This document shows positions 1-64,000 of a DNA stretch of 64,000 nucleotides, piece after piece. The position numbers were made by a program, and so were the translations under genes. Numbering within the stretch: the stretch's first letter is position 1; each line of letters starts with the position of its first letter. Origin of the DNA: a virus; IMG/VR virus record IMGVR_UViG_3300028534_000004, positions 1-64,000 of that record. One strand, written 5' to 3'. The notes below the pieces were generated by a model, which was not told where the DNA came from, searched no databases, and saw only the letters and a list, made by a program, of their open reading frames with translations.

Positions 1-58
1 CAATGTCGTCTATTCTTACATATTTCCTTAGAGCTTCGGAATCAAAAAATTCTTTCAT
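1..58 (-). CDS. hypothetical protein, N-terminal fragment (gene runs off the left edge)
   Basis: Minus-strand ATG at 58-56, 11 nt downstream of the stop of 70..969. The frame stays open to position 1 (MKEFFDSEALRKYVRIDDI...). Confidence 0.35.
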   Translation of the reverse strand, partial: MKEFFDSEALRKYVRIDDI

Positions 59-69
59 AGTTTTTAGTT

Positions 70-969
70 TTAGTGATTATTTTCGTAATTAACGTTCTTT
101 AAAAATTCATACAGTTTAAAATTCCATCTGGCATCTTCTAATGCCAAATGAACATTTTCTTGTTTAGGATAATTGTAGAATCCTTCTAAAATTTCCTTTC
201 TATCGGTAGATATTTTCATAGTTACTAACTTACTACCTAATACATCTGTTACATCGTTTAAATTTTTAATACAACGTTCCTTTTCTTTGTTATTTTGAAA
301 ACAATAGCCATCTTCTGTTAAATCATCGAAAAACCAAACTTTATCCAAGTCCAAATTTTCTGCTGTTTCATCAAACATTTGTTTTAAATCCCTACAATAC
401 ATTGGAAAATACTTAGGTAAGTTAATCATTTTGCCATATAATTGAGAAAGAACTACCCAATCATAATCTGCATAGTATCCATAAAACTCCGGAAAATAAT
501 AATCCATATTTTTTAATAGAGTTTCCATTCTTGATATGTATTCCATATCAGAATTATCTAATACATAAGGAGTACCAAAAATGCCCAATACATCCTCAAA
601 AGCAATGAATCTTTTTATTTCCTTTGCAATTTCCTCTTTTGTTTTACCATATTTCTTAATTAATCTCTTGAAATTTCTTAAACTATTGTGAAAAGATTTA
701 TTGTCTTGTTTAGATAACTCTATATGTATAGGATGTAGGACATTATCTCTTAACCAATAATCCTTGTTTCCTTCTTCGTCTAATTGATAACTGTACCAAG
801 CATCTTCTACATCGAATTCTTTTGAAATAGCATAATAATTAGCTCCTGTTTCTCGTACAATAGCAATAGATATTAAATCTATTGTGGGGATAGGCTTACC
901 TATCTTAATACCTAAAATATTAGGTCGTTTGTGATACTCATGAAATTCCGTATCAATAAAATACTTCAT
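70..969 (-). CDS. DEDDh (DnaQ-like) 3'-5' exonuclease / exoribonuclease
   Basis: 299-aa ORF with three ordered motifs: FIDTEF (ExoI D-x-E), YYADYDWV (ExoII) and HLALEDARW (ExoIII H-x4-D). Confidence 0.75.
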   Translation of the reverse strand: MKYFIDTEFHEYHKRPNILGIKIGKPIPTIDLISIAIVRETGANYYAISKEFDVEDAWYSYQLDEEGNKDYWLRDNVLHPIHIELSKQDNKSFHNSLRNFKRLIKKYGKTKEEIAKEIKRFIAFEDVLGIFGTPYVLDNSDMEYISRMETLLKNMDYYFPEFYGYYADYDWVVLSQLYGKMINLPKYFPMYCRDLKQMFDETAENLDLDKVWFFDDLTEDGYCFQNNKEKERCIKNLNDVTDVLGSKLVTMKISTDRKEILEGFYNYPKQENVHLALEDARWNFKLYEFLKNVNYENNH

Positions 970-973
970 AGGT

Positions 974-1522
974 TTATATTTCTAACGGGTTAATGTTTTT
1001 CTGACCTTTAGTCTTTACTTCTACTAATTCATTGTACATATCCTTTCTTAGTTTCTGTAAGTTAGAAAGTATCTCTCTTGTTTGTTTTAATGAATTAGCA
1101 ATATCAGCAGGCTTGTATACAGGATAACCTGATTTGGTTCTTTCAGATAAATCTACCTGATTTAAAAACTTAATTAGCTCCATAGATGCTTTTAAACTTG
1201 AGTTCAATAATCTATATCCTATACTTAAATCATTTAACCAAGTTTCGTAAGTTTCTATAGCTGACTTTACCAATTTATCAGGCTTATAGTCCTCCCCTAC
1301 TATACTCTCTAAAATAAATTGGTGTCTTTCCTCTTTATCCAAATCTTTAAAAGGATTAGACTCATAAGGAGAAACCATAAATTCTATATAAGAGAAATCT
1401 CTCATGGCTTTCCCTTTCTTACTGTGTTTGTCCCTCTTCCAAATGCTTTTGAAGGGTTCTATTAGTAAAATATCTTCTGTTGGCTTCACAGAACCATCCT
1501 CTATCCGGAATATCTTTACCAT
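974..1522 (-). CDS. hypothetical protein
   Basis: 182-aa ORF in the leftward operon. Its first 104 nt overlap the upstream ORF; an internal ATG at 1405 would remove the overlap. No recognisable motif. Confidence 0.55.
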   Translation of the reverse strand: MVKIFRIEDGSVKPTEDILLIEPFKSIWKRDKHSKKGKAMRDFSYIEFMVSPYESNPFKDLDKEERHQFILESIVGEDYKPDKLVKSAIETYETWLNDLSIGYRLLNSSLKASMELIKFLNQVDLSERTKSGYPVYKPADIANSLKQTREILSNLQKLRKDMYNELVEVKTKGQKNINPLEI

Positions 1523-1901
1523 CTCTTTTATACTTTTTATATTGTTGACAAAATTTAATTACCCTAGGGTATAAGTTAACATAAGTATGCCTGTAATAAT
1601 AACTCTCTCTTATTAATGTAGGCAGTAAATAGCTCATATTATCCTCAAAAAAAGCATCATTTATATTTCCCTTTTCCCACCTTATAATATTAGCCTTCGC
1701 GTAATCTAAAACCTTGAAGTTCCTTCTTATAAAACTACCTAAATACTGTAGCCTTATATCAGGTAAATTTTCGTGTTTCATGAACTTTCTTACTCCATAA
1801 TAAATAGTATTCACTATATCTTCTATTTCTTTTAATGAATAACCTTTATCACGTCCTATCTCTAAATAGTATTTTCTAACTAATTCTTTTGTAGTCATCA
1901 T
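1419..1901 (-). CDS. hypothetical protein
   Basis: 160-aa ORF with no recognisable motif. Its 3' end overlaps 974..1522 in another frame. Confidence 0.55.
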   Translation of the reverse strand: MMTTKELVRKYYLEIGRDKGYSLKEIEDIVNTIYYGVRKFMKHENLPDIRLQYLGSFIRRNFKVLDYAKANIIRWEKGNINDAFFEDNMSYLLPTLIRESYYYRHTYVNLYPRVIKFCQQYKKYKRDGKDIPDRGWFCEANRRYFTNRTLQKHLEEGQTQ

Positions 1902-2226
1902 TGATTATTTTAAATGCGTAAGACTGTTCTTGGCTATCAGGAAATAAATAAGGTCTTATTATTTCATCGTTCTCTATACGAACAATATATCCCTTATCTC
2001 TTAAAGAACGTAAATGATTGCCCAATACACCATGACTGATGTTCAAATTATTTCTTACAATCTTTCTTCCTTGTGTTTTTAATCTTATTATCTCGGGAAG
2101 ACGTAAAAATTCTGCTAAAATAACAATCTCTGTTTCCGATAACTTGACGGGAAGGAAATTGTTGATAATACTTAGGTGTAATTGGTAAAATTCTCTCTCG
2201 GTTAAGTTTACTTGCTTAGTAATCAT
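1876..2226 (-). CDS. winged-helix (MarR/ArsR-like) DNA-binding protein
   Basis: 116-aa ORF. The segment ISHGVLGNHLRSLRDKGYIVRIENDEI fits a recognition helix plus wing. First gene of the leftward operon. Confidence 0.55.
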   Translation of the reverse strand: MITKQVNLTEREFYQLHLSIINNFLPVKLSETEIVILAEFLRLPEIIRLKTQGRKIVRNNLNISHGVLGNHLRSLRDKGYIVRIENDEIIRPYLFPDSQEQSYAFKIINDDYKRIS

Positions 2227-2237
2227 TTTTTTTATTG

Positions 2238-2245
2238 CAAATATA
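2238..2245 (-). promoter_or_regulatory. Bacteroidota-type -7 promoter box (TAnnTTTG)
   Basis: Minus strand reads TATATTTG, 11 nt upstream of the ATG at 2226. Confidence 0.4.
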
Positions 2246-2368
2246 AGAATAAAATTTAAAGTTTACAATGTGGATGTTAAATGTTGGTGTTTGTGTGAGT
2301 GTATATGAAAAAGCCCCCGCCTCTTTTTTAAAATCCGAAAGTATCCCCCCCCCATGACAAAAACACAA

Positions 2369-2382
2369 CCATAAGAACTAGT
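2369..2382 (+). promoter_or_regulatory. phage promoter-like box, copy 1 (CCATAAGAACTAgT)
   Basis: One of five copies of the same 13-14 nt box (2369, 2856, 4045, 4688, 5762). This copy lies 11 nt upstream of the ATG at 2394. Confidence 0.5.
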
Positions 2383-2393
2383 AACTTAACCTA

Positions 2394-2678
2394 ATGTCGA
2401 CACAGGAACATAGTTTCCTGTCCATAGCAGATTTTAAGTCTGCTATAGGAACGAATAAGCTTGTTATCAAGCATATTCGTCCCAAGGACGGGAAAGATTA
2501 TGTTGCTGTGATAGACGACAAAGACGAAATAGTAGGATTTGCGAATCCTGCTATTGACTGGACTAACATTAGTCCAGACAAACTCGTCGTTGTTGTCTAT
2601 CATGACGTTGACGAAGATGGTAATTCAACAGAGAATTACTATCTGACTCTTCGTCGTGATGTCCTTGCAGTATTGTAA
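2394..2678 (+). CDS. hypothetical early protein
   Basis: 94-aa ORF starting 11 nt after box copy 1. The coding sequence contains perfect hairpins, e.g. ATAGCAGA/TCTGCTAT at 2424-2446 and CTGGACTAA/TTAGTCCAG at 2558-2577. Confidence 0.6.
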   Translation: MSTQEHSFLSIADFKSAIGTNKLVIKHIRPKDGKDYVAVIDDKDEIVGFANPAIDWTNISPDKLVVVVYHDVDEDGNSTENYYLTLRRDVLAVL

Positions 2679-2855
2679 GGTAATCACAGCGACATGACCC
2701 TTGGTGTTGGGGGATATACGACACAAAATCCCATGCTGCTATAGCGTGGTCTGTGTGAGCAGGGTTGAAGTCACTAAAAGGCTTTCCGCAGCATCTCACA
2801 ATACAGACCACGCAGGGAATTCTCTGTTATGGCTTTGTATCTTTTTTGAAGACCA

Positions 2856-2869
2856 CCATAAGAACTAAT
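2856..2869 (+). promoter_or_regulatory. phage promoter-like box, copy 2 (CCATAAGAACTAAT)
   Basis: Exact box 11 nt upstream of the ATG at 2881 and directly after a T-run (2842-2847). Confidence 0.5.
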
Positions 2870-2880
2870 TACAAAGTCTA

Positions 2881-2961
2881 ATGCTGTTTACAATTGTATT
2901 CGGCTTTGTTGCTATGGCAGGTTTTGCTGCCATAACAGCAATATTGCAAGGTGAAGAATAG
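2881..2961 (+). CDS. 26-aa hydrophobic peptide (MLFTIVFGFVAMAGFAAITAILQGEE), putative
   Basis: ATG placed relative to the box as in copy 1. Encodes a single transmembrane-like helix. Below the ORF-track size cutoff. Confidence 0.35.
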   Translation: MLFTIVFGFVAMAGFAAITAILQGEE

Positions 2962-3519
2962 TAACCTTGCAACATATCCGACTAGGGGTAGCTAGTTTCG
3001 GATATGGCCAACGGCATTGGCGCAAATCTACCCATTAGCCTAAAGGCAGCGCCCTTCTTATCCTGCAAGAAGTAAAATAAAGCAGGTTTCCCGTGAGTCT
3101 AGCACTCTTGACGGGAGTAAATAAAAAGTATTAGAGTGCCTTCCGCCAGGAAGTAAAAAGGGTTGTAGAGTTGGCTGCTCTACGTAAAATTATGCTCCTG
3201 TCACAGTAACCTATACTCTACTGTGATTAACAGGTAATCATAGGTTGTCCTAAAGCATGGCCTTGGACGTAAAACATAGGCTTTTTTTAATAACCGTAAC
3301 CACTAACGGTATATAAATAAGTGGTTCAGCTACGTGCTTTGTCCTCTTTCTGGTAGCTGGTAAAATATAGGTTAAAGGGGTCGTAGTAGGTTGTCCTTTT
3401 CCTGCTACATAAAAGAAGGAAAAAGGTCGTGTTCAGGTGATTCCCAGCCTGACACGTAAAAGATAGAAATGGGATACAAGGCAGAGAAGTGAAATAGCGA
3501 CTCTGCCTTGTTTTTCTTT
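2962..3519 (+). ncRNA. ORF-free tandem stem-loop array (structured RNA or long 3' UTR)
   Basis: About 560 nt with no credible ORF and at least 12 consecutive stem-loops, e.g. GTAGAG/CTCTAC at 3165-3183, TCACAGTA/TACTGTGA and CAGCTAC/GTAGCTG. Nine of them are followed directly by GTAAAA or a near variant (3072, 3117, 3153, 3184, 3234, 3269, 3360, 3409, 3456). Confidence 0.6.
3477..3519 (+). terminator. intrinsic terminator
   Basis: 10-bp stem CAAGGCAGAG (3477-3486) / CTCTGCCTTG (3501-3510) followed by TTTTTCTTT. Confidence 0.75.
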
Positions 3520-3543
3520 ATAAAAAAATTAAAAAACAATATT

Positions 3544-3762
3544 ATGACAGGAAAAGAAATCCTTGAAACCCTTATTTCTAAGGGTTTCAAAATTTCAGGA
3601 GATGTAGCAATATCTCCTGAAGACAAATTTCGCATTCACCTCGAAAGAGGTGAGTGTGGAATAAGACCATACATGTTTAAGATTAAAAGAGGCGTAAAAA
3701 TAAGAATTTACGCCTCTACAGATACCGTAAACTGGTTAGACGTTCTTATGGAATACGTCTAA
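3544..3762 (+). CDS. hypothetical early protein (72 aa from ATG 3544; the track ORF starts at TTG 3508 inside the terminator stem)
   Basis: ORF in which five perfect hairpins of 7-11 bp (3563-3590, 3595-3620, 3636-3653, 3688-3717, 3734-3764) cover more than half of the coding sequence. Confidence 0.5.
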   Translation: MTGKEILETLISKGFKISGDVAISPEDKFRIHLERGECGIRPYMFKIKRGVKIRIYASTDTVNWLDVLMEYV

Positions 3763-3836
3763 CCATATGTTATTCCCCACACAGTACGGCGCTATATAAA
3801 TACGCTGTATGGGGACTATAAGCGCCAGTATAACAT

Positions 3837-3932
3837 CCCACAGATACACAGCGAGGATTGTAATCACAATCTGATGACCTGTGTTGATGGACAGCCAATG
3901 GAAAGTAGGTTCAACTCCTACCTGCGGGACCA
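3837..3932 (+). tRNA. tRNA-like element with encoded CCA (not a canonical tRNA)
   Basis: Acceptor stem CCCACAG (3837-3843) / CTGCGGG (3922-3928) with one A-C mismatch. Canonical T arm GTAGG-TTCAACT-CCTAC (3905-3921), discriminator A and CCA (3930-3932). The 61 nt in between have no D arm and no 7-nt anticodon loop; they form an ACACAG/CTGTGT stem enclosing GATTGT-AATC-ACAATC. Confidence 0.55.
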
Positions 3933-3955
3933 TAAAGCCCCTTAATCGGGGAAGT

Positions 3956-4017
3956 CCTACACAGAAAAACTATCAGCCCAAGAGGTAGATAGTCACTGCT
4001 GTGTAGGTCGTTTTTTT
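3956..4017 (+). terminator. intrinsic terminator (long hairpin)
   Basis: CCTACACAG (3956-3964) / CTGTGTAGG (3999-4007), with an inner ACTATC/GATAGT stem, followed by TCG and T7 (4011-4017). Confidence 0.7.
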
Positions 4018-4044
4018 ATACGGTTTTCTTTCTTTTTTATTTCA

Positions 4045-4058
4045 CCATAAGAACTAAT
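4045..4058 (+). promoter_or_regulatory. phage promoter-like box, copy 3 (CCATAAGAACTAAT)
   Basis: Exact box directly after the terminator at 3956-4017 and 21 nt upstream of the ATG at 4080. Confidence 0.5.
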
Positions 4059-4079
4059 AACTAAATTAAAGTTATACCC

Positions 4080-4238
4080 ATGTTCCCGGGTATCAAAATT
4101 CATTGTTTCGCAGACAATGAAGCCTATTTTAGGCATAGGGAAAACACGGTAGAAGTGGAGATGTGCTTACATCAAGAGCTTCTACTAAGCCGTGGGGAGG
4201 ACAAAAGCTTTAGCGAGCTACAAATCTCCCAGTGTTGA
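4080..4238 (+). CDS. 52-aa hypothetical peptide, putative
   Basis: First ATG after box copy 3 (MFPGIKIHCFADNEAYFRHRENTVEVEM...). Short, with no motif, so it could instead be part of the structured RNA. Confidence 0.3.
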   Translation: MFPGIKIHCFADNEAYFRHRENTVEVEMCLHQELLLSRGEDKSFSELQISQC

Positions 4239-4678
4239 TAGTAAAGAGTTACTGCGCTAACAGTAACGTGGTTGCTATCAAAATAAGAGTTTTATCACTT
4301 TCTCTTATAATGCGAATTATCTCACCCCAGAAAAATGGTCTGGGTTAAAAAAGTGAACTTCCGAATAGGGAAGGGTTTAGCTACAACGGGTAATACTGTT
4401 GTAGTCCCGAAAGGGTGCTATTGGATTCTGTCCCAGCAGATGAAAATAGTAATGTGAATTCTAGGGTCTTGCGCAAGCTACTAGAAGGAGCATAGAACCT
4501 ATCGGAAGTAATGAGGTTGGCAACCTACCAAATTGCCTTAACCTAAGTGGTGAAGGGACTTACCATCCCGTTGGCAGCCTTCTTCAGTGAATCTGATTGA
4601 AGTATCACCACATGCGAGTTGAGACCTTGTCATAAAACTCGCTTAAGGAATCGCCTCTATGGCGGTTCCTTATTTTTT
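4239..4678 (+). ncRNA. ORF-free structured region (second stem-loop block)
   Basis: About 440 nt with no ORF of 60 aa or more on the + strand. Contains nested hairpins, e.g. TTGATAG..GTTACTG-CGCTAA-CAGTAAC..CTATCAA (4234-4280), ATAAGAG/CTCTTAT, CTACAAC/GTTGTAG, CCC-GAAA-GGG and GCGAGTT/AACTCGC. Confidence 0.5.
4645..4678 (+). terminator. intrinsic terminator
   Basis: 11-bp stem AAGGAATCGCC / GGCGGTTCCTT (one G-U pair) with loop TCTAT, followed by ATTTTTT. Confidence 0.75.
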
Positions 4679-4687
4679 ATAATACCA

Positions 4688-4701
4688 ACATAAGAACTAA
4701 T
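4688..4701 (+). promoter_or_regulatory. phage promoter-like box, copy 4 (aCATAAGAACTAAT)
   Basis: Differs from the other copies at one base. Sits directly after the terminator at 4645-4678 and 39 nt upstream of the ATG at 4741. Confidence 0.45.
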
Positions 4702-4740
4702 TGCTAAGTTTAAGTTTTAAACTTTAAAATTTATCTAACT

Positions 4741-5700
4741 ATGGGTCAAGATATCAAAGTGAGCGCAAGAATGCGCTCACAAAAAAGAGAAATTGCTCTG
4801 GAGGTGGACTCCAGAGCACATTCCGCTATTGAAAGTAGCGGAATTAAATTCAAGGAAGGCATCGAAAATGCCTTCTGCGAATTCTCTAGGAATTTCCCTG
4901 GAGAGGAATTTGCAGTAGAAACTGCAAGTTCAAAAGATTTCGAGCCTGACTATGAATTTAAGGCTCGATTAAAAAACGGAGAATATTTTAATATTCTCCA
5001 AAATTACACCCCAAGCGATGCATGGGATGATGAAAAAGAAGGTGACGAAATCACCTTTGAATATTTGAACGCGTATGAGTTTCACAAGAACTCATATATA
5101 ACAATGTTCAAATATAAAAATTCAGACCTAATTTATTACTCAGGTCTGAGTAAAAATGAAGTTAAACTCCTTATGGAGTTACTTCAACAGGAATTTTCGC
5201 TTGATTATGTAACGTCAAACGAAATAAACCAAGTATTAGTCAAAGATACTTGGGAAAAATTTTCTTCGCTACCAACAGAAGTTCAACAAATGTTAGGAGT
5301 GAAATACGAATTTGTTCTGGAAGAAATTCCAGAACAAATAAGAAGAGTATTAAATACTCTTCCTTACTATCTGGGAGGAGAACCAGATAATAAGAAATAT
5401 TTCGGTATTGATAAAAAAATCGTAGCCGAAATAGAAAATAAAAAAATAGACGCAAATAAATTTTGCATCTATTCAAAAAACGGAGAGAAGTACATCTTCT
5501 GCTCCGACGAGTATTATCCCAAGCTTGCTTATGCAGTCGCTTGGGGAGTTATTGACTTATCAGAGTATAAGTACTCTGACAAAAATGAATTCTTCCAGCA
5601 AAAATATGAAAAGTGGCTGGAAGAAAACAATTACTCGCGTATGAGAGAATACGCAGGAATAGGATGTAGAAAAATCGAATACTTCAATCTCTACATCTAA
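4741..5700 (+). CDS. hypothetical early protein (319 aa)
   Basis: A 960-nt ORF is too long to arise by chance in stop-rich DNA. No recognisable motif. The coding sequence carries at least 15 perfect stems of 7 bp or more. Confidence 0.75.
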   Translation: MGQDIKVSARMRSQKREIALEVDSRAHSAIESSGIKFKEGIENAFCEFSRNFPGEEFAVETASSKDFEPDYEFKARLKNGEYFNILQNYTPSDAWDDEKEGDEITFEYLNAYEFHKNSYITMFKYKNSDLIYYSGLSKNEVKLLMELLQQEFSLDYVTSNEINQVLVKDTWEKFSSLPTEVQQMLGVKYEFVLEEIPEQIRRVLNTLPYYLGGEPDNKKYFGIDKKIVAEIENKKIDANKFCIYSKNGEKYIFCSDEYYPKLAYAVAWGVIDLSEYKYSDKNEFFQQKYEKWLEENNYSRMREYAGIGCRKIEYFNLYI

Positions 5701-5706
5701 TTCGAT

Positions 5707-5756
5707 AAAACCGTATTATACATATTATATATATAATACGGTTTTATTTTCTTTTG
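5707..5756 (+). terminator. intrinsic terminator
   Basis: 14-bp perfect stem AAAACCGTATTATA (5707-5720) / TATAATACGGTTTT (5732-5745) followed by ATTTTCTTTT. Confidence 0.8.
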
Positions 5757-5761
5757 AACTA

Positions 5762-5775
5762 CCATAAGAACTAAT
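5762..5775 (+). promoter_or_regulatory. phage promoter-like box, copy 5 (CCATAAGAACTAAT)
   Basis: Exact box directly after the terminator at 5707-5756 and 37 nt upstream of the ATG at 5813. Confidence 0.5.
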
Positions 5776-5812
5776 AACGAAAGCAAAGTTAAAAATTTTA
5801 AAACTAGCTAAA

Positions 5813-6526
5813 ATGAAAAAAGTTATCGTATCTCCGGGAAATATCCCGGGGATTAAACACATCTATGAAACTGAGACTTCTTATGAAGTCTCAAAGAGTT
5901 TTGACCGCTGGCAATTGAAAGTCAGCACAAAGGTCAAAGCTAAATGGGTTCGTAAAAACGAATCCAAAGTTTCAGACTTGTTCTCAGGTAATTCTGAGGG
6001 CAAACTCGGAAACAAAGACGAATACGTCTACAACTCCTGGAGACCGTTGTCTCCAGAGATAGGCAAGAAACTTGACTCGAAGGAGATTACTCCTGAGAAA
6101 ATAGTCGAGCTTGCTGAAAAAGACGAGTTGATGACACTTATGGTGATTTCTCACAAAGGAATTATCATGACAGTTAAAGACAAAGCTCGTCTTAACTATG
6201 CCAAACGTGAATCTCCCGAAGCTTATCAGGAAGCTATCGAGGAGATTAACAAGAACCAATACTTCGAAGTAGTTGACGAAACTACTGGCGAGGTCAGAAG
6301 TTCTTGGTCTACTAAAGTAGTTGCTTCTGCTAAGAAGTACTCTACTGGCCTTGCAGAAGCCTTTGGCGTTGAGGTTTTCGAAAAGAAATGGGTAACTTCT
6401 ACTTCAGGTATCAAAGTATACCTGAGTGACGAATTTCCTCATGTGCTCTCTCTTGAGAAAACTGAGGAAAGTCATAAGAAAGAACTCGATTTGCAACCTG
6501 ACTCAGGTGACGAACTCGGGTTCTAA
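5813..6526 (+). CDS. hypothetical early protein with an SSB-like acidic C-terminal tip (…PDSGDELGF)
   Basis: 237-aa ORF. The C-terminus resembles the SSB-Ct motif (D-D-D-I-P-F) and the tail of the SSB candidate at 22418..23125 (…DSDELPF). Contains several perfect hairpins, e.g. TGAGACTTC/GAAGTCTCA and CTGGAGAC/GTCTCCAG. Confidence 0.7.
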   Translation: MKKVIVSPGNIPGIKHIYETETSYEVSKSFDRWQLKVSTKVKAKWVRKNESKVSDLFSGNSEGKLGNKDEYVYNSWRPLSPEIGKKLDSKEITPEKIVELAEKDELMTLMVISHKGIIMTVKDKARLNYAKRESPEAYQEAIEEINKNQYFEVVDETTGEVRSSWSTKVVASAKKYSTGLAEAFGVEVFEKKWVTSTSGIKVYLSDEFPHVLSLEKTEESHKKELDLQPDSGDELGF

Positions 6527-6535
6527 AGGAAATTA

Positions 6536-6674
6536 GGGGTATTTTGACGTAGAATAGAGTCGTGTACTCTTGTCAGAATACCCCTTCTCCTCCTACTCCC
6601 AACTCAAAAAATCACAACAAAAGACTTTCATGTCTTTTAATATAGCGTTATTGCTTCGTGATTTTTTTTGAGTT
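6536..6674 (+). other. two long nested inverted repeats in an intergenic region
   Basis: GGGGTATTTTGAC (6536-6548) / GTCAGAATACCCC (6572-6584). Then AACTCAAAAAATCAC (6601-6615) / GTGATTTTTTTTGAGTT (6658-6674), which encloses AAAAGAC-TTTCAT-GTCTTTT. Confidence 0.6.
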
Positions 6675-6702
6675 ACAACTTCTTCTTCGAAGAAGGTAAT
6701 TC

Positions 6703-7005
6703 TTGAATGAGAAATTTTATCAAAATAAAATATTTGAAATGCAATTTATAATCATAGAAACAATAGAACACCCTGACAAACACAAGACCGTTTATTACGG
6801 TCCTTATAAAAGTCGGGATAGAGCAAAATATATCAGGAATCAATTAAAGGAAAAAATTGAGTTTCCTGATTATCATCTACTAGTAAATTTGTACACTGGT
6901 TTAGATGATTTGGTAATGCTCTGGGAGAACAAATACAATCCCAGTGTCAAGGCTACTGTAAAATACAGCATTGAAGAACTAAAAAAGGCAAATTATGACA
7001 CCTAA
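6703..7005 (+). CDS. hypothetical protein
   Basis: 100-aa ORF from TTG 6703; the first in-frame ATG is at 6739. No motif. Confidence 0.5.
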   Translation: MNEKFYQNKIFEMQFIIIETIEHPDKHKTVYYGPYKSRDRAKYIRNQLKEKIEFPDYHLLVNLYTGLDDLVMLWENKYNPSVKATVKYSIEELKKANYDT

Positions 7006-7228
7006 AGCGGTGTAAAAACAGTTTTTCAATATAAAGCGTCTTCGACGCTGAAAAACTTCTTGAAGTTTTTACAAGAACGAATTTTTTAGGAGAAATGTTG
7101 CATAAAATCTCCTAAAGAATGTTAAAAGATATTAAACCCTGAAACATGGGTTAGGAGTACCGTTTTATCTCATAAACCTGTGTCCACTCGGTACTCCTTA
7201 TAAACTGAAACTCAAAAATTAAACTAAT

Positions 7229-9340
7229 ATGACCTTTAAAACATTTAGTGAAAAGATTGCAGAACATTTCAAAAGAAATATGTTAGGCAAACATCTTTTC
7301 AAATCTACGATTACAGGTTCCGAAGTATGGGATATGTACTTAGAGAACCTAAAAGAAGACCCGGTATTCAGGGACCCACAATCTTCGACACATAATTGTA
7401 ATCATTGTCATAACTTCATCAGAAGGTTTGGCAACATTGTCGCAATAGATGATGATTACAATGTAATTACTCTCTTCGACATAGAAGCAGAAGGTAATTA
7501 TGAAAAGGTAGCTAAACAAATCTCTCTTACTCTCAGAAATGCTGAAATAGGAGATGTATTTGCTGAGAACAGCTCTCTTATTGATATTGAAGAAAGAGAT
7601 ATTTGCACTTTAGGTATACCTAAAAACGTAAAAAGGTACACTAAAGAAGAAGCTGAATTGTACGGAGTAATAAAACCTAATGAGACTCGTACATTCTACC
7701 ATTTCCATATTCATTTGCCTAAAGCTCATTATAGTTATCGTTCTGATAATGATAAAGACAGCTTTGTAGGTGAACACAGAACTTCTTATGAAGTTTTACA
7801 TAGAGCAGTAACAGAGATTTCTCCTGACACTGTAAATTTGGTAGAAGACCTCATCACTTCAGATGCTGTCCTGAACACAAGAAGTAAACTCCAAGATTTG
7901 AGAGAATTTGCTTCAGTTCAGAATAAATACTTTGAGCTTTACACACAAGACCCAAGTAAAGCAAGAGCTATGTTAAAAGTTGTCGCTTTTGATAATTATA
8001 ATATAGCCAGATTCAGAAACACTTTGCTTGGAACTTTATTGGTAGAGTTGTCAGAAGGGAAAGAGCTTAACGAAGCTGTTAAACAGTATAACATGAGAAT
8101 AGACCCTGCAAATTACATGAGGGCAAAACCTGTTATTACTAAAAAACAAATAGAAGAAGCTAAGAGATTTATTGAAGAAAACAACTATGAAGATAGTCTT
8201 AATCGTCGTCATGCTAATATTGACGATATAAAGACAAATCTTATTCTTCATATCAATGATGAATCCCAGGACTTAAGAAGAGTCTCTTTATTAGACACAT
8301 TGGAACCTAATAAAGCTACACGTCACAAAAGAGCTAAGTTTGATGAAGTTATGGAAGTTTCAATAGAAACTTTCATGAAAGATATACTTCCTAAGACTTC
8401 ACGTCTTGAAGTTTATCTTGAGAATAAATACGAAAAGAATTTCGTTAATCTCATAGCTCCTATAAAGGAAGACAGCAAACCAATTTTTAAATGGGATAAT
8501 AATTTCTCGTGGACTTACAACGGTAATCTCACCGGAGTAAGTAAAATAAAAGAAGCTGTAAAATCAAGAGGCGGTAATGTTGATGCTGATGTAAGATTCA
8601 GTATCCATTGGGCAGATAATGTCAATGACAACAGTGATTTGGATGCTCATTGCACTACTCCTGAGAATGTAGAAATTTACTATAGCAATACCAAAGACTC
8701 CAAAACCAGGGGTTTCCTCGATATTGATATTATTAATCCTAGCGATTATAATCATCAAAATATCGTAGAAAATATTGCTTTTCCCAGACTGCAAGACATG
8801 ATTGATGGTACCTATGTTTTTAGGGTACACAATTACACCAATCGCGGTTCATTGGGATTTACAGCAGAAATCGAAATCCTTGGTGACATCTACAAATATA
8901 AATATTCGCAACCCCTTAAACAAGGAGAATATGTTGTAGTAGCTTCCATTCAAGTGAAGAATGGAAATGTAACTATACAACATTTGTTGCCTGAATTCAA
9001 CACCTCTAAAAAGATTTACAATTTAGACTCTGGTAAGTTTCATAAAGTAAATCTTGTTTGTCTTTCTCCAAATTATTGGAATAAAGAGGTAGGAATAAAA
9101 CATTATTTCTTCTTCCTTGAAGGAGCAAAGACAGACCAAAAGATAAGAGGATTTCACAACGAATTTTTACTTCCGGAACTCAGAAAACACAAAAGAGTAA
9201 TGGAAGTTCTTGCAAATACTCTTTTAGTAGAACCTACCGATAAACAATTAGCAGGTGTAGGCTTTACTGAAGGTTCTAAGGAGACTTTAACTGTAAAGGT
9301 TAAAGGTACTCACGAGAGAATAATCAAAATAAAATTCTAA
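7229..9340 (+). CDS. hypothetical protein (703 aa)
   Basis: Long ORF with an N-terminal Cys/His cluster (HNCNHCHNF). The C-terminal stretch DLDAHCTTPENVEIYY…GFLDIDII…GTYVFRVHNY weakly resembles the YfaP/DUF2135-type pattern by eye. Confidence 0.75.
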   Translation: MTFKTFSEKIAEHFKRNMLGKHLFKSTITGSEVWDMYLENLKEDPVFRDPQSSTHNCNHCHNFIRRFGNIVAIDDDYNVITLFDIEAEGNYEKVAKQISLTLRNAEIGDVFAENSSLIDIEERDICTLGIPKNVKRYTKEEAELYGVIKPNETRTFYHFHIHLPKAHYSYRSDNDKDSFVGEHRTSYEVLHRAVTEISPDTVNLVEDLITSDAVLNTRSKLQDLREFASVQNKYFELYTQDPSKARAMLKVVAFDNYNIARFRNTLLGTLLVELSEGKELNEAVKQYNMRIDPANYMRAKPVITKKQIEEAKRFIEENNYEDSLNRRHANIDDIKTNLILHINDESQDLRRVSLLDTLEPNKATRHKRAKFDEVMEVSIETFMKDILPKTSRLEVYLENKYEKNFVNLIAPIKEDSKPIFKWDNNFSWTYNGNLTGVSKIKEAVKSRGGNVDADVRFSIHWADNVNDNSDLDAHCTTPENVEIYYSNTKDSKTRGFLDIDIINPSDYNHQNIVENIAFPRLQDMIDGTYVFRVHNYTNRGSLGFTAEIEILGDIYKYKYSQPLKQGEYVVVASIQVKNGNVTIQHLLPEFNTSKKIYNLDSGKFHKVNLVCLSPNYWNKEVGIKHYFFFLEGAKTDQKIRGFHNEFLLPELRKHKRVMEVLANTLLVEPTDKQLAGVGFTEGSKETLTVKVKGTHERIIKIKF

Positions 9341-9344
9341 TAAA

Positions 9345-9719
9345 ATGGCAGATTACAAAAAAGCAACACGCTTGAAACTGCGTTTCTCAACAGTCTACGG
9401 AGAAATTTCCGTAGAAAAACTGTGGGATTTGGATGTTGAAGAACTCGACACCCTTGCAGTAGAACTCGATGAAGAACTTGATAAAGAACCTCGTCGTTCT
9501 TATATCAAGACCCAGAGTGAGAAAAATTCTATTCTTACTTTGAAAAGAGACATCGTAGTAGATGTTCTCAAGACCTTGCTTCATGAGCAAGAAGAAGCTC
9601 GCAATAAAGCTTTGCGCGAAGCAAAGAAACAACGTATTGCAGAGCTTATTGAAAAGAAAAAAGAACAAGAACTTGAGTCTCTTTCGCTGGAAGAACTCAA
9701 AAGAATGTTGGAGGAATAA
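9345..9719 (+). CDS. hypothetical protein, Glu/Lys-rich coiled-coil-like
   Basis: 124-aa ORF starting 4 nt after the previous stop. Confidence 0.6.
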   Translation: MADYKKATRLKLRFSTVYGEISVEKLWDLDVEELDTLAVELDEELDKEPRRSYIKTQSEKNSILTLKRDIVVDVLKTLLHEQEEARNKALREAKKQRIAELIEKKKEQELESLSLEELKRMLEE

Positions 9720-9721
9720 AT

Positions 9722-10045
9722 ATGGTACTCGCATTATTAGGAACGCTAGTGCTCTTTGGAGCAATAGCATTCGGGACATATCCCGATGAGTCCTTCATAG
9801 TAATAGTAGGACAAGCCTTCGGGGGACTTTTTCTTCTTACAGCTATGTTCGTTGTTATAGTAATTATAGATGTAAGTAAAGAAAAACTACGTAAACTTGG
9901 TAACCAAATTCTAATATTAGCCATACCAATCTCTTTATGGTTAATGTTTTTGAATTATTTACCGGTTGAATTATTTTGGATTTCACTTGCTATTTTAGCA
10001 ATAACTTTGTTAATAGCAATGTTGATGCCTGTAAGAAAATCTTAA
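9722..10045 (+). CDS. small membrane protein (about 3 hydrophobic helices)
   Basis: 107-aa ORF containing VLALLGTLVLFGAIAFG, AFGGLFLLTAMFVVIVII and LFWISLAILAITLLIAML. Confidence 0.6.
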   Translation: MVLALLGTLVLFGAIAFGTYPDESFIVIVGQAFGGLFLLTAMFVVIVIIDVSKEKLRKLGNQILILAIPISLWLMFLNYLPVELFWISLAILAITLLIAMLMPVRKS

Positions 10046-10052
10046 TATATTT

Positions 10053-10085
10053 AAGGGGTTATATTTAATATATAGCCCCTTTTCT
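10053..10085 (+). terminator. intrinsic terminator
   Basis: 12-bp stem AAGGGGTTATAT / ATATAGCCCCTT (one G-U pair) followed by TTCTC. Confidence 0.55.
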
Positions 10086-10145
10086 CACTTATGGTATAAA
10101 GATAAGTTCGATTCTTATCAGTGAGCTAAATTTAAACTCAAAATC

Positions 10146-10418
10146 ATGAATAAATTAGAATTTTACGATGATGTTTTTGAAGAATATTCAGATAGTTACG
10201 TTGCTTGTAGCGAAAATGATTATTCTGAAGATACAAAAACACTATCGAAAAAAGCTTTTAAAAAAGCTATCGCTAAAGTCTTTCCTAATGTCGAAATAGG
10301 AAATCTCGATGAGTTATTTTTCGAAAATGCTGATGAAATCAACCTTTGTAACGGAGAAAGATTGATGACTAAAAGATATTTTTTCAAGGTTCTTGGAGAA
10401 ATAGAAAAATTTGTCTAA
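10146..10418 (+). CDS. hypothetical protein
   Basis: 90-aa ORF with an ATG start. No motif. Confidence 0.55.
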   Translation: MNKLEFYDDVFEEYSDSYVACSENDYSEDTKTLSKKAFKKAIAKVFPNVEIGNLDELFFENADEINLCNGERLMTKRYFFKVLGEIEKFV

Positions 10419-10449
10419 TTTTCGCCATTATAAATTAAAAACTAAAACA

Positions 10450-10671
10450 ATGGAATTTCGTATTTATCAAGACACTGAGTACTTAAACGGAAAGAAAGAT
10501 TCTATTTTATTTGACAAGATAGAAGCTAAAAATATTGATGATGCAATTCGTCAATTAAAAAACCGTTATAAGATAAAAGTAAAGAAAATTCACCCGCGTC
10601 AAGGGAAAGCCGAATTTGATATTCTTCAGATTCAGTACTTAGGTGATAATTTCAGAATCCAAAGAATATGA
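10450..10671 (+). CDS. hypothetical protein
   Basis: The track ORF starts at TTG 10411; the first ATG is at 10450 (MEFRIYQD…). The stop overlaps the next start (ATGA). Confidence 0.5.
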   Translation: MEFRIYQDTEYLNGKKDSILFDKIEAKNIDDAIRQLKNRYKIKVKKIHPRQGKAEFDILQIQYLGDNFRIQRI

Positions 10672-10898
10672 AAATAAGCAAATTAAGACGAAAACTAAAG
10701 AAAAAAGAATACGTTGAATTCTTACTAGACCAATATATTGCTGAAAGCGAACACTGGTATAGATTTTACGAATTTGAATGTAGTTCTTTTTTTAAAGGGT
10801 ATTCGGCAGCCCTTGCTAATACAAGAATTTACAATCTAAAAGCTCCAAGAGTAGATAGACATGTAGAATTCTTGTCCAAGTTACTAGAAGAACTTTAA
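10668..10898 (+). CDS. hypothetical protein
   Basis: 76-aa ORF coupled to the upstream gene. Confidence 0.5.
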   Translation: MKISKLRRKLKKKEYVEFLLDQYIAESEHWYRFYEFECSSFFKGYSAALANTRIYNLKAPRVDRHVEFLSKLLEEL

Positions 10899-10904
10899 AT
10901 TGTC

Positions 10905-10978
10905 GGACCTGTAGCTCAACAGGTTAGAGCACTACACTGATAATGTAGAGGTTCTAAGTTCAAATCTTAGCAGGTCCA
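10905..10978 (+). tRNA. tRNA-Ile(GAT): tRNA-Ile (anticodon GAT)
   Basis: Full cloverleaf: GGACCTG TA GCTC-AACAGGTTA-GAGC A CTACA-CTGATAA-TGTAG AGGTT CTAAG-TTCAAAT-CTTAG CAGGTCC A. CCA is not encoded. Confidence 0.93.
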
Positions 10979-11040
10979 CGAACATTCTCCAAAACCCTCT
11001 CGTGGATTTATTATACTAGATAATATCTTTATGTCTTTAA

Positions 11041-11070
11041 GCGAGTTTTGAGAGGGTCTCGCTTTTTTTT
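11041..11070 (+). terminator. intrinsic terminator (loop complementary to an upstream box)
   Basis: GCGAG (11041-45) / CTCGC (11058-62) plus T8. The loop sequence GAGAGGGT (11050-57) is complementary to ACCCTCTC (10994-11001). Confidence 0.65.
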
Positions 11071-11072
11071 AT

Positions 11073-11210
11073 GGTAGGGTGACGAAATGGTAGACGTAAC
11101 CTTGGGATAGCATCCCAACCCTTACAGCGGGAAAGAGGTGCTGTTGCAAGCATTATGCGATGCATGCTAAACTTAATGCTGAAGTACAGGTTCGAATCCT
11201 GTCCCTACCA
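11073..11210 (+). tRNA. oversized tRNA-like gene (138 nt), anticodon unresolved
   Basis: Acceptor GGTAGGG / CCCTACC, class-II-like D arm (TG ACG AAATGGTAGA CGT) and T arm ACAGG-TTCGAAT-CCTGT. There are 87 nt between the D and T arms, and I can fold no 5-bp/7-nt anticodon arm. Confidence 0.5.
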
Positions 11211-11312
11211 CCTTCTGTTATAGCAAGTGATAGAAGCTACCTCTTGATTTTGGTAGAAGTCCAAAATTCCCAAAAACCTCCCACAATCGTTTTGGTGTAA
11301 AAGAACAAATAA

Positions 11313-11345
11313 GACGAGTTTCGGGAGGTTCTCGTCTTTCTTTTT
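11313..11345 (+). terminator. intrinsic terminator (loop complementary to an upstream box)
   Basis: GACGAG (11313-18) / CTCGTC (11331-36) followed by TTTCTTTTT. The loop sequence GGGAGGTT (11323-30) is complementary to AACCTCCC (11275-82). Confidence 0.65.
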
Positions 11346-11363
11346 AACTAAAAAAATAAAAAT

Positions 11364-11615
11364 ATGATAAAGGTAATTCAAAATCAGCCGGAGACACTTA
11401 TAGAGTGTTCTTTCGATGAAAATACTTCTATAATCGATAGATTAGCAGAAGTAGAAGAAATGTTTAAGAAAACAGATTTCTTGGCATTTCATGCAAAAAG
11501 AGTAGAAGTCTATTGCTCTTGTCCTTATGTTTCTCAAGTAATAATGAGAACAATAAGGTACATTGCTAAAGAGTACTACTATTCTGATACTAAAAACAAA
11601 TTAATAAAACTATAA
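11364..11615 (+). CDS. hypothetical protein
   Basis: 83-aa ORF with an ATG start. No motif. Confidence 0.55.
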   Translation: MIKVIQNQPETLIECSFDENTSIIDRLAEVEEMFKKTDFLAFHAKRVEVYCSCPYVSQVIMRTIRYIAKEYYYSDTKNKLIKL

Positions 11616-11660
11616 AAAGATACCGAAATAAGGTACTATAATAAAGATATATGGGATATT

Positions 11661-11733
11661 TGCGGAGTGATAGCAATGGTAGCTTGCGAGTCTCATAAGC
11701 TCGAGGTTCCAGGTTCGAGTCCTGGCTCCGCAA
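11661..11733 (+). tRNA. tRNA-Met(CAT): tRNA with CAT anticodon (elongator Met or Ile2)
   Basis: Acceptor TGCGGAG / CTCCGCA, anticodon arm CGAGT-CTCATAA-GCTCG, variable region AGGTT, T arm CCAGG-TTCGAGT-CCTGG, discriminator A. The D stem is weak (3 bp). Confidence 0.8.
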
Positions 11734-11751
11734 CTTTATTCCGTAGGCATG

Positions 11752-11860
11752 AAAGAAGTAGTGACCTACGAAGAGTGTGTTTAACGGTTGCCCACGGTTC
11801 ACACTTAAATAAAAAACTAATACTGAACACGGGATGGGCTCCGTGTTCCTTATTGGCCAG
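11752..11860 (+). ncRNA. conserved two-hairpin RNA element, copy A
   Basis: Aligns with 14030-14145. Stem 1 is AGTGTG (11774-79) / CACACT (11800-05), with a conserved roughly 20-nt loop. Stem 2 is GAACACGG (11825-32) / CCGTGTTC (11841-48) with loop GATGGGCT. All stem differences from copy B are compensatory. Confidence 0.6.
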
Positions 11861-11870
11861 AATAAAACTA

Positions 11871-11976
11871 AGGAGAGTGGCGGAATTGGTAGACGCTCTG
11901 CCCAATGACACATTTTGTGTGCAATCTGTAAATATATGGGTATAGATATTTGCTGGTTCGAATCCAGTCTCTCCTC
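11871..11976 (+). tRNA. atypical class-II-like tRNA-like gene (106 nt), anticodon unresolved
   Basis: Acceptor AGGAGAG / CTCTCCT, Leu-like D arm (TG GCG GAATTGGTAGA CGC), long variable hairpin AAATAT-ATGGGTATAG-ATATTT and T arm GCTGG-TTCGAAT-CCAGT. About 13 surplus nt lie at the anticodon-arm position. Only a bulged stem with loop ATTTTGT can be drawn. Confidence 0.5.
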
Positions 11977-11996
11977 TAATTTTAAAACTAAATTTT

Positions 11997-12230
11997 ATGG
12001 AAATCACAAACGAATTACAGAATTTAATATCTAAACTAATTTCAGAGTTTGATAAAAAGAACTATGATTTATACATAGAAATAGTAGATGAAAGAGAAGG
12101 AATATATACTATCAATTATAAGATAGTTGATAGATTACTTTCCTTCGAATACGTAGGTACCTTTCACTGTACTGAAGATGAATTACGTACAAAGTTAAAT
12201 GGCACCTTAAGTCAAATAGAGTCGCTATGA
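11997..12230 (+). CDS. hypothetical protein
   Basis: 77-aa ORF whose stop overlaps the next start. Confidence 0.55.
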   Translation: MEITNELQNLISKLISEFDKKNYDLYIEIVDEREGIYTINYKIVDRLLSFEYVGTFHCTEDELRTKLNGTLSQIESL

Positions 12231-12418
12231 AGTACTTAGTAGTTAAAATAGAAGACGATACCTTATTCTTCCTTGCAGATATTGTTTACAAGGAAATTTG
12301 GACAAGGTATTACAGTTACAGCATAAAATTCGTAAACAAAGAACAAGCAGAAGATTATGCTAAGAAACTTGATGGTTTCGTGATTAAAACTACCACCCAC
12401 AAGCCACGTTCTTGGTAA
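12227..12418 (+). CDS. hypothetical protein
   Basis: 63-aa ORF coupled to the upstream gene. Confidence 0.5.
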   Translation: MKYLVVKIEDDTLFFLADIVYKEIWTRYYSYSIKFVNKEQAEDYAKKLDGFVIKTTTHKPRSW

Positions 12419-12446
12419 CAGAGAATAGTGGTTTTATTCATAGATT

Positions 12447-12468
12447 AAACCGGAAGAAATTCCGGTTT
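12447..12468 (+). terminator. intrinsic terminator-like hairpin
   Basis: AAACCGGAA-GAAA-TTCCGGTTT: a 9-bp stem with a GAAA loop, the U-tract forming part of the stem. Confidence 0.55.
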
Positions 12469-12500
12469 ATATATACATTAACTTTAAAAGAAAATTATTT

Positions 12501-12872
12501 ATGGAAACATTAGAACAAAAATTTACAGAAGTAGTAAAAGACAAAGAAATTAAATATCAAGAATACACCGAAGATGAGATTAGACTCAGCGACATCTTCA
12601 ATGATGAAAGTATAGACGATAAGTTTGAAATTGTCTATATCGACACTGACGTCGAGGTAGTATATGAGGGAAGACATTATTCGACTGCAATTTACTTTTT
12701 TAAATTGATAGATAAAGAAACAAAAGAAGAAACAACTATCGGAATAGAACTAGTACATAGAATCTATTCTGAAATGATGGGAATTAAAGATTGTTACCAT
12801 AAACCAAAATTGTTCTTCATAGAGAAGAAAGAGGTAATTAGTTATACATACGACTATAAACCAATAAAATAA
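12501..12872 (+). CDS. hypothetical protein
   Basis: 123-aa ORF with an ATG start. No motif. Confidence 0.6.
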   Translation: METLEQKFTEVVKDKEIKYQEYTEDEIRLSDIFNDESIDDKFEIVYIDTDVEVVYEGRHYSTAIYFFKLIDKETKEETTIGIELVHRIYSEMMGIKDCYHKPKLFFIEKKEVISYTYDYKPIK

Positions 12873-12878
12873 CAGCGA

Positions 12879-12964
12879 GCTCAGGTGGTGAAATTGGCAG
12901 ACACGCAGGACTTAAAATCCTGTAGGTAGTAATACCTGTGAGGGTTCAAGTCCCTCTCTGAGCA
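12879..12964 (+). tRNA. tRNA-Leu(TAA): tRNA-Leu (anticodon TAA)
   Basis: Class II cloverleaf: GCTCAGG TG GTG-AAATTGGCAGA-CAC G CAGGA-CTTAAAA-TCCTG, variable arm TAGGTAGTAATACCTGT, T arm GAGGG-TTCAAGT-CCCTC, TCTGAGC A. Confidence 0.9.
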
Positions 12965-12987
12965 CTAATTTTTAAATAGAAATTATT

Positions 12988-13149
12988 ATGGCCTCAGAAA
13001 AGAAAAAGAAAAAGTTAAAAAATGCTCATCTTGCAAAAGGAGCATTAAAGGTAAAGAAAGTTCGTTGTAAACGACTTCTCTTTTATACATCCTCTCAAAG
13101 ATTAGAGGAAAAGAGAAATCTAAGAAAACTTATAAACCGGATAAAATGA
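12988..13149 (+). CDS. small basic protein (53 aa), putative
   Basis: ATG at 12988 (MASEKKKKKLKNAHLAKG…). The stop overlaps the next ATG (ATGA). Below the track size cutoff. Confidence 0.4.
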   Translation: MASEKKKKKLKNAHLAKGALKVKKVRCKRLLFYTSSQRLEEKRNLRKLINRIK

Positions 13150-13349
13150 TAATTATTGTAATACTAATATTCGTATGTTACTATATCATAGTGGCATACA
13201 TAGCGATGAGAAAAGAACAAAAAGATTTCTGTTGGAGGTACTGTATTCTTAAGCGTTATTTCGATAGCGGAGAATGGAGTATGTCAAAAAAAGAAGAAAA
13301 ACGCGCTAAAAAGTGTAAATGCCCTAAAAATAAAGAAAATGAAATTTAA
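13146..13349 (+). CDS. small membrane-anchored protein
   Basis: 67-aa ORF with an N-terminal hydrophobic helix (IIIVILIFVCYYIIVAYIAM) and a basic Cys-containing tail. Confidence 0.5.
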   Translation: MIIIVILIFVCYYIIVAYIAMRKEQKDFCWRYCILKRYFDSGEWSMSKKEEKRAKKCKCPKNKENEI

Positions 13350-14031
13350 AATAGAATTCTTAGACAACAATGGTTCTGAAAATAGATGGAAAATAATAAT
13401 ATATCCAAATGATGAAAAACTCAAAAGAAGATTATCAAAAAAAATGGAAGAATCTTTACCTAATTCTACTATTATAACAGAAGAAGGTATAATTTTTATC
13501 GCACCTGTAGATGTTAAAATGAATAACATCTCAAATTTCATAAAGAGACAACAACCTATCTTAGAAGAATGGTTAGCTGACAATGTTGATAAATACTTTT
13601 TGACTATCAATTCTTTGTTAGAATTAGAAATTATCTGTGAAACAGGACCTTTGAAAGCTTATATTAGACTTAATAATTTTGAAAAATTAGAAGTAACTAT
13701 AGGTTATACATTCGAGGAACTTATATCAACACCGATTGTTCACGATGATGAAAATATCAAAGTTAGTAGTAATTGGTTTGTAAATAAAGTTATTAATCAA
13801 GGAAATTTAACATACGAAAATGCAATTGGTGATTATATAATAATTTACAAAGATGATGAAATAAAATACAAAGAAATACATTCTACCTTAGAATTGTTAC
13901 TATTAAAATCAGTAGAATCAGGTATTAACATAGATTCTATTAACTACATCTTTGAAAACGGAAAAGAAATAAACATCACTACCATAAACGGTTATGAGAA
14001 ATTAAGAGCTTCTGGAAATCCGCAAGAGTGA
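13339..14031 (+). CDS. hypothetical protein
   Basis: 230-aa ORF. No motif. Confidence 0.65.
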   Translation: MKFKIEFLDNNGSENRWKIIIYPNDEKLKRRLSKKMEESLPNSTIITEEGIIFIAPVDVKMNNISNFIKRQQPILEEWLADNVDKYFLTINSLLELEIICETGPLKAYIRLNNFEKLEVTIGYTFEELISTPIVHDDENIKVSSNWFVNKVINQGNLTYENAIGDYIIIYKDDEIKYKEIHSTLELLLLKSVESGINIDSINYIFENGKEINITTINGYEKLRASGNPQE

Positions 14032-14145
14032 AGGAAGTAGCTACTTGCGAAGGAGGAGTTTTACAGTAGCCCAGCTGGTTCTCCTCATCGTGAAAACAAA
14101 AACTTATATTGAGAGCATGGGACGGGCTCCATGCTCATTAGCAAA
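14030..14145 (+). ncRNA. conserved two-hairpin RNA element, copy B
   Basis: Aligns with 11752-11860. Stem 1 is GAGGAG (14053-58) / CTCCTC (14081-86). Stem 2 is GAGCATGG (14113-20) / CCATGCTC (14129-36) with loop GACGGGCT. Confidence 0.6.
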
Positions 14146-14158
14146 TAATAAATTTTAT

Positions 14159-14166
14159 TATATTTG
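14159..14166 (+). promoter_or_regulatory. Bacteroidota-type -7 promoter box (TAnnTTTG)
   Basis: TATATTTG, 23 nt upstream of the ATG at 14190. Confidence 0.4.
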
Positions 14167-14189
14167 TACCAAATCCAAAAACAATATAT

Positions 14190-14741
14190 ATGGTACTATT
14201 AATCATTCTTTTGGGATTTTTCTTCCCGGAAGAAGAAATAACAATCCTTCCTGTTGAAAATATCAATTTTGAATATACAATAAGAGAATCGAATTTTGTA
14301 CATACAAATGACTCTCTTATAATTAAAACAGCAAAAAACATTGGTATAGAACCGGATTATCTATATAAAGTAATTATGATAGAGAGTTCGGGTAGAACTA
14401 CAGCTTATAATAAATACACAGGAGCTGTAGGACTAATACAATTTATCCCTAGTACATACAAAGCTTGGGGATTAACAGGTGAGGAGATTCTTTCTATGAG
14501 TAAAAGAGAACAACTCAAACTTGTAGAGAGATATTTTAAAGGTTTCAAAAATCTGAAATCCTTTACAGATGTTTATCTAGCAGTATTTTATCCTGCTGCA
14601 ATAGGTAAACCCAATGATTATATTCTAGGTTCTGAAAAGTCAGAGAATTTAAGTCTTAAGATTGCTCGTAAAAATAGAGCACTGGATTTAAACAAAGATG
14701 GCTATATAACTAAAGACGAAATCAAAAAAACAATACTATGA
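14190..14741 (+). CDS. lytic transglycosylase (SLT-domain) endolysin candidate with N-terminal hydrophobic anchor and C-terminal EF-hand loop
   Basis: The segment IMIESSGRTTAYNKYTGAVGLIQFIPSTY matches the SLT pattern (E-S … GLMQ). The N-terminus is MVLLIILLGFFFP. DLNKDGYITKDE (14685-14720) fits the 12-residue EF-hand loop consensus. Confidence 0.75.
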   Translation: MVLLIILLGFFFPEEEITILPVENINFEYTIRESNFVHTNDSLIIKTAKNIGIEPDYLYKVIMIESSGRTTAYNKYTGAVGLIQFIPSTYKAWGLTGEEILSMSKREQLKLVERYFKGFKNLKSFTDVYLAVFYPAAIGKPNDYILGSEKSENLSLKIARKNRALDLNKDGYITKDEIKKTIL

Positions 14742-15004
14742 AGAATTTAGGGGTATTATATCCTAAACAATTTATAGAGACGTATGGAGAAGATATACGT
14801 CCTATAAAGAGCTGGAAATTCTTCTCTCGTCAATTTGACAGAGATGAAGACAAAGTGTTAGTCTATCTGTACAGCACAGATAGCTTGCATATTATTGAAA
14901 AACGTGCTGATTGGGAACATATATGCAGAATGTATGATTCTGATATGTTCATAGTAAGAAAAATAGAAAACTCAGTATTAATATCGGCAGCTTATGAAAA
15001 TTAA
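14738..15004 (+). CDS. hypothetical protein
   Basis: 88-aa ORF overlapping both neighbouring genes. Confidence 0.55.
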   Translation: MKNLGVLYPKQFIETYGEDIRPIKSWKFFSRQFDRDEDKVLVYLYSTDSLHIIEKRADWEHICRMYDSDMFIVRKIENSVLISAAYEN

Positions 15005-15329
15005 AAAAGAAACTGTTGGAATTATCCTATTAGTAATACTAGCTATACAAACTTTGTTTTGGTGTATTTTAATAGGATATCACTATGCACCTATGGATGA
15101 AGGACTTATAAAATATATCCTATTTGCAATAGGATATAGTCTGGTGTACTTAATATTGTTGTTGTCCAATCTAACAATAATACACGAAGGACTTTCCATA
15201 GAATCCGTACTCTTAGAACTTATAATGCCAACTTTAACAGCTATTGAATTCTATTTAGTAAATGAAAAGTTGATGTTATTTCTAATCTCAGTAGCACTAG
15301 CTATGCTACTGGATAAAATTGTAAAATAA
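14994..15329 (+). CDS. multi-pass membrane protein (holin-like candidate)
   Basis: 111-aa ORF with about four hydrophobic helices, located in the same cassette as the transglycosylase. Confidence 0.5.
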   Translation: MKIKKETVGIILLVILAIQTLFWCILIGYHYAPMDEGLIKYILFAIGYSLVYLILLLSNLTIIHEGLSIESVLLELIMPTLTAIEFYLVNEKLMLFLISVALAMLLDKIVK

Positions 15330-15416
15330 GGGAGAGTAGCACAAAGACATAACCGAAAGGGGTCGTGGTAGTGCGCCATAATTACGGTAATACAGGTTCA
15401 AGTCCTGTCTCTCCCT
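15330..15416 (+). tRNA. atypical tRNA-like gene (87 nt), anticodon unresolved
   Basis: Acceptor GGGAGAG / CTCTCCC and T arm ACAGG-TTCAAGT-CCTGT are canonical. A manual 5-7-5 scan of the internal 55 nt finds no anticodon arm. Starts 1 nt after the stop of 14994..15329. Confidence 0.45.
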
Positions 15417-15437
15417 CTAAATCTTAAAATTAACACC

Positions 15438-15644
15438 ATGATTGTAAAAAGAAAAGATTACAATAAGCTCTCAGTAGAGTTTATTTGTAACTTCTTTGGT
15501 CTTAAAGCCAGAGAAGGAAAAAATCACATCTTCTTTTCAAAAGGAGATAAAATCGTAGCCTCTATATCTAAAAAATATAGAGATGACAAATTCTACTTAA
15601 ATGAGAAAATGGAGGAAATATGGGAACGAGGCAAGAGCAGATAA
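15438..15644 (+). CDS. hypothetical protein
   Basis: 68-aa ORF. Confidence 0.5.
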   Translation: MIVKRKDYNKLSVEFICNFFGLKAREGKNHIFFSKGDKIVASISKKYRDDKFYLNEKMEEIWERGKSR

Positions 15645-15850
15645 TTTATCTGTTCAATAGATACAAAGAAAAATACCCTAAACGTAAAGGTTTATGGATG
15701 CAAATCGAGGATGAAGGTGTCTTCGTTCTTGTATATCTAAAAGAAAAAACTTTGAACTACTATTGGTCTTACGAAAGACTAAATTGGTGGTTCCATAAAA
15801 TAACAGAAAATGAAAATCAACATCAAAGTGATGGTATATCGCGACAATAA
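15620..15850 (+). CDS. hypothetical protein
   Basis: 76-aa ORF overlapping its neighbours. Confidence 0.5.
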   Translation: MGTRQEQIIYLFNRYKEKYPKRKGLWMQIEDEGVFVLVYLKEKTLNYYWSYERLNWWFHKITENENQHQSDGISRQ

Positions 15851-16079
15851 ACTTGTCGGATATGCTGAAGGTAATGAAGAGTCTATCGTTATAAGCAGGC
15901 TCTTCAAAAACGTCCCTCAAATCATGCATCCTTTAAAGGATTATTTCGGAGGACGTAGAATTGACCTTTTAGACTTAGTAAATTTCAAAGATTACGGTAT
16001 CTCTTTCGATGTCGAATATGCAGATACTAGGTCTAGAAAGGAAAAGATTCAAGCCAAAGTTGACAGACTTTTTGGCTAA
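15810..16079 (+). CDS. hypothetical protein
   Basis: 89-aa ORF. Confidence 0.5.
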   Translation: MKINIKVMVYRDNKLVGYAEGNEESIVISRLFKNVPQIMHPLKDYFGGRRIDLLDLVNFKDYGISFDVEYADTRSRKEKIQAKVDRLFG

Positions 16080-16151
16080 GAGACAAGGGGTGAGAGTTGT
16101 ATTCTTTACGGCTCTCGCTCTTATTTCAGTTAAACCATAAAAAGAAAGAAC

Positions 16152-16445
16152 ATGATAGAGTTGTACAAAGTGATGGACGAACATGATTGTCCCCCTATTT
16201 TAGTTTTAAGCATGATTTATATATACAAAAAAGAGAAGAAAAACTTAAAAGATTTGTTATTATATTGGAAATCAAATGGTTTAAGTTTTAATCATACTTA
16301 TAAACCTATAGACAATAATACTTTGAAAAAATTTTTCTCAATGAGAGAAATTAAAATTATCAATTACATTACAGAAGCAATTATCAAGTATAATACCGAT
16401 TATCTAGCTCTTGCGATAGTAAACGTGGAACAATTAAACTATTAA
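16152..16445 (+). CDS. hypothetical protein
   Basis: 97-aa ORF ending 1 nt before the polymerase start. Confidence 0.55.
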   Translation: MIELYKVMDEHDCPPILVLSMIYIYKKEKKNLKDLLLYWKSNGLSFNHTYKPIDNNTLKKFFSMREIKIINYITEAIIKYNTDYLALAIVNVEQLNY

Positions 16446-16446
16446 C

Positions 16447-18363
16447 ATGATTAATGCGATATTTTTCGATATAGAAGTATTTGTAAATATGTTCTATATC
16501 CACTTCAAAGTAAATGACAAAGATTACGGATTTGAAATTTCTTTCCGCAAAGATGATAGGGAAGAATTAAAAGTTTTCTTACGTGAATACAAAGACTGGT
16601 ATTTTGTAGGATTTAATGTCCTCAGATACGATGGAAAGATTCTGACTTTTCTGATTCAAAATCTTAAATTAGATAAAGAAGAGCTATTACCATTACTTAA
16701 GCGGGTATCAGACCAAATTATTAACGAAGATGAACGTTATTACGAAAGTAAATATTTTCAATATCTTGATTTAGCCGAGATAGGTGGTTATAATACTAGA
16801 GCCAGACACGCTTCTTTGAAGCAGATAGAGTTTAATATGAGATTACCCAATATTGAACTTACACCGGTAGATTTTAATGCTCCTGTCAAAAACGATAAAG
16901 AAGCCGATGAAGTAATCAAATACTGTAAATATGATGTATTTGCTACTGCTAAGCTATATGAGGAGATGACAGATGTTATTAGAATACGATTAGACGATAC
17001 CTATCCCGGAATATTAAATTTACCTGATACCAAATTAGGTGAAACAATTATGCAATACGAACTAGGTCTTTCTTCTTTATATGTAGACAGGAATGAATTC
17101 GACTGGGTAGAAATAAAAGATATTATCTATCCTTATATTAAATTCGATATTCCTGCCTTTAACGAATTAAAAAGGTACCTAAGCTCCAAGAAAATTAAAA
17201 CACCTAAAGGATTTTTCAGCCTTATTCCTAAACATGAATTAGGTGACCTAATTTATTATATGGATACAACAATGAAAAAAGGGTCCATAAAAAAATTAAA
17301 TGTGATTTTTAACGGACTAACTTATTACATTGGAGCAGGAGGTATTCATGCCTCTAGAAAAGGCATTTTTATAGCTAATAAAAAAAGAAAAATTGTTGAC
17401 ATAGATGTTTCATCTTATTATCCGTTTAACATTATAAATAATCACTTAATTCCAAAATTAGTAGGCGAAGAATTGACAAAACAAGGTAAAGAACCGGAGT
17501 ATTTCTTAGAGAAATATGTTTCATTCTATAAAAGAAGAAAATTATACAAAAAGCCTCATCCTCTAAACACTTTATTTAAGCTTGCTCTAAATATTATATT
17601 TGGTAAAAGCTTACAACCGGTCTCTATCTTTGGTGATTTAGAGTTAGGCATGAGTGTAACTATTAACGGACAACTTCTTCTTTTAATGCTCATAGAATGG
17701 TTACATGAGAACGTACCTGATTTAACTATTATCCAAGCTAATACTGACGGTATCACTCTGGAAACAGATGTTGATTATGAAGAAAAGATAAAGGATATAG
17801 TTAAGGAATGGGAGAATATTACCGGTTTTAATATGGAATTTGCTTACTATGAAAAAATGGTAATAGCTAACGTAAACAATTATATCGCATTATACACAGA
17901 TGGTAAAATTAAGTCTAAGGGTTCAATGTTCGCTTATAAAGACCTCGAACATTATAAAGACCACAGTGAATTAATAATTCCAAAAGCATTAGAGGCTTAT
18001 TTCGTGAAAGGTCTTGATTATCGCAGTTTTATAAGAGAACATGATGACCTTTATGATTTTTTTAAGAAAGTTAGAACAAATAAAGGGTCACGTCTTGTAT
18101 ATCGTACGGAAAATTTAATTAATTTTGAACAAGAATTACCCCCTTTGGTAAGGTACTTAGTTACTAAAAAAGGAGGTAAATTAGTAAAAATTCTTCCTCC
18201 TCTGGAAGGTAAGACAGAAGAGAGAGAAGAAGAAGTTGAAGCAGGAAAAAAGGTTACTTTGTTTAACATTGTACCTGATAATCCAACTAAATACTTAAAG
18301 TATATTGATTATAAATACTATATTGACAAGTGTAGTAAAATTATCGCAGAGCTAGAACAATAA
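16447..18363 (+). CDS. family B DNA polymerase with 3'-5' exonuclease domain
   Basis: Exonuclease motifs: ExoI FFDIEVF, ExoII VGFNVLRYDG, ExoIII YCKYDVFATAKLY. Polymerase motifs: A DIDVSSYYPF (DxxSLYPS), B KLALNIIFGKS (KxxxNSxYG), C IQANTDGI (DTD-type). Confidence 0.85.
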   Translation: MINAIFFDIEVFVNMFYIHFKVNDKDYGFEISFRKDDREELKVFLREYKDWYFVGFNVLRYDGKILTFLIQNLKLDKEELLPLLKRVSDQIINEDERYYESKYFQYLDLAEIGGYNTRARHASLKQIEFNMRLPNIELTPVDFNAPVKNDKEADEVIKYCKYDVFATAKLYEEMTDVIRIRLDDTYPGILNLPDTKLGETIMQYELGLSSLYVDRNEFDWVEIKDIIYPYIKFDIPAFNELKRYLSSKKIKTPKGFFSLIPKHELGDLIYYMDTTMKKGSIKKLNVIFNGLTYYIGAGGIHASRKGIFIANKKRKIVDIDVSSYYPFNIINNHLIPKLVGEELTKQGKEPEYFLEKYVSFYKRRKLYKKPHPLNTLFKLALNIIFGKSLQPVSIFGDLELGMSVTINGQLLLLMLIEWLHENVPDLTIIQANTDGITLETDVDYEEKIKDIVKEWENITGFNMEFAYYEKMVIANVNNYIALYTDGKIKSKGSMFAYKDLEHYKDHSELIIPKALEAYFVKGLDYRSFIREHDDLYDFFKKVRTNKGSRLVYRTENLINFEQELPPLVRYLVTKKGGKLVKILPPLEGKTEEREEEVEAGKKVTLFNIVPDNPTKYLKYIDYKYYIDKCSKIIAELEQ

Positions 18364-18364
18364 A

Positions 18365-18378
18365 CATAAACCTTTAAA
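18365..18378 (+). promoter_or_regulatory. conserved leader motif CATAAACCTTTAAA, copy 1
   Basis: Identical 14-mer also at 24642-24655. Here it lies 10 nt upstream of the ATG at 18389. Confidence 0.35.
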
Positions 18379-18388
18379 TTTTTACATT

Positions 18389-18904
18389 ATGAACAACACA
18401 CAGAGAGTGACAAAATTACTCGCAATTTTGAAAACTAAAAGAGCAGAAGTTAAAAAGCTCAAAGAGATGAAGTATCATACTCCCGGTAACTTTATGCTCA
18501 ATTGGAAAGGTAATGTCTACAGTGTTGATTTCCGCAATGCAGACATGGTTACAATGAAGACTTCTATTGTACCTTTGTTACTGGAAATCAAGAACACTAA
18601 CAATTTTCTAGAAGATTCTTCTTTGAAAACAATGAAAATCGGCGATTTTACAGTAGATGAAGTTCTTGAAGATTGCAAAGTTTTCATCTTGAAGACTGAA
18701 CTTCCTAAGAAAGAAGCAGAACTCAAAGAACTCGAAGCAAAGATTCTTGCATTGTCACCTGATGAATTGAAAGTTGACTACATGCTTGACGAACTCGAAG
18801 ACGAGTTAAGTGACGAATTAATAAGAGCTGACTTCACGGAAATAGTAAAGGAAGTAGCCAACATGATGAGTCCTTCAAACGACGAAACTGAAGAAGAAGA
18901 ATAA
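18389..18904 (+). CDS. acidic hypothetical protein
   Basis: 171-aa ORF with a strongly acidic C-terminal third (…DELEDELSDEL…NDETEEEE). Bracketed by the leader motif and a strong terminator. Confidence 0.65.
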   Translation: MNNTQRVTKLLAILKTKRAEVKKLKEMKYHTPGNFMLNWKGNVYSVDFRNADMVTMKTSIVPLLLEIKNTNNFLEDSSLKTMKIGDFTVDEVLEDCKVFILKTELPKKEAELKELEAKILALSPDELKVDYMLDELEDELSDELIRADFTEIVKEVANMMSPSNDETEEEE

Positions 18905-18914
18905 AATGAAATTT

Positions 18915-18939
18915 AAGAGGAACTTCGGTTCCTCTTTTT
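18915..18939 (+). terminator. intrinsic terminator
   Basis: AAGAGGAAC-TTCG-GTTCCTCTT: a 9-bp stem with a UUCG loop, plus a T-run. Confidence 0.8.
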
Positions 18940-18951
18940 AAACTTTCAATA

Positions 18952-20070
18952 ATGAACAGAGAGAATGAGCAAAAAAAAGCATTACAATCTTTAATATCAC
19001 ATTATGAGAATGGTCATAAAGCAGCTTTAGTAAAAGCCGTCATGAGATTTGGTAAATCTAAAGTTGTACTGGATTTTGTTAACGAAACTGATTTTGAAAG
19101 AGTACTAATATTAGTACCATCGCGAGCATTGTTAGAAAATTGGGAAAATGAAATAAAAAAGTGGTTAAAGAGAGATGTTTTTATTGCAACAGAAACTCTC
19201 CAATCAGCACACAAACTTCAAGGAAATTGGGATTTGATTATCTTAGATGAAATTCATAATCTTACTTCCTTGAAGTTTAGTATCTTAGAGGATTTCTTTC
19301 GAGAAGCCAGATTTCTAATAGGAATTACAGCAACATTACCCAGAGACTATGACAAGCTGGCTATATTACAGCATTTAGGATTTAAGCTTGTATATGATTT
19401 GACTATCGAGGATGCTATTGATAAACAAATTGTAAATCAGTTTAATGTTAAAGTGATAGCATCACCGTTAGACAAGACTAAGAATATCGAAAGACGAACT
19501 AGAAAAGGACATACTTTTTATACTTCAGAAGAACTTTCTTACGCATATTACACTAAGTTATATGCGAATAATCCCATAAAAGAAAACGCCTTAAAAAGAG
19601 CTTATTTTCTTTATGGACTAAAAAGTAAAGTAGAAGCTACAAAAAGTCTCTGTGCTTTTCTAGATAAGAACAATCCTGGTAATAGAAAATTGATATTCAC
19701 AAAGAGAGTTCATATTGCCGATTCAATATGTCGTTATTCTATCTCTTCTAAACAGAAGAGTGAGATTAACCAATTAATACTAAATCGGTTTATTGACGGT
19801 TCTATAGATTGTATCAGCACTGTAGAAATGTTAAACGAAGGAGTTACTATTCCTGATATAGATTATATCATAATAGAGTCATTTGATTCTAATATGAATA
19901 ATCTGTTACAAAGAATAGGACGTTCTTTAGCTTACACAGGAAAGACAATCAATGTGTATATCATTGTAGCAGAAGATACTGTTGAAGAAAAATGGTTAGA
20001 GAAAATTCTACCTGATGTTCCGGTATCTTATTATTTATACAGAAAAGTTAGATTCATAACACGACCATGA
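18952..20070 (+). CDS. superfamily 2 (DEAD/DEAH-type) helicase
   Basis: Motif I MRFGKSKV, motif II LIILDEIHNL, motif III ITATL, motif V NEGVTIPDIDYIII, motif VI LLQRIGRS. Confidence 0.8.
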   Translation: MNRENEQKKALQSLISHYENGHKAALVKAVMRFGKSKVVLDFVNETDFERVLILVPSRALLENWENEIKKWLKRDVFIATETLQSAHKLQGNWDLIILDEIHNLTSLKFSILEDFFREARFLIGITATLPRDYDKLAILQHLGFKLVYDLTIEDAIDKQIVNQFNVKVIASPLDKTKNIERRTRKGHTFYTSEELSYAYYTKLYANNPIKENALKRAYFLYGLKSKVEATKSLCAFLDKNNPGNRKLIFTKRVHIADSICRYSISSKQKSEINQLILNRFIDGSIDCISTVEMLNEGVTIPDIDYIIIESFDSNMNNLLQRIGRSLAYTGKTINVYIIVAEDTVEEKWLEKILPDVPVSYYLYRKVRFITRP

Positions 20071-20555
20071 TTATAAATCCAAAAATATACGAAGTTGTAG
20101 ATAACAACGACGAGGCAATTTTATATTTATTAGCTGTTTATCATAACTTAAAAACCGACTTATTTCGAGGTAATTTACCTACTTATGTAAATTCCTTAGG
20201 AATATTTGAAGTTGATGTTACAGCTGATGAATATAACTGGAATATTCCTTTGTATGCCAGTATTGAACTAGGTAAGGATTTTATTGAAGAATATCGCGAT
20301 ATGTTTAAGGCTTTGGACCCTACTAAAGCAGGTGACAGACCTACTATCGTAAAAAAATTTAGAAAATTCTTCAAAGAATATCCTCAGTATACAGAGGAAG
20401 ATGTGCTTAAAGCAACCAGAATGTATCTTGAAGATTTTATGTATCAAGGTACAGACCCTATGTATCTACAAAATGCTAATTACTTCATCAAAAAAGAGAG
20501 AAATCCGGCAGGTTCTAAATTGCTGGTATGGCTAGAGATTTTAAAGGAACAATAA
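20067..20555 (+). CDS. hypothetical protein (replication module)
   Basis: 162-aa ORF coupled to both neighbouring genes. No motif. Confidence 0.6.
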   Translation: MIINPKIYEVVDNNDEAILYLLAVYHNLKTDLFRGNLPTYVNSLGIFEVDVTADEYNWNIPLYASIELGKDFIEEYRDMFKALDPTKAGDRPTIVKKFRKFFKEYPQYTEEDVLKATRMYLEDFMYQGTDPMYLQNANYFIKKERNPAGSKLLVWLEILKEQ

Positions 20556-21635
20556 ATGGAACGTGAAGTAGTAGAAATATTAGAGAAGACAGAGAAAGGG
20601 TTAGATTTTGGGATTAAATCTCTTAATCTCGGATTAAATGGTATTTCACGAGAAACAATATATACAATAGGAGCCAGTCCTAAAGCAGGAAAGACATCTT
20701 TTGTCGACTTTAGCTTCTTATTAGTTCCCTACCTTAAGAATTATTTAGGAGAGAATAAGAAAATTAAATGGATATATTTTTCTTATGAGATTAGTCGAGT
20801 AAGAAAAATGATGAAACTGGCTCCTTTTTTCTTTAAATATGATTTTCATAAAGATACATTTTTCCACAAAGGAGTTGAATATCCCATTAATAGTAATTAT
20901 CTTTCTAATAAGATGATTGACCCAGATGAGGAACTAATCACTATCAAAGAAGAAGATAGAAAGATTTTCGAAGAGATATACGAAACAAGATTAGTTCCCT
21001 TATTTGGGGAAAAAGTAAATGGAAAATACGTAAGAAAGGGATGCGTGACTGTCTTTGAGAAAGCAACTAATCCTACAGGTATTCGTAATACCTTAATGGA
21101 TTATGCTGAATATACAGGTACTTTTGAAACAAGTACTTATAAATCTCAAGGTGAAACTAAATCCTACATTACAGGATATAGACCAAATGACCCTGAATTA
21201 CATACAATTGTCATAATTGACCACATTCGTAAAGTAAAATCAGAAAGAGGATTCGATAATAAACAGATAATAGATAAATTATACGAATATGAAGTAGAAC
21301 TAAGGAACTTTGCAAAATTTACGTTTGTAAATATTGCACATCTTAATAGGAACCTTAGTTCCATTGACAGAATGAGATTCAACAAAGAAAGACTACATCC
21401 TACCGGAGATGATTTTAAAGGTTCCGGTAACCCTATAGAGGAAAGCGATGTGGTTATGACAATGATGAATCCTCTGGATGAGAGATACATGTTGAAAAAA
21501 CACTACGGTCATGACTTAAGTGAGTACCCTAATTATAGGAGCTTACACATTATCGACTCAAGAGATACTGAACCCTTTGACGTCTTCTTAAATGCAAATT
21601 TTAATAATAACATCTTCACAGAAATAAAGGATTAA
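20556..21635 (+). CDS. DnaB-like / RecA-fold replicative helicase
   Basis: Walker A GASPKAGKTS, Walker B TIVIIDHIRK and a DnaB-like NIAHLNRN segment. Confidence 0.65.
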   Translation: MEREVVEILEKTEKGLDFGIKSLNLGLNGISRETIYTIGASPKAGKTSFVDFSFLLVPYLKNYLGENKKIKWIYFSYEISRVRKMMKLAPFFFKYDFHKDTFFHKGVEYPINSNYLSNKMIDPDEELITIKEEDRKIFEEIYETRLVPLFGEKVNGKYVRKGCVTVFEKATNPTGIRNTLMDYAEYTGTFETSTYKSQGETKSYITGYRPNDPELHTIVIIDHIRKVKSERGFDNKQIIDKLYEYEVELRNFAKFTFVNIAHLNRNLSSIDRMRFNKERLHPTGDDFKGSGNPIEESDVVMTMMNPLDERYMLKKHYGHDLSEYPNYRSLHIIDSRDTEPFDVFLNANFNNNIFTEIKD

Positions 21636-21636
21636 T

Positions 21637-22416
21637 ATGAGAACAAGACAAATTAAAAAAGCAACTCAAATAGAACCGAAGTTGCTGTTAATCTATTCTT
21701 TCCAAAAAACAGGAAAGACGGCTTTAGCATCTAAGCTTACTGAACAAACAGATGCTGTAATACTGGATTTTGATGGAGGAGCTAGTTACTTCGATAACAA
21801 TAGAATTGTTATTGAAGGTAAAACGAATGTAGAGAAGTACAATGACTTCCTCAGAAAAATGAAAGAATTACAACAAGATGTTGAGGAGAATGGTAAATAT
21901 AAGTTCATTATCATAGACACTTTAACCAGTGTTTATGATACAGTTGCCAATCCGATGGCTATTGCTAAGTACAATAAATCAAGTAAAACAGACCCTGTAG
22001 AATTATCCGAAGTTCCGGAAGATGTTCTACCTTACGGTGCCGGTTATTCTTATAAAAAAACAGTAGTTGTTAATTTCATTAATGCCTGTTTGAATTTTGC
22101 CGATAATATAATTATCTTTGCTCATATAGGAGATAAATCAGTAAATAAAGAAACAGGCGAACTGGAATTAGCCGACTTAGATTTACCGGGAAAAGCTAAA
22201 ACTATTATCGCGAAAGATGTAGATAGTATTGGTTTGATGTACAGGAAAAATCCCACAACTAATGTTATCTCCTTTAAACATGCTAATAGTGTATTTGCAG
22301 GAAGTAGAAGTACTTATTTAAGAGGTAAAGAAATCATTATCTCTAAATTAAAAGAAGACGGTGAACTAGAAACATTTTGGGAAGAAATATATCCAATAAC
22401 TTTAAACAAGGAATAA
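21637..22416 (+). CDS. Sak4-like (AAA_24-type) ATPase
   Basis: Walker A SFQKTGKTALA and Walker B KFIIIDTLTS. Its size and position between the helicase and SSB are typical of this family. Confidence 0.6.
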   Translation: MRTRQIKKATQIEPKLLLIYSFQKTGKTALASKLTEQTDAVILDFDGGASYFDNNRIVIEGKTNVEKYNDFLRKMKELQQDVEENGKYKFIIIDTLTSVYDTVANPMAIAKYNKSSKTDPVELSEVPEDVLPYGAGYSYKKTVVVNFINACLNFADNIIIFAHIGDKSVNKETGELELADLDLPGKAKTIIAKDVDSIGLMYRKNPTTNVISFKHANSVFAGSRSTYLRGKEIIISKLKEDGELETFWEEIYPITLNKE

Positions 22417-22417
22417 T

Positions 22418-23125
22418 ATGTATTCATACACAGAAGATTCATCACAAACACAACAAACAGGATTTGGTTTCGGACTAAATCAAAAATGTTATTTGAAAGA
22501 GTTTAAATTGGTTAAAGACCAGAATAACTATGTTCAAATAACAATCGAAAAAGACGGTAATACTCGTAATCAACGTTATTACGAAATTACTAGAGCTTAT
22601 GGTTCCAACGGAGAAATTATCACAGATAAGAACTCTAAAGAATTTCAACAGGCTCAGTCCCAATTAGCTGCAACTTTGATTCATATTGTCAAAGCTTACA
22701 TTGACGAGGAAATAATCAAAGAAGCTACTAAAGAAGGTAAAACATTTAAGGATTTTACCGAAACATTGACAAGTTTATTACCTGAGAACTATTCCGAGAT
22801 ACCAGTAGATGTGTTCTTAGAATTTCAAAGTAAAATTAAAAAGGGTCAAAAGAGAACGTATCTTGAGATACCTAGATTTGTCAGTTACGGTAAATTCTTT
22901 GTTAAGAACAACGGTAAAGAATATAAAAAGGACATCGTTGAAGATGCTGGCGAATGGGACACTTATTTGCGTTATATCAATGTAGAAGGCGATGAAATGT
23001 TAATTCATCCTTTTAAAAGGAGCAAACATTATATGTCTTCTTCAAGAGCTAAGCAGCAAATAATTGATGATACACCTAAAACTGAGAGTTCTCCGGCTCA
23101 AGATTCCGACGAATTACCTTTTTAA
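22418..23125 (+). CDS. single-stranded DNA-binding protein candidate
   Basis: Located in the replication module, with a low-complexity linker and an acidic C-terminal tip …PAQDSDELPF resembling the SSB-Ct motif DDDIPF. Confidence 0.55.
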   Translation: MYSYTEDSSQTQQTGFGFGLNQKCYLKEFKLVKDQNNYVQITIEKDGNTRNQRYYEITRAYGSNGEIITDKNSKEFQQAQSQLAATLIHIVKAYIDEEIIKEATKEGKTFKDFTETLTSLLPENYSEIPVDVFLEFQSKIKKGQKRTYLEIPRFVSYGKFFVKNNGKEYKKDIVEDAGEWDTYLRYINVEGDEMLIHPFKRSKHYMSSSRAKQQIIDDTPKTESSPAQDSDELPF

Positions 23126-23135
23126 ACGAAAAACT

Positions 23136-24071
23136 ATGTATAGATATACCGAATCCCCAAAGCAGTTAATACTTGAAAATCAAGTATTATTATACTCTTT
23201 ATTGTTTGAGGTTCCTGAACCGAATAAGTACTATAAATCCCCTTTTAGAATAGATAAAAAACCGGGATGTTATTTTTCTTTATATCGCGGTAAAATATAT
23301 TTTGTAGATTGGGGAGATACTCCTACTCATCGAGACATCTTTAAATTTACCTCCGATTTTCTACAACTAAATTTTAAAAACACGTTGGTTTACCTTGTAG
23401 AGTTGTTAGAGACCGGAGAAAAACCTAATGTATCTCTTCAAAAACAATTTGTAGAAAAAAAATCTAAAAGAAAAACTACTTTAAAAATTAAGGAACGTTA
23501 TTATAACAATAAAGATGTGCTGTTTTGGGGTCAATTCGGTTTATCTTTACATGATTTAAAAGGAGATAATTTCAAAGTGGTTCCTATTAAGAGCTATGAG
23601 ACAGAAAAGCGTATTGTATACACTCCAATGTCTTATGCTTTTATATTCAATAGTGGAACTAAAATTTATTCTCCTTACTCCGAAACAAAATGGCTGTCTA
23701 CTGTAAAGAAGAATGATATTGGAAAAATAAACAGAAAAAGAGACAAACTTATACTGACAAAATCAGTAAAAGACGCTTCGTTATTAGCTAAATTGAATTA
23801 TTCAACAATTCTATTTCAATCTGAATCAAGCACCCCCGATTTAGAAAAAATAGCTGAGAATATAAGAGATTTCGACAAAGTAGGCATCCTATTTGACAAT
23901 GATAAGACGGGTAGAGAATATTCTACTCGTCTTTTTTATCTTCTCAAACGTAATTTTCCTTCAAAAGAAGTTACTAGGTTCTTTACACCTAAAGAGAAAG
24001 ATATAACAGATTTTACTAAACAATTTGGGATAAATTCTTCCTATCAAATACTAAAAGATGTATTTATTTGA
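23136..24071 (+). CDS. Toprim-domain primase candidate
   Basis: ATG at 23136; the track ORF begins upstream inside the SSB gene. Has a Toprim-like DxD segment (GILFDNDKTGREYS). No zinc ribbon was seen. Confidence 0.5.
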   Translation: MYRYTESPKQLILENQVLLYSLLFEVPEPNKYYKSPFRIDKKPGCYFSLYRGKIYFVDWGDTPTHRDIFKFTSDFLQLNFKNTLVYLVELLETGEKPNVSLQKQFVEKKSKRKTTLKIKERYYNNKDVLFWGQFGLSLHDLKGDNFKVVPIKSYETEKRIVYTPMSYAFIFNSGTKIYSPYSETKWLSTVKKNDIGKINRKRDKLILTKSVKDASLLAKLNYSTILFQSESSTPDLEKIAENIRDFDKVGILFDNDKTGREYSTRLFYLLKRNFPSKEVTRFFTPKEKDITDFTKQFGINSSYQILKDVFI

Positions 24072-24654
24072 CCAGATACATGAATCTTGGTATCCTGCTT
24101 TTAACTTGTCTAGAAAGTTACATGACGAATTAGAAAAATTATATGAAGAAGAATATGTGGAACCTGCAAAGGAGTACTTATTTGCTCCTTTTAGTGTACC
24201 AATAGATAGTGTCAAATGTGTTACTTTATTCCAAGACCCTTATCCAAATGGAGAAGGAATAGGGTATGCTGTAGCATATAACGAAGAATTTAAAAAACCA
24301 AAATCTTTTCGTATAATTGAAAAAGAATTCGGTAGTGAATTGTCTCCGAGTTTACAAGAATGGAAAGATGTTGGTGTATTAAGTGCTAATGCAGCAATGA
24401 CAGTAAAACACGGATTACCAAATTCACATAGAGAAAAATGGATAAGATTCACCAGTAAGTGGATTGATTATCTAGATAAGAGACAAGAAGTAACTTTTTT
24501 ATTATTCGGAAGAGTTGCTCAAAGTTTTAACAACAATATAGTAGCCAATAGAAGTAGGCTATTTTATGCTCCACATCCTGCTACAAGGCACCACAACTTT
24601 ATAGGATGCGGAATATTTAAAAATTACGAACCTTTTCAAAGCATAAACCTTTAA
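24058..24654 (+). CDS. ung: uracil-DNA glycosylase, family 1-like
   Basis: VTLFQDPYPNGEG matches GQDPYH. GVLSANAAMTV…SH…W..FT…VTFLLFGRVAQ and APHPATRHHNFIGCGIF are collinear with the E. coli Ung motifs (LLLN, FLLWG, HPSP). Confidence 0.85.
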   Translation: MYLFDQIHESWYPAFNLSRKLHDELEKLYEEEYVEPAKEYLFAPFSVPIDSVKCVTLFQDPYPNGEGIGYAVAYNEEFKKPKSFRIIEKEFGSELSPSLQEWKDVGVLSANAAMTVKHGLPNSHREKWIRFTSKWIDYLDKRQEVTFLLFGRVAQSFNNNIVANRSRLFYAPHPATRHHNFIGCGIFKNYEPFQSINL

Positions 24655-24655
24655 A
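24642..24655 (+). promoter_or_regulatory. conserved leader motif CATAAACCTTTAAA, copy 2
   Basis: Identical to 18365-18378. Overlaps the UDG stop codon and lies 11 nt upstream of the ATG at 24667. Confidence 0.35.
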
Positions 24656-24666
24656 ATTTTAAAATT

Positions 24667-24882
24667 ATGAGAACTATAACAGTAAATCTTCACTCTCCTT
24701 TAAAGATAGAAACAGATGTAAAAACTTGGGGAGAACTCAAATCTTTGTTAGTTAACGAATATGATTATTCGGCTGACATAGTAGGTCTTAAAGAAGACCT
24801 GACAGTATATGCACAGAGCGATTTCCTTCCTGAAGGAGACTGTGTAGTACCTTTGACTCGTACTAAAACAAAGTTGGGTTAA
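24667..24882 (+). CDS. ubiquitin-like (ThiS/MoaD-type beta-grasp) protein ending in Gly
   Basis: 71 aa. The pattern ITVNL…TWGELKSLL…LPEGDCVVPL is beta-grasp-like. The last codon before the stop is Gly (…TRTKTKLG*). Confidence 0.65.
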   Translation: MRTITVNLHSPLKIETDVKTWGELKSLLVNEYDYSADIVGLKEDLTVYAQSDFLPEGDCVVPLTRTKTKLG

Positions 24883-24900
24883 TAAAAGTTATAAATCGGA

Positions 24901-24931
24901 AAAGAGGGAGCTATATGCTCCCTCTTTTTTT
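24901..24931 (+). terminator. intrinsic terminator
   Basis: AAAGAGGGAGC-TATAT-GCTCCCTCTTT: an 11-bp stem plus a T-run. Confidence 0.8.
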
Positions 24932-24944
24932 AAATAAATAAAAC

Positions 24945-26048
24945 ATGAGCGATATATCACAAACAATAATTAAAACGGAGCTAATTCTGGATAATCTGTA
25001 TCAGAATATCAAAGAACAAATAAAAGATATGCCTTATAACATTTTTCTCGATACAAAGATAGTTGGTTCCAGAGTATACGCTACACTAACGATACATGTT
25101 CCGGAGGTAGAAATAGATAACGGGACTAAAACTCATAAAGCTTTCGATTATCTATTTCATTATAACTTCAAAATAACTCTATACAACGAAAATAATACTA
25201 TTAGTGCTTATCTTACAACAAGTTTAACTAGAATGACTTTTACAATAGAAGAGCTTAATAGTCAATTTATACATCCTCATGCAAGTATCAATGCTGCTGA
25301 AGGTATAGGTACCACAGATATCCCAGGACACAATTGTCATAGGCACTTATGTTTAGGAACCGATACTCCTATTAGTGGTTTTGTAGCATCTATTCGATTT
25401 TTATCCACGCTTGATGAATTGGATAAATGGGCAACTGATAATAGTAATATGTTTCTTATTCATGCATTGTACTTCTTAAAAACAGAAAATTCCGAAGATT
25501 GTTATTCCTCTATTAATTCTCTTAGCGAAAGTAGAATGTATATAAACGTTGAGGACGGTTATAGTACTTACATATCCGCAGGCTCACTTACCGAATCTAT
25601 TCTTGGAAATAAGAAACTGTTAACTCACATAATTACATTTGGAAATTTCGTTAGTGGAGAAAGCTTTAAAATCAGAAGAGATTTACACATTACGAAAACC
25701 GAATTAGAAGAAATTGCTAAGGATTATCCTATAGAGTTTCTAGAAGGTGCACTAGTAAGAATAGATAGCGACGGACGTTATTATAAAAGTAGCAATGAGA
25801 ATACTACTATAAATAACCATCTGTATGCCCAATCCTTTAAAGTAGGAGAAAAAGAATTTCAATTAAAGATATTAGAAAGTGAACAAGAAGAAGAAGTTGT
25901 ATTTTACTTTCTTCCTGCGTTAATTTCTAATTTAGAAAATCGAATCAATCACATATTAAAAATTAATAAAATAAGGGAAAGTTATGAAAGTATATATTCC
26001 GAGTCAAATAATGGCGAAGATACAATTACTAACATCTTACCATTCTAA
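24945..26048 (+). CDS. conserved-Cys protein A (candidate E2-like partner), paralog of 28249..29232
   Basis: 367 aa. Shares with its paralog F(I/L)HPH (H110-P-H112), LCLG (C136, 25350-25352) and FL(K/E)TEN..D.Y.S.NSL. Confidence 0.6.
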   Translation: MSDISQTIIKTELILDNLYQNIKEQIKDMPYNIFLDTKIVGSRVYATLTIHVPEVEIDNGTKTHKAFDYLFHYNFKITLYNENNTISAYLTTSLTRMTFTIEELNSQFIHPHASINAAEGIGTTDIPGHNCHRHLCLGTDTPISGFVASIRFLSTLDELDKWATDNSNMFLIHALYFLKTENSEDCYSSINSLSESRMYINVEDGYSTYISAGSLTESILGNKKLLTHIITFGNFVSGESFKIRRDLHITKTELEEIAKDYPIEFLEGALVRIDSDGRYYKSSNENTTINNHLYAQSFKVGEKEFQLKILESEQEEEVVFYFLPALISNLENRINHILKINKIRESYESIYSESNNGEDTITNILPF

Positions 26049-26964
26049 CCTAGAATGGGTAGGAACTCTACTATATCAATTGAATAAAACCGAAAAAGGA
26101 ACTCTATATATCAATTTAATTGATTTATATCCTTTGAACTACGGCTCTCAAGGTGTAGTAGAAAGTTTGGAAAAATATGCGGTAAATTCCAAAAAATATT
26201 ATTTGGAGAAATATGGTTTTAATTACCACGAGACTTATTTGGAAGGAATTATTCATAGCCACAACACTATGCAAACTTTCTTCAGTGGTACAGACCAGAT
26301 AGACTTTGAGAAATTTGCAAAGACTAATGTTACTATTAGTATAGTAACAAATAACAAATTGGAATTTTACGGCAAAATAGGAATGCCTATTGAAACAATA
26401 TTAGGCAAGAAAGTTTGGGAAGAGGAACTGTCTTTTGTTGTAGATTACGGAGAACCTCCAAAAGAATTTAGCGAGTTAGTACAAGAATTAGCAGATGCCA
26501 GAACTAAAGCTATTAAAAAAAGAAAAACTACTATCGTTACTCGTTGGCCTGATTATTCTAATTATAATAATTACAACGGTTACGGTACTCAAAAAGAAAT
26601 TGATTTTGATGATGATTTCGATGACGACTTTGAAAGTTATCTCGGTGGCTTTATAGAAGAATTAAAAGACACTTATTTAATCTACACTATTCGTGCTAAC
26701 AACGGAGTTATTGCTTACTATGATATTCAGCAATTATGTTCAAAGAATAATATCTCTATCACCTACAGCGATTACGTTGCTCATTTACCCCTTCTTAAAA
26801 AGTACGCCAAATATAACGTAATACTTGAGGAACTTGAAAAGAAAGCAATGAAAAAGAACAAAATCGACAAGAAATTGTTCCTTGAACTTGCCGAACAAAA
26901 ACTCGGTAAGGAAAATCTCGATTATGCACACGATTATTTAAAATTTATTACTTATGAGTTATAG
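25984..26964 (+). CDS. JAB/MPN (JAMM) metalloisopeptidase with long C-terminal extension
   Basis: E24 (LEWVG) and a complete JAMM motif H91-S-H93-x7-S101-x2-D104 (IHSHNTMQTFFSGTD, 26254-26295), followed by an acidic DFDDDFDDDFE tract. Confidence 0.8.
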   Translation: MKVYIPSQIMAKIQLLTSYHSNLEWVGTLLYQLNKTEKGTLYINLIDLYPLNYGSQGVVESLEKYAVNSKKYYLEKYGFNYHETYLEGIIHSHNTMQTFFSGTDQIDFEKFAKTNVTISIVTNNKLEFYGKIGMPIETILGKKVWEEELSFVVDYGEPPKEFSELVQELADARTKAIKKRKTTIVTRWPDYSNYNNYNGYGTQKEIDFDDDFDDDFESYLGGFIEELKDTYLIYTIRANNGVIAYYDIQQLCSKNNISITYSDYVAHLPLLKKYAKYNVILEELEKKAMKKNKIDKKLFLELAEQKLGKENLDYAHDYLKFITYEL

Positions 26965-27694
26965 TAGATTCAAGGGGGCTTCATGGTTCCCCAAGGTAAA
27001 TGCTCTTCCTGTATCTATAATAGGATTAGGAGGAATAGGTAGCTGGGCTTCTTTAGCCATAGCAAGAGCTGGTTTCTTTGTTCGTTTATTTGATTATGAT
27101 ATTGTAGAATTATCAAATACTTCAGGACAATTTTATCCGGATTCCTTTGTAGGAAGAACCAAAGTTAACGCTACAACAGAATTGTTACACTCTTTTACTG
27201 ATACCTATATTTTAGGAGGTAGAACTTATAGAGTAAACGAGGACAGTACATTAGATAATATCACCGTTTGTGCAGTAGATAATTTCGAAGCTAGAAGAAG
27301 TGCTGTAAATGCGTGGTACAATAGTGTTAGCGCTCGTGTTATGACTAACGATACTATAAGTGATAAGCCGCAATTGTTTATAGATGCAAGATTAGAAGCC
27401 GAATTCTTTGAAATTTATGTTATAGAACATAATTCTACGTCTTTTGCAGAGTTTAACAAAACTCTAGTTGACGAGAATTTTCAGGCAGCTACTTGTAGTT
27501 ATAAACAAACAACTCACGTTGCTATGACTCTAGCAGGAATGATAACCGGCAATCTGATAAATTATATTGATAATTTTTATGCCGGTAAAGAAGATAGCAA
27601 TAGACGTGTTATTAAATACGGTTTATATAATGCTATGTATCAGAAGATGATATTCCGAGAAGAATTAAAACAAGAACATTATGTTAACAATTAA
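26954..27694 (+). CDS. ThiF/MoeB/E1-like adenylyltransferase A
   Basis: Contains GLGGIGS, DYDIVELSNTSGQ, DNFEARR, IDARLEAEFF and a conserved Cys181 in TCSYKQTTHVAMTLAGMITGN (27494-27496). Confidence 0.8.
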   Translation: MSYSRFKGASWFPKVNALPVSIIGLGGIGSWASLAIARAGFFVRLFDYDIVELSNTSGQFYPDSFVGRTKVNATTELLHSFTDTYILGGRTYRVNEDSTLDNITVCAVDNFEARRSAVNAWYNSVSARVMTNDTISDKPQLFIDARLEAEFFEIYVIEHNSTSFAEFNKTLVDENFQAATCSYKQTTHVAMTLAGMITGNLINYIDNFYAGKEDSNRRVIKYGLYNAMYQKMIFREELKQEHYVNN

Positions 27695-28259
27695 AACAGT
27701 ATTCGGAGAAGAAATAGATTACTCTACTAGATATAGATTGGATAAGATGTACCTTCTTCCGTCTATCAATCCCTATATACCTTTAAGTGTTTGGGAAAAT
27801 GTTTATCTCATAATAGGTGATAAAGAACCTTATACGGTATTTACTACTTATAAAACTGATGAGTTTCCTTATGTTAAAAAAGTAGCAGGTAGTACATCCA
27901 GTTTATTATTAAGAACATTAGACAGAAGTACAAGATACAGTGGGACTTTTCTATTTGAACTAAATCTGAGTAAAAAACAGGTGTTCTACATAGAAAAAGG
28001 TATGATGTATAGCGAAAAAGGAAATTTACTTTGTTATATAGGAGAACCAGCTTCTAGTAAAGAAACCGATAATCGCGTTTTAGTAATAAATGTTGAAAGG
28101 AGAAATGAAGTTCCTAGATATTTTTTAAATAAATCAGGATTTCCTACTGCTATTTTACCAATGCCTAGGTTATTAAATCAGAATGTTGATTTTCACGAAC
28201 CTAGCTTAACCGATAAAAAAAAACTAATTAAATTAATATCAGATTATTATGAACGATGA
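27681..28259 (+). CDS. hypothetical protein (follows E1-like A)
   Basis: 192-aa ORF overlapping both neighbours. No motif. Confidence 0.6.
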   Translation: MLTIKTVFGEEIDYSTRYRLDKMYLLPSINPYIPLSVWENVYLIIGDKEPYTVFTTYKTDEFPYVKKVAGSTSSLLLRTLDRSTRYSGTFLFELNLSKKQVFYIEKGMMYSEKGNLLCYIGEPASSKETDNRVLVINVERRNEVPRYFLNKSGFPTAILPMPRLLNQNVDFHEPSLTDKKKLIKLISDYYER

Positions 28260-29232
28260 TGATAGCCTTCTGACACCTTCTCTTGAGAAGGTGTTAGTTG
28301 ACACTTTAACTAAACAAAAAGTTGAGTTTGAAATAGCTCGCGATAATGGACACGATACCTTAACATTATATTTTCCGGAAATAACGATAAAAAGAACAGA
28401 TAATTCGGGAGAGTACAAAATTTATGATGTATTTTTTGTTTATACTTTCGGTTATAAAATTAGATACACTGTAATTCGAACCACATTCACTAAACAAGAA
28501 ATAATGTTAGGGTTCTTACATCCTCATGTGAATAATGACTATTTGGTTTTAGTAGATGAAGGTGCGGATTTTGACGAAATGGAAGAGTATGAGGTTGACG
28601 AATATGCTAATAGGTCAACTGATTTATGTTTAGGAAATAGCCCCTTAAAATTATTAGAGACTAATTACAGTTCTCTTACTAAGATAGAAGATAGGCGAAA
28701 ATTAATCGAAGATAATATTTATATGTTAGCGGTACATGCTAAAACTTTTCTGGAAACAGAAAATGTAGGTGATACTTATGTTAGTACAAATTCTCTTGAA
28801 GAAAGAAGCAGAGGCTCCAGATATGTACCTGCCAGATATAGTTACTTCGATAAAGTAGAAATGAAGTCTTTCTTCTCTCGTTATCCGGACCTATGGGAGA
28901 AATTTAAGAAAGAGATAAAAGTTAAAAATAAAAAGGTAAGAATACCTATGATGTTTGAAGTTGATTTACCAGTGAATACAAATAGGGATTTCTTTTCTTT
29001 TTACGATAATGGTAATTGGTACCGTTATCAACAAGTTGAAATCAACGAAAATCAAATAGATTTTTTCTATGATAATTTTCTTGGTATGAAGTTTAAAGAT
29101 AAAATTTATTCTCTTTCAATCATAAAACCAAAATCAAAAACTGACAAAAGCAAAATTTATTTTAGTCCTAAGCTAATTGCTAGTTTGGAAATTTACTTAA
29201 ATAATATGTTATTAATACAATCAATATTATGA
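28249..29232 (+). CDS. conserved-Cys protein B (candidate E2-like partner), paralog of 24945..26048
   Basis: 327 aa with FLHPH (H91-P-H93), an acidic insert, LCLG (C127, 28627-28629) and FLETENVGDTYVSTNSLEE. Confidence 0.6.
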   Translation: MNDDDSLLTPSLEKVLVDTLTKQKVEFEIARDNGHDTLTLYFPEITIKRTDNSGEYKIYDVFFVYTFGYKIRYTVIRTTFTKQEIMLGFLHPHVNNDYLVLVDEGADFDEMEEYEVDEYANRSTDLCLGNSPLKLLETNYSSLTKIEDRRKLIEDNIYMLAVHAKTFLETENVGDTYVSTNSLEERSRGSRYVPARYSYFDKVEMKSFFSRYPDLWEKFKKEIKVKNKKVRIPMMFEVDLPVNTNRDFFSFYDNGNWYRYQQVEINENQIDFFYDNFLGMKFKDKIYSLSIIKPKSKTDKSKIYFSPKLIASLEIYLNNMLLIQSIL

Positions 29233-29975
29233 GTTGGACAGATATTACAAAAAACAGGTTCGCCTCAGCATCATGGGCAGAAAACACTAAAAAGATAGGA
29301 ATTGCCATTATAGGTGTTGGAGGTATCGGTAGTTGGACTGCTTTATTTTTAAAACGCGCTGATTTTGAAGTTAGTGTTATGGATGAAGATAAAGTAGAAC
29401 TAACAAATCTTGGTGGTCAATTATTCACTATAAGAGATATAGGAAGATACAAAACTGTAGCTGTAGACGACTTAGTTTACAATTTAACAGGAAGCAGCTT
29501 AACAACTTATACTGAGAGATTTAACACCAGTAGTCATTTTCTGTATAGCTCGATAGTTATCTCAGCAGTGGACAATGTTGAAACTAGGTATAATATTTTA
29601 GATACTCTACGTCGAGAAGCCCTTAATGATAATTTTAATTCGCCTAAAATTTTAATTGATGCAGGACTAGAAGCCGAATTTTTCACATTGAGGACAATTA
29701 ATATTCTTGATGAAAAAGAAGTAGAAGAATATTTAGGAGAATTAGATGAGTTAGAAAATGTTAAAGCTACGATGTGTAGTTATAAGCAAACTACTCATGT
29801 TGCAGCTATTTTAGCAGGTATGATTACTACCCAAGCAGTAAACATTGCTCATAACTTAACTAACGAAATCAAAAGACCAATACATAAACATTTGGTCTAT
29901 AATGCTACCTATAATAAGGTTATCCAAGAGAAATATAGGGAGGATGAAATATGGGCTTCTATTCAGATAAAATAA
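29229..29975 (+). CDS. ThiF/MoeB/E1-like adenylyltransferase B
   Basis: Contains GVGGIGS, DEDKVELTNLGGQ, DNVETR, IDAGLEAEFF and Cys183 in MCSYKQTTHVAAILAGMIT (29775-29777). Confidence 0.8.
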   Translation: MSWTDITKNRFASASWAENTKKIGIAIIGVGGIGSWTALFLKRADFEVSVMDEDKVELTNLGGQLFTIRDIGRYKTVAVDDLVYNLTGSSLTTYTERFNTSSHFLYSSIVISAVDNVETRYNILDTLRREALNDNFNSPKILIDAGLEAEFFTLRTINILDEKEVEEYLGELDELENVKATMCSYKQTTHVAAILAGMITTQAVNIAHNLTNEIKRPIHKHLVYNATYNKVIQEKYREDEIWASIQIK

Positions 29976-30604
29976 GACCTTTGAAAACAAGGGCAAGTGA
30001 GCAAATTGATACTATAGTAAAATATACTAAAATAAATAGAATGCATCCTTTACATCAATTTGTTTCATTAGGTGATTTTGGTTGCTCAGTTGATAAAGAA
30101 AAAGAGTATTACTCTTTGCAATCACTTAGAGTATTTTTAAATACTCCGATATCAACAAGCGATGAAATAATTATCGAAGATTTACTTAGTATCTCCACTT
30201 ACCTTATTTTTGGACAAGAAACTACTCAAGATGATAAACGTTATTACGAAGCACCAAAGTACTTGTACTCAAGCGGTATCTTTTATGAGTTTAACACTCT
30301 TAAACCGGTAGCTATATTATTAGTAAACAGAATATATGCAAATTACTATAAGACTTTCGATTGTTTATTAGTGACTACAGATTCGGAATTAATAAAATAT
30401 CTTGACACTGCAAAAGTAACGCAATTATCAGAAATTCCTGTTGCTGCTGAAATTAATCATAAAAGATACCATGTTTCATTTGAAGGTAATCGTATAACAG
30501 AATACATAGTAGTAGAAGACACTAACTTTCTTCAAATTATAGAGCCTGAAATATTTTCAGATGATATAGATGAAGGAATATTAAATTATTTTTTCTTATC
30601 ATGA
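29951..30604 (+). CDS. hypothetical protein (follows E1-like B)
   Basis: 217-aa ORF overlapping both neighbours. No motif and no obvious similarity to 27681..28259. Confidence 0.6.
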   Translation: MGFYSDKIRPLKTRASEQIDTIVKYTKINRMHPLHQFVSLGDFGCSVDKEKEYYSLQSLRVFLNTPISTSDEIIIEDLLSISTYLIFGQETTQDDKRYYEAPKYLYSSGIFYEFNTLKPVAILLVNRIYANYYKTFDCLLVTTDSELIKYLDTAKVTQLSEIPVAAEINHKRYHVSFEGNRITEYIVVEDTNFLQIIEPEIFSDDIDEGILNYFFLS

Positions 30605-31107
30605 GCAATAGTCGTAGAATAGGTCATGATGCCGAAAGACGAGTAGTTAATGACCTAAAAAGTATCGGATATAAAAAAGCTGCAACTACAAGATTTGTAA
30701 ATAGATACATGGATGCCTTAAAAATAGACATTGCCAATGTACCTTTCTATATCCAAGTAAAAGCGGGGAAACAACACGTTACCCCGATTCCCCTTCTAAA
30801 ACAAATAGAAGCAAATGTACTAAACGAAGAATGGGAAATGCACCCTATTCTAATAGTTAGAATATATAAAATAAATCCCGGTAAGAGACGTAAATTCAAC
30901 GACGATTTAGTTTTTATTCTAACTAAAAACTTTAAAAAATTCTTTGGAGAACCCGGTAAATATTTCGAAAAAGTTATGTACTCCAAAGGAAAATATAACA
31001 CTAATTATAGAAAGCTTCTTACTTCTATCGATGATTGTATTATCAGAGAGACAGAAGATGAGTTATTAGTGTTCTCTTATCGTAAATTTTTAAATATGAT
31101 AAGATGA
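30601..31107 (+). CDS. PD-(D/E)xK nuclease, Hjc-like Holliday junction resolvase candidate
   Basis: GHDAERRVVNDLKSIGY … DALKIDIA … YIQVKAGK matches the G-x3-E-R … D … (E/Q)-x-K layout of archaeal-type resolvases. Confidence 0.55.
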   Translation: MSNSRRIGHDAERRVVNDLKSIGYKKAATTRFVNRYMDALKIDIANVPFYIQVKAGKQHVTPIPLLKQIEANVLNEEWEMHPILIVRIYKINPGKRRKFNDDLVFILTKNFKKFFGEPGKYFEKVMYSKGKYNTNYRKLLTSIDDCIIRETEDELLVFSYRKFLNMIR

Positions 31108-31706
31108 AAATCACAGTAAAAGATATTAGCAGTTTTACTATTAAAAGAAACAAGACCATGTATTATATGCTTCCGGCAATACTCAAAATCGGTAACAACG
31201 ATGAAATGAGAGATTATCTGGATAATATTAACAGAATTGCATTTGGTCTTGGAGACGATGCTGTAGATTTAGAAGGAGATTATATTTTTATGCTAGTAGA
31301 TAGTAATTATAATCCTGCTAAAATCGAACAGCTTATTGATTATCTTCATAATCAGAGGTTATTAGTTAAGACTTATCCTTATGGAGATGTAAATAAAGTT
31401 AACTTGTTAATGATTGTCTTTAAATTAACTCCTGAAGGTACTGAACAACTTAAATTGTTCAAACAAGGTAAATATTCTCAAATGTATCTGAATGACCCGG
31501 AGCTGAGAGCCAGTTATTACTTTCCTGGTTCCCAAGGCCATGATGTTATATTTAAAACACCGGAAGGAAGAATAAAACTATTGGAAGAAGTACGTAAACT
31601 TTTTGGGAGAAAACCAAAAAATGAATTATTTTCGCAGAAGGATATTGAACACTTTGAAGAAAATTCAATAAGACCTTTTAAAGAAACAGATTGGTTTACC
31701 CATTAA
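31104..31706 (+). CDS. hypothetical protein
   Basis: 200-aa ORF. No motif. Confidence 0.6.
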   Translation: MKITVKDISSFTIKRNKTMYYMLPAILKIGNNDEMRDYLDNINRIAFGLGDDAVDLEGDYIFMLVDSNYNPAKIEQLIDYLHNQRLLVKTYPYGDVNKVNLLMIVFKLTPEGTEQLKLFKQGKYSQMYLNDPELRASYYFPGSQGHDVIFKTPEGRIKLLEEVRKLFGRKPKNELFSQKDIEHFEENSIRPFKETDWFTH

Positions 31707-31717
31707 AATTTAGAAAC

Positions 31718-32257
31718 ATGAACTATTCAGTTATTGTACAACGTACTTATCCAAAACCCGGAGATTATTGTAACGATATAGTAGAGTATAAAAATATACT
31801 AAGTCGTACAGTATTCTCTAATCGCGAAAATGCTTTAAAAGCAACAATTCAAACTGTAGCTTACAACATTGCAAATGTTCATAATGATATTTATATTGCT
31901 ATGGTGTCATTTGACAGTTGTGGATGTAGTAAGAAAATTATCGACGTCTTCAATCTGTACAAAATAGATTTCGAAGATGAACCTTCTAATAGTTACGATA
32001 CTACAACTGTAGAACTTACTATCAATCAAGAATTAACAAATCTTGTATTTGATGAAGATAATTACACTGTTGTAGTTCCGATGACTATAGAACCGGAATA
32101 CGGTACACTTATAAACAACAATTCCTTTTACAATTATTCTTATTTACCTTATGAAACAGCGGAAACAAACACAGATGTTATTAATTTCGTAAGAGTAAAT
32201 ATCTTAAGCGGGGAAATTGTGGAGGGTTATGAGTACCGAATAACAATTAATGTTTAA
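31718..32257 (+). CDS. hypothetical protein
   Basis: First ATG at 31718 (MNYSVIVQ…); the track ORF begins at TTG 31691. Confidence 0.55.
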   Translation: MNYSVIVQRTYPKPGDYCNDIVEYKNILSRTVFSNRENALKATIQTVAYNIANVHNDIYIAMVSFDSCGCSKKIIDVFNLYKIDFEDEPSNSYDTTTVELTINQELTNLVFDEDNYTVVVPMTIEPEYGTLINNNSFYNYSYLPYETAETNTDVINFVRVNILSGEIVEGYEYRITINV

Positions 32258-32260
32258 CAG

Positions 32261-32283
32261 AAGGGACTTCGGTCCCTTTTTTT
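32261..32283 (+). terminator. intrinsic terminator
   Basis: AAGGGAC-TTCG-GTCCCTT: a 7-bp stem with a UUCG loop, plus a T-run. Confidence 0.75.
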
Positions 32284-32296
32284 AAAATCTAAAGCT

Positions 32297-33196
32297 ATGA
32301 AGAAATACGGAAAAATGGAACATATTTCCAAATTAAAAGATATAGATGAGACAATTCCGTATTGTTTGACGGAAAAAGTACACGGAACCAATTTTAGAAT
32401 TAGTTTTGACGGAGAAACTTTTAAATATGGTAAAAGAAATACCGAATTGTCTCCGAATAGTAGTTTCTATGATTGGAAAACTGTTGTAAGAAATATGGAT
32501 ATTGAAAACAAAATTCAAAAAGTATACTCTGAAGAACGATTAGAAGGAGAGTATACATTTTTCTTTGAACTTTTTGGTCATGGTGTTCAGAAAGGTATTT
32601 ATTATGGTACCGGAAAATATTTATATGGTATAGATATAGCTGATGAAAACGGATTTCTTAGTTATCATGTTACTATGATTATATTTGCTAAGATGGATGT
32701 TTATTATGCATTACCTATATTCATAGGTCCTTATAACAACTGTATTGATTTTATTCAAAATTATTTAGAAAAAACTCCGTCTTTTCTATCCTTCCTTATA
32801 GAAGGTAAATATGAACAGGATAACATTATTGAAGGAGTAGTTATGAGACCTTTAGTAGAAGAAGGACATCACTTGTTAGCTAAAGCTAAAACTGAGAAAT
32901 TCAAAGAAGTTCAAAAGAAAAAATTGCCTAAAGAAAAAGTTGAACTTACAGAAGAAGAACTTGAAGTACTATCTCAAGCTATGAGTTACATAAACGATAA
33001 TCGTTTTAATAACGTTATCGGGAATTTAGGTGTTGAACCTGATATAAGAAATTTCAGCGTTATAGGACCGGTTTTCTACAAAGATATAATGGAAGACCTC
33101 GAAGCCGATAACATTATTATCGCGAAAAAATTAAGAAGGATATTAGGAAAAGAAATCAACAATTACTTAAGAAAGAAATTAAATGAAATATCTTGA
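32297..33196 (+). CDS. RNA ligase, T4 Rnl2 family
   Basis: Collinear with T4 Rnl2: motif I TEKVHGTNF (EKIHGTN), motif III FFELFG, motif IV EGVVMRP, motif V LAKAKTEKF. The C-terminal helical domain segment NDNRFNNVI matches LNRVNNVI. Confidence 0.88.
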   Translation: MKKYGKMEHISKLKDIDETIPYCLTEKVHGTNFRISFDGETFKYGKRNTELSPNSSFYDWKTVVRNMDIENKIQKVYSEERLEGEYTFFFELFGHGVQKGIYYGTGKYLYGIDIADENGFLSYHVTMIIFAKMDVYYALPIFIGPYNNCIDFIQNYLEKTPSFLSFLIEGKYEQDNIIEGVVMRPLVEEGHHLLAKAKTEKFKEVQKKKLPKEKVELTEEELEVLSQAMSYINDNRFNNVIGNLGVEPDIRNFSVIGPVFYKDIMEDLEADNIIIAKKLRRILGKEINNYLRKKLNEIS

Positions 33197-34100
33197 GTCT
33201 GGTTTATTAAGAAAACAATATAGTATTAATCATGGCATTTTCGAATGGATAGAATTACCATCATTTTACGAGATGTCATACACAATAAAATTAAACAAAA
33301 AACTTATGAGCACAAACAGTGAACTTCATATACAAAACGCTGAAAGAATTAAAAAGTACCTTGGAGATTCTACAAGGTTTCATCAGCTTAACGATAAATT
33401 TCTAAATTATAAATTTGGCCCCAGTCAGTTGCACAAACTATTAACTACTCCTAGAGCAGGACTAAAAATTAGTAAAACAGCAATGACTTATTTAAAAGAG
33501 GTATTTGTGAAAGAAACATACGGACTAAAAATGATACATAAAATAAAATCCAAATATCTCGAACATGGTATATTAGCCGAAGAAGAATCAATTAGATTAA
33601 TATCTAGATTTTTCATGGTAGGACTTGAAAAAAACGAAAAAATCTACGAAAACGAATATTTTAGGTCTATTCCTGATATAGTAGATAATAACTACGTTGT
33701 AGAAGTAAAAAGTTCATTTTCTCCACTTACTTTTCCAATATTTGAACATAAAGCTAAACCCGAGCATTTAATTCAAATTAATACCTATTTAGGTATATTA
33801 GGAAAAGAAAAAGGTTATGTAGCTTATGTACTAACTTCTCCTGATGAATCAATTATTGCAGGAGAAATACGGAAAGCTAGCTATGGAATAACAGATGAAG
33901 CAACACTTAAAGATATAGAAGAAAAAATCAGACACGATTATGATTATTCTTTCTTGGATGAAGCAGAAAGAATTACTATCTTTGAAGTGGATTATGATAA
34001 AGAACACTATGAAAAAGCTGTTAATGCTGTTATAGATGCTAGAAATTACTTATTAGTCTTACTATCAAATAGAATACAACAAATAAGCGATGGAATATAA
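33183..34100 (+). CDS. PD-(D/E)xK exonuclease (YqaJ / lambda Exo-like) candidate
   Basis: 305 aa. The segment SIPDIVDNNYVVEVKSS gives the D … E-x-K core. Confidence 0.5.
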   Translation: MKYLESGLLRKQYSINHGIFEWIELPSFYEMSYTIKLNKKLMSTNSELHIQNAERIKKYLGDSTRFHQLNDKFLNYKFGPSQLHKLLTTPRAGLKISKTAMTYLKEVFVKETYGLKMIHKIKSKYLEHGILAEEESIRLISRFFMVGLEKNEKIYENEYFRSIPDIVDNNYVVEVKSSFSPLTFPIFEHKAKPEHLIQINTYLGILGKEKGYVAYVLTSPDESIIAGEIRKASYGITDEATLKDIEEKIRHDYDYSFLDEAERITIFEVDYDKEHYEKAVNAVIDARNYLLVLLSNRIQQISDGI

Positions 34101-34284
34101 AAGAGAAATTGACATAGCAGTGGAAATACTGATTAAAGATATAAACAAAGGGGTAATAGACAATAATATTATGGCACAGATGTGCGATTTGACGAACTAT
34201 GATTACGATTATTTAATCGCTTATATACAAAAGTTTTACAATCTAAAAAAAGAAAACGGAGACTATAAAATAATCTCCGAATAA
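34090..34284 (+). CDS. hypothetical protein
   Basis: 64-aa ORF. Confidence 0.5.
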   Translation: MEYKREIDIAVEILIKDINKGVIDNNIMAQMCDLTNYDYDYLIAYIQKFYNLKKENGDYKIISE

Positions 34285-34315
34285 TATTTCATGGCTAGTT
34301 TGATTTTGAGTTGTA

Positions 34316-34344
34316 GGGAAGGGGTTCGCCTCTTCCCTTTTTTT
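34316..34344 (+). terminator. intrinsic terminator
   Basis: GGGAAGGGG-TTCG-CCTCTTCCC: 9 bp including one G-U pair, plus T7. Confidence 0.75.
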
Positions 34345-34356
34345 AATTTTATTCTT

Positions 34357-34653
34357 ATGAAACTTACATTTATGGAAAAAAAAGATGTTGAAAATCTAAA
34401 AGAACAATTGAAAATCTTCTTTAAATCTGAGGGAATAAAACCTTATATATTGGTTAAAAAGAATGAAATCAATGTTTATTTCTACAGTAAAGAGATTAAG
34501 GTTGAAAGTTATAAATTACTTATTACTTTTGCTTGTTACGGTATCTTTGTAGCTAATAATTTAAAGCCAAAGACAATACAAATAGTACCTACAAAGTTAA
34601 AAGCTGATAAGAAAAGAACTGACCATTATGTGCTAAAAGCTGTAATACAATAA
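34357..34653 (+). CDS. hypothetical protein
   Basis: ATG at 34357, after the terminator; the track ORF start at 34291 would run through the terminator hairpin. Confidence 0.5.
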   Translation: MKLTFMEKKDVENLKEQLKIFFKSEGIKPYILVKKNEINVYFYSKEIKVESYKLLITFACYGIFVANNLKPKTIQIVPTKLKADKKRTDHYVLKAVIQ

Positions 34654-34681
34654 AAGAGGGGAAGCGGCTTCCCCTTTTTTT
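34652..34681. terminator. bidirectional terminator at the convergence of rightward and leftward gene blocks
   Basis: AAAAGA-GGGGAAGC-G-GCTTCCCC-TTTTTTT. It sits between the stop at 34653 (+) and the stop at 34680 (-). Confidence 0.75.
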
Positions 34682-37600
34682 ATTTATTACCATTATGTAA
34701 TCTGCGATATTCACTTAGTAATCTTGCTCTGGCTTTTTTCTTTAGTTTTTCTTCTTCGGATAATCCTTCATCGGACTTTTTAGGTTTAGGTTTTTGGTTT
34801 TCTTTTTCAGCAAATACGTCGGGCCTCATTTCATCCATTAATTTTTCTATTTCTTTATCTTCTCTACGCTCATCGGCTTCCTTAAAAATTTTATCAAACC
34901 AGTCACCTTTAGACCAGTCTTCTTTCATGTAAGAACCAAATCCAAATCCGTGAACAAATCCCGGTACAAAAGTTTTATCTAAATGTTCAGCTAACTTATG
35001 GGATTGGTCAGCAGTGCCTATTCCTAAAGCTAACTTATTTAAATCTACTAATACTCTACCGACACTATCTAACCACTTTAAAACACTTGATTGAGTATAT
35101 GAATCCCAAAATTCTTTAGGATTTAAATACAACGATGCGTTACTTATTAATCCCATTACTTTATTTTCTGCCAGTAAATAAGCTTTCCATTTTAAACCCT
35201 TTTTATCATCATCGTCGTCACCTCTTAGAGAACTAATCATTATCTTGAACAATATTAGCATTAATAAAAAAGAAATCTCTTTTATATTAGCTTCCATATT
35301 ACGTCTATCAATATCACTTAATTTCAATTCTTCTAAATTGACTTTGCCTAGTTTAGTACCTATACCAAATAAATTTAAAGGCATCATTAATGTAGAACGT
35401 AATATATTTTGTGACATTACTATTAGCTCTTTTATTCCACTAATTTCAGATTTCACTCCGTTAGTAGAACTTATCATAGCTCCGGCTAAACCTCCTAATA
35501 CAGCTCCTACAGGTCCTGTAGCTAATCCTACGGCAGCACCCATCATAGCTCCTCCCATAGATGTAAAACTACGCCAACGACCTTTAACTCTACCTACTTT
35601 TAACATACCTTGGTCTTTAGCAAATCTAAGCCATACTTGAGAAGGTAACCATGTTTTGAAGAAGCTTAATACTTTACCTAACAAATATTGTTTAGCTAAG
35701 TTACCACCTAGTTCATCATAATCGCCGTGAGCAAATACAATTGCTTGTACGGTATTAGTTTTAAAATTTATATACTCCTTAGTTTTAATATTTTCCCAAG
35801 TATCAATATTATTAGCAGTACGATATTCCTGTTTTAATCTTAATTTACCATCTTTCATTTCAAAAGCGGTAAATTCTTTTCCGTCAAAAGCAGGTACCTT
35901 AGTAATACTACCATCCTCATTAATTTTCTCCACTTTCATATCCATCATTATCGCGAGTACTATATAACCCTGGTTAAGAAATTCTACATCAGTTATAGAC
36001 CAACGATAAGGACTTAATTTATTTAACTTCTTCAATGAGGATTCTACAGCACCTTTCTGTAATTCATCAGAAGCATCTTGTATTATTCGATAATTCTTCA
36101 TTATAGTTTCCAGGATAGTAAGTTGTTTACCATATTCGGAATTAGGAGACAATCTTTTAGCAAAACTCTTAGACAGAAACTTCTCTGCTAATACTCCGTT
36201 TCCCGGTGTCCAAAACATTCCTGTGGAATCCATAATCATATTAGAAATTTTACCTTCTATACGGTTAGTAATACCTGCATTTATATTATAAGCTAAAGAT
36301 TTAAAAATTAATCCGCTCATGATAAATTCTATGGTTGAAACTATCGAAAAATGTCCTCCTAAGTTTTCACGTTTTATGTACAAATTATTTAAAGTAACAG
36401 CGATTTTTTTAGCTCTTTCATCTTCTCCGATAAATTCATCCAGTTCTTTTTTACTTAAAGCTTTATCAAAGCTTCTTCCTCCTGTCATACTAAACAGATA
36501 TTCTTTGTATTTCTCAATTAATTCTTCCAATTCATCTCTTTGTTGTTTCTCGTCAGTAGTATAAATTTTACCTGTTCTGAGGAATTCCATAAAACTTTTG
36601 AAGTATTTGGTATTTTCGGGTATCCAAGAAAATCCTCTGAAAATACCTCCTCTTTGAATATTAGAATAACCTCTAACTGCTCTATCATAATTAGCATTCA
36701 TTCTTTTAATTGCTCTATCTCTGTATTTACCCTTTTTAGATATTTTACTTAGTGCTTTAGAAGTACCTGTTTCTTTTCCTTCTCTTTCGATTTCATTGTA
36801 TTTTTCTTTTAAAATACGAAGATAAGGTTCCGAAGTCTTTCTAGCCATATACTTAGCAGCATAAATTAATGATACACTCATTATTCGCGGTAAATCTTCC
36901 GAACTTTGTTCCAAGATAGCATGACCTGCGTAGTCGTTAATTACTTTATTCATATTAAGAACAATAGTACTAAAGAAATTTTCAAGAGAAGTTACATTTG
37001 GTTTTATACCAAATAAATCTGCTACAAATTTCATCTCTTCATCTGTCATACTATTAATTAGAACTTCGTTTTCTTCTCCGTGTATAAGTAACCATGTAGC
37101 TTTTTTATTTGCTACAATATCTTGGTACTCTTTAAATCGTTTATCGCGAAGTTGTTTATTAATACCTTTTATATCTTCAGAATATGTATTTTTAGTTTTA
37201 CCTGTACGAATAGCTTTCTTAAAACTATCTCTTCCTTTTTTAAGTAGTTTGACACTTTTACTATCTTTAGTCTCTGAACCTAAAACCAAAGCTTCGATAA
37301 ATGTTTTATCTATCATAGGTATAGAGTTCATAGGAAGATAAGTCTGACTATCAGTAAACGTTTCGTTAATAATTTCTAGAGCTTTATATAAAGCTCTCCA
37401 ATATTTGTACAATACTTCATCATCTCTTATCTCCTTAAAATTAGAATCATAATAGTTAGAAGGTACTTCACCAATCGGAGTTTTAATTTTTGTTCTTGGA
37501 ATAAGATAATTATAATTAGGAATAGAATAAAGAGTGTAAGTTTTATCTTTTGTTTTAACACTAATCATACCATTACCTTCATTAAAAGTCTCCGCAGCAA

Positions 37601-40600
37601 TAAAAGGATTTCTTGATATTATACTAGCGGATAAAGAATACTGTTCTTCAGGGCTTAAGTCCTTGACTTCTTCTACTTCATTTATTTTGAGTTTATTTTC
37701 AATTAATACTTCTCTGTAGTTATAAAAACTTTCTATTTGCTTTATACTTTCTTCAACAATATCGTTATACATGTCTTCCGTTAAAAGATTTTGTAAATCT
37801 TTCTTGTATTTCTGCATTTCTGCATCTTCAAATTTAAAGTATTTCTTGTCTCTCTCCGGAAGTTTATCTTCAAAGTATTCTTTAATTTCCGGTAATTTTC
37901 TAATATCAATCACATGAGTTTTATTCTTAACAGCAGTGTTATATGCAGCAATTTCTTTTTTATTAGTTAAATTACTAGATTTTAATTTAGATACATCTTT
38001 AAACCATTTATCCGAGAATATATGAACTAATCTATTTGTTTTTAATCCATGTTCGTTTCTTTGGAAGAATATATCAAAAGAAGTTATTTTCTTTTCTTTT
38101 TCAACTTTGGTTTTTAAACGCTTCTTTACATCATCTGTTAAAGAATTAAGTTCTTCTAAATAAGGATATATCAAAGCATTAGCTTCTTCTTCTGCTTTAC
38201 GTAATTCGTTAGTAATAATCTGAGGAATATAACTATCTGTTGAGAAGGTATTCATTGCTGCCCTATTCATGTAAGAATCCCATATACTAACATCTTCATA
38301 AGGTCTTACTAAATCTTCTATACTTATATTTTCGCCTAATATAGCAACTAAATCTTCATTATCACGAAGAAGAGTATTAATCTTTGTTTCAACAATTGTT
38401 TCATTAGCGTTCAATAGAGTTTCAAATCCTGTTTTTATACTCTTTAGTTCTTGTACTAATTTAGCTATAGCCTCGTTTGTCTTAACCGATTCTATAATAT
38501 CTTCAGGGTGCTTAAACAAAGGATTATCTTCATTTTTAATAAAGGTACCTGCTCTGGTGTAGAAACTAATGATATTAGCTATTTCTTCCCTATTACCAAT
38601 AGGGTCCTTCATAAGATAAGTAACTTGGTAATAATCACGTTTAGCTATCTCATGAAACAAAGCTAAATAAGTAGTATAACCTTCTGCTTTTAGAAATTTT
38701 TCATTTAAAGCGGTTAACTCTTCTTTTATTGTAACTAATCTTTCGATGTCTTTATATATTTCAGCTGCTTTATTTTTATCTTTTTCAAACCTTGCTCTAA
38801 TTTTCAAATCGCGAATTGTGTACTGTAAATCTTTGAGGTTATATTTTAGATATTCTTCAGCCTTTTTAGCAAATTCTTCTTTAAATTCTAATCCTGAAAT
38901 AGGTTCTCTGTATAATCTCTCGTTTTCTTCTAAATTAGCTAGTTCTTCTAGCTCTAAAAAGTCTTTTTGTGTAATTGGTCTATTTTCTTTTACATACTCT
39001 AAAACGTCCTTAAAATTCGTTTTTAGATATAATCCTTTTTGAGATTCATTATTTACCTTAGCAGCAAATTTTAGTTTAGAAGCCAAAGCATTTAATTGTT
39101 CATCGTTACCGAAAAATTCCAAATAAGTATAATTAGTATTTATTTTATACTCATCTTCAGAGATTCCTAACTCTTCTACAGCGTTTTTTATTTCTTTTTG
39201 TTTATACTCTATTGATAATAACTCTATTTTATCATCTACCGATTTTTGTAAATTAGGATTATAATCTTTATCTGAGTTTAAATAAGAGTACAACTCCTTA
39301 TATCCATAAGACTTTTTATCATCTTCGGTTTTTAAAGGTATAGAGTCCCCAATTGTAGAAGATTTAGGCTCATAATATATATTGTTTGAGTCGTTAAAGG
39401 TTCCTATTTCTTCTTCTTCTAAGTTAAACTTTTCCATTTGTTCTTCTGTAGGAGGAACAGCTGATTTAATATTTTTACTATCAAATACAGCTAAAATATC
39501 AGATGACTCTGTGTTATCTAAAGCCTTATCTTTTACATTCTTAAATAATACTGCGTCATATTTATCTTTAGACCTTACCAAATAACTTAAAAACTTTTTA
39601 GGGTCATATTCTTCTATATCTTCGACTATACGTAGTCTTTTAGCATTGATATAAACAGGTAAAGCATTTTCTCCATAATCTTCAGCTAAACTTTTATTGT
39701 CTGTAAAGAAGAAAGCTAATCTACTATCTTTACTAGCTGTATTAGTACCTTGTAAATCTTCTCTAAACTGAGCAAAATCTTTATTAGTTCCATGATAGAA
39801 CACTTTAGGTTTTCCTTCTTTATCTATTAACTGAGAAACATCATTTCGGAGATTATTTTTAAAAGTAACATTTACATAATCGTCTAATTTTTCTACTTTA
39901 TCTAAATTGCTTTCAATTTCTTTATTACTTTCAAAAGGTTTAACTCCTTCAGCAGTAGCTAAAGTTATATGAGGATGCTTATTGTTACTATATTTATTCT
40001 CTACTAATAATACATCTACTTTATCGGTTTTTAATCTTCCTATTATATGTAATTTCTCTTTTTTATTTTCGTTTTTATTAAATGGTTGTTTTCCAAATTT
40101 AATAGTAGAGTGATGATAAAATTTGTTAGGTAAATCCGAAGGATATTTTTCTTTTAGTTGTTCAGGATTATCTACATTCAAAGCTGTATAAATTGTAGGA
40201 TTCTCCCAATCTCCAAACCACTCCTTAAACTCTTTTGATTTAGTTACATCTTCGTTTTCTTCATAAGATTTAGGTTCGAAATAAATATTTTTACTGTTTT
40301 TGTCAAAAGTTCCTACTTTATCTTCTTCTAAATTAAGTTGTTTAATTTGTTCTTGTGTAGCAGGTAATGCGGATTTTATTTGATTAGAACTAAATACTAC
40401 ATGAGTTCCAAGCTCATGTTCTGGCCACATTACTTCTCCGTCTACATTTATGTATTTTGACAATTTTTCAACTATTTCGCCTGCTTTCTTTGGATTATTT
40501 TCTTGAAATACGTAATGGTTAAAAACCATATCTAATAATTGAAGAAAATCAGAACCAAAATATTCGTTATAATTAATAAAATCTTTATATATTTTTTCAG

Positions 40601-42548
40601 ATATTATTCCGTCTTCGTAAGCTTTTTTAGCAACTTTTAAAGCTTCTTTTTCTTTTTCTAATTTATCACGATTTTTATCATAAAGATTTCTTATATTTAG
40701 AAATACACTATAAACACCGGAGTTTCCTCCTTTTTTATATTCGCCATCAGTATATCTTGTTTTTGCTTTTGTTCTACTCTTTGTAAAATTAAAACCATAT
40801 ATTCTTTTTCTATCAGTAGCACCTGCGTTTATTCTTTCAAAAGTATTAAAACCATAAAAGCTTGTTCCATGATAAACTATCAAAGGTTCTCCGTTCTTAT
40901 CAACTACTTTACTAGCTTCTTTTGGATTATTTATCCAATCTCCAAACCAATTTCTAAATTCTTTACTATATACTCTAGCTTTAGCTTTAATAGCCTCTTC
41001 TTTTGAACCAGTTAATTCTAATAAATCCTTGAATAATTTACTTTCTTTACCATTAGGAGCTTTATCTAAAGAATGTCCGTTGTTTAATTTAATACTTTCC
41101 TTAATCTGGTCCTCAGACAAAGGCTCAAAAGTTGCTAGAATTTCTCCGTCTTTGGTGTTTATTGGAGTTTCTTTAGTATTATTCTTATATGAATCTTCGA
41201 ATATTTTTCTTATCTCCATTAAAATCTCTGGAAATAATTTACCCCATTTACCTTTATCTTGTTTATGTGTTAATATAGCATCTTTTGTGTTTAATAGTTT
41301 TTGTAATGCACCCGGATTTTGTTCAAAAGAGTCGTAAATTAATCTCTTCATTATACCTGGAGCATTTTTGTCCCATTTTTCTACATCTAAGCCTTTTACA
41401 GTTCTTCCGAGTTGTTTAGCTTCTTTACCATTTGTTTTTATAAAGGATTCTATTAATTTTTTTCCTTCTTCGTTTATTATTCCATTATCATCGTAGTAGT
41501 AATTCGAGTACATTATTTTAGCTGCTTGAAATGCTGATTCTACATTTAAGAATTTATACCCGGGAAATAACTCTGTTTCGAAGGACCTCGTTGCAAAATT
41601 TGACAATTCAGGATTTTCATTAGTACCATAATATATATTAATACTCTTTGAACTATTTTCCTTAGCTTTTTTAATAGTATCTTTTACAGCTTTTTCAGTT
41701 TTATTCACTTTTTGTTTATCTAAGTCATCTATAAATTCCCATTTATCCTTTTCAGAGAGGCCTATTATGCTTAGTTGTTTTGCTATAAATAATTTATCTA
41801 ACTTTTCTTTACCGGAAGTAATTTCACTGATAATAGCATTATAAGCTCTTTGAACTTTTAAAGCATTATATCGCGCTTGAGGATTTTTAATTTGAAAAGG
41901 TTTATTAGTGATATAAACTAGCTCGTTTCCGTATTCGTCAATTGCTGTTTCTTCTCCTACAGTTAATATTTTCTTGAATTTTTCAGCTAAATCTTTACGG
42001 ATAAAGAAACCAAACTCCACTTTATCGTCTAATTTCTTTATAGCTTTAAGTAATTCTCTTTCGTTTTTAGCTGCATATTCACTAATTTCAAATATGTTAT
42101 TGACTTTATCGTAAATCCCAAAGAAATAAGTATCGTCAACTTTGACAGAGTTGTACCCATTCAGATATTTAATCAATTCTTCCTTTTCTAAATTACGAGT
42201 ATCTTGATTTTTATTATAGAACTTAGTTCTTAGATAATTAACATATAACTCATTCTGTTCTTCATTATTCAAACTACTTACATCTACATTAGGCTTTACA
42301 TTTATAGATTTATCTTCATTAAGATATTCTTTAAATGCTTTGGAAAAAGTTACAGCTGTATATTTAATTGCCTTTTTTTCATCTTTTTCTATGCTTAAAA
42401 CCTTGTAGTACAAAGGATTAGGACTTCCTTCTTTAGTTAACCAGATAGGATTATTATTATTTTCAGCATAAATTTTCTTAGTAAGAATTGTACCAAGAAC
42501 TTTTTCCATTCTTTTATATTCGTCTGTTGTAGGATTTGGACATTTCAT
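34680..42548 (-). CDS. giant polyvalent virion/ejection protein candidate (NADAR + ART-like x2 + 2H-like + membrane segments)
   Basis: Uninterrupted ORF. The track start at 42557 is TTG; the first ATG at 42548 lies 2 nt after the upstream stop. Domain evidence is given in the sub-features. The long Lys/Glu-rich helical middle and Gly-zipper hydrophobic C-terminal part are typical of ejected internal proteins. Confidence 0.85.
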   Translation of the reverse strand: MKCPNPTTDEYKRMEKVLGTILTKKIYAENNNNPIWLTKEGSPNPLYYKVLSIEKDEKKAIKYTAVTFSKAFKEYLNEDKSINVKPNVDVSSLNNEEQNELYVNYLRTKFYNKNQDTRNLEKEELIKYLNGYNSVKVDDTYFFGIYDKVNNIFEISEYAAKNERELLKAIKKLDDKVEFGFFIRKDLAEKFKKILTVGEETAIDEYGNELVYITNKPFQIKNPQARYNALKVQRAYNAIISEITSGKEKLDKLFIAKQLSIIGLSEKDKWEFIDDLDKQKVNKTEKAVKDTIKKAKENSSKSINIYYGTNENPELSNFATRSFETELFPGYKFLNVESAFQAAKIMYSNYYYDDNGIINEEGKKLIESFIKTNGKEAKQLGRTVKGLDVEKWDKNAPGIMKRLIYDSFEQNPGALQKLLNTKDAILTHKQDKGKWGKLFPEILMEIRKIFEDSYKNNTKETPINTKDGEILATFEPLSEDQIKESIKLNNGHSLDKAPNGKESKLFKDLLELTGSKEEAIKAKARVYSKEFRNWFGDWINNPKEASKVVDKNGEPLIVYHGTSFYGFNTFERINAGATDRKRIYGFNFTKSRTKAKTRYTDGEYKKGGNSGVYSVFLNIRNLYDKNRDKLEKEKEALKVAKKAYEDGIISEKIYKDFINYNEYFGSDFLQLLDMVFNHYVFQENNPKKAGEIVEKLSKYINVDGEVMWPEHELGTHVVFSSNQIKSALPATQEQIKQLNLEEDKVGTFDKNSKNIYFEPKSYEENEDVTKSKEFKEWFGDWENPTIYTALNVDNPEQLKEKYPSDLPNKFYHHSTIKFGKQPFNKNENKKEKLHIIGRLKTDKVDVLLVENKYSNNKHPHITLATAEGVKPFESNKEIESNLDKVEKLDDYVNVTFKNNLRNDVSQLIDKEGKPKVFYHGTNKDFAQFREDLQGTNTASKDSRLAFFFTDNKSLAEDYGENALPVYINAKRLRIVEDIEEYDPKKFLSYLVRSKDKYDAVLFKNVKDKALDNTESSDILAVFDSKNIKSAVPPTEEQMEKFNLEEEEIGTFNDSNNIYYEPKSSTIGDSIPLKTEDDKKSYGYKELYSYLNSDKDYNPNLQKSVDDKIELLSIEYKQKEIKNAVEELGISEDEYKINTNYTYLEFFGNDEQLNALASKLKFAAKVNNESQKGLYLKTNFKDVLEYVKENRPITQKDFLELEELANLEENERLYREPISGLEFKEEFAKKAEEYLKYNLKDLQYTIRDLKIRARFEKDKNKAAEIYKDIERLVTIKEELTALNEKFLKAEGYTTYLALFHEIAKRDYYQVTYLMKDPIGNREEIANIISFYTRAGTFIKNEDNPLFKHPEDIIESVKTNEAIAKLVQELKSIKTGFETLLNANETIVETKINTLLRDNEDLVAILGENISIEDLVRPYEDVSIWDSYMNRAAMNTFSTDSYIPQIITNELRKAEEEANALIYPYLEELNSLTDDVKKRLKTKVEKEKKITSFDIFFQRNEHGLKTNRLVHIFSDKWFKDVSKLKSSNLTNKKEIAAYNTAVKNKTHVIDIRKLPEIKEYFEDKLPERDKKYFKFEDAEMQKYKKDLQNLLTEDMYNDIVEESIKQIESFYNYREVLIENKLKINEVEEVKDLSPEEQYSLSASIISRNPFIAAETFNEGNGMISVKTKDKTYTLYSIPNYNYLIPRTKIKTPIGEVPSNYYDSNFKEIRDDEVLYKYWRALYKALEIINETFTDSQTYLPMNSIPMIDKTFIEALVLGSETKDSKSVKLLKKGRDSFKKAIRTGKTKNTYSEDIKGINKQLRDKRFKEYQDIVANKKATWLLIHGEENEVLINSMTDEEMKFVADLFGIKPNVTSLENFFSTIVLNMNKVINDYAGHAILEQSSEDLPRIMSVSLIYAAKYMARKTSEPYLRILKEKYNEIEREGKETGTSKALSKISKKGKYRDRAIKRMNANYDRAVRGYSNIQRGGIFRGFSWIPENTKYFKSFMEFLRTGKIYTTDEKQQRDELEELIEKYKEYLFSMTGGRSFDKALSKKELDEFIGEDERAKKIAVTLNNLYIKRENLGGHFSIVSTIEFIMSGLIFKSLAYNINAGITNRIEGKISNMIMDSTGMFWTPGNGVLAEKFLSKSFAKRLSPNSEYGKQLTILETIMKNYRIIQDASDELQKGAVESSLKKLNKLSPYRWSITDVEFLNQGYIVLAIMMDMKVEKINEDGSITKVPAFDGKEFTAFEMKDGKLRLKQEYRTANNIDTWENIKTKEYINFKTNTVQAIVFAHGDYDELGGNLAKQYLLGKVLSFFKTWLPSQVWLRFAKDQGMLKVGRVKGRWRSFTSMGGAMMGAAVGLATGPVGAVLGGLAGAMISSTNGVKSEISGIKELIVMSQNILRSTLMMPLNLFGIGTKLGKVNLEELKLSDIDRRNMEANIKEISFLLMLILFKIMISSLRGDDDDDKKGLKWKAYLLAENKVMGLISNASLYLNPKEFWDSYTQSSVLKWLDSVGRVLVDLNKLALGIGTADQSHKLAEHLDKTFVPGFVHGFGFGSYMKEDWSKGDWFDKIFKEADERREDKEIEKLMDEMRPDVFAEKENQKPKPKKSDEGLSEEEKLKKKARARLLSEYRRLHNGNK
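35236..35580 (-). other. hydrophobic / glycine-zipper segments near the C-terminus of the 2,6xx-aa protein
   Basis: SMGGAMMGAAVGLATGPVGAVLGGLAGAMISS and ISFLLMLILFKIMISSL, followed by a DDDDD tract. Confidence 0.6.
39459..39842 (-). other. ART-like module 2, aa 906-1033
   Basis: IDKEGKPKVFYHGTNKDFAQF … LAFFFTDNKSLAEDYG … LPVYINAKRL … ILAVFDSKNIKSA. Same pattern as module 1 in a more compact form. Confidence 0.5.
39843..40202 (-). other. 2H-phosphoesterase-like module, aa about 786-905
   Basis: Two H-x-[TS] motifs: YHHSTIKF (aa 815-818) and KHPHITLAT (H863-I-T865, 39963-39971). It is preceded by a second SKEFKEWFGDW leader. The spacing between the motifs (about 47 aa) is shorter than in LigT or Acb1. 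Confidence 0.35.
40368..40967 (-). other. ART-like module 1 (polyvalent-protein ADP-ribosyltransferase type), aa 531-730
   Basis: SKEFRNWFGDW…KVVDKNGEPLIVYHGTSFYGFNTFE … YGFNFTKSR … VYSVFLNIRNL … HVVFSSNQIKSA. This follows the leader-VYHGT-…-IKSA pattern of ART domains in phage polyvalent proteins. Confidence 0.55.
41199..41642 (-). other. NADAR (YbiA/DUF1768-type) domain, aa 306-453 of the track ORF
   Basis: ELSNFA … NVESAFQAAK … GKEAKQLGR … VEKWD … IMKRLIYDSFEQNPGALQKLLNTKDAILTH … DKGKWG. These follow the order and spacing of the NADAR signature (FSNF, E..fQa.K, ak.lGr, W, KF.qn..l...LL.T, D..WG). Confidence 0.7.
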
Positions 42549-42550
42549 AA

Positions 42551-45500
42551 TTAACAATTTAAATCGTTTAGTTCATCTATATTAAAATACTCGTCAAAGT
42601 TAAAATTATTTTCGATTATATCCGAAAGAGGTTCGCGATGTTTATCAGTTAATTTCTTATATAAACTGTTTGCTTTTGTAGCATAAGCCATATCGCCCAT
42701 AATTTTTTTATTTGTTTCGATATAACTAGGATTAATAGTTTCATAGGCATGGATTACATCTATAATTTGCTCAATAGCAGTAAATTTATTTGTTAGGTCT
42801 ATATTTTCTTTAATAGCAACTTCAACATTATTGTATTCTTTACCATTATAAACGAACCCTTTTTCCGGTGATACTTTATCTTTCTTTATAGGCTCTACTT
42901 CAGCTTCGGGTTTATTAATAACTTTTAACTTCATCATATCTTTAATGAAGTCTGTTTTAGGGAATAAACCCTTAATCATTGCATCTTTTGCAGCTTCAGC
43001 AGAATCGTATAAATTAGATTTAATTAGACGTCCTGATTCATAATGAATAGCTCTATAATGACCTGTTTTATCTTTAAAGATTAAGAAATGAGCGTCTAGT
43101 GTAGGATGCTTAATTATTTCACCTTCTATAGTCTCTATTGTATTTAAGTTTCTAATAAGTTTCGCGGTTACTTTTTTGTTTGAAACATTATTAGATATAG
43201 CTGTTTTAGGAGTAGGATTCTCTATAGGACTATTCTCCTCGAAGATATAATCCTGTCTATAAGAAGGTAATGTATTATCTATAAATACTAAAGCTCTTTT
43301 GGCACTTTCTCTTAATAAGGTACCTTCTTTAAATATTCCTAAACTTTCTAACAAATCCATTATTATATCTTTAAACTTAGACAATAGATTTTGTTTTTCA
43401 TTATAAGGTATACTGGCTAATTTCTCTTGAAACAGAGGACGCGTGAATATACCGGTAATAAACTCTTCAATAGTTGCTAAATGGTAGTATGCCTTTTCTT
43501 TTTGATTGAAAGTTATTCCTTCTTCTTTATTAGATAGTCTCTTGTACTTTTCTTTCATAGATTTATAAGCAGGGTCATCTTTAAAAGCTTCAACAGCTTT
43601 GTTATATACTTCGTATAAATCTTTAGCATACTTAGGAGCTCCTTGTTTTATTTGAGTTTTACCTATTTCTTCATCATAATAGAAATAATCGCTTAAGTAC
43701 TCTACACTTACAGCATGAAGGTACTCATGTAAAAATACTCTAGCTTGGTCTTTATCATCCAGACTAAGAAAAGTATCTGTAAGAGCTATTTTTCCTTCTG
43801 AGTAAACTGCAACAAAATCATTGGATTTTACTTTATAAACAGGAATATCGAGTTTAATTCTATCGGTTAAAGCTTCTAGAATATCGCTTATTCTATATTC
43901 TTGAATGTTTTTACGAATATAATGAAGAGCTACTTCATCTGCTGTTTTACCATTTTTCTTTGAAGTAGGCTCAGATTTAGGAGGTTCTACTTTTTCTTTA
44001 TTTTCTTCTTGTAAATAATCCTTTATTTTCTTCATTACTTCTCTATCAGCGTCATATTGTTTGATAGCCCAATGAGATAATACAGGTATTTCTTTTCCTT
44101 TGTAGAATAATCTGAATTTGGAATCTGTTTTAGAATCGTACATTGAAGCATAAGGAATATTGGAACCTTCCCATAATTGTTTAGCTTCAGAAGCGTCTTT
44201 AACTCTTGTAGCTTTTTCCGGATTATTCTGAAAGAATTGAGTTACAAATGGTATTCCTTCTGTTTCTCTTTCACTATTGAACAATACGTCGTTTAATTGA
44301 TTACTAAAATTAAGATTTGACAGATTAACACTAGTCATTTTAAACCAACTAAGAGGTATATATTTGACAATTTCTACGGCTCCTTGTACAGCATTATTCA
44401 ATAAAGAATAAGTTATTAAATCATTTGCCAAATCTCTAGTAGTATAAAAAGGTTCTATTTTATATTCGTAAACTGTTTCAAATCCGGTATCCTTTAAAGT
44501 AGGATACTTTTTAGTTAGAGTATTTTTATTATGTTTTGCTACAAAACGTGCTTTGTATTTTTTTCTTCCATAACTAAATTTTACAATTTTTTCGTTACCA
44601 AAAGCATCTATAGGATTTTTAGATAGTATAGTAGTTTTACCTTCTATTAACTCTTTTTCAAATTCTTCTGAAGAAATCTCTTTATAAGAAGAATTATTGT
44701 AGTTATAAGAAGGTAATTCTAAATTAGCTTCGATTAACTCATCTAAAGCTGTATATAGAACATCTTCATATAGTAAGCTATTGTTAGCGTTAATAAATTT
44801 AATTAAACTAGGTGTTCCGTCTCTGTTAATATCAAAAGTTAATCTTGACAAAAGTGGGTTATCAAAAATTTGATGTTTTTGAATTTTTAATTCGTAAAGG
44901 TACCTGGCTAAAGACATATTAGTATCTGTATCAATATCTAATTTAGCTCTTTGAACAGCTACATCTCCTTTGGTTAATCCTATTTTGGAAGAAGAATATA
45001 TGAACCGTTTCAGTTCTTTTAGAATATCTTTTTTTAATTGTTTCCCTTGAGCACTAGTACTAGTATCCGTATAACTACTTATTTCTTCATATAACATGTT
45101 AAATTCTTGTTGATACTGTATAAAGAACTCGCTAAACAACGACTCATTCAATCCTAAAGATTTTCCTATCATATAAGCTACAGGATTAGCAACACGCGAA
45201 TAATGTTCTAATCCAAAAGCTTCCAGATTAACATCTTCGAATTTTGTAAAGTTAGTGAATAAGTTATCAAATCCTTTGCCTGATACATTATCTAGAGTGT
45301 TACTTAAATCGATTATATCTTCCATAGAACCTTTAAACTTATTATTTATACCAAATAACTTAGTCAAAGGCCTAACTTCTTCATCAGCTATCCCTTTTAA
45401 GAAATTAAAAGCTCTCAATATTCTAGCTTGAAATAATCTGTCTTTAGATGTTCCTATATTGTCATATAAATCTTTTACTGAAAAAGTAAAAGCATTAGAA

Positions 45501-48500
45501 TTATCATTTAAAGCTTGATATTCTTCAGGTGAAAGATTTAAGTTCTTCATAGCATTAGAATAAGCTATTGCATGTTTATCGCCGTATTCAGTATTAGTAT
45601 TAGAATCAAGGTTCATCATCTCTTCTACATACTTCTTAATTATAGGCTGTGACAAAAAGAAATAAGGAATAGAAATGATTTCATTTCCTACTAAGGCTTG
45701 GTCATAACCCAATAGCGCCATTAAAGAATCTACAGAGATAGTGTATTTATTTACATTAACACGACCTAATATTTGAACCTTCATATCATCGGTACCGGTA
45801 TTAACTCTTTCATCTAATACCTCAGCAATAGTCCTATTACCATCTAAAGTTCTTTGATTACCTATTTTACCATTAGATACTATTCTTACTCTACCTCCTT
45901 CAAAGTCTTCACCTAGAAATACAATAGGTTTTTCTTTTAACTCCTTAATAGTTATCTTGTTAGCCTGCTGTGTTAAAGACAAGAAAGTTACTGCTTGAGC
46001 GTATACTCCAATAGCCATTTTACCAGAGCTACCTCTCTGCATAGTGTCCCTTTGATAATCTATATCCGCGAAGCCTAAATAAGTTTTAGAGCTGTCTTTA
46101 TTTAACTTCTCTAATAAACTTGCTTGTTCTTTAGCAAATTCAATTGATAGTACTTTATTTATTTTATCCTGTACCTCGTTATCGGGAGAAGATAATACCG
46201 AATGATGTACTTTGATTATTTCATTATCTATAGTTTTACTATATAAATCTTTTGCTTCTTCTAGTTTCTCCTCTATTTCTTTTACTTTATCTTTTTCTTT
46301 TTTCTTTTTGTATTTAACTCTTTGTTTTTCTAAACTTTTAATTTTATCTTCTAATTTCTCTAAATTCTCTCCTTTACCTACTTTTTTAATTCTCCCTTCT
46401 TCATCTAACTCGTGCCAATAGAAATAAGCAAATTCTTTATCTACGTCAAAGTCTAATCCTTTCTGAGGCAATATTGTATTAGGAACAACTATTATATCTC
46501 CCTGTATCTCAGGTATAAAACCTGCTATCTCTACATCAGACATAGATACGTGTGATGAAGTAGGAATACGGAAAGTTATCATACTAAGAAGTTCATCGTC
46601 TATCATTCCTTCTATTAGAACTTTTCTACCGTTTTCATACTCCCAATATTTACCTTTATTTTTTTCACCAAAAATATCTACTAAATTACCTTCTTTATCT
46701 TTAAACCTTGAAGGTACAAATACTTGAACCTTCTTAAGTTTATTTCCTTCTTTATGAGTTACCTGTAATCCTTTTTCTTTGTCATAATATTTAGTGTAGA
46801 TAATATCATCGCGATAATTTTCTTCATTAGTTAAACTCCAACCTTCGGCTGTACTAGCTACATAAGAATAACCCGGCATCTTTAATTTTATAATGGCATT
46901 ACGTATTAAAGAAATAGCAACACTTTCTAATTTTTCTGCCTGAGGTAATAACCATAAAGGAACGTCGAATATAGGTTTACCATTTACAATTTTAATTTTT
47001 AATTGTTCAAGGTCTTTGGTATACATTCCTCTACTTTCTGCTTCTTCGATAAGCAAAGATTTTAACTTATAAGCTAATTGTTTATGGTCAGATAAATTCT
47101 TTAGTCCTAATTTGTCTAATAACAACTTCTCATTTAAATCAATGCGTTTAGCAAATAAAGTGTTGTAATATATAGCAAGAGCTTCGCCGGTAACTTTATT
47201 ACCGTTATATTCAAATTCTTTGTTAATCATATCGTTACCAAACAATTCTTTCATCATTTGGGTACCGAGAGTAACCATATTAGGTTTATGTTTACCTGCT
47301 TTATAAGGTATTTCTTGTTGTATCTTGAAGTATTCTCTATTAAGCTCTATACTATGATTAGCTAAATGAGTACTAGTTAGATTTTTAATTCTTCCGTCAG
47401 GAGTAAATATCTTGAGAGCTTTCTTTAAAGCTCCTACTTTATTAGCTGTCTGGAAAGAAGCTCTAACAGTTCTGTGACTACCTTTTTCTATTTCGCTTTC
47501 TTCAAGTTCTTCCATTGCTCTACGTAACTTATCTATCTCTTTACCCGCTGTTACTTGAGGTATCAGTGGTATAGAAGAAGATTTGATATAAATCACATGA
47601 TTAGTATCGTTGTCTTCGTCTAACATAGAACCACCGTATACCGGTTTAAGAGGTTGTAATACTACGTCTAAATCATCTTTAGTTAACAAATATTCATCCG
47701 GTATAGGCTTATTTTGTTTTTCAAATTGTCTTTGTTTCTTTATTTTTCCTTTTATATCCGTGTACTGTTTCTCTGTCAACTTACCATATCTATACAATAC
47801 ATTAATATGTTCTGATAAAGTAGTGAACTCTTGAGCATCAGTACTTTCTATTTCTAAGAAATCACTAATAACATTATACCTTTTTAAATTCTTTAGTATT
47901 TTATCCTTTTGAGATTTAAGCTCTGTAATTTCTTCTTCTGATAATACTTCAGTATTTAACTCTACATTAGATAAATGAGTATCTATAATTTTTAGATTTT
48001 CTATTTCTTTAGCAGCTTTTCTTGCCTCCTTAACTCCATAGTGTAATTCTATTAAGTACTCCAAGTTAGCAGCATTGGTTTCTGCATCTTGTAGCATTAT
48101 CTGTAAGTATTTTTCTTTGTTGGACTCATACGCTTTTAAACCGGGAGCAATTAACATTGCCATACGCTTAGAAGCATTTACATTAATATTATTAAACAAA
48201 TCATCGTATATATCAGGGTTTTTAACTCTATATGGTATAGGTTCATTATTCTTATCTACTTCAAAGTTTTTTGAATCAACATCTTTATCTTTACCATAAT
48301 AAGCCAAATCTCCGGCAAATATTTGATTAATGTTTGTTAAACCCACAAATGTATTAATTACGTAATCGGCAGTAGCTACATAAGCCAATTCTCTTTCGTC
48401 ATTTATATCTAACTCCTTAAGAAAATTCTGGTCCATATAATTAATCTTAAATTCTCCGTCTTCATTTATATTGAAGAAACCATTTTGAACAAATTCAGAG

Positions 48501-51500
48501 AATTTATCATTTATCTTATTTACAAATAGTCTTTCTATTTCTGCTAGAATATCACTAATATGGTTCCTTTCGAAATCTTCTATATTATCATATTGTAACA
48601 TTAACTCTTGGAAACTTTGTCCTCCTTTACGAAACTTATTTAGTCCCGGTAAAATAGTAAATAGTTTAGAAAAGGTATCATAGCCTTTAATTCCTGTTTC
48701 TACTTCAGATTTTATATTCTTATGGATACGTTTAATTTCAGGTCTTACTGTTTGATAATAGAGTGCTGTTAACAGAGATTTGTTTATTTTATCGATGTTA
48801 CCTTCTCTGAATTCAAAATGATTATATGTAATTTTAAAACCTACATTATCTAATATTAACTGCTGAGTTTTATCAGAGAAAGTAGGAAACATGGTTCTTA
48901 TATGTCTTAGTTCTACTCCATGATATATTCCTGTCATAGTTCTGGCACTTTTTAAATCTTGTAAAAGTACCATTGCTATTAAGTCATAATCAGTAGGAGA
49001 TTGGTCCGTAATTTTATTACTACCTCTGGTTTTCTTCCCTAGTTCTTTCAAAGCATCTAATGCGATATGAGATAATGCAAATCCTTCTTTAAATTTATCA
49101 TCTTCTTGAAGTTTTCTTAAAATTAGATTTTCAGATGTTAAACTAAGGTTTAACAGCTTTTGTCTATAATCTTCATCGTTCTTAATCTTATAAGCCATAT
49201 CGCTAGTATAATTAGGTAAATTGATAAGGTAAATATTCTTTTTACCGTCATTAATACTAGTAGAGCTAACCTGATTAGAATACTTAGATTCTATAGCTGC
49301 TAGCTTTAATCCATAAGTACTCATAATTGCACTTAATAGAGGTAAACTCTCAGCAGATTTACCCTTTTTATAACTCTCTATATTATCTTCTAAATTGTAC
49401 AACAAAGAAATAATTTTTCCTAAAGGTGAAATATTTCCATTGGGATTTAATAAACCTTTTAGTTTAATGAACTTCACTTTATTATTATAGAAAATTTTTA
49501 AGCCTTTGTCATTAAGTTCTTCTAATGTATCCGTAGATAAATGTACTCCTATATTTTCGAAAGCAGCTTTAACTTTCTGAATACTAATTTCTCCCTTTAC
49601 ATTGGTTTGCCCTGTATAAGTAATATTACCTTTATCGTCCTTAGTTATAACTATTCTAAATTTCTTAGTAGAATTACGTAAAGTAACAGAAGCTTTAGAA
49701 CCGGGTTTTAGTTTATCAATTATATCTTTAAATGGTTTTAATTTATCTCCGTATAATTTACCTCCTTTTCCGCGAGCCATAATCAACATCTCTTTGTACA
49801 GAGAAACATCTACTTCTACATTACCGTAGTCCTCAGGAGGTAACATATCCTCGAATTGTTTAATAGCTTCTTTAAGTTTATCTTCGTTAATGTAGAATTT
49901 ACCTTCTGTGTATCTAAATAAATCAGATAATAAAAAGCTCTGGTCCCAGTCATTTAAAATACGACGCTTGACACTATTACTATTAGTATCAAATAACATT
50001 AAGTTGTAGGTATTTCTTTTAAAATCTTTACCAAACATAGGACTCTTCATATTAATAAAATGTTTGGCAAAGTTTACTACGAATTGAATCTTAGTCTGTT
50101 CATCAGTGTTGTCTAATCTTTTTACCAATTCTTCCACCCAAGGATGGGCTGCTTTTGCAGAAAGTAATCTGGCTTTCATTTCTTCATAAGTAGGAGCTAC
50201 ATCGCCATAAGCTAAAATAATCTCAGCTACTTTATCATATATATAATCGAAGTCATGGAATAAAGGAAGTTCAAAAGCTCCTTTTACCTGCTGACCTGTT
50301 TTATCCAATTGTTTTAGACCTGAAAAGAAACGGCGTAACTTATAAGGTAAACGTTCTTTACCGTTTTCTTCTAATACACTCTTGCCTAGTTCTTTAGTTC
50401 TACCTTCAATATCTTCTTGGTCTAAAGAATCCTCATCATTTCTACGTTCATCATCTGTTAAATCTTCAGATATTTCAAGAATTGTAGCATTTTCATCAAT
50501 TTTCTTCTCTACGATACCTGTACGTAATTTAACTTCTTTATAAGCTAACTTAGCTATCTTATTTTTGTTTTTAATAATAGTCTCAAGTTTAGCTAGTTCT
50601 TGTTGTTTAACTTTAACAAGGGTTAATATTTTCTCTTTTTGAGTTGTAGTTAAATTATCCTTATGTCTTTTAAGTACGGAAATAGAATTATTAATCGTAT
50701 TATTTATCGACTCTATAGACGGTTCTAATAGTTTTTCAAAATCATCAGTTAATTTAGACATTATATCTTTCTTAGATATATATTGTCCTTTGTCAAATTC
50801 TCTTAAGAATGAGTTATACATATAAGTAACTACAGTATGTAACTCTATAGTTGTTAAGCCTTCTATCTCGTTGTAACTTTGTCTAATCTTCTCAAATTCA
50901 TCTTCATCAATAAATCTAGGTTCTCTGAAGGAAATTTCATTTTTGTTATCTTCTATTTCATTCAAAATATTTTCTAAGTCTTCGTCTATATCATCGGATA
51001 ATTTTACTTCTGTTACACTAGTTTCTATAGAATTAGCTTGTTCTAAAATATTTAGTAGCTCTTCGTCATCTTCTACAGGAGTAGTATCATTAGTGGTATC
51101 GGTATTAGCACTAATATCTTTTAGTTCATCCTTAGCTTTTTTATTTTCGTACTCCGTATTAATTTCTTCTTCTGACTTTACTTCTTCCTTTTTCTTTAAT
51201 TTAGAAGTTAAATTAGAAGTTTTATCTTTTATCTTTTTACCTAAAGGTATTTTATCAAAACGTTTATCGAGATTATCTTGGTCAGTGCTATTAAATTCAA
51301 TTCGCGGTTGAGTTCTGGTTATATACTTAGGACTATTCTTAGTACCAATATTAAACGATTTAATATTAGTAAAGAAGTTGTTCTTTAGTATATCTTGTAA
51401 CGTGTATTTATCATTTACACTATAACCTCCGGTAGCATCAATAAATGAAAACTTCTTATTACTATATTCTTGTAATGCTCTTGCATTAGTAGTAACACGT

Positions 51501-54500
51501 AAAGAAGTTCCGTACTTATTAAAGAACCTGTCTACGGAGCTCATTATATGATTATCTTTAGTTCTTTTATTTAGAACAATTATTTCTTCTGACTGAGAAG
51601 AAGCTAAAACTACATTACCTCCTAATATTACTATGATAGGTAAATCTTTATTATATCCCTCACCTCTTCTCATAGATTGTTTAATATTACCTACTACCTC
51701 TTTTACCCTAGCATTAAAATCTACTCCTTCACCTATAGTCTCTATATAAGCATGAGTAAGAGAACGGATATAATTTATAAGCCCGGTAGTTACACTAATA
51801 TCTCCTACATAGGGCATAAGTTGTTTTATAATCTCACTATGGATATTATTCTTATTAGTAAGATATATCTTGATAGCGTTTTGTACAGAATCTATAATTC
51901 CGGTATCCATAAGTACATTAGGCCTGATTACTTTAAACAGGCGATATAATTTGTACTCTTTTCCATTTTTGTATTCGTACCCTATAAAGCGTAATTCAAC
52001 GTTAGAGCCATTAGGAATACTCTTGCCTGATGTATTTTGAATTACAATTCTATCATCTTCGAACGTAGTTATATTATCTGTCAAGGTATATTTTTTACCA
52101 TTCAGTAAAATATCACCGTTTATATAATAACTAACTTGTGTATGAGGAGCATACTCAGATAAGGCACCTAACATGTCTTCATCTACAGAGTATACAGAAC
52201 TACCTCCTACGTTTGTTATCTTAATAATATGGTCTTGATTCTTATTTAATTTATCAAGAGTATACTTTCTAAATAAATAAGTCTTTTTACGCATATTATT
52301 AATTAGCGTTCTTGTTTCTTCGGGATTACCTTCATGTCCTATGTTCTTAGGGTTATACCATGAAGTAGAATGGATAAAGAATATTTGTTCTCCTGTATCA
52401 GGGTCTACTGCTACAAGAGGTATATTATTGATATAATCTTCATCTGAAGGTCTTAATCTATTTTTACCAACATATTCTCCGAATGTCATTATTTGTTTGG
52501 TGCCATCATCGTTATAGACACTTATCATTACATTCTCATAGTCCTCGGCAATCTTCACTTTAAATTCTCTACCGGGTTTCATGTAATCATAATCTACACA
52601 CTTTTCAGAATCTATATCAGTATTATCTATAATCTGTCCATTTCTATCTATAAATTGAAATGCTGCTTTCATAGATTCTGTTACTGTTTTAATACCTTCT
52701 ACTTTTCGCTCATCAGGTTCTGTTACAGGAGAAGTGTCTATATCTTCTTGATTTTCTTCAATAACTTTAGCTTCTTCTTCGCCACTATAAAGAGCACTTA
52801 ATTCTGAAATTTTACTTTGTGTTTCTTTAAACGGGTCAAAAACAGAATTATATATTTTATAATAATCTTCTTTAGGCATACCGTTACCTTCCCATCCTAT
52901 TACATACAAAGGAAAGTTTTTATCAATTTGTTCTACATCATTAATTTCTTTTACCTTATTAAGGTAATCTTCAAATGTAGGTTTTCTTCCTAGTTCTTTT
53001 TCTAAAAACTGAATTTCTTTACCTATTAGATTAATTAATAAGGCTTTGTCCTCTTCTGTCAATTCCCTTTCTAAACTTTTGGGTTCAAATACCAAACCAT
53101 CTCCTAAAGCATCTTCATCTATTACTTCATCTACAACATCGTCTTTTTTATCTAAATCTTTGACTTCCGTATCTGATGCTGCTTCTTCTGTAGTTTCAGG
53201 TTGAACTCTCTTTCCTAACTCTTTTATTGCTTCCTGAGTTTTAGTTAGTTCTTCCTTAGTTTCATCTTTTGATTCCTCTTTAACAGGTTCCTTTTTATTT
53301 ATTTTATTCCTGGCAGCTTCGGCTTTTTCTTTAGCCTCTTTTAATTTTTCTAAATGTTCATCTTTTATCTTAAGAGCTTCTAGGATGCTATCTGTTTTCT
53401 TTAATCTATTTTGTAAAGCAATGTTGTCTTCTTTTAATTCATTAAGAATTCTTATTTGTTCTTTGTAATAGGCGATTTTCTTACGATATTTTTTCTTATT
53501 TACTTTTGATAGATGTTCTTTTTTATTCTGTAAAAGACGTATGTTCTTTTGTAGTTTTGTTTTAGACTCTTTTAATTTTTCTTCTAATTGTTTCTTAGTA
53601 TAGTTTTCCGATTCAACTAAAAACTCTTTAGTATTAAGAATAGCATCTACAGCTTGAAATAAATGTAAACTTTCTCGTTCTATCTCATGATAAGATTTAG
53701 CAGGATTAACAAAAAAGGAATTGGTCTTTATAACGGTTTTCGATGTTCCTTCTTTAACAACTTGTTCTTTTGTAGGTTCTTTATCTTGACCTTTCTGTTC
53801 TACTAAATCAGGTTCGTCTTTATTGAGGTCCTTATTGTTTTTCATTCCCTCAACAATATCATCTATTACTTTTTCTTGATGTCTAGGGTCTACCCATTTG
53901 TTATACAGACGATTACTTTCGTCTTTATTAAATTCAAGATTATATTTATCAAAATGATTTTTAATTAAGGAAAGTTTTGCATCATTATCATAGTCTACCT
54001 TCTTTTTTAAGTTGTTGTAAACTTCATTTAAATTCTCATTTTTACTTACTTCATCAAAAGTAGTTTCTAACTCTTTCCTTTTTTCCTTGAAGTACTTTAA
54101 CTTTTTAACTTTACCTTTAAGCTCATCTATGTTTAACTCTTTGGTAGTAGTTTTTGAAAGTTGTTCAAAATCTTCTTCGTCTAATAATTTATTTATCTGT
54201 TTATTAGTTTCTTTTTCGTTTACTTTTGAATTTTTATTTATAGAAGTTTTTAACTCTGATTTAAGTTTATCTATCATTACATCCAGAGCTGCTGCTTTAG
54301 AATGTAAACGTAATAGTTCTAATTCCTCGGGATTAGTAGTAAATTGAGTATATTGTTCTTCTATAACGTTACCAAGTTCTTCATCTTGTTTACCATATTC
54401 CTTTCTTAAGAAATCATAGTAAACAACATTAGTAAGACTATTTTTATCTACTTTATCTCTATGTGTTTCGTAACTTTCACTTAACTTATCCAAGTCCTTT

Positions 54501-56026
54501 AAATAAGTATTAAACTCATCTAAGGCTGCTTTAGCTTCGGTATCACTTCTAATATTAAGGTCTTCGTAAATATCTTTATCTTTGTTTTGAAGGCCGTTAA
54601 TTATAGTAGTCACCATTTCTTTATAGCTCTCGAAGCTCTGAACTTGATTATCAGACATCTCTTGTAAGTGTAATCCGTTAACAGCAGTAAGGATATTTAA
54701 TTGACGTCTATAAGTTTTAGCAGATTGAGTATCTCCTCTTTCTTGAGCTTGTCTTATTTCGTCTATGAGAACAGTTCTTGTAGCGTTTATTTTATTTTTA
54801 AAAGTACTGTATTTATCATCAAAATATTTTTTATTTCTAATCTCAGTAGGCTTTCTTAATAATGAAGAGCTAGCGTCCATTAATAAACCTCCCATTGCAC
54901 CAGCTGCAAAAGCATTCCAGTTATCTGCATTAGTTAACTCTCCGGATAAGAAATTACCGCGAGAATCTTTAAGAACTAATCCGCTACTGGTTTCAGCGTC
55001 TAACATTGAGAAATTCTGAAATACATTTTGGGCAAATTCTTCAGTACCTTCGGATAATATTTGTATTCCTCCTTTAGCAGCCATTCTACCGACTTTACTT
55101 CCCATGCTGGAGATAAATTTCTCTACAATTCCTTCTGTGCTCCCTGCTACAGGATTAACAAACATAGCTCTTGTAGCTGCTATATCCAACGGTAATAATG
55201 CCATATTTAAACCAAAAGTTTGACTAGCTGCTCTAGAAGCTATAGCAGAGGCTTCTTCTTTGCTATATCCATTATCTAAAAATGCTTGATAAACTTGGTC
55301 ATAACTTTGTTTACTTTCTTGAATACTCTCTTTATATCTTTGATAAGAACCTACAACAGTCGCATAATTTTTAATTTTTTTACTTTTACTTGCAGTCTTA
55401 GCAAATTCAAATAAGTTTTTTGATTTCTTACCAATGTTAGCTATTTCTTCAATACCTCCTGTGCCACCTGTTAAAGCTGCAAGTAAAGCTGTTTCAGCAA
55501 CAGTTTCTAACATCATTCCCAAACTGGTACCTGAACTAGCAAACCAATTAAACCAAGCTGCTGGGTCTGAAGGGTCAAATTTACCAGGATTCCTTTCATA
55601 TATCTCAGCTTGATGAGACAATATTTCATCTGATAATCTTGTAAAGCCGTTATCCATAGAGCCTTTTACTATACCCGCGGCTTTTAGTCCACTAGATAAA
55701 TCTAATGTTGCACCTGCACTAGACACAAAAGCTCCTGCTGTTTGTAAAGCAAAATTCCAAAGAGAAGCACCTGCTCTTTCCCAGTTACTCTGGTTATAAG
55801 CATATTGGGCTACTATATCTTTGTCGGGGATAAACTGATTTACTCTACCGAGATAATACATATCTTTAGAAAAAGAATGTACAGGTCTGTAAATCCCTAT
55901 ATTAATTTTTTCTTTTCTAGCTTGACCGGTTAATGGATTAACTAAGTCAGCATTTATGTATGTAACTTTTTTAGTGTTACTAGGCTTTTTATCACCTGGT
56001 CCAGGTAAATTAATTTTATATGGCAT
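42551..56026 (-). CDS. giant virion protein (4,491 aa) with RNAP-like DFDVD motif and C-terminal HExxH motif
   Basis: 13.5-kb ORF uninterrupted in the standard code. Gly/Ala-rich hydrophobic N-terminal 400 aa, then Lys/Glu coiled-coil tracts. PQKGLDFDVDKEF lies at aa 3192-3196 and VFLHEYLHAV at aa 4100-4104. Confidence 0.85.
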   Translation of the reverse strand: MPYKINLPGPGDKKPSNTKKVTYINADLVNPLTGQARKEKINIGIYRPVHSFSKDMYYLGRVNQFIPDKDIVAQYAYNQSNWERAGASLWNFALQTAGAFVSSAGATLDLSSGLKAAGIVKGSMDNGFTRLSDEILSHQAEIYERNPGKFDPSDPAAWFNWFASSGTSLGMMLETVAETALLAALTGGTGGIEEIANIGKKSKNLFEFAKTASKSKKIKNYATVVGSYQRYKESIQESKQSYDQVYQAFLDNGYSKEEASAIASRAASQTFGLNMALLPLDIAATRAMFVNPVAGSTEGIVEKFISSMGSKVGRMAAKGGIQILSEGTEEFAQNVFQNFSMLDAETSSGLVLKDSRGNFLSGELTNADNWNAFAAGAMGGLLMDASSSLLRKPTEIRNKKYFDDKYSTFKNKINATRTVLIDEIRQAQERGDTQSAKTYRRQLNILTAVNGLHLQEMSDNQVQSFESYKEMVTTIINGLQNKDKDIYEDLNIRSDTEAKAALDEFNTYLKDLDKLSESYETHRDKVDKNSLTNVVYYDFLRKEYGKQDEELGNVIEEQYTQFTTNPEELELLRLHSKAAALDVMIDKLKSELKTSINKNSKVNEKETNKQINKLLDEEDFEQLSKTTTKELNIDELKGKVKKLKYFKEKRKELETTFDEVSKNENLNEVYNNLKKKVDYDNDAKLSLIKNHFDKYNLEFNKDESNRLYNKWVDPRHQEKVIDDIVEGMKNNKDLNKDEPDLVEQKGQDKEPTKEQVVKEGTSKTVIKTNSFFVNPAKSYHEIERESLHLFQAVDAILNTKEFLVESENYTKKQLEEKLKESKTKLQKNIRLLQNKKEHLSKVNKKKYRKKIAYYKEQIRILNELKEDNIALQNRLKKTDSILEALKIKDEHLEKLKEAKEKAEAARNKINKKEPVKEESKDETKEELTKTQEAIKELGKRVQPETTEEAASDTEVKDLDKKDDVVDEVIDEDALGDGLVFEPKSLERELTEEDKALLINLIGKEIQFLEKELGRKPTFEDYLNKVKEINDVEQIDKNFPLYVIGWEGNGMPKEDYYKIYNSVFDPFKETQSKISELSALYSGEEEAKVIEENQEDIDTSPVTEPDERKVEGIKTVTESMKAAFQFIDRNGQIIDNTDIDSEKCVDYDYMKPGREFKVKIAEDYENVMISVYNDDGTKQIMTFGEYVGKNRLRPSDEDYINNIPLVAVDPDTGEQIFFIHSTSWYNPKNIGHEGNPEETRTLINNMRKKTYLFRKYTLDKLNKNQDHIIKITNVGGSSVYSVDEDMLGALSEYAPHTQVSYYINGDILLNGKKYTLTDNITTFEDDRIVIQNTSGKSIPNGSNVELRFIGYEYKNGKEYKLYRLFKVIRPNVLMDTGIIDSVQNAIKIYLTNKNNIHSEIIKQLMPYVGDISVTTGLINYIRSLTHAYIETIGEGVDFNARVKEVVGNIKQSMRRGEGYNKDLPIIVILGGNVVLASSQSEEIIVLNKRTKDNHIMSSVDRFFNKYGTSLRVTTNARALQEYSNKKFSFIDATGGYSVNDKYTLQDILKNNFFTNIKSFNIGTKNSPKYITRTQPRIEFNSTDQDNLDKRFDKIPLGKKIKDKTSNLTSKLKKKEEVKSEEEINTEYENKKAKDELKDISANTDTTNDTTPVEDDEELLNILEQANSIETSVTEVKLSDDIDEDLENILNEIEDNKNEISFREPRFIDEDEFEKIRQSYNEIEGLTTIELHTVVTYMYNSFLREFDKGQYISKKDIMSKLTDDFEKLLEPSIESINNTINNSISVLKRHKDNLTTTQKEKILTLVKVKQQELAKLETIIKNKNKIAKLAYKEVKLRTGIVEKKIDENATILEISEDLTDDERRNDEDSLDQEDIEGRTKELGKSVLEENGKERLPYKLRRFFSGLKQLDKTGQQVKGAFELPLFHDFDYIYDKVAEIILAYGDVAPTYEEMKARLLSAKAAHPWVEELVKRLDNTDEQTKIQFVVNFAKHFINMKSPMFGKDFKRNTYNLMLFDTNSNSVKRRILNDWDQSFLLSDLFRYTEGKFYINEDKLKEAIKQFEDMLPPEDYGNVEVDVSLYKEMLIMARGKGGKLYGDKLKPFKDIIDKLKPGSKASVTLRNSTKKFRIVITKDDKGNITYTGQTNVKGEISIQKVKAAFENIGVHLSTDTLEELNDKGLKIFYNNKVKFIKLKGLLNPNGNISPLGKIISLLYNLEDNIESYKKGKSAESLPLLSAIMSTYGLKLAAIESKYSNQVSSTSINDGKKNIYLINLPNYTSDMAYKIKNDEDYRQKLLNLSLTSENLILRKLQEDDKFKEGFALSHIALDALKELGKKTRGSNKITDQSPTDYDLIAMVLLQDLKSARTMTGIYHGVELRHIRTMFPTFSDKTQQLILDNVGFKITYNHFEFREGNIDKINKSLLTALYYQTVRPEIKRIHKNIKSEVETGIKGYDTFSKLFTILPGLNKFRKGGQSFQELMLQYDNIEDFERNHISDILAEIERLFVNKINDKFSEFVQNGFFNINEDGEFKINYMDQNFLKELDINDERELAYVATADYVINTFVGLTNINQIFAGDLAYYGKDKDVDSKNFEVDKNNEPIPYRVKNPDIYDDLFNNINVNASKRMAMLIAPGLKAYESNKEKYLQIMLQDAETNAANLEYLIELHYGVKEARKAAKEIENLKIIDTHLSNVELNTEVLSEEEITELKSQKDKILKNLKRYNVISDFLEIESTDAQEFTTLSEHINVLYRYGKLTEKQYTDIKGKIKKQRQFEKQNKPIPDEYLLTKDDLDVVLQPLKPVYGGSMLDEDNDTNHVIYIKSSSIPLIPQVTAGKEIDKLRRAMEELEESEIEKGSHRTVRASFQTANKVGALKKALKIFTPDGRIKNLTSTHLANHSIELNREYFKIQQEIPYKAGKHKPNMVTLGTQMMKELFGNDMINKEFEYNGNKVTGEALAIYYNTLFAKRIDLNEKLLLDKLGLKNLSDHKQLAYKLKSLLIEEAESRGMYTKDLEQLKIKIVNGKPIFDVPLWLLPQAEKLESVAISLIRNAIIKLKMPGYSYVASTAEGWSLTNEENYRDDIIYTKYYDKEKGLQVTHKEGNKLKKVQVFVPSRFKDKEGNLVDIFGEKNKGKYWEYENGRKVLIEGMIDDELLSMITFRIPTSSHVSMSDVEIAGFIPEIQGDIIVVPNTILPQKGLDFDVDKEFAYFYWHELDEEGRIKKVGKGENLEKLEDKIKSLEKQRVKYKKKKEKDKVKEIEEKLEEAKDLYSKTIDNEIIKVHHSVLSSPDNEVQDKINKVLSIEFAKEQASLLEKLNKDSSKTYLGFADIDYQRDTMQRGSSGKMAIGVYAQAVTFLSLTQQANKITIKELKEKPIVFLGEDFEGGRVRIVSNGKIGNQRTLDGNRTIAEVLDERVNTGTDDMKVQILGRVNVNKYTISVDSLMALLGYDQALVGNEIISIPYFFLSQPIIKKYVEEMMNLDSNTNTEYGDKHAIAYSNAMKNLNLSPEEYQALNDNSNAFTFSVKDLYDNIGTSKDRLFQARILRAFNFLKGIADEEVRPLTKLFGINNKFKGSMEDIIDLSNTLDNVSGKGFDNLFTNFTKFEDVNLEAFGLEHYSRVANPVAYMIGKSLGLNESLFSEFFIQYQQEFNMLYEEISSYTDTSTSAQGKQLKKDILKELKRFIYSSSKIGLTKGDVAVQRAKLDIDTDTNMSLARYLYELKIQKHQIFDNPLLSRLTFDINRDGTPSLIKFINANNSLLYEDVLYTALDELIEANLELPSYNYNNSSYKEISSEEFEKELIEGKTTILSKNPIDAFGNEKIVKFSYGRKKYKARFVAKHNKNTLTKKYPTLKDTGFETVYEYKIEPFYTTRDLANDLITYSLLNNAVQGAVEIVKYIPLSWFKMTSVNLSNLNFSNQLNDVLFNSERETEGIPFVTQFFQNNPEKATRVKDASEAKQLWEGSNIPYASMYDSKTDSKFRLFYKGKEIPVLSHWAIKQYDADREVMKKIKDYLQEENKEKVEPPKSEPTSKKNGKTADEVALHYIRKNIQEYRISDILEALTDRIKLDIPVYKVKSNDFVAVYSEGKIALTDTFLSLDDKDQARVFLHEYLHAVSVEYLSDYFYYDEEIGKTQIKQGAPKYAKDLYEVYNKAVEAFKDDPAYKSMKEKYKRLSNKEEGITFNQKEKAYYHLATIEEFITGIFTRPLFQEKLASIPYNEKQNLLSKFKDIIMDLLESLGIFKEGTLLRESAKRALVFIDNTLPSYRQDYIFEENSPIENPTPKTAISNNVSNKKVTAKLIRNLNTIETIEGEIIKHPTLDAHFLIFKDKTGHYRAIHYESGRLIKSNLYDSAEAAKDAMIKGLFPKTDFIKDMMKLKVINKPEAEVEPIKKDKVSPEKGFVYNGKEYNNVEVAIKENIDLTNKFTAIEQIIDVIHAYETINPSYIETNKKIMGDMAYATKANSLYKKLTDKHREPLSDIIENNFNFDEYFNIDELNDLNC
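43715..43729 (-). other. HExxH zinc-metallopeptidase-like motif (HEYLH)
   Basis: RVFLHEYLHAVSVEY at aa 4100-4104, in a hydrophobic-helix context typical of zincins. No third ligand was identified. Confidence 0.4.
46439..46453 (-). other. DFDVD motif (candidate catalytic Asp triad of a two-barrel, crAss-like/YonO/QDE-1-type RNA polymerase)
   Basis: The minus strand encodes G-L-D-F-D-V-D-K-E, similar to the NADFDGD / DFDID type. A bare DxDxD pattern is expected by chance about once in a protein of this size, so the call is weak without profile evidence. Confidence 0.4.
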
Positions 56027-56041
56027 TAGAGTAAGTTTTAA

Positions 56042-58582
56042 TTATCTAGTTGAAGTTCTTTGTCCTACACTATAAGAAGAAGATTGACGTTGTTTAACTT
56101 TATTACCGCTTCTCATATACCAAGGAATTACAGATTGTTTTACAGGAGGTATAGTTTCGCTTAAATCAATATCCTCTCCGTATTGTAACTTAGCTAAATC
56201 CATAGCTAATAGTCCTACAGTAGGATATAATCCGTATGTAGAAGTTTGATTATTTTCATCAGTCATTGTTACAGGAACATAACCATCTTCTGTTTTAGCA
56301 TAGATAGCTGCACTATATTTGGTTCCGGTAACTGTAGGAACAGGTACAATATCTACTTTTATATCATACCCTTGAGCATTCATTCTATAAGTTGTTGTAC
56401 TAAGAGGAGATTCTGAGTTAGCAGTAACATCATTATTCATAAGGTCTATAATTGATGTTTCTATATGATAAGCAGCTTTGGGTAATCCTCCAACAAAAGC
56501 ATTAGCGGTAAAAGCATCTGATTGAGTATAAGTACGAGCATTTTCACTTAGATAAGCACCTAAGCGTTTTCCGTTTTCAGATTCATCAGGAGCTACAAAT
56601 GATATTACTCCGGGTTCACCTTCTTGAGTTTTTAATTTAACTCCGGCTTCTCTTAGTGCTTTAGTATCAAATTGAACCCAATATCTTGTACCTGATTTAC
56701 CGGGAGTTGCTTTAATATCAGTTATAAAACTTTCAATAGGTTTTCCTGTCATTTGTTCTATTTCTTTGAATCGAACAGATTTTTTAGTTACAAACCTATT
56801 TAAACCTTTAGTATTTTTACCACCTGTAGTATAGTCGCCTTCCGATTCTGCAAACAAATTATCATTAGTGTAAATATTAGAATCATCAAACAAAGTAGTT
56901 CTCAATAAATTCACTCCTGTCGGGTCAGTAGTCAAAGGTTGAGTGACATCTAGAGCATTATAAGAGAATGCGTTCTTGTCCGAATTAGTAGAGTACCAAT
57001 CATTCTTAAAGGTTTTCTTATCATCGTCTAATTTGGAATATTGTTTTAAACTACCATTACTCTTCATTTGATACAAAGTCTGTATCATACTTTCGGAATA
57101 ACCTTTCTTTTCCATTCTTTTTTTGAATTTATCATAAGATACAAACGGGTCTGAACCACCTACAGTAAGAGTATAAGCTTGATAACTACTATTTGCATCT
57201 TCTATAGCTTTGTCTAATGTTACTCCTTGCTCTCTTAATTTTTCATTTAATAGATTATAGAATTCAACATTTTGTTTTGACCAACCTTTCTTTAATAATT
57301 GTTGGTCTGAGTAATTATCAGAACTTTGTTCGAAGTTAGTTAAACGTTGAAGTTTATCATTGTAACCTACTAATTGAGCTTCTAATTCTTTTATCTGTAC
57401 CTGTTTAGCAACAGCTTCTTGAGAATTAGGGTCCAACTTATCAAGTTCACTTTGCAAAGTAGCAATCTCTTTAGTTGTAGTTTTTACATTAGTATTTATC
57501 TCTGAAATCTGTTTAGCAACAGTCTCATGATTGAATTCTTTTGGGTCAAGTACTTGTACTGTTTGAGTAGTGCCGAATATGACTTTACTTATACCCATTT
57601 CCATTTCTTTAAGTTGACGCTGATGTTCATATCTAGAATCTTCCAAAGCAAACTTGTCAGCAGTAACTCCTGTTATTCCGCTTTCTTTTTTAACAAAGCC
57701 GTATTTCTTAGCAGCAAAAGTAGCAGCACTATTTATTGTAGAAACAAAGTACTTAGTAAACGGGTCAGCATTTTCTAATCCGGGAATGTTACTAGCCATC
57801 TGGTCAATCTGTGATTCATTAAGATAACCAAGCTTAGTATCTACTATAAATCTCTGTTGATAATAATCTCTAACTTTAGAGTTATTAGCTAAAGAATTCA
57901 TCATCGCGTCATACACTTCTTTTTCATCAACAGCTTCCCAACCAGACTGAGATTTAACCCAGTAGTTACCTTGTTTATCTACTCTATAAGTTTTACCGGC
58001 ATCTGATTGCCACCCTTTACCCAGTTCATTAACATATTGAGTTAAGTCAGTATACTCAGCAGGAGCCATACCTGAGAAACCTTTATATTTACCGCTTTCC
58101 TTATCGTAATTAGTTCCTTCCCAAGTTACATAAGCATATTGTTTTAATTTCTGAATATCTTGAGGTCTAAATTTATCAGGATTCTTTTTGCTCAATTCAT
58201 CAATATCTTTTGACCATTGTTGATAAGCATTAAAATTTCCTTGAATAGCAGCCCATTCTCCCTCTGTAGATTCATAGTAGATGTCTTTACCTAGCTTTTG
58301 AATCTTAGGCATCATTTGACGCCATTCCAGGACATTTTCATTTAAATTATTAGTAACATCATCTATGTTACCTTTAAATCCGCTAAATATTTCTTTTAAT
58401 CTGGATTCATCTTCTGAACCCAAACCTTGTCCTCTTAGACTTTTTAAATAGTTATCTAAGCTCTGCTGTTCAGCAGTAATCATTCTATCTTGAAACTGAA
58501 CAGTCTTAATCATTAATTCTTCGGGTAACTTAAAAGAATAATCGATTAGCTTAGGACTAGAAGTTTTATAAAATCTTCCCAT
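56042..58582 (-). CDS. virion-associated hypothetical protein (846 aa)
   Basis: Long ORF in the leftward late block, 15 nt upstream of the giant ORF. No motif recognised. Confidence 0.75.
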   Translation of the reverse strand: MGRFYKTSSPKLIDYSFKLPEELMIKTVQFQDRMITAEQQSLDNYLKSLRGQGLGSEDESRLKEIFSGFKGNIDDVTNNLNENVLEWRQMMPKIQKLGKDIYYESTEGEWAAIQGNFNAYQQWSKDIDELSKKNPDKFRPQDIQKLKQYAYVTWEGTNYDKESGKYKGFSGMAPAEYTDLTQYVNELGKGWQSDAGKTYRVDKQGNYWVKSQSGWEAVDEKEVYDAMMNSLANNSKVRDYYQQRFIVDTKLGYLNESQIDQMASNIPGLENADPFTKYFVSTINSAATFAAKKYGFVKKESGITGVTADKFALEDSRYEHQRQLKEMEMGISKVIFGTTQTVQVLDPKEFNHETVAKQISEINTNVKTTTKEIATLQSELDKLDPNSQEAVAKQVQIKELEAQLVGYNDKLQRLTNFEQSSDNYSDQQLLKKGWSKQNVEFYNLLNEKLREQGVTLDKAIEDANSSYQAYTLTVGGSDPFVSYDKFKKRMEKKGYSESMIQTLYQMKSNGSLKQYSKLDDDKKTFKNDWYSTNSDKNAFSYNALDVTQPLTTDPTGVNLLRTTLFDDSNIYTNDNLFAESEGDYTTGGKNTKGLNRFVTKKSVRFKEIEQMTGKPIESFITDIKATPGKSGTRYWVQFDTKALREAGVKLKTQEGEPGVISFVAPDESENGKRLGAYLSENARTYTQSDAFTANAFVGGLPKAAYHIETSIIDLMNNDVTANSESPLSTTTYRMNAQGYDIKVDIVPVPTVTGTKYSAAIYAKTEDGYVPVTMTDENNQTSTYGLYPTVGLLAMDLAKLQYGEDIDLSETIPPVKQSVIPWYMRSGNKVKQRQSSSYSVGQRTSTR

Positions 58583-58584
58583 GA

Positions 58585-60321
58585 TTATCTTCCTGATGTA
58601 GATTTAGTATGACCTTTACTATCGTAGAAATATACGTCAGATGCGTCAGAATTCATTCCTATACCGATATTATTAACAGTCATAGAAGGTAACAGATTCA
58701 TAAATAATCTGTTATATATATCTTGATTTATATCTTTACCAGCCTTTTGTCCAACTAAACTAGCTGACATAAAATCTTGACCTAAGTTAGTGTAGAAAGC
58801 GTCTCTGTCTTGTCTGTTTTCCAAATCAGCTCTTTCCTCAGCAGTCATTCTAACTTGGTCTTGATTCAACTGAATATTAGAACGTTGATTTTCTAATCCC
58901 ATTAATGTTTCTATTAGAGATTTACTTATATTCTCCCTAGCCTTTAAGTCCTGCATATGAGTAACAGTATCTAAAGCACGCTGAACATTTATTGTTCTGG
59001 CACTCATTCTATTTCTGTCATAAGCACCTGATGAACTTAAGTCAATATCTTTTGTATACTCTTTGGCAATTTGTTTAGCAATTGCTTGAGCTTGTCTATT
59101 TGTTTCCAATGAGTTATTCCCATATTGTTTAAAGAAGCTCGTATTTTCTCTGTCTCCCATTCTATTAGCTAAAGTAGTACTAGCAGGAGCTAATCCTCCA
59201 AATATAGTAGAACTCATACCTATTACGTTACCTATAGTACTAGTATACGCAGAATCTCTGTTGGAATCAATACCTGTTCCTGTTCCAGTTCCTGTACCAC
59301 TACTACTATTATCTGCATTATTACCGTTTAATAATGCATCTATGGAGGAACCATTATTATAGTTTCCTACTCTTCCTTGAATGTTATCAAGATTTTCTCC
59401 GGGTACATTTTGAGAATCTTCGTATACTCTACGTTCATCTTCGCTGTTAAGGTATTCTGCATAAGTTTTATGTACTTTACCAACATATTGGTCAGCTAAT
59501 TTCTCATGTAAATAAGTATTAGCTTCATCTGTAGAACTAAATGTATCTCCGTACTTTGAAGTATAAAACTTAACAAAATCGTTCCACTTATCGGGATTAT
59601 TTCTATAAACATTATCAGCATCTAATTCTAAAGCTGCTAAGTTATCAAGGTTCCAGTTTTTACCGTTATAATAATTAGCAGGCAATTTGATATTGTCTTC
59701 AAACTGCCAAGTTACATTAGAGAAGTCTCCGTTAGGAGGAATATCTGCACCATAAGCTAATTTAGGTTTAGTAGCGGTTTTTTTATTAACTGCTTGAGCA
59801 ACCATCTTCTGAAATGACATATCATAATATTCTTGTAAGGAAAAAACATCTTTGGTTCTGTCTAATGTGTTTTTAGCAATAGGGTCTGAAATATCCGAGT
59901 TAGCTTTCTTTTCTAATTTATTGAGTACTTTTTCGCGTTGCTCTTTTCTTTCAGCCATTGTTTTACCGTCAATTTCTATTCTATCGGAATATACTTTAGT
60001 ACCTCCTGGCAAATTAGCATCTACACCACCTTGTTCGTGTTTTTTACCTTTAACTTTAGTTATTCCGGTACCGTCATCTATAACTTCACCTCCTTCGACT
60101 TCTACAGGTATATCTCCTATGATACCTCCTCCTGCGAACAGTTTATCAATTAATTGTTCCCCTATAGATTTTTGTTCTTTATAAGGAGAAGCAAAAGGGT
60201 CAACATTAGGTAAACGTTTATTAGTATCACCTAATTGAGCTACGGAGTTAGAAAGCATTGTTTCTAATAAACCTAGTCCAAAAGAACCTCCGTATCCTAC
60301 AATATCGTTGTTTAAGTCCAT
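58585..60321 (-). CDS. virion-associated hypothetical protein (578 aa)
   Basis: Long ORF separated from its neighbours by 2-3 nt. Contains a short Gly-Thr repeat (SSGTGTGTGTGIDS). No catalytic motif recognised. Confidence 0.75.
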   Translation of the reverse strand: MDLNNDIVGYGGSFGLGLLETMLSNSVAQLGDTNKRLPNVDPFASPYKEQKSIGEQLIDKLFAGGGIIGDIPVEVEGGEVIDDGTGITKVKGKKHEQGGVDANLPGGTKVYSDRIEIDGKTMAERKEQREKVLNKLEKKANSDISDPIAKNTLDRTKDVFSLQEYYDMSFQKMVAQAVNKKTATKPKLAYGADIPPNGDFSNVTWQFEDNIKLPANYYNGKNWNLDNLAALELDADNVYRNNPDKWNDFVKFYTSKYGDTFSSTDEANTYLHEKLADQYVGKVHKTYAEYLNSEDERRVYEDSQNVPGENLDNIQGRVGNYNNGSSIDALLNGNNADNSSSGTGTGTGTGIDSNRDSAYTSTIGNVIGMSSTIFGGLAPASTTLANRMGDRENTSFFKQYGNNSLETNRQAQAIAKQIAKEYTKDIDLSSSGAYDRNRMSARTINVQRALDTVTHMQDLKARENISKSLIETLMGLENQRSNIQLNQDQVRMTAEERADLENRQDRDAFYTNLGQDFMSASLVGQKAGKDINQDIYNRLFMNLLPSMTVNNIGIGMNSDASDVYFYDSKGHTKSTSGR

Positions 60322-60324
60322 AAT

Positions 60325-63300
60325 TTAAGAATTTACAAAATTAGTAACTGTACTGATTCCTAATACTTTAAACCTAATATTAGAATCGTTGTTATTATAT
60401 ATTAGACGTATGCCTAAATAATTATCTTTAAAAGGTTCAAGATTATTCCAAGGTTTGTTTAAGTCTAAGCTTAAAGGATTAATAACCTTGTCGTTATACC
60501 AGTACCCTTGCAAATATAAGTATAATTTATCTTTTATAAAAATTGGCTCTGTATAATCGGTTCTGTAATCTCTTATATCGTTAACAGAAAACACACCATT
60601 GTTTTTATCTACTAATACTCTTGTATAATTGTTGCTTATTTGATTCAATAAATATGTTTCATTTTCTTCTTTAACTTCTAAAGATTTTAAGCCGGATATT
60701 TGTCTATCATTATAAAATAGTACGCTTGTAAAGAATACATTTCTTAGAGGATTAAAATCTTTGTTAGTAGAATTATATTCAGAAGCTTCTACTTTTACTC
60801 TTATGAACTCATTAAAAAATTGATTTAACAAATTTGTAGGAATTGCAAGGTCAATAACAAAATCTTCTGTATTATCATAATAACTACCATAAGAGGTAGT
60901 ATTCTCATGAGAATAAATTCTACTGGTATTAATATTATCTAAGGAACCATCTACTGATATTACTCCGTTATCTGTTCTACAATATCTACTTGGAAAATAA
61001 GAATGATTAGATACCCAAGCCATAACATTTAAAGAGAAAGATAATGTTTCGGCTAAGTTTACAGTTTGATTATCGTGTTCAAATCTATCTTGTTTAGTTA
61101 TTATAAAACGGTTATTTAGTTCATCGAATACACTAATAAAACCATTATACTCACTTAAATGTAATTGCTCCAAGTATTCATTTGTAGTAAGTGTAGTAAA
61201 ATCTTTAATTTTACCATATACTCCTTGACATAAGTCTTTTAATCCACTACTGCTTATTAAATATATCTTATGATTAATATCGTCGACAAATAAGATTGAA
61301 TTATTAGACTTAGTAACACTTCTGGAGAATCTGGTTCCTACTCCTCCTATAGAATCATCTATCAATCTTTGAGGACCTTGACCTAAGAATTCTCCTGTTC
61401 CTATAAAAGTAACAAAATCATCGTTAATCCTTTCTTGATAATTAGGAGGATATACGAATAACATTCTATCTGTAAAGACATATAGTTTCTCTCCTAATAT
61501 TTCTATAGCTGTTATATTACCATATTCCGATGTTAAGTCGCGATAGTTATTAGGTAAGAATGTTCTATAAGTATCAGCCTTATCTTCTGAAAAACTTCTT
61601 TCTGACCATAATATACGATTACTCCATTTCTCTAGACATTTAGAATTACAATCGTAAGTTTTGGGAATAGAGAAATATACCTTTTCTCTTGGTAAACGAG
61701 AATAATCTAAATTTGCTTTGAACACATCGGGAGTAGGAATAAATCTTAAAGATACTCCTATATCATCTTCTCTAGCATCGTCAGTAAATAAATATTTACT
61801 TTTATAAAACTCTTTTAAACTACTAATACCGTTACTATAATTGGCTCCCATAGCACCGTTAGTAGTTCTTAATCTTAAATCAGCATTGATTTCCGAATCA
61901 AGAATAATACCGGTAGCATACTCTCCCATACTATAAATAGTATCGTCTATTACATCTCCTGTTTCTCCTTTGAATTCCTCCGTGTCTAAAGCTTCTAATA
62001 GTTCTCCTTCAGTTAAATCCTTTATCACTTCACTCATTACTTGAGTACTTACGATACCAACGAAAGTTAACATTTCTGCTACTACAGCTATTGCAACAGG
62101 TAACGCTGCTCCTCCTGTTAATATAGTGGCTGCAATACCTAAACCTACAACTACCCACGCAGCAAGAATGTTACTTATAGTTTCTCCTAATCTTCTAGGT
62201 TTATCTGTTTTATAATAAGTACTTCCTTGTACATCAAAAACCGAATAAAAGACATCGCCCTCTTTTATTTCTACAGAAGTCGAGCTAAAATCTTTTACAT
62301 CAGTATGAGTATGGTAGTATTTAATGAAATCCAATTCATTATGAATATTGTTATTTTCATTAATCAAAGTAACAACATTTACTTCTGCCTTATTAGAAAT
62401 AGGAGTATTTACATAAGGCAATTCTATATCAGCATATACTACAACTGCCGGAGAATCTAATGTAGCATTGACCAAATCAACATCGGTTATAAATCCATAC
62501 ATTTTATTACATGCACTCAAATAAGTCTTTTTTAATACATTAGCAGAATAACCTTTAGTAGTCATATCTGTTGTACTTAAAAGATTATACGGAATAAAAT
62601 ATCTTAATTGAGCAGCTCGATATATTAATTTCCAATCCATTCCATCAGTATCTCCCGGTACTAATCCAAATAAATAACCTTTGGAAGAACTTCCCGGATA
62701 AGCATTTTCTTGTAGTAAAGTTTGAGTAAACACATCTCCTTTAAATACTCCTTCGTATTGAACCTTAGAAAATGAAATATCGTTATTATCATTCATTATT
62801 TTAGGACTCTTTAACCAAAAAGTATTACGTGTAGGTGTAGAATTTAAGTATTTGTGTTGCCATAAGTGATAAACTAATGCTTTACCGGAAGAACTATGGT
62901 AAGATAACTGATTTGCAATACCTCTGTCAACTACCCTCCTATTAACCGAATCTCTTTCAGCAACTACTATATAGAATCCAATTACATCATCTGAAGGTTT
63001 ATCTATATTACTAAATTTAGGATATACGATTGTTGCAATAGAGTTTTTAGATAATCCAAGATATTTTATTTCTGCGGATATATTTGTAGCATCTCCTTCT
63101 GTTCCGTCAGTCTTAACTAATTTTAATGCGTGAATTGTTACTGTATCAGCTTGAGGAATATCTAAACCTGTATAAGTATACCAAGTTAAACTTGTAGCAG
63201 TAATAGGTATTGCTTTATCTACATAAATGTCTTTGTTACCTATATGGTAATTAATAGTAACTTTTAAAGTATAAGTTGATGGCCAAGATTCTGGCGATGT

Positions 63301-64000
63301 CCAATTAATTTTAACTAATGTAACGGTTTCTTTATATTTATTATTTGTATAAGTAGGAATAAGGTACTTCTCAGGAAATTTATGATGACGAATATGTTTA
63401 CCTTCTAATGTATTTCCGTCAAAATCTACTCCCCAATAATTATTATCGGCACAGTCTCTAGGTTCATAAGTACCTTCTTCTACAACATAATAATCCATAT
63501 TAGAAGTAGTACAATCTGAACATCTACCGGGTATATGATACACAGGACTTTTAGTACCGTCTGCATATACATATACTATTCCAAAAGCATAAACTTCACC
63601 TGCTGCAAATCCCATTTTAGGAACAAAAACCGATTTAGAAGAATTTTCACTTTTAGTATTTTCTATATCTACTGCTTCCGTAACATAATCAACTTTTATT
63701 TTAGAAGCGTATTTTTGTAATGAGCACCAATCTTCTTGTTTACCTTCTCCGTTAGCTAATATTAATCTTGAATCTAGTTGTTTAATGAATTTTACTCTTT
63801 CTACATCCGGTTTATCTAAGAAAATTTCTTCTTTAGTTACTTTAGAATATCCATTCCATGTTCCGTCTATAATAACAACATCTTGATTTATACTGTGTGG
63901 AGGAGAAACTAGTACATCAGTTATCATTCCTGTAGCATTTATCGCTCTAATTACTGCTATTCTATAATAACTGAAATATTCGTTATCTTTATTATCAATG
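60325..64000 (-). CDS. large virion/tail-type protein, 5'-truncated by the window edge
   Basis: The track lists 60325..63927 from the first ATG, but the frame stays open from 63928 to 64000 (…IDNKDNEYFSYYRIAVIRAINATG-M…), so the true start is probably outside the window. Has an internal pair of hydrophobic helices (ILAAWVVVGLGIAATILTGGAALPVAIAVVAEMLTFVGIV). Confidence 0.75.
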   Translation of the reverse strand, partial: IDNKDNEYFSYYRIAVIRAINATGMITDVLVSPPHSINQDVVIIDGTWNGYSKVTKEEIFLDKPDVERVKFIKQLDSRLILANGEGKQEDWCSLQKYASKIKVDYVTEAVDIENTKSENSSKSVFVPKMGFAAGEVYAFGIVYVYADGTKSPVYHIPGRCSDCTTSNMDYYVVEEGTYEPRDCADNNYWGVDFDGNTLEGKHIRHHKFPEKYLIPTYTNNKYKETVTLVKINWTSPESWPSTYTLKVTINYHIGNKDIYVDKAIPITATSLTWYTYTGLDIPQADTVTIHALKLVKTDGTEGDATNISAEIKYLGLSKNSIATIVYPKFSNIDKPSDDVIGFYIVVAERDSVNRRVVDRGIANQLSYHSSSGKALVYHLWQHKYLNSTPTRNTFWLKSPKIMNDNNDISFSKVQYEGVFKGDVFTQTLLQENAYPGSSSKGYLFGLVPGDTDGMDWKLIYRAAQLRYFIPYNLLSTTDMTTKGYSANVLKKTYLSACNKMYGFITDVDLVNATLDSPAVVVYADIELPYVNTPISNKAEVNVVTLINENNNIHNELDFIKYYHTHTDVKDFSSTSVEIKEGDVFYSVFDVQGSTYYKTDKPRRLGETISNILAAWVVVGLGIAATILTGGAALPVAIAVVAEMLTFVGIVSTQVMSEVIKDLTEGELLEALDTEEFKGETGDVIDDTIYSMGEYATGIILDSEINADLRLRTTNGAMGANYSNGISSLKEFYKSKYLFTDDAREDDIGVSLRFIPTPDVFKANLDYSRLPREKVYFSIPKTYDCNSKCLEKWSNRILWSERSFSEDKADTYRTFLPNNYRDLTSEYGNITAIEILGEKLYVFTDRMLFVYPPNYQERINDDFVTFIGTGEFLGQGPQRLIDDSIGGVGTRFSRSVTKSNNSILFVDDINHKIYLISSSGLKDLCQGVYGKIKDFTTLTTNEYLEQLHLSEYNGFISVFDELNNRFIITKQDRFEHDNQTVNLAETLSFSLNVMAWVSNHSYFPSRYCRTDNGVISVDGSLDNINTSRIYSHENTTSYGSYYDNTEDFVIDLAIPTNLLNQFFNEFIRVKVEASEYNSTNKDFNPLRNVFFTSVLFYNDRQISGLKSLEVKEENETYLLNQISNNYTRVLVDKNNGVFSVNDIRDYRTDYTEPIFIKDKLYLYLQGYWYNDKVINPLSLDLNKPWNNLEPFKDNYLGIRLIYNNNDSNIRFKVLGISTVTNFVNS

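What the first reader, a model, noticed from the sequence alone, without database searches (positions are those of the whole stretch)
34680..42548. A 2,6xx-aa polyvalent virion protein combining NADAR, two ART-like modules, a 2H-like module and membrane-inserting segments
Motifs recognised in order along the protein:
- A NADAR/YbiA-type domain (aa 306-453).
- An ART-like module introduced by SKEFRNWFGDW…VYHGT (aa 531-730).
- A second SKEFKEWFGDW leader followed by a module with two H-x-T/S motifs (aa 786-905).
- A second ART-like module (aa 906-1033).
- About 1,300 aa of helical Lys/Glu-rich sequence.
- Gly-zipper/hydrophobic segments near the C-terminus.
This matches the polyvalent-protein logic described for phages and conjugative elements, in which several anti-host effector domains are fused to a delivered structural protein. 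NADAR domains remove ADP-ribose from guanine bases, reversing DarT1-type toxins, so this module would be an injected counter-defence. Its pairing with ART-like writer modules in one polypeptide is notable. The gene's position next to the 4,491-aa ORF in the late block supports packaging and ejection.
Basis: partly seen in the sequence, partly recalled or inferred. Interest (0 to 1): 0.85.

Follow-up and report, generated by a model that had tools for sequence, protein, structure and literature searches.

The report
Crass-like phage cargo protein carrying ADP-ribose enzymes
This 2,622-residue gene of a crAss-like phage is a conserved, probably virion-packaged and injected protein that has gained four enzyme modules at its front end (one NADAR eraser of ADP-ribose, two ADP-ribosyltransferases, one small 2H phosphodiesterase), a new member of the known "polyvalent protein" class.

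Summary
Window 34680-42548 (- strand) is one 2,622-aa ORF that starts 2 nt after the stop of a 4,491-aa gene carrying the virion RNA-polymerase motif DFDVD.

Domain calls:
- Pfam scores above its curated cut-offs for NADAR (50.5 bits) and two ART-PolyVal domains (65 and 66 bits).
- The "2H-like" module (aa 797-905) belongs to a family of over 200 clusters with invariant H-x-T motifs. Its model (pLDDT 92.5) matches CNPase first.
- The C-terminal ~1,370 aa are not filler. They are the conserved third giant cargo protein of crAss-like phages (FpV4 gp33; weaker links to crAss001 gp49 and phi14:2 gp076, both found in virions by mass spectrometry). They contain a glycine zipper and a hydrophobic helix followed by an acidic run.

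None of 11 related viral loci carries these enzymes, so the ~1,050-aa cassette is a lineage-specific graft. In other crAss-like phages NADAR and ART sit on the polymerase giant instead.

The NADAR has the His variant of T4 AdfN, a proven anti-DarTG1 factor.

Most likely this is an ejected carrier of counter-defence and host-takeover enzymes. All activities and packaging are inferred, not shown. It is a new member of a known kind, of moderate interest.

The parts
34680..42548 (-). Whole gene, 2,622 aa plus stop codon. It is the last gene of the cargo ('transcription') block and converges on the + strand replication block.
42306..42539 (-). aa 4-81: first copy of the ~70-aa 'PRE' connector, the element that precedes ART domains in homologues.
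   Evidence: jackhmmer hit within the protein; sequences shown
41664..42305 (-). aa 82-295: orphan region with no detectable relatives and no confident fold.
   Evidence: pLDDT 47 for aa 1-300
41169..41663 (-). aa 296-460: NADAR domain (Pfam core aa 307-436). Residues E337, K344 and the diagnostic H428.
   Evidence: Pfam 50.5 bits. Family profile against E. coli YbiA 2B3W, E 5.5e-14, and NADAR 8BAU, E 1.4e-11, with H428 aligned to the catalytic Glu. hhalign to T4 gp30.3/AdfN, E 5.9e-5.
40914..41168 (-). aa 461-545: second PRE connector, ending in the leader SKEFRNWFGDW (aa 528-538).
40359..40913 (-). aa 546-730: ART-PolyVal module 1 with H560, N587 (in place of the usual aromatic) and D703. 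It has a ~70-aa helical insert before the last strands.
   Evidence: Pfam 65.4 bits; column counts
40161..40337 (-). aa 738-796: third, shortened PRE connector with the leader SKEFKEWFGDW (aa 771-781).
39834..40160 (-). aa 797-905: minimal 2H phosphoesterase of the CNPase / Trl1-CPD type (H813-x-T815, H860-x-T862). It is inserted between the ART leader and strand 1 of ART2.
39450..39833 (-). aa 906-1033: ART-PolyVal module 2 with H919, F947 and D998.
   Evidence: Pfam 66.3 bits; invariant H and D in alignment A4; column counts
38784..39449 (-). aa 1034-1255: bridge between the enzyme cassette and the scaffold. It has no assigned family and is partly covered by the scaffold profile (from aa 1074).
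34683..38783 (-). aa 1256-2622: conserved scaffold of the third giant cargo protein (phrog_14721 / FpV4 gp33 family).
   Evidence: phrog_14721 E 4e-37. FpV4 gp33 E 3e-56, P0004 and P0005 E ~1e-63. hhalign to crAss001 gp49 E 7e-6. Weak collinear match to phi14:2 gp076. 11 syntenic viral loci.
35472..35552 (-). aa 2333-2359: glycine-zipper hydrophobic segment.
35205..35291 (-). aa 2420-2448: hydrophobic helix followed at once by an acidic run (DDDDD). FpV4 gp33, P0004, P0005 and phi14:2 gp076 share this signature.
42551..56026 (-). Context: upstream 4,491-aa giant with the vRNAP catalytic motif DFDVD (aa 3192) and an HEYLH motif (aa 4100). Homologue of FpV4 gp32 and crAss001 gp50.

Best explanation
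**What it is.** The gene encodes the third giant cargo protein of a crAss-like, FpV4-like podovirus. This is the protein encoded right after the virion RNA polymerase. Its conserved C-terminal ~1,370 aa, with a glycine zipper and a hydrophobic helix followed by an acidic run, are the ancestral part. That part is packaged in the capsid and ejected into the cell with or ahead of the DNA.

**What was added.** In this lineage a ~1,050-aa polyvalent cassette has been grafted onto the N-terminus. It is built from units that each begin with a ~70-aa connector: connector - orphan region - NADAR; connector - ART-PolyVal 1; connector - mini-2H - ART-PolyVal 2.

**How it probably works.** Because the enzymes arrive pre-made, they can act before any phage gene is expressed.
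- The His-type NADAR removes ADP-ribose from guanine bases, a DarT1-type attack on incoming DNA, as T4 AdfN does.
- The CNPase-like 2H opens 2',3'-cyclic phosphates on RNA ends or small nucleotides.
- At least ART2 ADP-ribosylates host targets, as T4 Alt does.

**Shown here.** Domain identities, conservation of catalytic residues, synteny, and homology of the scaffold.

**Inferred.** Packaging (from orthologues and gene position), every enzymatic activity, every target, and any membrane role of the C-terminus.
For: - **Domains.** NADAR and two ART-PolyVal domains score above Pfam cut-offs.
- **2H.** The family has over 200 clusters with invariant H-x-T motifs. Pfam points consistently to tRNA_lig_CPD. 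The model has pLDDT 92.5 and matches CNPase in the PDB and a Marseillevirus Trl1-like 'RNA ligase' in BFVD.
- **NADAR residues.** E337, K344 and H428 align with the catalytic positions of YbiA, 8BAU and T4 AdfN. The AdfN function comes from PMC11825919.
- **Block identity.** Crass muzzle protein, a giant with DFDVD, and the same gene order in FpV4.
- **Scaffold homology.** FpV4 gp33 and crAss001 gp49. The TM-plus-acidic signature is shared with phi14:2 gp076, which is annotated as a structural protein by MS/MS.
- **Virion evidence in relatives.** crAss001 gp47, gp49 and gp50 were found in virions (PMC10172136). The two genes flanking the phi14:2 polymerase gene also encode virion proteins (preprint 10.1101/2020.03.07.982082).
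- **Synteny.** In all 11 full related loci the scaffold ORF follows a giant ORF.
- **Class.** ART-PolyVal and 2H domains in virion-linked polyvalent proteins are described in PMC5512222.
Against: - There is no experimental datum for this phage, which is known only from metagenome assemblies.
- FpV4 gp33 is annotated only as a hypothetical protein, whereas gp29 and gp32 are labelled 'virion structural'.
- The links to crAss001 gp49 (probability 84%) and phi14:2 gp076 (E 0.005-0.014) are weak.
- ART1 has Asn at the aromatic position of the H-Y-D triad (1 of 60 sequences), and ART2 has Phe.
- The NADAR is only 26% identical to AdfN over the hhalign-aligned columns and is not the DarT1-linked Asp subtype. 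Its best PADLOC match is an uncharacterised candidate, PDC-M42C, not DarG.
- The 2H module itself scores 1 bit below the Pfam cut-off.
Confidence: 0.65

Rival explanations
1. RNA-repair machine. The 2H opens 2',3'-cyclic phosphate ends left by host anticodon nucleases. An ART removes or handles the resulting 2'-phosphate with NAD+ (Tpt1/KptA-like). NADAR clears the ADP-ribose by-product. The phage Rnl2-like ligase then seals the tRNA.
For: - The 2H is of the Trl1-CPD/CNPase clade, and its best viral structural match is a Trl1-like 'RNA ligase'.
- An Rnl2-like RNA ligase gene lies at 32297-33196.
- The window holds three or four tRNA genes.
- The ART-2H-NADAR link to RNA repair is proposed in PMC9503650.
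Against: - The ARTs are ART-PolyVal (H-Y-D type), and Pfam gives no Tpt1/KptA hit.
- NADARs were inactive on phosphate-linked ADP-ribosyl RNA ends (PMC11833690).
- The 2H versions found in polyvalent proteins were never seen associated with RNA ligases (PMC5512222).
- The ligase sits in the oppositely oriented replication block and is not fused.
- No polynucleotide kinase was seen in the window.
Confidence: 0.13
2. Built-in writer-eraser (toxin-antidote) pair. The ARTs ADP-ribosylate nucleic-acid bases to shut the host down. The NADAR in the same polypeptide keeps the phage genome, or the producing cell late in infection, free of that modification.
For: - ART-NADAR toxin-antitoxin pairs exist: DarT1-NADAR, and YarT-YbiA, where YarT is an HYD-clade ART (PMC11543638, PMC11125620).
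- ART-PolyVal and NADAR co-occur in 5 giant proteins retrieved here (P0001, P0007, P0008, P0017, P0027).
Against: - Most NADAR-bearing giants lack ART and most ART-bearing ones lack NADAR.
- The ART modules hit no DarT model in PADLOC.
- The clade was predicted to modify proteins.
- The protein set was gathered with this very query, so the co-occurrence is biased.
Confidence: 0.12
3. The enzyme modules are decayed passengers. The protein acts only as a structural or ejection component, and the domains no longer catalyse anything.
For: - ART1 has N587 at a position that is aromatic in 57 of 60 relatives.
- The N-terminal 300 aa have no relatives and no confident fold.
Against: - The catalytic His and Asp of both ARTs are kept.
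- Both H-x-T motifs of the 2H are kept.
- The Glu, Lys and His of the NADAR are kept.
- The modules are 42-70% identical to copies in other phages, which implies purifying selection.
Confidence: 0.06
4. The protein is not packaged. It is made and acts inside the infected cell late in infection.
For: FpV4 gp33 is not labelled as a virion protein. There are no proteomic data for this phage.
Against: - The gene is 2 nt from the vRNAP gene, in the same orientation.
- The gene in the same position in phi14:2 (gp076) encodes an MS/MS-confirmed virion protein, as is crAss001 gp49; homology to gp076 is only weak and to gp49 moderate.
- Synteny is conserved in 11 loci.
Confidence: 0.04

Closest known systems
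Polyvalent proteins of phages and conjugative elements (Iyer, Burroughs, Anand, de Souza, Aravind 2017, PMC5512222), e.g. the ART-PolyVal-N4-like vRNAP fusion of Roseovarius Plymouth podovirus 1
   Same: A giant multi-domain protein of a phage, linked to virion genes, with ART-PolyVal as the commonest enzyme and 2H domains also present. It is predicted to be delivered with the DNA.
   Different: That paper does not mention NADAR (0 occurrences) or crAss-like phages. Here the carrier is the crass third cargo protein, not MuF, portal or an N4-type polymerase. Here the 2H sits inside the N-terminal part of an ART unit.
T4 Alt (packaged ART) and T4 AdfN/gp30.3 (NADAR, anti-DarTG1; PMC11825919)
   Same: A pre-made ART injected with the DNA, and a His-type NADAR. 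E337, K344 and H428 align with AdfN. In T4 the two genes lie about 3 kb apart.
   Different: - T4 uses separate small proteins. AdfN is not reported as packaged (no occurrence of 'virion' or 'packaged' in that paper).
- Alt belongs to the R-S-E clade, not H-Y-D.
- Identity to AdfN is only 26% over the aligned columns, with 65% hhalign probability.
Third giant protein of the crass 'transcription/cargo block': FpV4 gp33, phi14:2 gp076 (g067 in Drobysheva et al.), crAss001 gp49
   Same: Position right after the vRNAP gene. Sequence homology of the C-terminal ~1,300 aa. A hydrophobic helix plus acidic run near the C-terminus.
   Different: Those proteins are 1,349-1,596 aa and carry no recognised enzyme domain. 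None of the 11 related viral loci has ART, NADAR or 2H. This ORF has about 1,050 extra N-terminal residues.
NADAR fused to vRNAP-type giants of gut crassviruses, e.g. cr126_1 gp003 (YP_010111697.1, 2,402 aa, 'DUF1768 domain-containing protein')
   Same: The same His-type NADAR clade (43% identity), embedded in a giant cargo-block protein of a crassvirus.
   Different: There NADAR rides on the polymerase-type giant and usually has no ART or 2H. Here it rides on the next protein, together with two ARTs and a 2H.
CNPase and the fungal tRNA ligase (Trl1) CPD domain of the 2H phosphoesterase superfamily
   Same: Two H-x-T motifs, the same fold core (TM about 0.55-0.58 over the query), and flanking residues similar to the CNPase sequence as I recall it (HHSTIKF, HITLATAEGVKP).
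   Different: It is half the size (109 aa against about 210). It scores below or at the Pfam cut-off. It is not Acb1-like (BFVD rank 32, TM 0.23).
DarTG1 antitoxin NADAR (BC4488 subfamily)
   Same: NADAR fold, with the catalytic Glu and Lys.
   Different: The diagnostic residue is His, not Asp. There is no adjacent DarT. There is no DarG hit in PADLOC.

Membership tests
Polyvalent protein (PMC5512222) | Two or more distinct effector domains in one large polypeptide of a phage or conjugative element | tested here: met
   NADAR, two ART-PolyVal domains and a 2H in a 2,622-aa phage protein
Polyvalent protein (PMC5512222) | Genomic link to virion or packaging genes, implying delivery with the DNA | tested here: met
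   Last gene of the muzzle-cargo-vRNAP block. Delivery itself was not tested.
ART-PolyVal (PF18760) | Score above Pfam's gathering cut-off (31.2 bits) | tested here: met
   65.4 and 66.3 bits
ART-PolyVal (PF18760) | H-Y-D active-site triad (His in strand 1, Tyr in strand 2, Asp in strand 5) | tested here: inconclusive
   His and Asp are present in both modules (H560/D703, H919/D998). The Tyr position is N587 in ART1 and F947 in ART2. Across 60 relatives this position reads Y 23, F 19, W 9, H 6.
NADAR (PF08719) | Score above the gathering cut-off (35.1 bits) and homology to solved NADARs | tested here: met
   50.5 bits. Family profile against 2B3W E 5.5e-14 and 8BAU E 1.4e-11.
Phage His-type NADAR (AdfN/gp30.3-like) | His in place of the last-strand Glu or Asp, with the catalytic Glu and Lys kept | tested here: met
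   H428 aligns with E125 of 8BAU and with the His of T4 gp30.3. E337 and K344 are invariant. Pfam Phage_30_3 itself reaches only 14.6 bits against a cut-off of 36, so this is a separate His-type clade.
Phage His-type NADAR (AdfN/gp30.3-like) | Removes ADP-ribose from guanine and protects the phage from DarTG1 | not testable with these tools
   Needs enzyme and infection assays.
DarTG1 antitoxin NADAR (BC4488) | Asp at the diagnostic position and an adjacent DarT1 gene | tested here: not met
   His, not Asp. No DarT or DarG hit in PADLOC.
2H phosphoesterase superfamily | Two H-x-T/S motifs conserved across the family | tested here: met
   H813/T815 and H860/I861/T862 are invariant or nearly so in 35 aligned members of a family with 205 clusters.
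2H phosphoesterase superfamily | 2H fold | tested here: met
   Model pLDDT 92.5. The top 47 PDB matches are all CNPase, probability 1.0, TM(query) 0.50-0.66, E about 1e-2. E-values are modest and the domain is half-size.
tRNA_lig_CPD (PF08302) | Score above the gathering cut-off (23 bits) | tested here: inconclusive
   22.0 bits for this module. It is the best hit in 10 of 10 standalone relatives, and 3 score above the cut-off.
Acb1 (anti-CBASS 2H nuclease) | Structural similarity to Acb1 | tested here: not met
   Acb1 ranks 32 in BFVD, TM 0.23, probability 0.11.
Tpt1/KptA RNA 2'-phosphotransferase | Profile match to the KptA family | tested here: not met
   No such Pfam hit for either ART region, even at E up to 5.
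Crass third cargo-block protein (FpV4 gp33 / crAss001 gp49 / phi14:2 gp076) | Gene directly downstream of the vRNAP giant, on the same strand | tested here: met
Crass third cargo-block protein (FpV4 gp33 / crAss001 gp49 / phi14:2 gp076) | Sequence homology of the scaffold | tested here: met
   FpV4 gp33 E 3e-56; phrog_14721 E 4e-37; crAss001 gp49 by hhalign E 7e-6, probability 84%. phi14:2 gp076 is only weak (E 0.005-0.014) but collinear.
Crass third cargo-block protein (FpV4 gp33 / crAss001 gp49 / phi14:2 gp076) | Presence in virions | not testable with these tools
   Known for phi14:2 gp076 and crAss001 gp49, not for this phage.

The most novel reading that the evidence does not exclude
The giant 'transcription-block' proteins of crAss-like phages may be general, swappable delivery vehicles for anti-host enzymes. 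This one would carry a complete nucleic-acid ADP-ribosylation system in a single injected polypeptide. H-Y-D ARTs would write ADP-ribose on host DNA or RNA. A His-type NADAR would keep the incoming phage genome clean, or reverse DarT1-type host attack. A 2H embedded in the ART would clear cyclic-phosphate products or signals. That would be a phage-weaponised version of the DarT-NADAR logic.
Probability: 0.15. Interest if true: 0.75.

Novelty: new member of a known kind. Interest (0 to 1): 0.5.

Why it matters
- **Gap in crassvirus biology.** Crassviruses are the most abundant phages of the human gut, and almost nothing is known about how they defeat host immunity. Their giant cargo proteins have been read only as polymerase subunits or channel formers.
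- **What this protein shows.** Together with the NADAR- and ART-bearing polymerase giants found alongside it, it shows that these ejected proteins also carry ADP-ribose writers, erasers and a cyclic phosphodiesterase that move between carriers. That implies ADP-ribosylation-based defences (DarT-like) and cyclic-phosphate chemistry matter in Bacteroidota-phage conflicts.
- **What it offers experimentally.** It gives small, expressible domains to test. The ~105-aa minimal 2H family (over 200 clusters, no dedicated Pfam model) is a compact new enzyme scaffold worth characterising.

Tried and rejected
- **N-terminal 300 aa.** The word-indexed homologue search found nothing. Pfam gave only noise. 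A single-sequence AF2 model was unusable (pLDDT 47), so no fold search was run on it.
- **PDB by sequence.** Whole-protein and single-domain phmmer searches gave only chance hits (FABP, axin). Family profiles were needed.
- **ART profile against PDB.** Only sub-threshold hits to tankyrase, PARP12 and exotoxin A (E about 1.2). This is compatible with the H-Y-E/D clade but proves nothing.
- **Scaffold profile against PDB.** No hit. crAss001 gp49 against PDB also gave no hit.
- **Scaffold against crAss001 gp47.** No relation.
- **PADLOC.** No DarT or DarG match, so I dropped the idea that the ARTs are DarT-like by sequence.
- **Acb1-like anti-CBASS reading of the 2H.** Rejected on fold ranking.
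- **C-terminal 573 aa homologue search.** It returned a single fragment. The viral-contig scan was more useful.
- **Local phmmer against phi14:2 and crAss001 proteins.** It printed no hits, so I relied on BLASTP and hhalign instead.
- **Sample SRR8439170.** It is not mentioned in the paper library, so the habitat and host remain unknown.
- **Drobysheva et al.** The Nature version could not be read. I used the bioRxiv version.

Full report
**1. The observation.**

The window has a single uninterrupted ORF at 34680..42548 on the - strand, 2,622 aa from the ATG. A TTG nine bases upstream would give 2,625 aa. The ATG lies 2 nt after the stop codon of a 4,491-aa ORF on the same strand.

G+C is a uniform 0.28-0.31 across the gene. 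In DNA this A+T-rich, a 7.9-kb open frame cannot arise by chance.

The identical protein is on record from three assemblies, including an 86-kb contig from run SRR8439170.

**2. The domains.**

- NADAR covers aa 307-436, at 50.5 bits when scanned as a sub-region (cut-off 35.1).
- ART-PolyVal hits twice: aa 550-728 at 65.4 bits and aa 909-1031 at 66.3 bits (cut-off 31.2).

*NADAR residues.* I built a profile from 13 related NADAR segments.
- It finds E. coli YbiA (2B3W, E 5.5e-14) and the NADAR 8BAU (E 1.4e-11).
- E337 and K344 are invariant.
- H428 aligns with the catalytic Glu of 8BAU, and by hhalign (E 5.9e-5) with the His of T4 gp30.3.
- The literature separates NADARs by this residue: Glu in YbiA, Asp in DarT1-linked antitoxins, His in phage NADARs (PMC11543638, PMC11125620).
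- T4 gp30.3 (AdfN) is an experimentally shown anti-DarTG1 factor (PMC11825919).

*ART active sites.* ART-PolyVal is defined by an H-Y-D active site (PMC5512222).
- Both modules keep the His and the Asp: H560/D703 and H919/D998, invariant in alignment A4.
- The aromatic position is F947 in ART2. Phe occurs there in 19 of 60 relatives.
- The same position is N587 in ART1, which is unique among the 60.
- ART1 may therefore be impaired.

*The 2H module.* The '2H-like' module (aa 797-905) was the least certain call, and it holds.
- An exhaustive search found 205 clusters with E <= 1e-3, in giant proteins and in standalone proteins of 120-250 aa.
- H813/T815 and H860/T862 are invariant or nearly so.
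- Ten standalone relatives all have tRNA_lig_CPD as their best Pfam hit, three above the cut-off. The module itself scores 22.0 against 23.
- An AF2 model built with the family alignment has pLDDT 92.5.
- Its top 47 PDB matches are all CNPase catalytic domain (probability 1.0, TM about 0.55).
- Its best viral match is a Marseillevirus Trl1-like 'RNA ligase'. Acb1 ranks 32 with TM 0.23.
- I conclude it is a half-size 2H of the CNPase / Trl1-CPD clade.
- It sits between the ART leader SKEFKEWFGDW (aa 771-781) and strand 1 of ART2 (FYHGT, aa 917-921). The same unit occurs in P0002 (64% identity over aa 770-928) and a few others, but most family members are independent of ART.

**3. The rest of the protein.**

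*Scaffold.* The 'Lys/Glu-rich helical' 1,300 aa are not compositionally special. They are a conserved family.
- phrog_14721 covers aa 1256-2557 (E 4e-37).
- BLASTP gives FpV4 gp33 (E 3e-56) and two 2,130-aa metagenomic proteins (E about 1e-63).
- The family profile matches crAss001 gp49 by hhalign (E 7e-6, probability 84%).
- It matches phi14:2 gp076 weakly but collinearly.

*Hydrophobic features.*
- A hydrophobic helix directly followed by four to seven acidic residues, 110-215 aa from the C-terminus, is shared by this ORF, FpV4 gp33, P0004, P0005 and phi14:2 gp076.
- The glycine zipper (aa 2333-2359) and the helix (aa 2420-2443) are real.

*Connector.* A ~70-aa element ('PRE') ending in F..WFGDW precedes ART domains in most homologues. 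It occurs three times here: aa 4-81, 461-545 and 738-781.

*Orphan region.* Residues 82-295 have no relatives and no confident fold.

**4. Context.**

*The - strand block.*
- It reads: crass muzzle protein (Pfam crAss_MUZ, E 1.7e-25), a 578-aa protein, an 846-aa protein, the 4,491-aa giant, then this ORF.
- The giant has DFDVD at aa 3192, the catalytic motif of crass virion RNA polymerases. It is homologous to FpV4 gp32 and crAss001 gp50.

*Relatives.*
- FpV4 has the same order, gp29-gp33.
- In phi14:2 the whole block is annotated as structural by MS/MS. The preprint of Drobysheva et al. states that the two genes flanking the polymerase gene encode virion proteins.
- In crAss001, gp47, gp49 and gp50 were detected in virions and are assigned to the capsid cargo zone (PMC10172136).

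*The + strand.* This block converges on the gene and is a replication module with DNA polymerase, helicases, an exonuclease and an Rnl2-like RNA ligase.

**5. How unusual is it?**

- A scan of viral contigs found 12 loci with scaffold homologues. In all 11 full loci the scaffold ORF (1,541-2,308 aa) directly follows a giant ORF.
- None of those scaffold ORFs has ART, NADAR or 2H. The enzyme cassette is therefore a lineage-specific graft, and this is the longest family member seen.
- The modules themselves are common on other crass giants.
  - NADAR sits on DFDxD-bearing polymerase giants in about 17 retrieved proteins, either N-terminal or C-terminal to the polymerase.
  - Four giants carry both ART and NADAR.
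  - Several ~2,000-2,400-aa proteins begin with PRE-ART.
  - In RefSeq, cr126_1 gp003 (2,402 aa) is already named 'DUF1768 domain-containing protein'.
- No paper in the searchable library holds both a crass term and NADAR, DUF1768 or YbiA among those listed.
- The 2022 survey of viral NAD+/ADP-ribose systems says phage NADARs are 'typically standalone'.

**6. Mechanism.**

*Best reading (0.65).* This is a packaged, ejected cargo protein whose N-terminal cassette delivers pre-made enzymes.
- NADAR would strip ADP-ribose from guanine, acting against DarT1-type defence.
- The 2H would open 2',3'-cyclic phosphates.
- At least ART2 would ADP-ribosylate host targets, as T4 Alt does.
- The C-terminal hydrophobic elements may anchor the protein in, or pass it through, the membrane during ejection.
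- Shown: domain identity, residue conservation, synteny and homology.
- Inferred: packaging, activities, targets and membrane role.

*Rivals.*
- **RNA-repair pathway (0.13).** It is favoured by the Trl1-type 2H, the nearby ligase and the tRNAs. It is disfavoured because the ARTs are not KptA-like, NADARs do not act on phosphate-linked ADP-ribose, and polyvalent 2H domains do not associate with ligases.
- **Writer-eraser toxin-antidote pair (0.12).** It is supported only by analogy (DarT1-NADAR, YarT-YbiA) and by biased co-occurrence.
- **Decayed modules (0.06) and a non-packaged protein (0.04).** Both are unlikely, given the conserved catalytic residues and the synteny.

**7. Verdict.**

The protein is a new member of the known class of polyvalent virion proteins, with three modest new points:
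- the carrier is the crass third cargo protein;
- a His-type NADAR is embedded with two ARTs;
- a minimal 2H is inserted in an ART unit.

Interest is moderate (0.5). The logic is already known, but the setting (crass-like phages) and the small, testable domains make it a useful lead.

Noticed in passing
window 2230-4740: About 2.5 kb with no ORF over 100 aa and G+C 0.39 against about 0.30 elsewhere. It lies at the switch between - strand genes (70-2226) and the + strand replication block. No Rfam family matched. It could be an origin, a regulatory region or an undescribed RNA.
   Followed up: partly
window 10905-12965: Three tRNA genes: Ile-GAT, Met-CAT and Leu-TAA. There is also a 138-nt tRNA-like Rfam match at 11073-11210 (36.7 bits) that ARAGORN did not call. 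It may be an intron-containing or degenerate tRNA.
   Followed up: no
window 32297-33196 (+): A 299-aa Rnl2-like RNA ligase (Pfam RNA_ligase with a weak T4_Rnl2_C hit; phrog_548 E 1e-45), about 1.5 kb from the 3' end of the studied gene on the opposite strand.
   Followed up: partly
window 42551-56026 (-): The 4,491-aa giant has the polymerase motif DFDVD at aa 3192 and an HEYLH (zincin-like) motif at aa 4100. It looks like a fusion of the protease-type and polymerase-type block proteins that are separate in phi14:2. Pfam recognises nothing in it.
   Followed up: partly
window 42306-42539, 40914-41168, 40161-40337 (-): A ~70-aa connector ending in F..WFGDW is repeated three times in the ORF. 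It precedes ART domains in most of the 47 retrieved giant proteins and is not covered by the Pfam ART-PolyVal model. It may be a module boundary used in domain shuffling or processing.
   Followed up: partly
proteins P0056-P0196: The ~105-aa minimal 2H domain forms a large family (205 clusters at 50% identity). It includes many standalone 120-150-aa proteins and has no dedicated Pfam model. Only marginal tRNA_lig_CPD hits are seen.
   Followed up: partly
L018 (T4) 5455-10766: In T4 the packaged ART gene alt and the NADAR gene 30.3 (adfN) lie within about 3 kb of each other on the same strand. This is a loose genomic counterpart of the fusion seen here.
   Followed up: no
L006, L016, L017 scaffold ORFs: Some scaffold-family orthologues have N-terminal extensions of 380-616 aa that match none of ART, NADAR, 2H or PRE. 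Other, unidentified cargo modules may ride on the same carrier.
   Followed up: no

Follow-up and report, generated by a model that had tools for sequence, protein, structure and literature searches.

The best-described relative of the protein analysed here is gp66 of the crAss-like phage phi14:2 (PDB 6VR4), a virion RNA polymerase (RNAP) of 2,180 aa with a two-barrel core and connector, a catalytic DFDID motif, a bridge helix and a trigger loop. Its activity is known to be Mg-dependent, DNA-templated and rifampicin-resistant, it makes rifampicin-resistant early transcripts, and Ala substitution at each of D1361, D1363 and D1365 abolished this activity (gp66 preprint). Homologues from both phi14:2 and crAss001 have been detected in virions by mass spectrometry, and the crAss001 proteins Gp47, Gp49 and Gp50 were placed in the capsid cargo zone. 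These are three separate proteins, with Gp47 encoded on the strand opposite Gp50 and Gp49. Giant crAss RNAPs and fused ones have been published before, and the enzyme family is already known. Two further phage groups offer comparisons. The virion RNAP of N4 and the Schitoviridae (~3,500 aa) is likewise a giant, ejected early-gene polymerase, in which N- and C-terminal regions, needed for ejection and encapsidation, flank the catalytic centre; it has, however, a T7-like single-subunit fold with no sequence or fold match to our giant protein, so that this is an analogy and not family membership. Thermus phage P23-45 has a 5,002-aa polypeptide that also fuses a two-barrel RNAP to a virion delivery or structural module, but there the RNAP is N-terminal, its partner is a siphovirus tape measure and the lineage is a different one.

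The window, a stretch of 64,000 nucleotides from the IMG/VR virus record IMGVR_UViG_3300028534_000004, contains the following genes and signals around the giant open reading frame (ORF):

34652..34680, no strand assigned: bidirectional terminator-like hairpin at the convergence of the virion and replication blocks (sequence)
34680..42548, minus strand: downstream partner gene, 2,622 aa from ATG or 2,625 from an upstream TTG (ORF and domain matches)
42551..56026, minus strand: whole giant ORF, 4,491 codons (ORF call and identical protein on two independent assemblies)
56042..60321, minus strand: two upstream Cys-free genes, 846 aa and 578 aa (position and synteny)
60325..64000, minus strand: crAss muzzle-protein gene, truncated by the window end (Pfam crAss_MUZ)

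The giant ORF begins with ATG and ends with a stop codon at 42551-42553, encoding 4,491 aa without interruption, as an earlier note on this DNA had described. The same protein is called on two independently assembled contigs of ~86.4 kb (Logan SRR8439170 and ENA ERZ27262685), and P0046 in a public protein library matches it with 100% identity, making an assembly artefact unlikely. Together with the adjacent 2,625-codon ORF (34680-42557) it takes up 33% of the window, in agreement with the third that had been estimated. The note had placed it at the end of the late block, beside the terminator; in fact one more gene of its strand block, that of 2,625 aa, follows before the hairpin, so that the giant comes last but one.

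Starting from ring and muzzle, the block runs through two small cargo genes and the giant gene to a gp65-like 2,622-aa NADAR/ART gene and converges on the replication module; the same arrangement recurs in phi14:2, crAss001 and Fpv20. The muzzle gene encodes 1,474 aa on the contig and matches Pfam crAss_MUZ; it is preceded by a CrAss_Ring_1 gene, and these two Pfam matches support classifying the phage as crAss-like. The 846-aa and 578-aa genes occupy the position of the crAss001 cargo proteins C1 and C2 and are syntenic with gp32 and gp31 of Fpv20; in crAss001, too, muzzle and cargo genes lie upstream. The phage itself encodes a primase and helicases. In the 2,622-aa partner we found a NADAR domain (310-439), an ART-PolyVal domain (553-731) and a C-terminal part resembling gp65 and Fpv gp34 (1385-2576), which includes one hydrophobic segment (2423-2446). 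The closest cultured relatives are Fipvunavirus phages (FpV4, Fpv1-3, Fpv20) of Flavobacterium psychrophilum, which share the same five-gene synteny (gp30-gp34) and whose 4,419-aa gp33, annotated 'virion structural protein', is collinear with the giant from aa ~1005 to ~4270, with ~34% identity in the core. They differ in that the first ~950 aa of Fpv20 gp33 have no match to the N-terminal module of the giant, and in that gp34 (1,596 aa) is without the ~1,300-aa NADAR/ART extension of the partner protein. Fipvunavirus stands outside Crassvirales in the NCBI lineage, and Fpv3 has been reported to group outside the five gut clades.

Along the giant protein, the following parts can be distinguished:

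54347..55849, minus strand: N-module, an all-helical, Gly/Ala-rich leader, aa ~60-560, conserved to ~770 (phmmer, alignment, AF2)
53027..54229, minus strand: Lys/Glu-rich, poorly conserved helical linker, aa ~600-1000 (K+E up to 32-33%)
51077..53026, minus strand: middle conserved block, aa ~1001-1650 (conservation map)
47927..50734, minus strand: gp66-like N-terminal domains, aa ~1765-2700 (HMM match to gp66)
47336..47884, minus strand: region with first double-psi beta-barrel, aa ~2715-2897 (BLASTP against gp66 948-1095, mapping, conservation)
46862..47335, minus strand: connector domain equivalent, aa 2898-3055, corresponding to gp66 1095-1238 (mapping; gp66 boundaries from the preprint)
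46337..46861, minus strand: region with second double-psi beta-barrel, aa ~3056-3230, with FRIPTSS (R3153, P3155) (conservation)
46439..46453, minus strand: catalytic metal-binding DFDVD, aa 3192-3196 (alignment to gp66 D1361/D1363/D1365)
45974..46066, minus strand: bridge-helix equivalent, aa 3321-3351, corresponding to gp66 1529-1559 (alignment and global fold match)
45716..45832, minus strand: trigger-loop equivalent, aa 3399-3437, corresponding to gp66 1598-1636 (alignment; inside the model part that matches 6VR4)
43037..43969, minus strand: zincin-like (SprT/minigluzincin-type) domain, aa ~4020-4330 (HMM and profile matches, HExxH)
42554..42556, minus strand: codon of Cys4491, the last residue and one of only two Cys of the giant (sequence)

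The earlier note had singled out DFDVD, which is indeed present at aa 3192-3196, within ILPQKGLDFDVDKEF. It had also cautioned that a DxDxD should occur roughly once by chance and had counted two; there are in fact six (aa 678, 1679, 2580, 2803, 3192 and 3697), against about 1.5 expected. Taken by itself, such a number would suit a chance match in a giant structural protein of some generic kind, for instance a fibre or a protein akin to a tape measure. Yet the DxDxD at 3192 is the sole conserved one of the six, with all three Asp in 35 of 35 fused relatives, while the other five vary; together with a profile match of E 9e-75, a fold match of E 2e-25 to 6VR4 and the invariance of the aligned motif, this refutes a chance origin, to which we assign virtually no probability.

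The sequence evidence instead supports the conclusion that the giant ORF encodes the phage's own virion-type two-barrel RNAP of the gp66 kind, fused to further cargo modules. The profile of the giant's family matches chain residues 619-1805 of 6VR4 with E 8.9e-75, and the full-length family HMM aligns to gp66 116-2160, nearly its whole body, as one domain (E 1.3e-111), albeit at only ~20% identity over aligned columns. BLASTP of the giant's residues 2715-3200 against gp66 948-1369 (E 1e-17) places GLDFDVDK opposite GSDFDIDK, so that DFDVD aligns exactly with the catalytic motif of gp66, from which it differs by Val for Ile at the fourth position. D3192 and D3194 are present in 73 of 73 homologues each, D3196 in 70 of 70, and R3153 and P3155 in 74 of 74 each, within the second-barrel region that forms the conservation maximum of the entire protein. 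The first-barrel region, in which beta strands are modelled with high pLDDT, carries the motifs TDAQ (2729-2732), QPLKPVY with K2794 and NKVG with K2863, and the corresponding residues are only slightly less constant (D2730 in 78/81, K2794 in 78/80, K2863 in 74/81). Connector, bridge helix and trigger loop of gp66 could be mapped onto the giant residue by residue, with the G-K-x-x-x-G core of the bridge helix retained in most homologues (G3335 in 64/69, K3336 in 59/70, G3340 in 63/70). An HMM of aa 1700-2300 matches gp66 126-575 (E 1.7e-14); the cleft-blocking residues 196-233 of gp66 align here to an acidic segment at aa ~1836-1893, where alignment confidence is low. Matches on genes annotated as RNA polymerase in crAss001, crAss002 and IAS-virus were obtained by tblastn, and the core HMM matches crAss001 Gp50, which shares the DFDVD core (E 1e-46). 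No Pfam family scored above threshold anywhere in the giant protein. This includes RNA_pol, the T7-like right-hand polymerase domain; we rejected an N4-like (T7-type) RNAP on this ground and because the catalytic region is two-barrel. From the conserved catalytic residues we infer that the giant, like gp66, is capable of Mg-dependent, rifampicin-resistant synthesis of RNA from early genes on a DNA template.

The predicted structure points in the same direction. An AF2 model of aa 2650-3750 (pLDDT 82, pTM 0.82) matched 6VR4 in Foldseek with E 2e-25, probability 1.0 and TM 0.62 over 1,176 columns. This whole-fold match supports the presence, in one modelled chain, of two double-psi beta-barrels and a ~140-residue connector, and the comparison with crAss virion RNAPs proposed in the earlier note thus came out in favour of a two-barrel enzyme with extra N- and C-terminal modules. 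The likeness to QDE-1 and YonO also invoked there was not borne out directly: neither was matched by sequence in the PDB searches, and neither is among the best 50 Foldseek matches of the model, indicating that any relationship runs through gp66, at the superfamily level. The remaining Foldseek matches are weak and all to largest subunits of cellular RNAPs (Pol I, Pol II, bacterial beta-prime).

Conservation also bears on whether the protein might be a catalytically inert structural or ejectosome part that retains an RNAP-derived fold, serving as cargo, channel or scaffold while host RNAP performs early transcription. Such a role would agree with the GenBank annotation of the Fipvunavirus orthologue as no more than a 'virion structural protein', with the fact that about half of the chain is not RNAP, and with a C-terminal domain resembling parts of T7-gp16-type ejection proteins. 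However, the Asp triad, R3153, P3155 and K2794 are fully or almost fully conserved across highly diverged homologues, as expected from purifying selection on catalysis, and the homologous gp66 is an active enzyme; we therefore consider an inert protein very unlikely.

Overall, the giant can be described as a helical N-module, a lineage-specific middle block, a complete gp66-like body (~1765-4050) and a zincin-like domain. Relative to gp66, it is thus extended from 2,180 to 4,491 aa, with ~1,750 aa added N-terminally as leader module, linker and middle block. Its N-terminal ~450 aa are 17-23% Gly/Ala, as had been noticed, but the hydrophobic character also ascribed to this end is too slight for a membrane-spanning segment: the maximal Kyte-Doolittle mean is 1.28, and no 19-residue stretch has transmembrane-like hydropathy. 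AF2 predicts the N-module to be helical (pLDDT 85-95 over aa 70-550), and residues E233, A267, P292, E326, E329, E330, Q333, G376 and G379 are nearly invariant. The model has no PDB fold match; its matches in BFVD lie at the N-termini of cargo or 'polyvalent' proteins from crAss-like and other phages. Searching exhaustively with phmmer, we obtained 118 matches, among them 36 proteins of 3,800-5,818 aa and a further 26, of 1,000-2,400 aa, that stand alone and have the module at their N-terminus. All 36 carriers of at least 3,000 aa also contain the RNAP core, and the architecture of N-module plus RNAP is common to 36 cluster representatives. By sequence, the module is probably equivalent to the N-terminal part of phi14:2 g067 and crAss001 Gp47. 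The link to g067 is transitive, with intermediate sequences at E ~1e-10 on each side and a filter-off HMM domain E of 0.01, while an HMM built from the fused giants alone gave no match to g067; the match of Gp47 is weak. Occupancy and identity are low among fused relatives in the linker that follows (aa ~600-1000). An HMM of the middle block matches only Fpv20 gp33 (E 4e-78), leaving gp66 and g067 unmatched, and a small domain at aa ~973-1114 also occurs as stand-alone proteins of ~220 aa (P0115, P0128, P0142, P0151), for which there is no Pfam family.

At the other end of the chain, an HMM of aa 3950-4491 matches residues 127-490, in the N-terminal part, of phi14:2 gp65 (E 1.7e-15). The profile of this C-terminal block matches part of the phage internal virion protein 9SFN_G (E 2e-7) and also projannalysin (9e-4), the PhiM1 ejection protein gp48 (8VB2) and Spartan. 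Of 13 members, 7 are matched by Pfam SprT-like, with the giant's own sequence below the gathering score. The domain contains HEYLH at 4100-4104 and a downstream E4188-F4189; H4100 is conserved in 26 of 35 sequences, E4101 and H4104 in 34 of 35 each, and once gp65 is added to the alignment, H, E, H, Y, E and F prove invariant. With HExxH, a downstream Glu and homology all present, aa ~4020-4330 can be classed as a zincin with predicted peptidase function. The HExxH...E signature is shared with gp65, with SprT/minigluzincin-type zincins and with the T7-gp16-type ejection proteins PhiM1 gp48 and 9SFN_G, and in the phage proteins among these a protease role is putative; in the giant, however, the domain resides on the RNAP polypeptide itself, whereas phi14:2 carries it on a separate third protein, g065.

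Having such a domain in cis raises the question of whether the chain is a polyprotein precursor that is processed, either by the zincin-like domain it carries or as the capsid matures, to give a g067-like leader, an RNAP of ~2,300 aa and a small protease fragment, so that the mature virion would hold separate proteins as in phi14:2. The gp66 authors regard fused polyproteins as 'likely cleaved' and suggest that the zincin domain may activate the RNAP, and sites for cleavage could lie in three poorly conserved linkers of low occupancy (aa 700-1000, 1600-1700 and 3800-3900). On the other hand, the fusion has been stably kept in 36 diverged cluster representatives and in triple fusions of ~5,800 aa, which argues that a single chain is tolerated or useful, and the loss of junction cysteines upon fusion, described below, better fits a peptide bond replacing a link than a need for separation. 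Processing of this kind is thus possible, with the odds rather against it, and it would refine the assignment as a virion RNAP without contradicting it.

Our best explanation is that the gene encodes an early-transcription enzyme that is packaged in the virion and ejected, and that the phage, crAss-like and ~86 kb in size, is a distant relative of the Flavobacterium Fipvunavirus phages; to this reading, affiliation included, we assign a probability of about 0.88. It is carried by homology and fold, by the conserved catalytic residues, and by the gene context and the order of the domains. Virion presence, ejection, timing, template preference and any cleavage would correspond to what the homologues suggest. 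The giant would be made late, packed into the capsid cargo zone in a probably self-inhibited form and passed through the tail with its N-terminus leading, either before the DNA or along with it; after refolding in the cytoplasm, it would transcribe early genes there independently of host RNAP. The catalytic centre would consist of DFDVD from the second barrel, K2794 and K2863 from the first barrel, R3153, the bridge helix and the trigger loop; the leader module (aa ~60-560) also stands at the head of many other phage cargo proteins, and for the zincin domain a role in polyprotein processing or in activation of the enzyme is possible. One chain in this way combines what takes about two and a third genes in phi14:2.

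An active enzyme could, however, also have another main role, either in replication priming or, like QDE-1, in producing non-coding or small RNAs on single-stranded templates. In vitro, gp66 prefers single-stranded or denatured DNA, and the earliest and most abundant phi14:2 transcripts stem from long intergenic regions; in the window, positions 1900-4700 are largely non-coding and GC-richer, with repeated box units. The CCATAAGAACTAAT boxes, which the earlier note had cited as a promoter-like regulon, are real, with five copies in the window, but as an argument for this enzyme they are weaker than the note had it; in the gp66 preprint, the early transcripts made by gp66 shared no upstream motif. 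Against such a role, the rifampicin-resistant early class of phi14:2 includes protein-coding early genes, and the phage has a primase and helicases of its own. We consider it improbable, though less so than an inert protein, and retain early transcription as the main function.

A feature of the whole cargo block is its distribution of cysteines. Per 1,000 aa, the cargo proteins contain 0-1.2 Cys, compared to 17-20 for crAss001 enzymes and 0-16 for the ORFs of the replication block in the window. The giant, nearly Cys-free like gp66 and like it with a Cys at the C-terminal end, terminates in ...DLNC (C4491), and the next gene starts with MKC, its Cys3 being the only Cys of the 2,622-aa partner. 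Correspondingly, Fipvunavirus gp33 ends in ...KNCN and gp34 starts with MAC, and crAss001 Gp47 ends in ...RCNS. This holds for 13 of 13 junctions examined in eight lineages (phi14:2, crAss001, Fpv20, this window, L007, L008, L009 and L010), with an upstream Cys in the last 1-9 residues and a downstream Cys at position 3-5, against a background of terminal Cys of 1-3% in other ORFs of the same genomes. Chain ends that do not form a junction are without Cys. So are the former junctions in triple fusions, with P0081 having zero Cys in 5,797 aa, while in L008, where the third protein is split, a new Cys pair has appeared at the new junction. At the DNA level, the junctions have no conserved motif, spacing or frame. 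The pairing of junction Cys and its absence from triple fusions suggest a head-to-tail disulfide linkage. We tentatively propose, at a little under an even chance, that giant cargo proteins are strung head-to-tail via their terminal Cys, disulfide- or metal-bridged, into a thread for ordered ejection, and that fusion puts a peptide bond in the place of this link. We found no description of such pairing in the literature searched, and paired junction Cys in crAss cargo proteins appear to be undescribed so far.

For annotation, the name fused virion RNA polymerase can now be given both to a metagenomic ORF of 13.5 kb that had carried no annotation and to the genes that in Fipvunavirus are labelled only 'virion structural protein'; the catalytic residues, the bridge helix and trigger loop, and the zincin domain joined to them are mapped. 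The boundaries among the three 'transcription block' proteins turn out to be fluid: in phi14:2, g067, g066 and g065 are separate, in other phages ~5,800 aa comprise all three, and in the window phage one gene covers two and a third of them, its single chain likewise corresponding to two of the separate crAss001 proteins and part of the third. This fluidity helps to define which parts must travel together. The crAss001 virion structure has raised the question of how cargo protein amounting to about 5 MDa is put in order and made to pass through the tail as a thread; if the cargo proteins are indeed covalently linked through their terminal cysteines, this would address both the ordering and the threading.

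An uninterrupted open reading frame with an ATG start spans 42551-56026 (-) and encodes a protein of 4,491 aa, referred to here as the giant; at 30% G+C, a 13.5-kb open frame cannot have arisen by chance. The identical protein is found on two independently assembled metagenomic contigs of ~86.4 kb (Logan SRR8439170 and ENA ERZ27262685), and in a public protein library it is present as P0046 (100% identity). It carries DFDVD at aa 3192-3196, in the context PQKGLDFDVDKEF, confirming both the frame and the motif reported in the earlier note. That note expected a bare DxDxD roughly once by chance and had seen one extra copy, DIDTD; the giant actually contains six, against about 1.5 expected, and the bare motif thus carries no weight by itself. 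Conservation is confined to the copy at 3192: 35 of 35 fused relatives retain its three aspartates, and variation is seen at the remaining five sites.

DFDVD had been noted to resemble the metal-binding signature of two-barrel RNA polymerases. With the motif region as query, tblastn retrieved Fipvunavirus phages of Flavobacterium psychrophilum (~35-38% identity), as well as the RNA polymerase or RNAP catalytic subunit genes of crAss001, crAss002, IAS virus, p-crAssphage and many 'cr' phages, with E-values down to 6e-13. By BLASTP, residues 2715-3200 aligned with 948-1369 of gp66, the virion RNAP of phage phi14:2 (PDB 6VR4), at E 1e-17, placing GLDFDVDK on GSDFDIDK of gp66, whose catalytic site is 1361-DFDID-1365 and in which each alanine substitution abolished RNA synthesis (gp66 preprint). 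When the whole giant was compared with PDB sequences by phmmer as a single sequence, noise alone was returned (tryparedoxin, E 0.2), and a family profile was required to reach 6VR4: one made from the core together with its closest homologues matched chain residues 619-1805 with E 8.9e-75, and an HMM built from full-length relatives aligned in a single domain to gp66 116-2160 (E 1.3e-111). Pfam yielded nothing above threshold for the whole giant or five sub-fragments, and 24 kb of the window had no megablast match among GenBank phages. The functional elements of gp66 could be mapped onto the giant residue by residue, with conservation counted over 83 sequences aligned to the core model:

QPLK lysine: gp66 K1012, giant K2794; conserved in 78/80
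Lysine K2863 of the giant: conserved in 74/81
Connector: gp66 1095-1238, giant 2898-3055
Arginine of FRIP: gp66 R1322, giant R3153; conserved in 74/74
Proline P3155 of the giant: conserved in 74/74
Catalytic motif: gp66 1361-1365, giant 3192-3196; D3192 conserved in 73/73, D3194 in 73/73, D3196 in 70/70
Bridge helix: gp66 1529-1559, giant 3321-3351
Trigger loop: gp66 1598-1636, giant 3399-3437

An AlphaFold2 model of aa 2650-3750, computed from a 45-sequence alignment (mean pLDDT 82, pTM 0.82), had 6VR4 as its sole significant PDB match (Foldseek E 2e-25, probability 1.00, TM 0.62 over 1,176 columns), followed by weak matches that were all largest subunits of Pol I, Pol II or bacterial RNAP. 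This is the structural check that the earlier note asked for, and the giant passes it: of the three relatives proposed there, the crAss-like RNAP was recovered, while QDE-1 and YonO were absent from the top 50 matches, which makes the link to these two indirect. Together, the profile match, the shared fold and the invariant aspartate triad support the two-barrel interpretation, with a gp66-type RNA polymerase as the predicted product.

A private set of promoter-like boxes had been cited in favour of an ejected early-transcription enzyme. The boxes themselves are real, with five copies of CCATAAGAACTAAT at ≤1 mismatch within 2369-5775, and seven copies in the window at ≤2 mismatches versus 1.35 expected:

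2369, 2856, 4045, 4688 and 5762 (+): CCATAAGAACTAAT boxes

Each copy comes after a hairpin and T-run and precedes a TAA(T/A)G of loose conservation, and for two of them a start codon (4741 and 5813) follows ~40 nt downstream; given this arrangement, the copies look like terminator-promoter units. We found nothing that ties them to the giant polymerase. In phi14:2, transcripts made by gp66 share no common upstream motif, and promoters of the middle and late classes belong to the host sigma type (gp66 preprint). The stretch at 1900-4700 is GC-richer (36-39%) and holds short ORFs only, recalling the early intergenic regions of phi14:2, which are highly transcribed.

The polymerase is one part of a composite chain, which can be divided as follows (giant residues):

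aa ~60-560, extending to ~770: N-module, Gly/Ala-rich, modelled as all-helical (core pLDDT 85-95)
aa ~600-1000: linker, Lys/Glu-rich, of low conservation
aa ~1000-1650: middle block, conserved, common only to the fused giants and gp33 of phage Fpv20
aa ~1765-4050: gp66-like body (HMM of aa 1700-2300 versus gp66 126-575, E 1.7e-14)
aa ~4020-4330: zincin-like domain, homologous to phi14:2 gp65 127-490 (E 1.7e-15)

Residues 950-1650, which include the middle block, match neither gp66 nor g067, the adjoining phi14:2 virion protein. A small domain at aa ~973-1114 (window ~52685-53110, -) recurs in Fpv20 gp33 (1206-1300) and as stand-alone proteins of ~220 aa (P0115, P0128, P0142 and P0151); neither this domain nor its stand-alone relatives belong to a Pfam family. 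The domain has no CxxC, and its sole similarity, to tryparedoxin (E 0.2), is at noise level.

The N-terminus is Gly/Ala-rich, as the earlier note had stated, but the hydrophobicity also claimed for it does not reach transmembrane grade in any stretch of the N-module. Its model gave a best E of 0.7 against the PDB, within helical-bundle noise that included transporter membrane domains, and in view of this lack of a fold match we do not assign a membrane-insertion function. Among predicted structures, it matches N-terminal parts of other phage cargo proteins, such as a Cellulophaga phi4:1 structural protein and a crAss 'RNAP associated protein fused to zincin protease', and more weakly 'polyvalent' proteins with ART or RelA/SpoT payloads. 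A word-indexed homologue search gave six matches for the core and none for the N-module; an exhaustive HMMER search, used instead, identified 118 proteins with the module at their N-terminus. Thirty-six of these are 3,800-5,818 aa long and all 36 contain the RNAP core (exact DFDxD in 34), whereas 26 are stand-alone proteins of 1,000-2,400 aa without it. The N-module is probably equivalent to g067, a sequence-based assignment that we keep at this strength because it relies on intermediates (E ~1e-10 on each side) and on an HMM that is collinear with g067 with filters off only (domain E 0.01), while BLASTP of the giant against g067 was not significant and an HMM built from the fused giants alone did not match g067. 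Gp47 of crAss001 gave a weak match (domain E 4e-4). We infer that the N-module serves as a generic leader for delivered cargo. Fpv20 gp33, the closest cultured orthologue, is of similar size (4,419 aa), but over its first ~950 aa there is no match to the N-module of 36 other fused giants, and the leader appears to have been exchanged.

Genes upstream of the giant on the contig match Pfam CrAss_Ring_1 and crAss_MUZ, the 1,200-aa ORF at the window edge being the muzzle gene, truncated by the window end. Next come two genes encoding 578 and 846 aa, then the giant and a gene whose 2,622-aa product has NADAR and ART-PolyVal domains. The same order is seen in crAss001 (muzzle, cargo 1, cargo 2, RNAP-associated proteins) and phi14:2 (g071...g067, g066, g065), and Fpv20 gp30-gp34 are pairwise homologues of the window's five genes. 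This block converges with a plus-strand replication module (DNA polymerase, helicases, primase), with a bidirectional terminator hairpin at 34652-34680 between the two; the giant, previously placed at the end of the late block beside this terminator, is in fact the penultimate gene of that block. Among the large genes of the replication block, the last encodes an Rnl2-type RNA ligase (32297-33196, +; L004 32831-33476; Pfam RNA_ligase and T4_Rnl2_C). In L008, a 104-kb crAss-like contig, an inserted GIY-YIG homing-endonuclease gene (17819-18496) separates the RNAP gene from the cargo gene that follows.

According to the gp66 paper, gp65, gp66 and gp67 are all virion proteins, form one fused, likely cleaved polyprotein in some phages, and include a zincin-like domain in gp65; the family, its giant size and the fusion principle are therefore all known. 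The polymerase as such is of low novelty, and the giant's own contribution is a well-resolved case with a particular arrangement of boundaries. Single polypeptides of ~5,800 aa combining N-module, RNAP and gp65-like tail exist in P0055 (5,818 aa) and P0081 (5,797 aa), and some gp66-family proteins (among P0007, P0016, P0026, P0044, P0042, P0043 and P0011) carry an extra PIF1/UvrD-type helicase, NADAR, ART-PolyVal or intein (Hom_end_hint); the polymerase seems to be a common carrier of ejected payload domains. Worth pursuing are the shifted zincin boundary and a rule of cysteines at gene junctions.

In the zincin-like domain, HEYLH occupies 4100-4104, with E4101 and H4104 each present in 34 of 35 sequences and an invariant Glu-Phe pair (E4188, F4189) downstream. 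The profile of this block matches the phage internal virion protein 9SFN_G (E 2e-7), and also the minigluzincin projannalysin, the PhiM1 ejectosome protein gp48 (8VB2) and Spartan; Pfam SprT-like is found in 7 of its 13 members. HExxH is absent from the 2,622/2,625-aa neighbour (34680-42557, -), the C-terminal part of which corresponds to the remainder of gp65 and to Fpv gp34. The gene boundary is thus shifted relative to phi14:2: the giant comprises g067-like and g066-like parts plus the zincin part of g065. The neighbour, a gp65/Fpv-gp34 counterpart without the zincin motif, has an N-terminal extension of ~1,300 aa with NADAR (310-439) and an ART-PolyVal ADP-ribosyltransferase (553-731), and one hydrophobic segment (2423-2446); it looks like a pair of effectors that would be ejected to take over the host or to counter its defences.

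The giant contains two cysteines, C1143 and C4491, the latter its final residue. Together, the window's four cargo-block proteins (34680-60321, -) have three in 8,540 aa, versus 0-16 per 1,000 aa in replication-block ORFs and 7.5 per 1,000 in the muzzle protein; crAss001 displays the same contrast (0-1.2 versus 17-20 per 1,000 aa). The remaining cysteines sit at protein termini and are paired across junctions, one at the upstream C-terminus and one at downstream position 3-5. Each of the 13 junctions examined has such a pair, across eight lineages (the window, phi14:2, crAss001, Fpv20, L007, L008, L009 and L010) that are related, so that these are not 13 independent events. The termini, with slashes marking junctions, are:

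Window: giant ...DLNC / next gene MKC... (C4491 codon 42554-42556, MKC start 42540-42548)
phi14:2: g067 ...NTIC / g066 MAC...QECK / g065 MSC...
Fpv20: gp33 ...KNCN / gp34 MAC...
crAss001: Gp47 ...RCNS; Gp50 MSKRC...ICGANTLYEL; Gp49 MAKKC...
L007: ...KECN / MGC...KCPE / MAIC... (4 Cys in 6,344 aa)
L008: ...NNNC / MKC...KCN / MAC...KTKC / MSC...
L009: ...DDEVC / MQYC...QCKKG / MKAC...
L010: ...NNCY / MKC...

A cysteine falls within the last six residues of 33 of the 36 fused giants, versus 0.04 expected; in ordinary ORFs of the same genomes, terminal cysteines occur in 1-3%. None is found where a chain begins or ends, at its first N-terminus or its last C-terminus. Where a protein is split, in L008, a new pair is present at the new junction, and the triple fusions, whose tails match the 2,622-aa protein (E ~1e-50), no longer have junction cysteines (P0081: none in 5,797 aa). 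We found no description of this pairing in the literature searched.

A signal at the nucleotide level, for instance translational coupling or a frameshift site, was considered as the reason for the terminal codons; we rejected this since junctions differ in spacing (1-29 nt), in frame offset (0, 1 or 2) and in the codon used (TGT or TGC), and the junction DNA has no conserved motif, spacing or frame. A lipobox was likewise dismissed, as the cysteine at position 3-5 is not accompanied by a signal peptide (by inspection). Structural disulfides are present in the crAss001 virion, making an oxidised virion state plausible. Judged from the sequences only, the terminal pairs most simply suggest a covalent or metal-bridged head-to-tail link that would join the proteins into one cargo thread, and gene fusion would put a peptide bond in place of this cysteine link.
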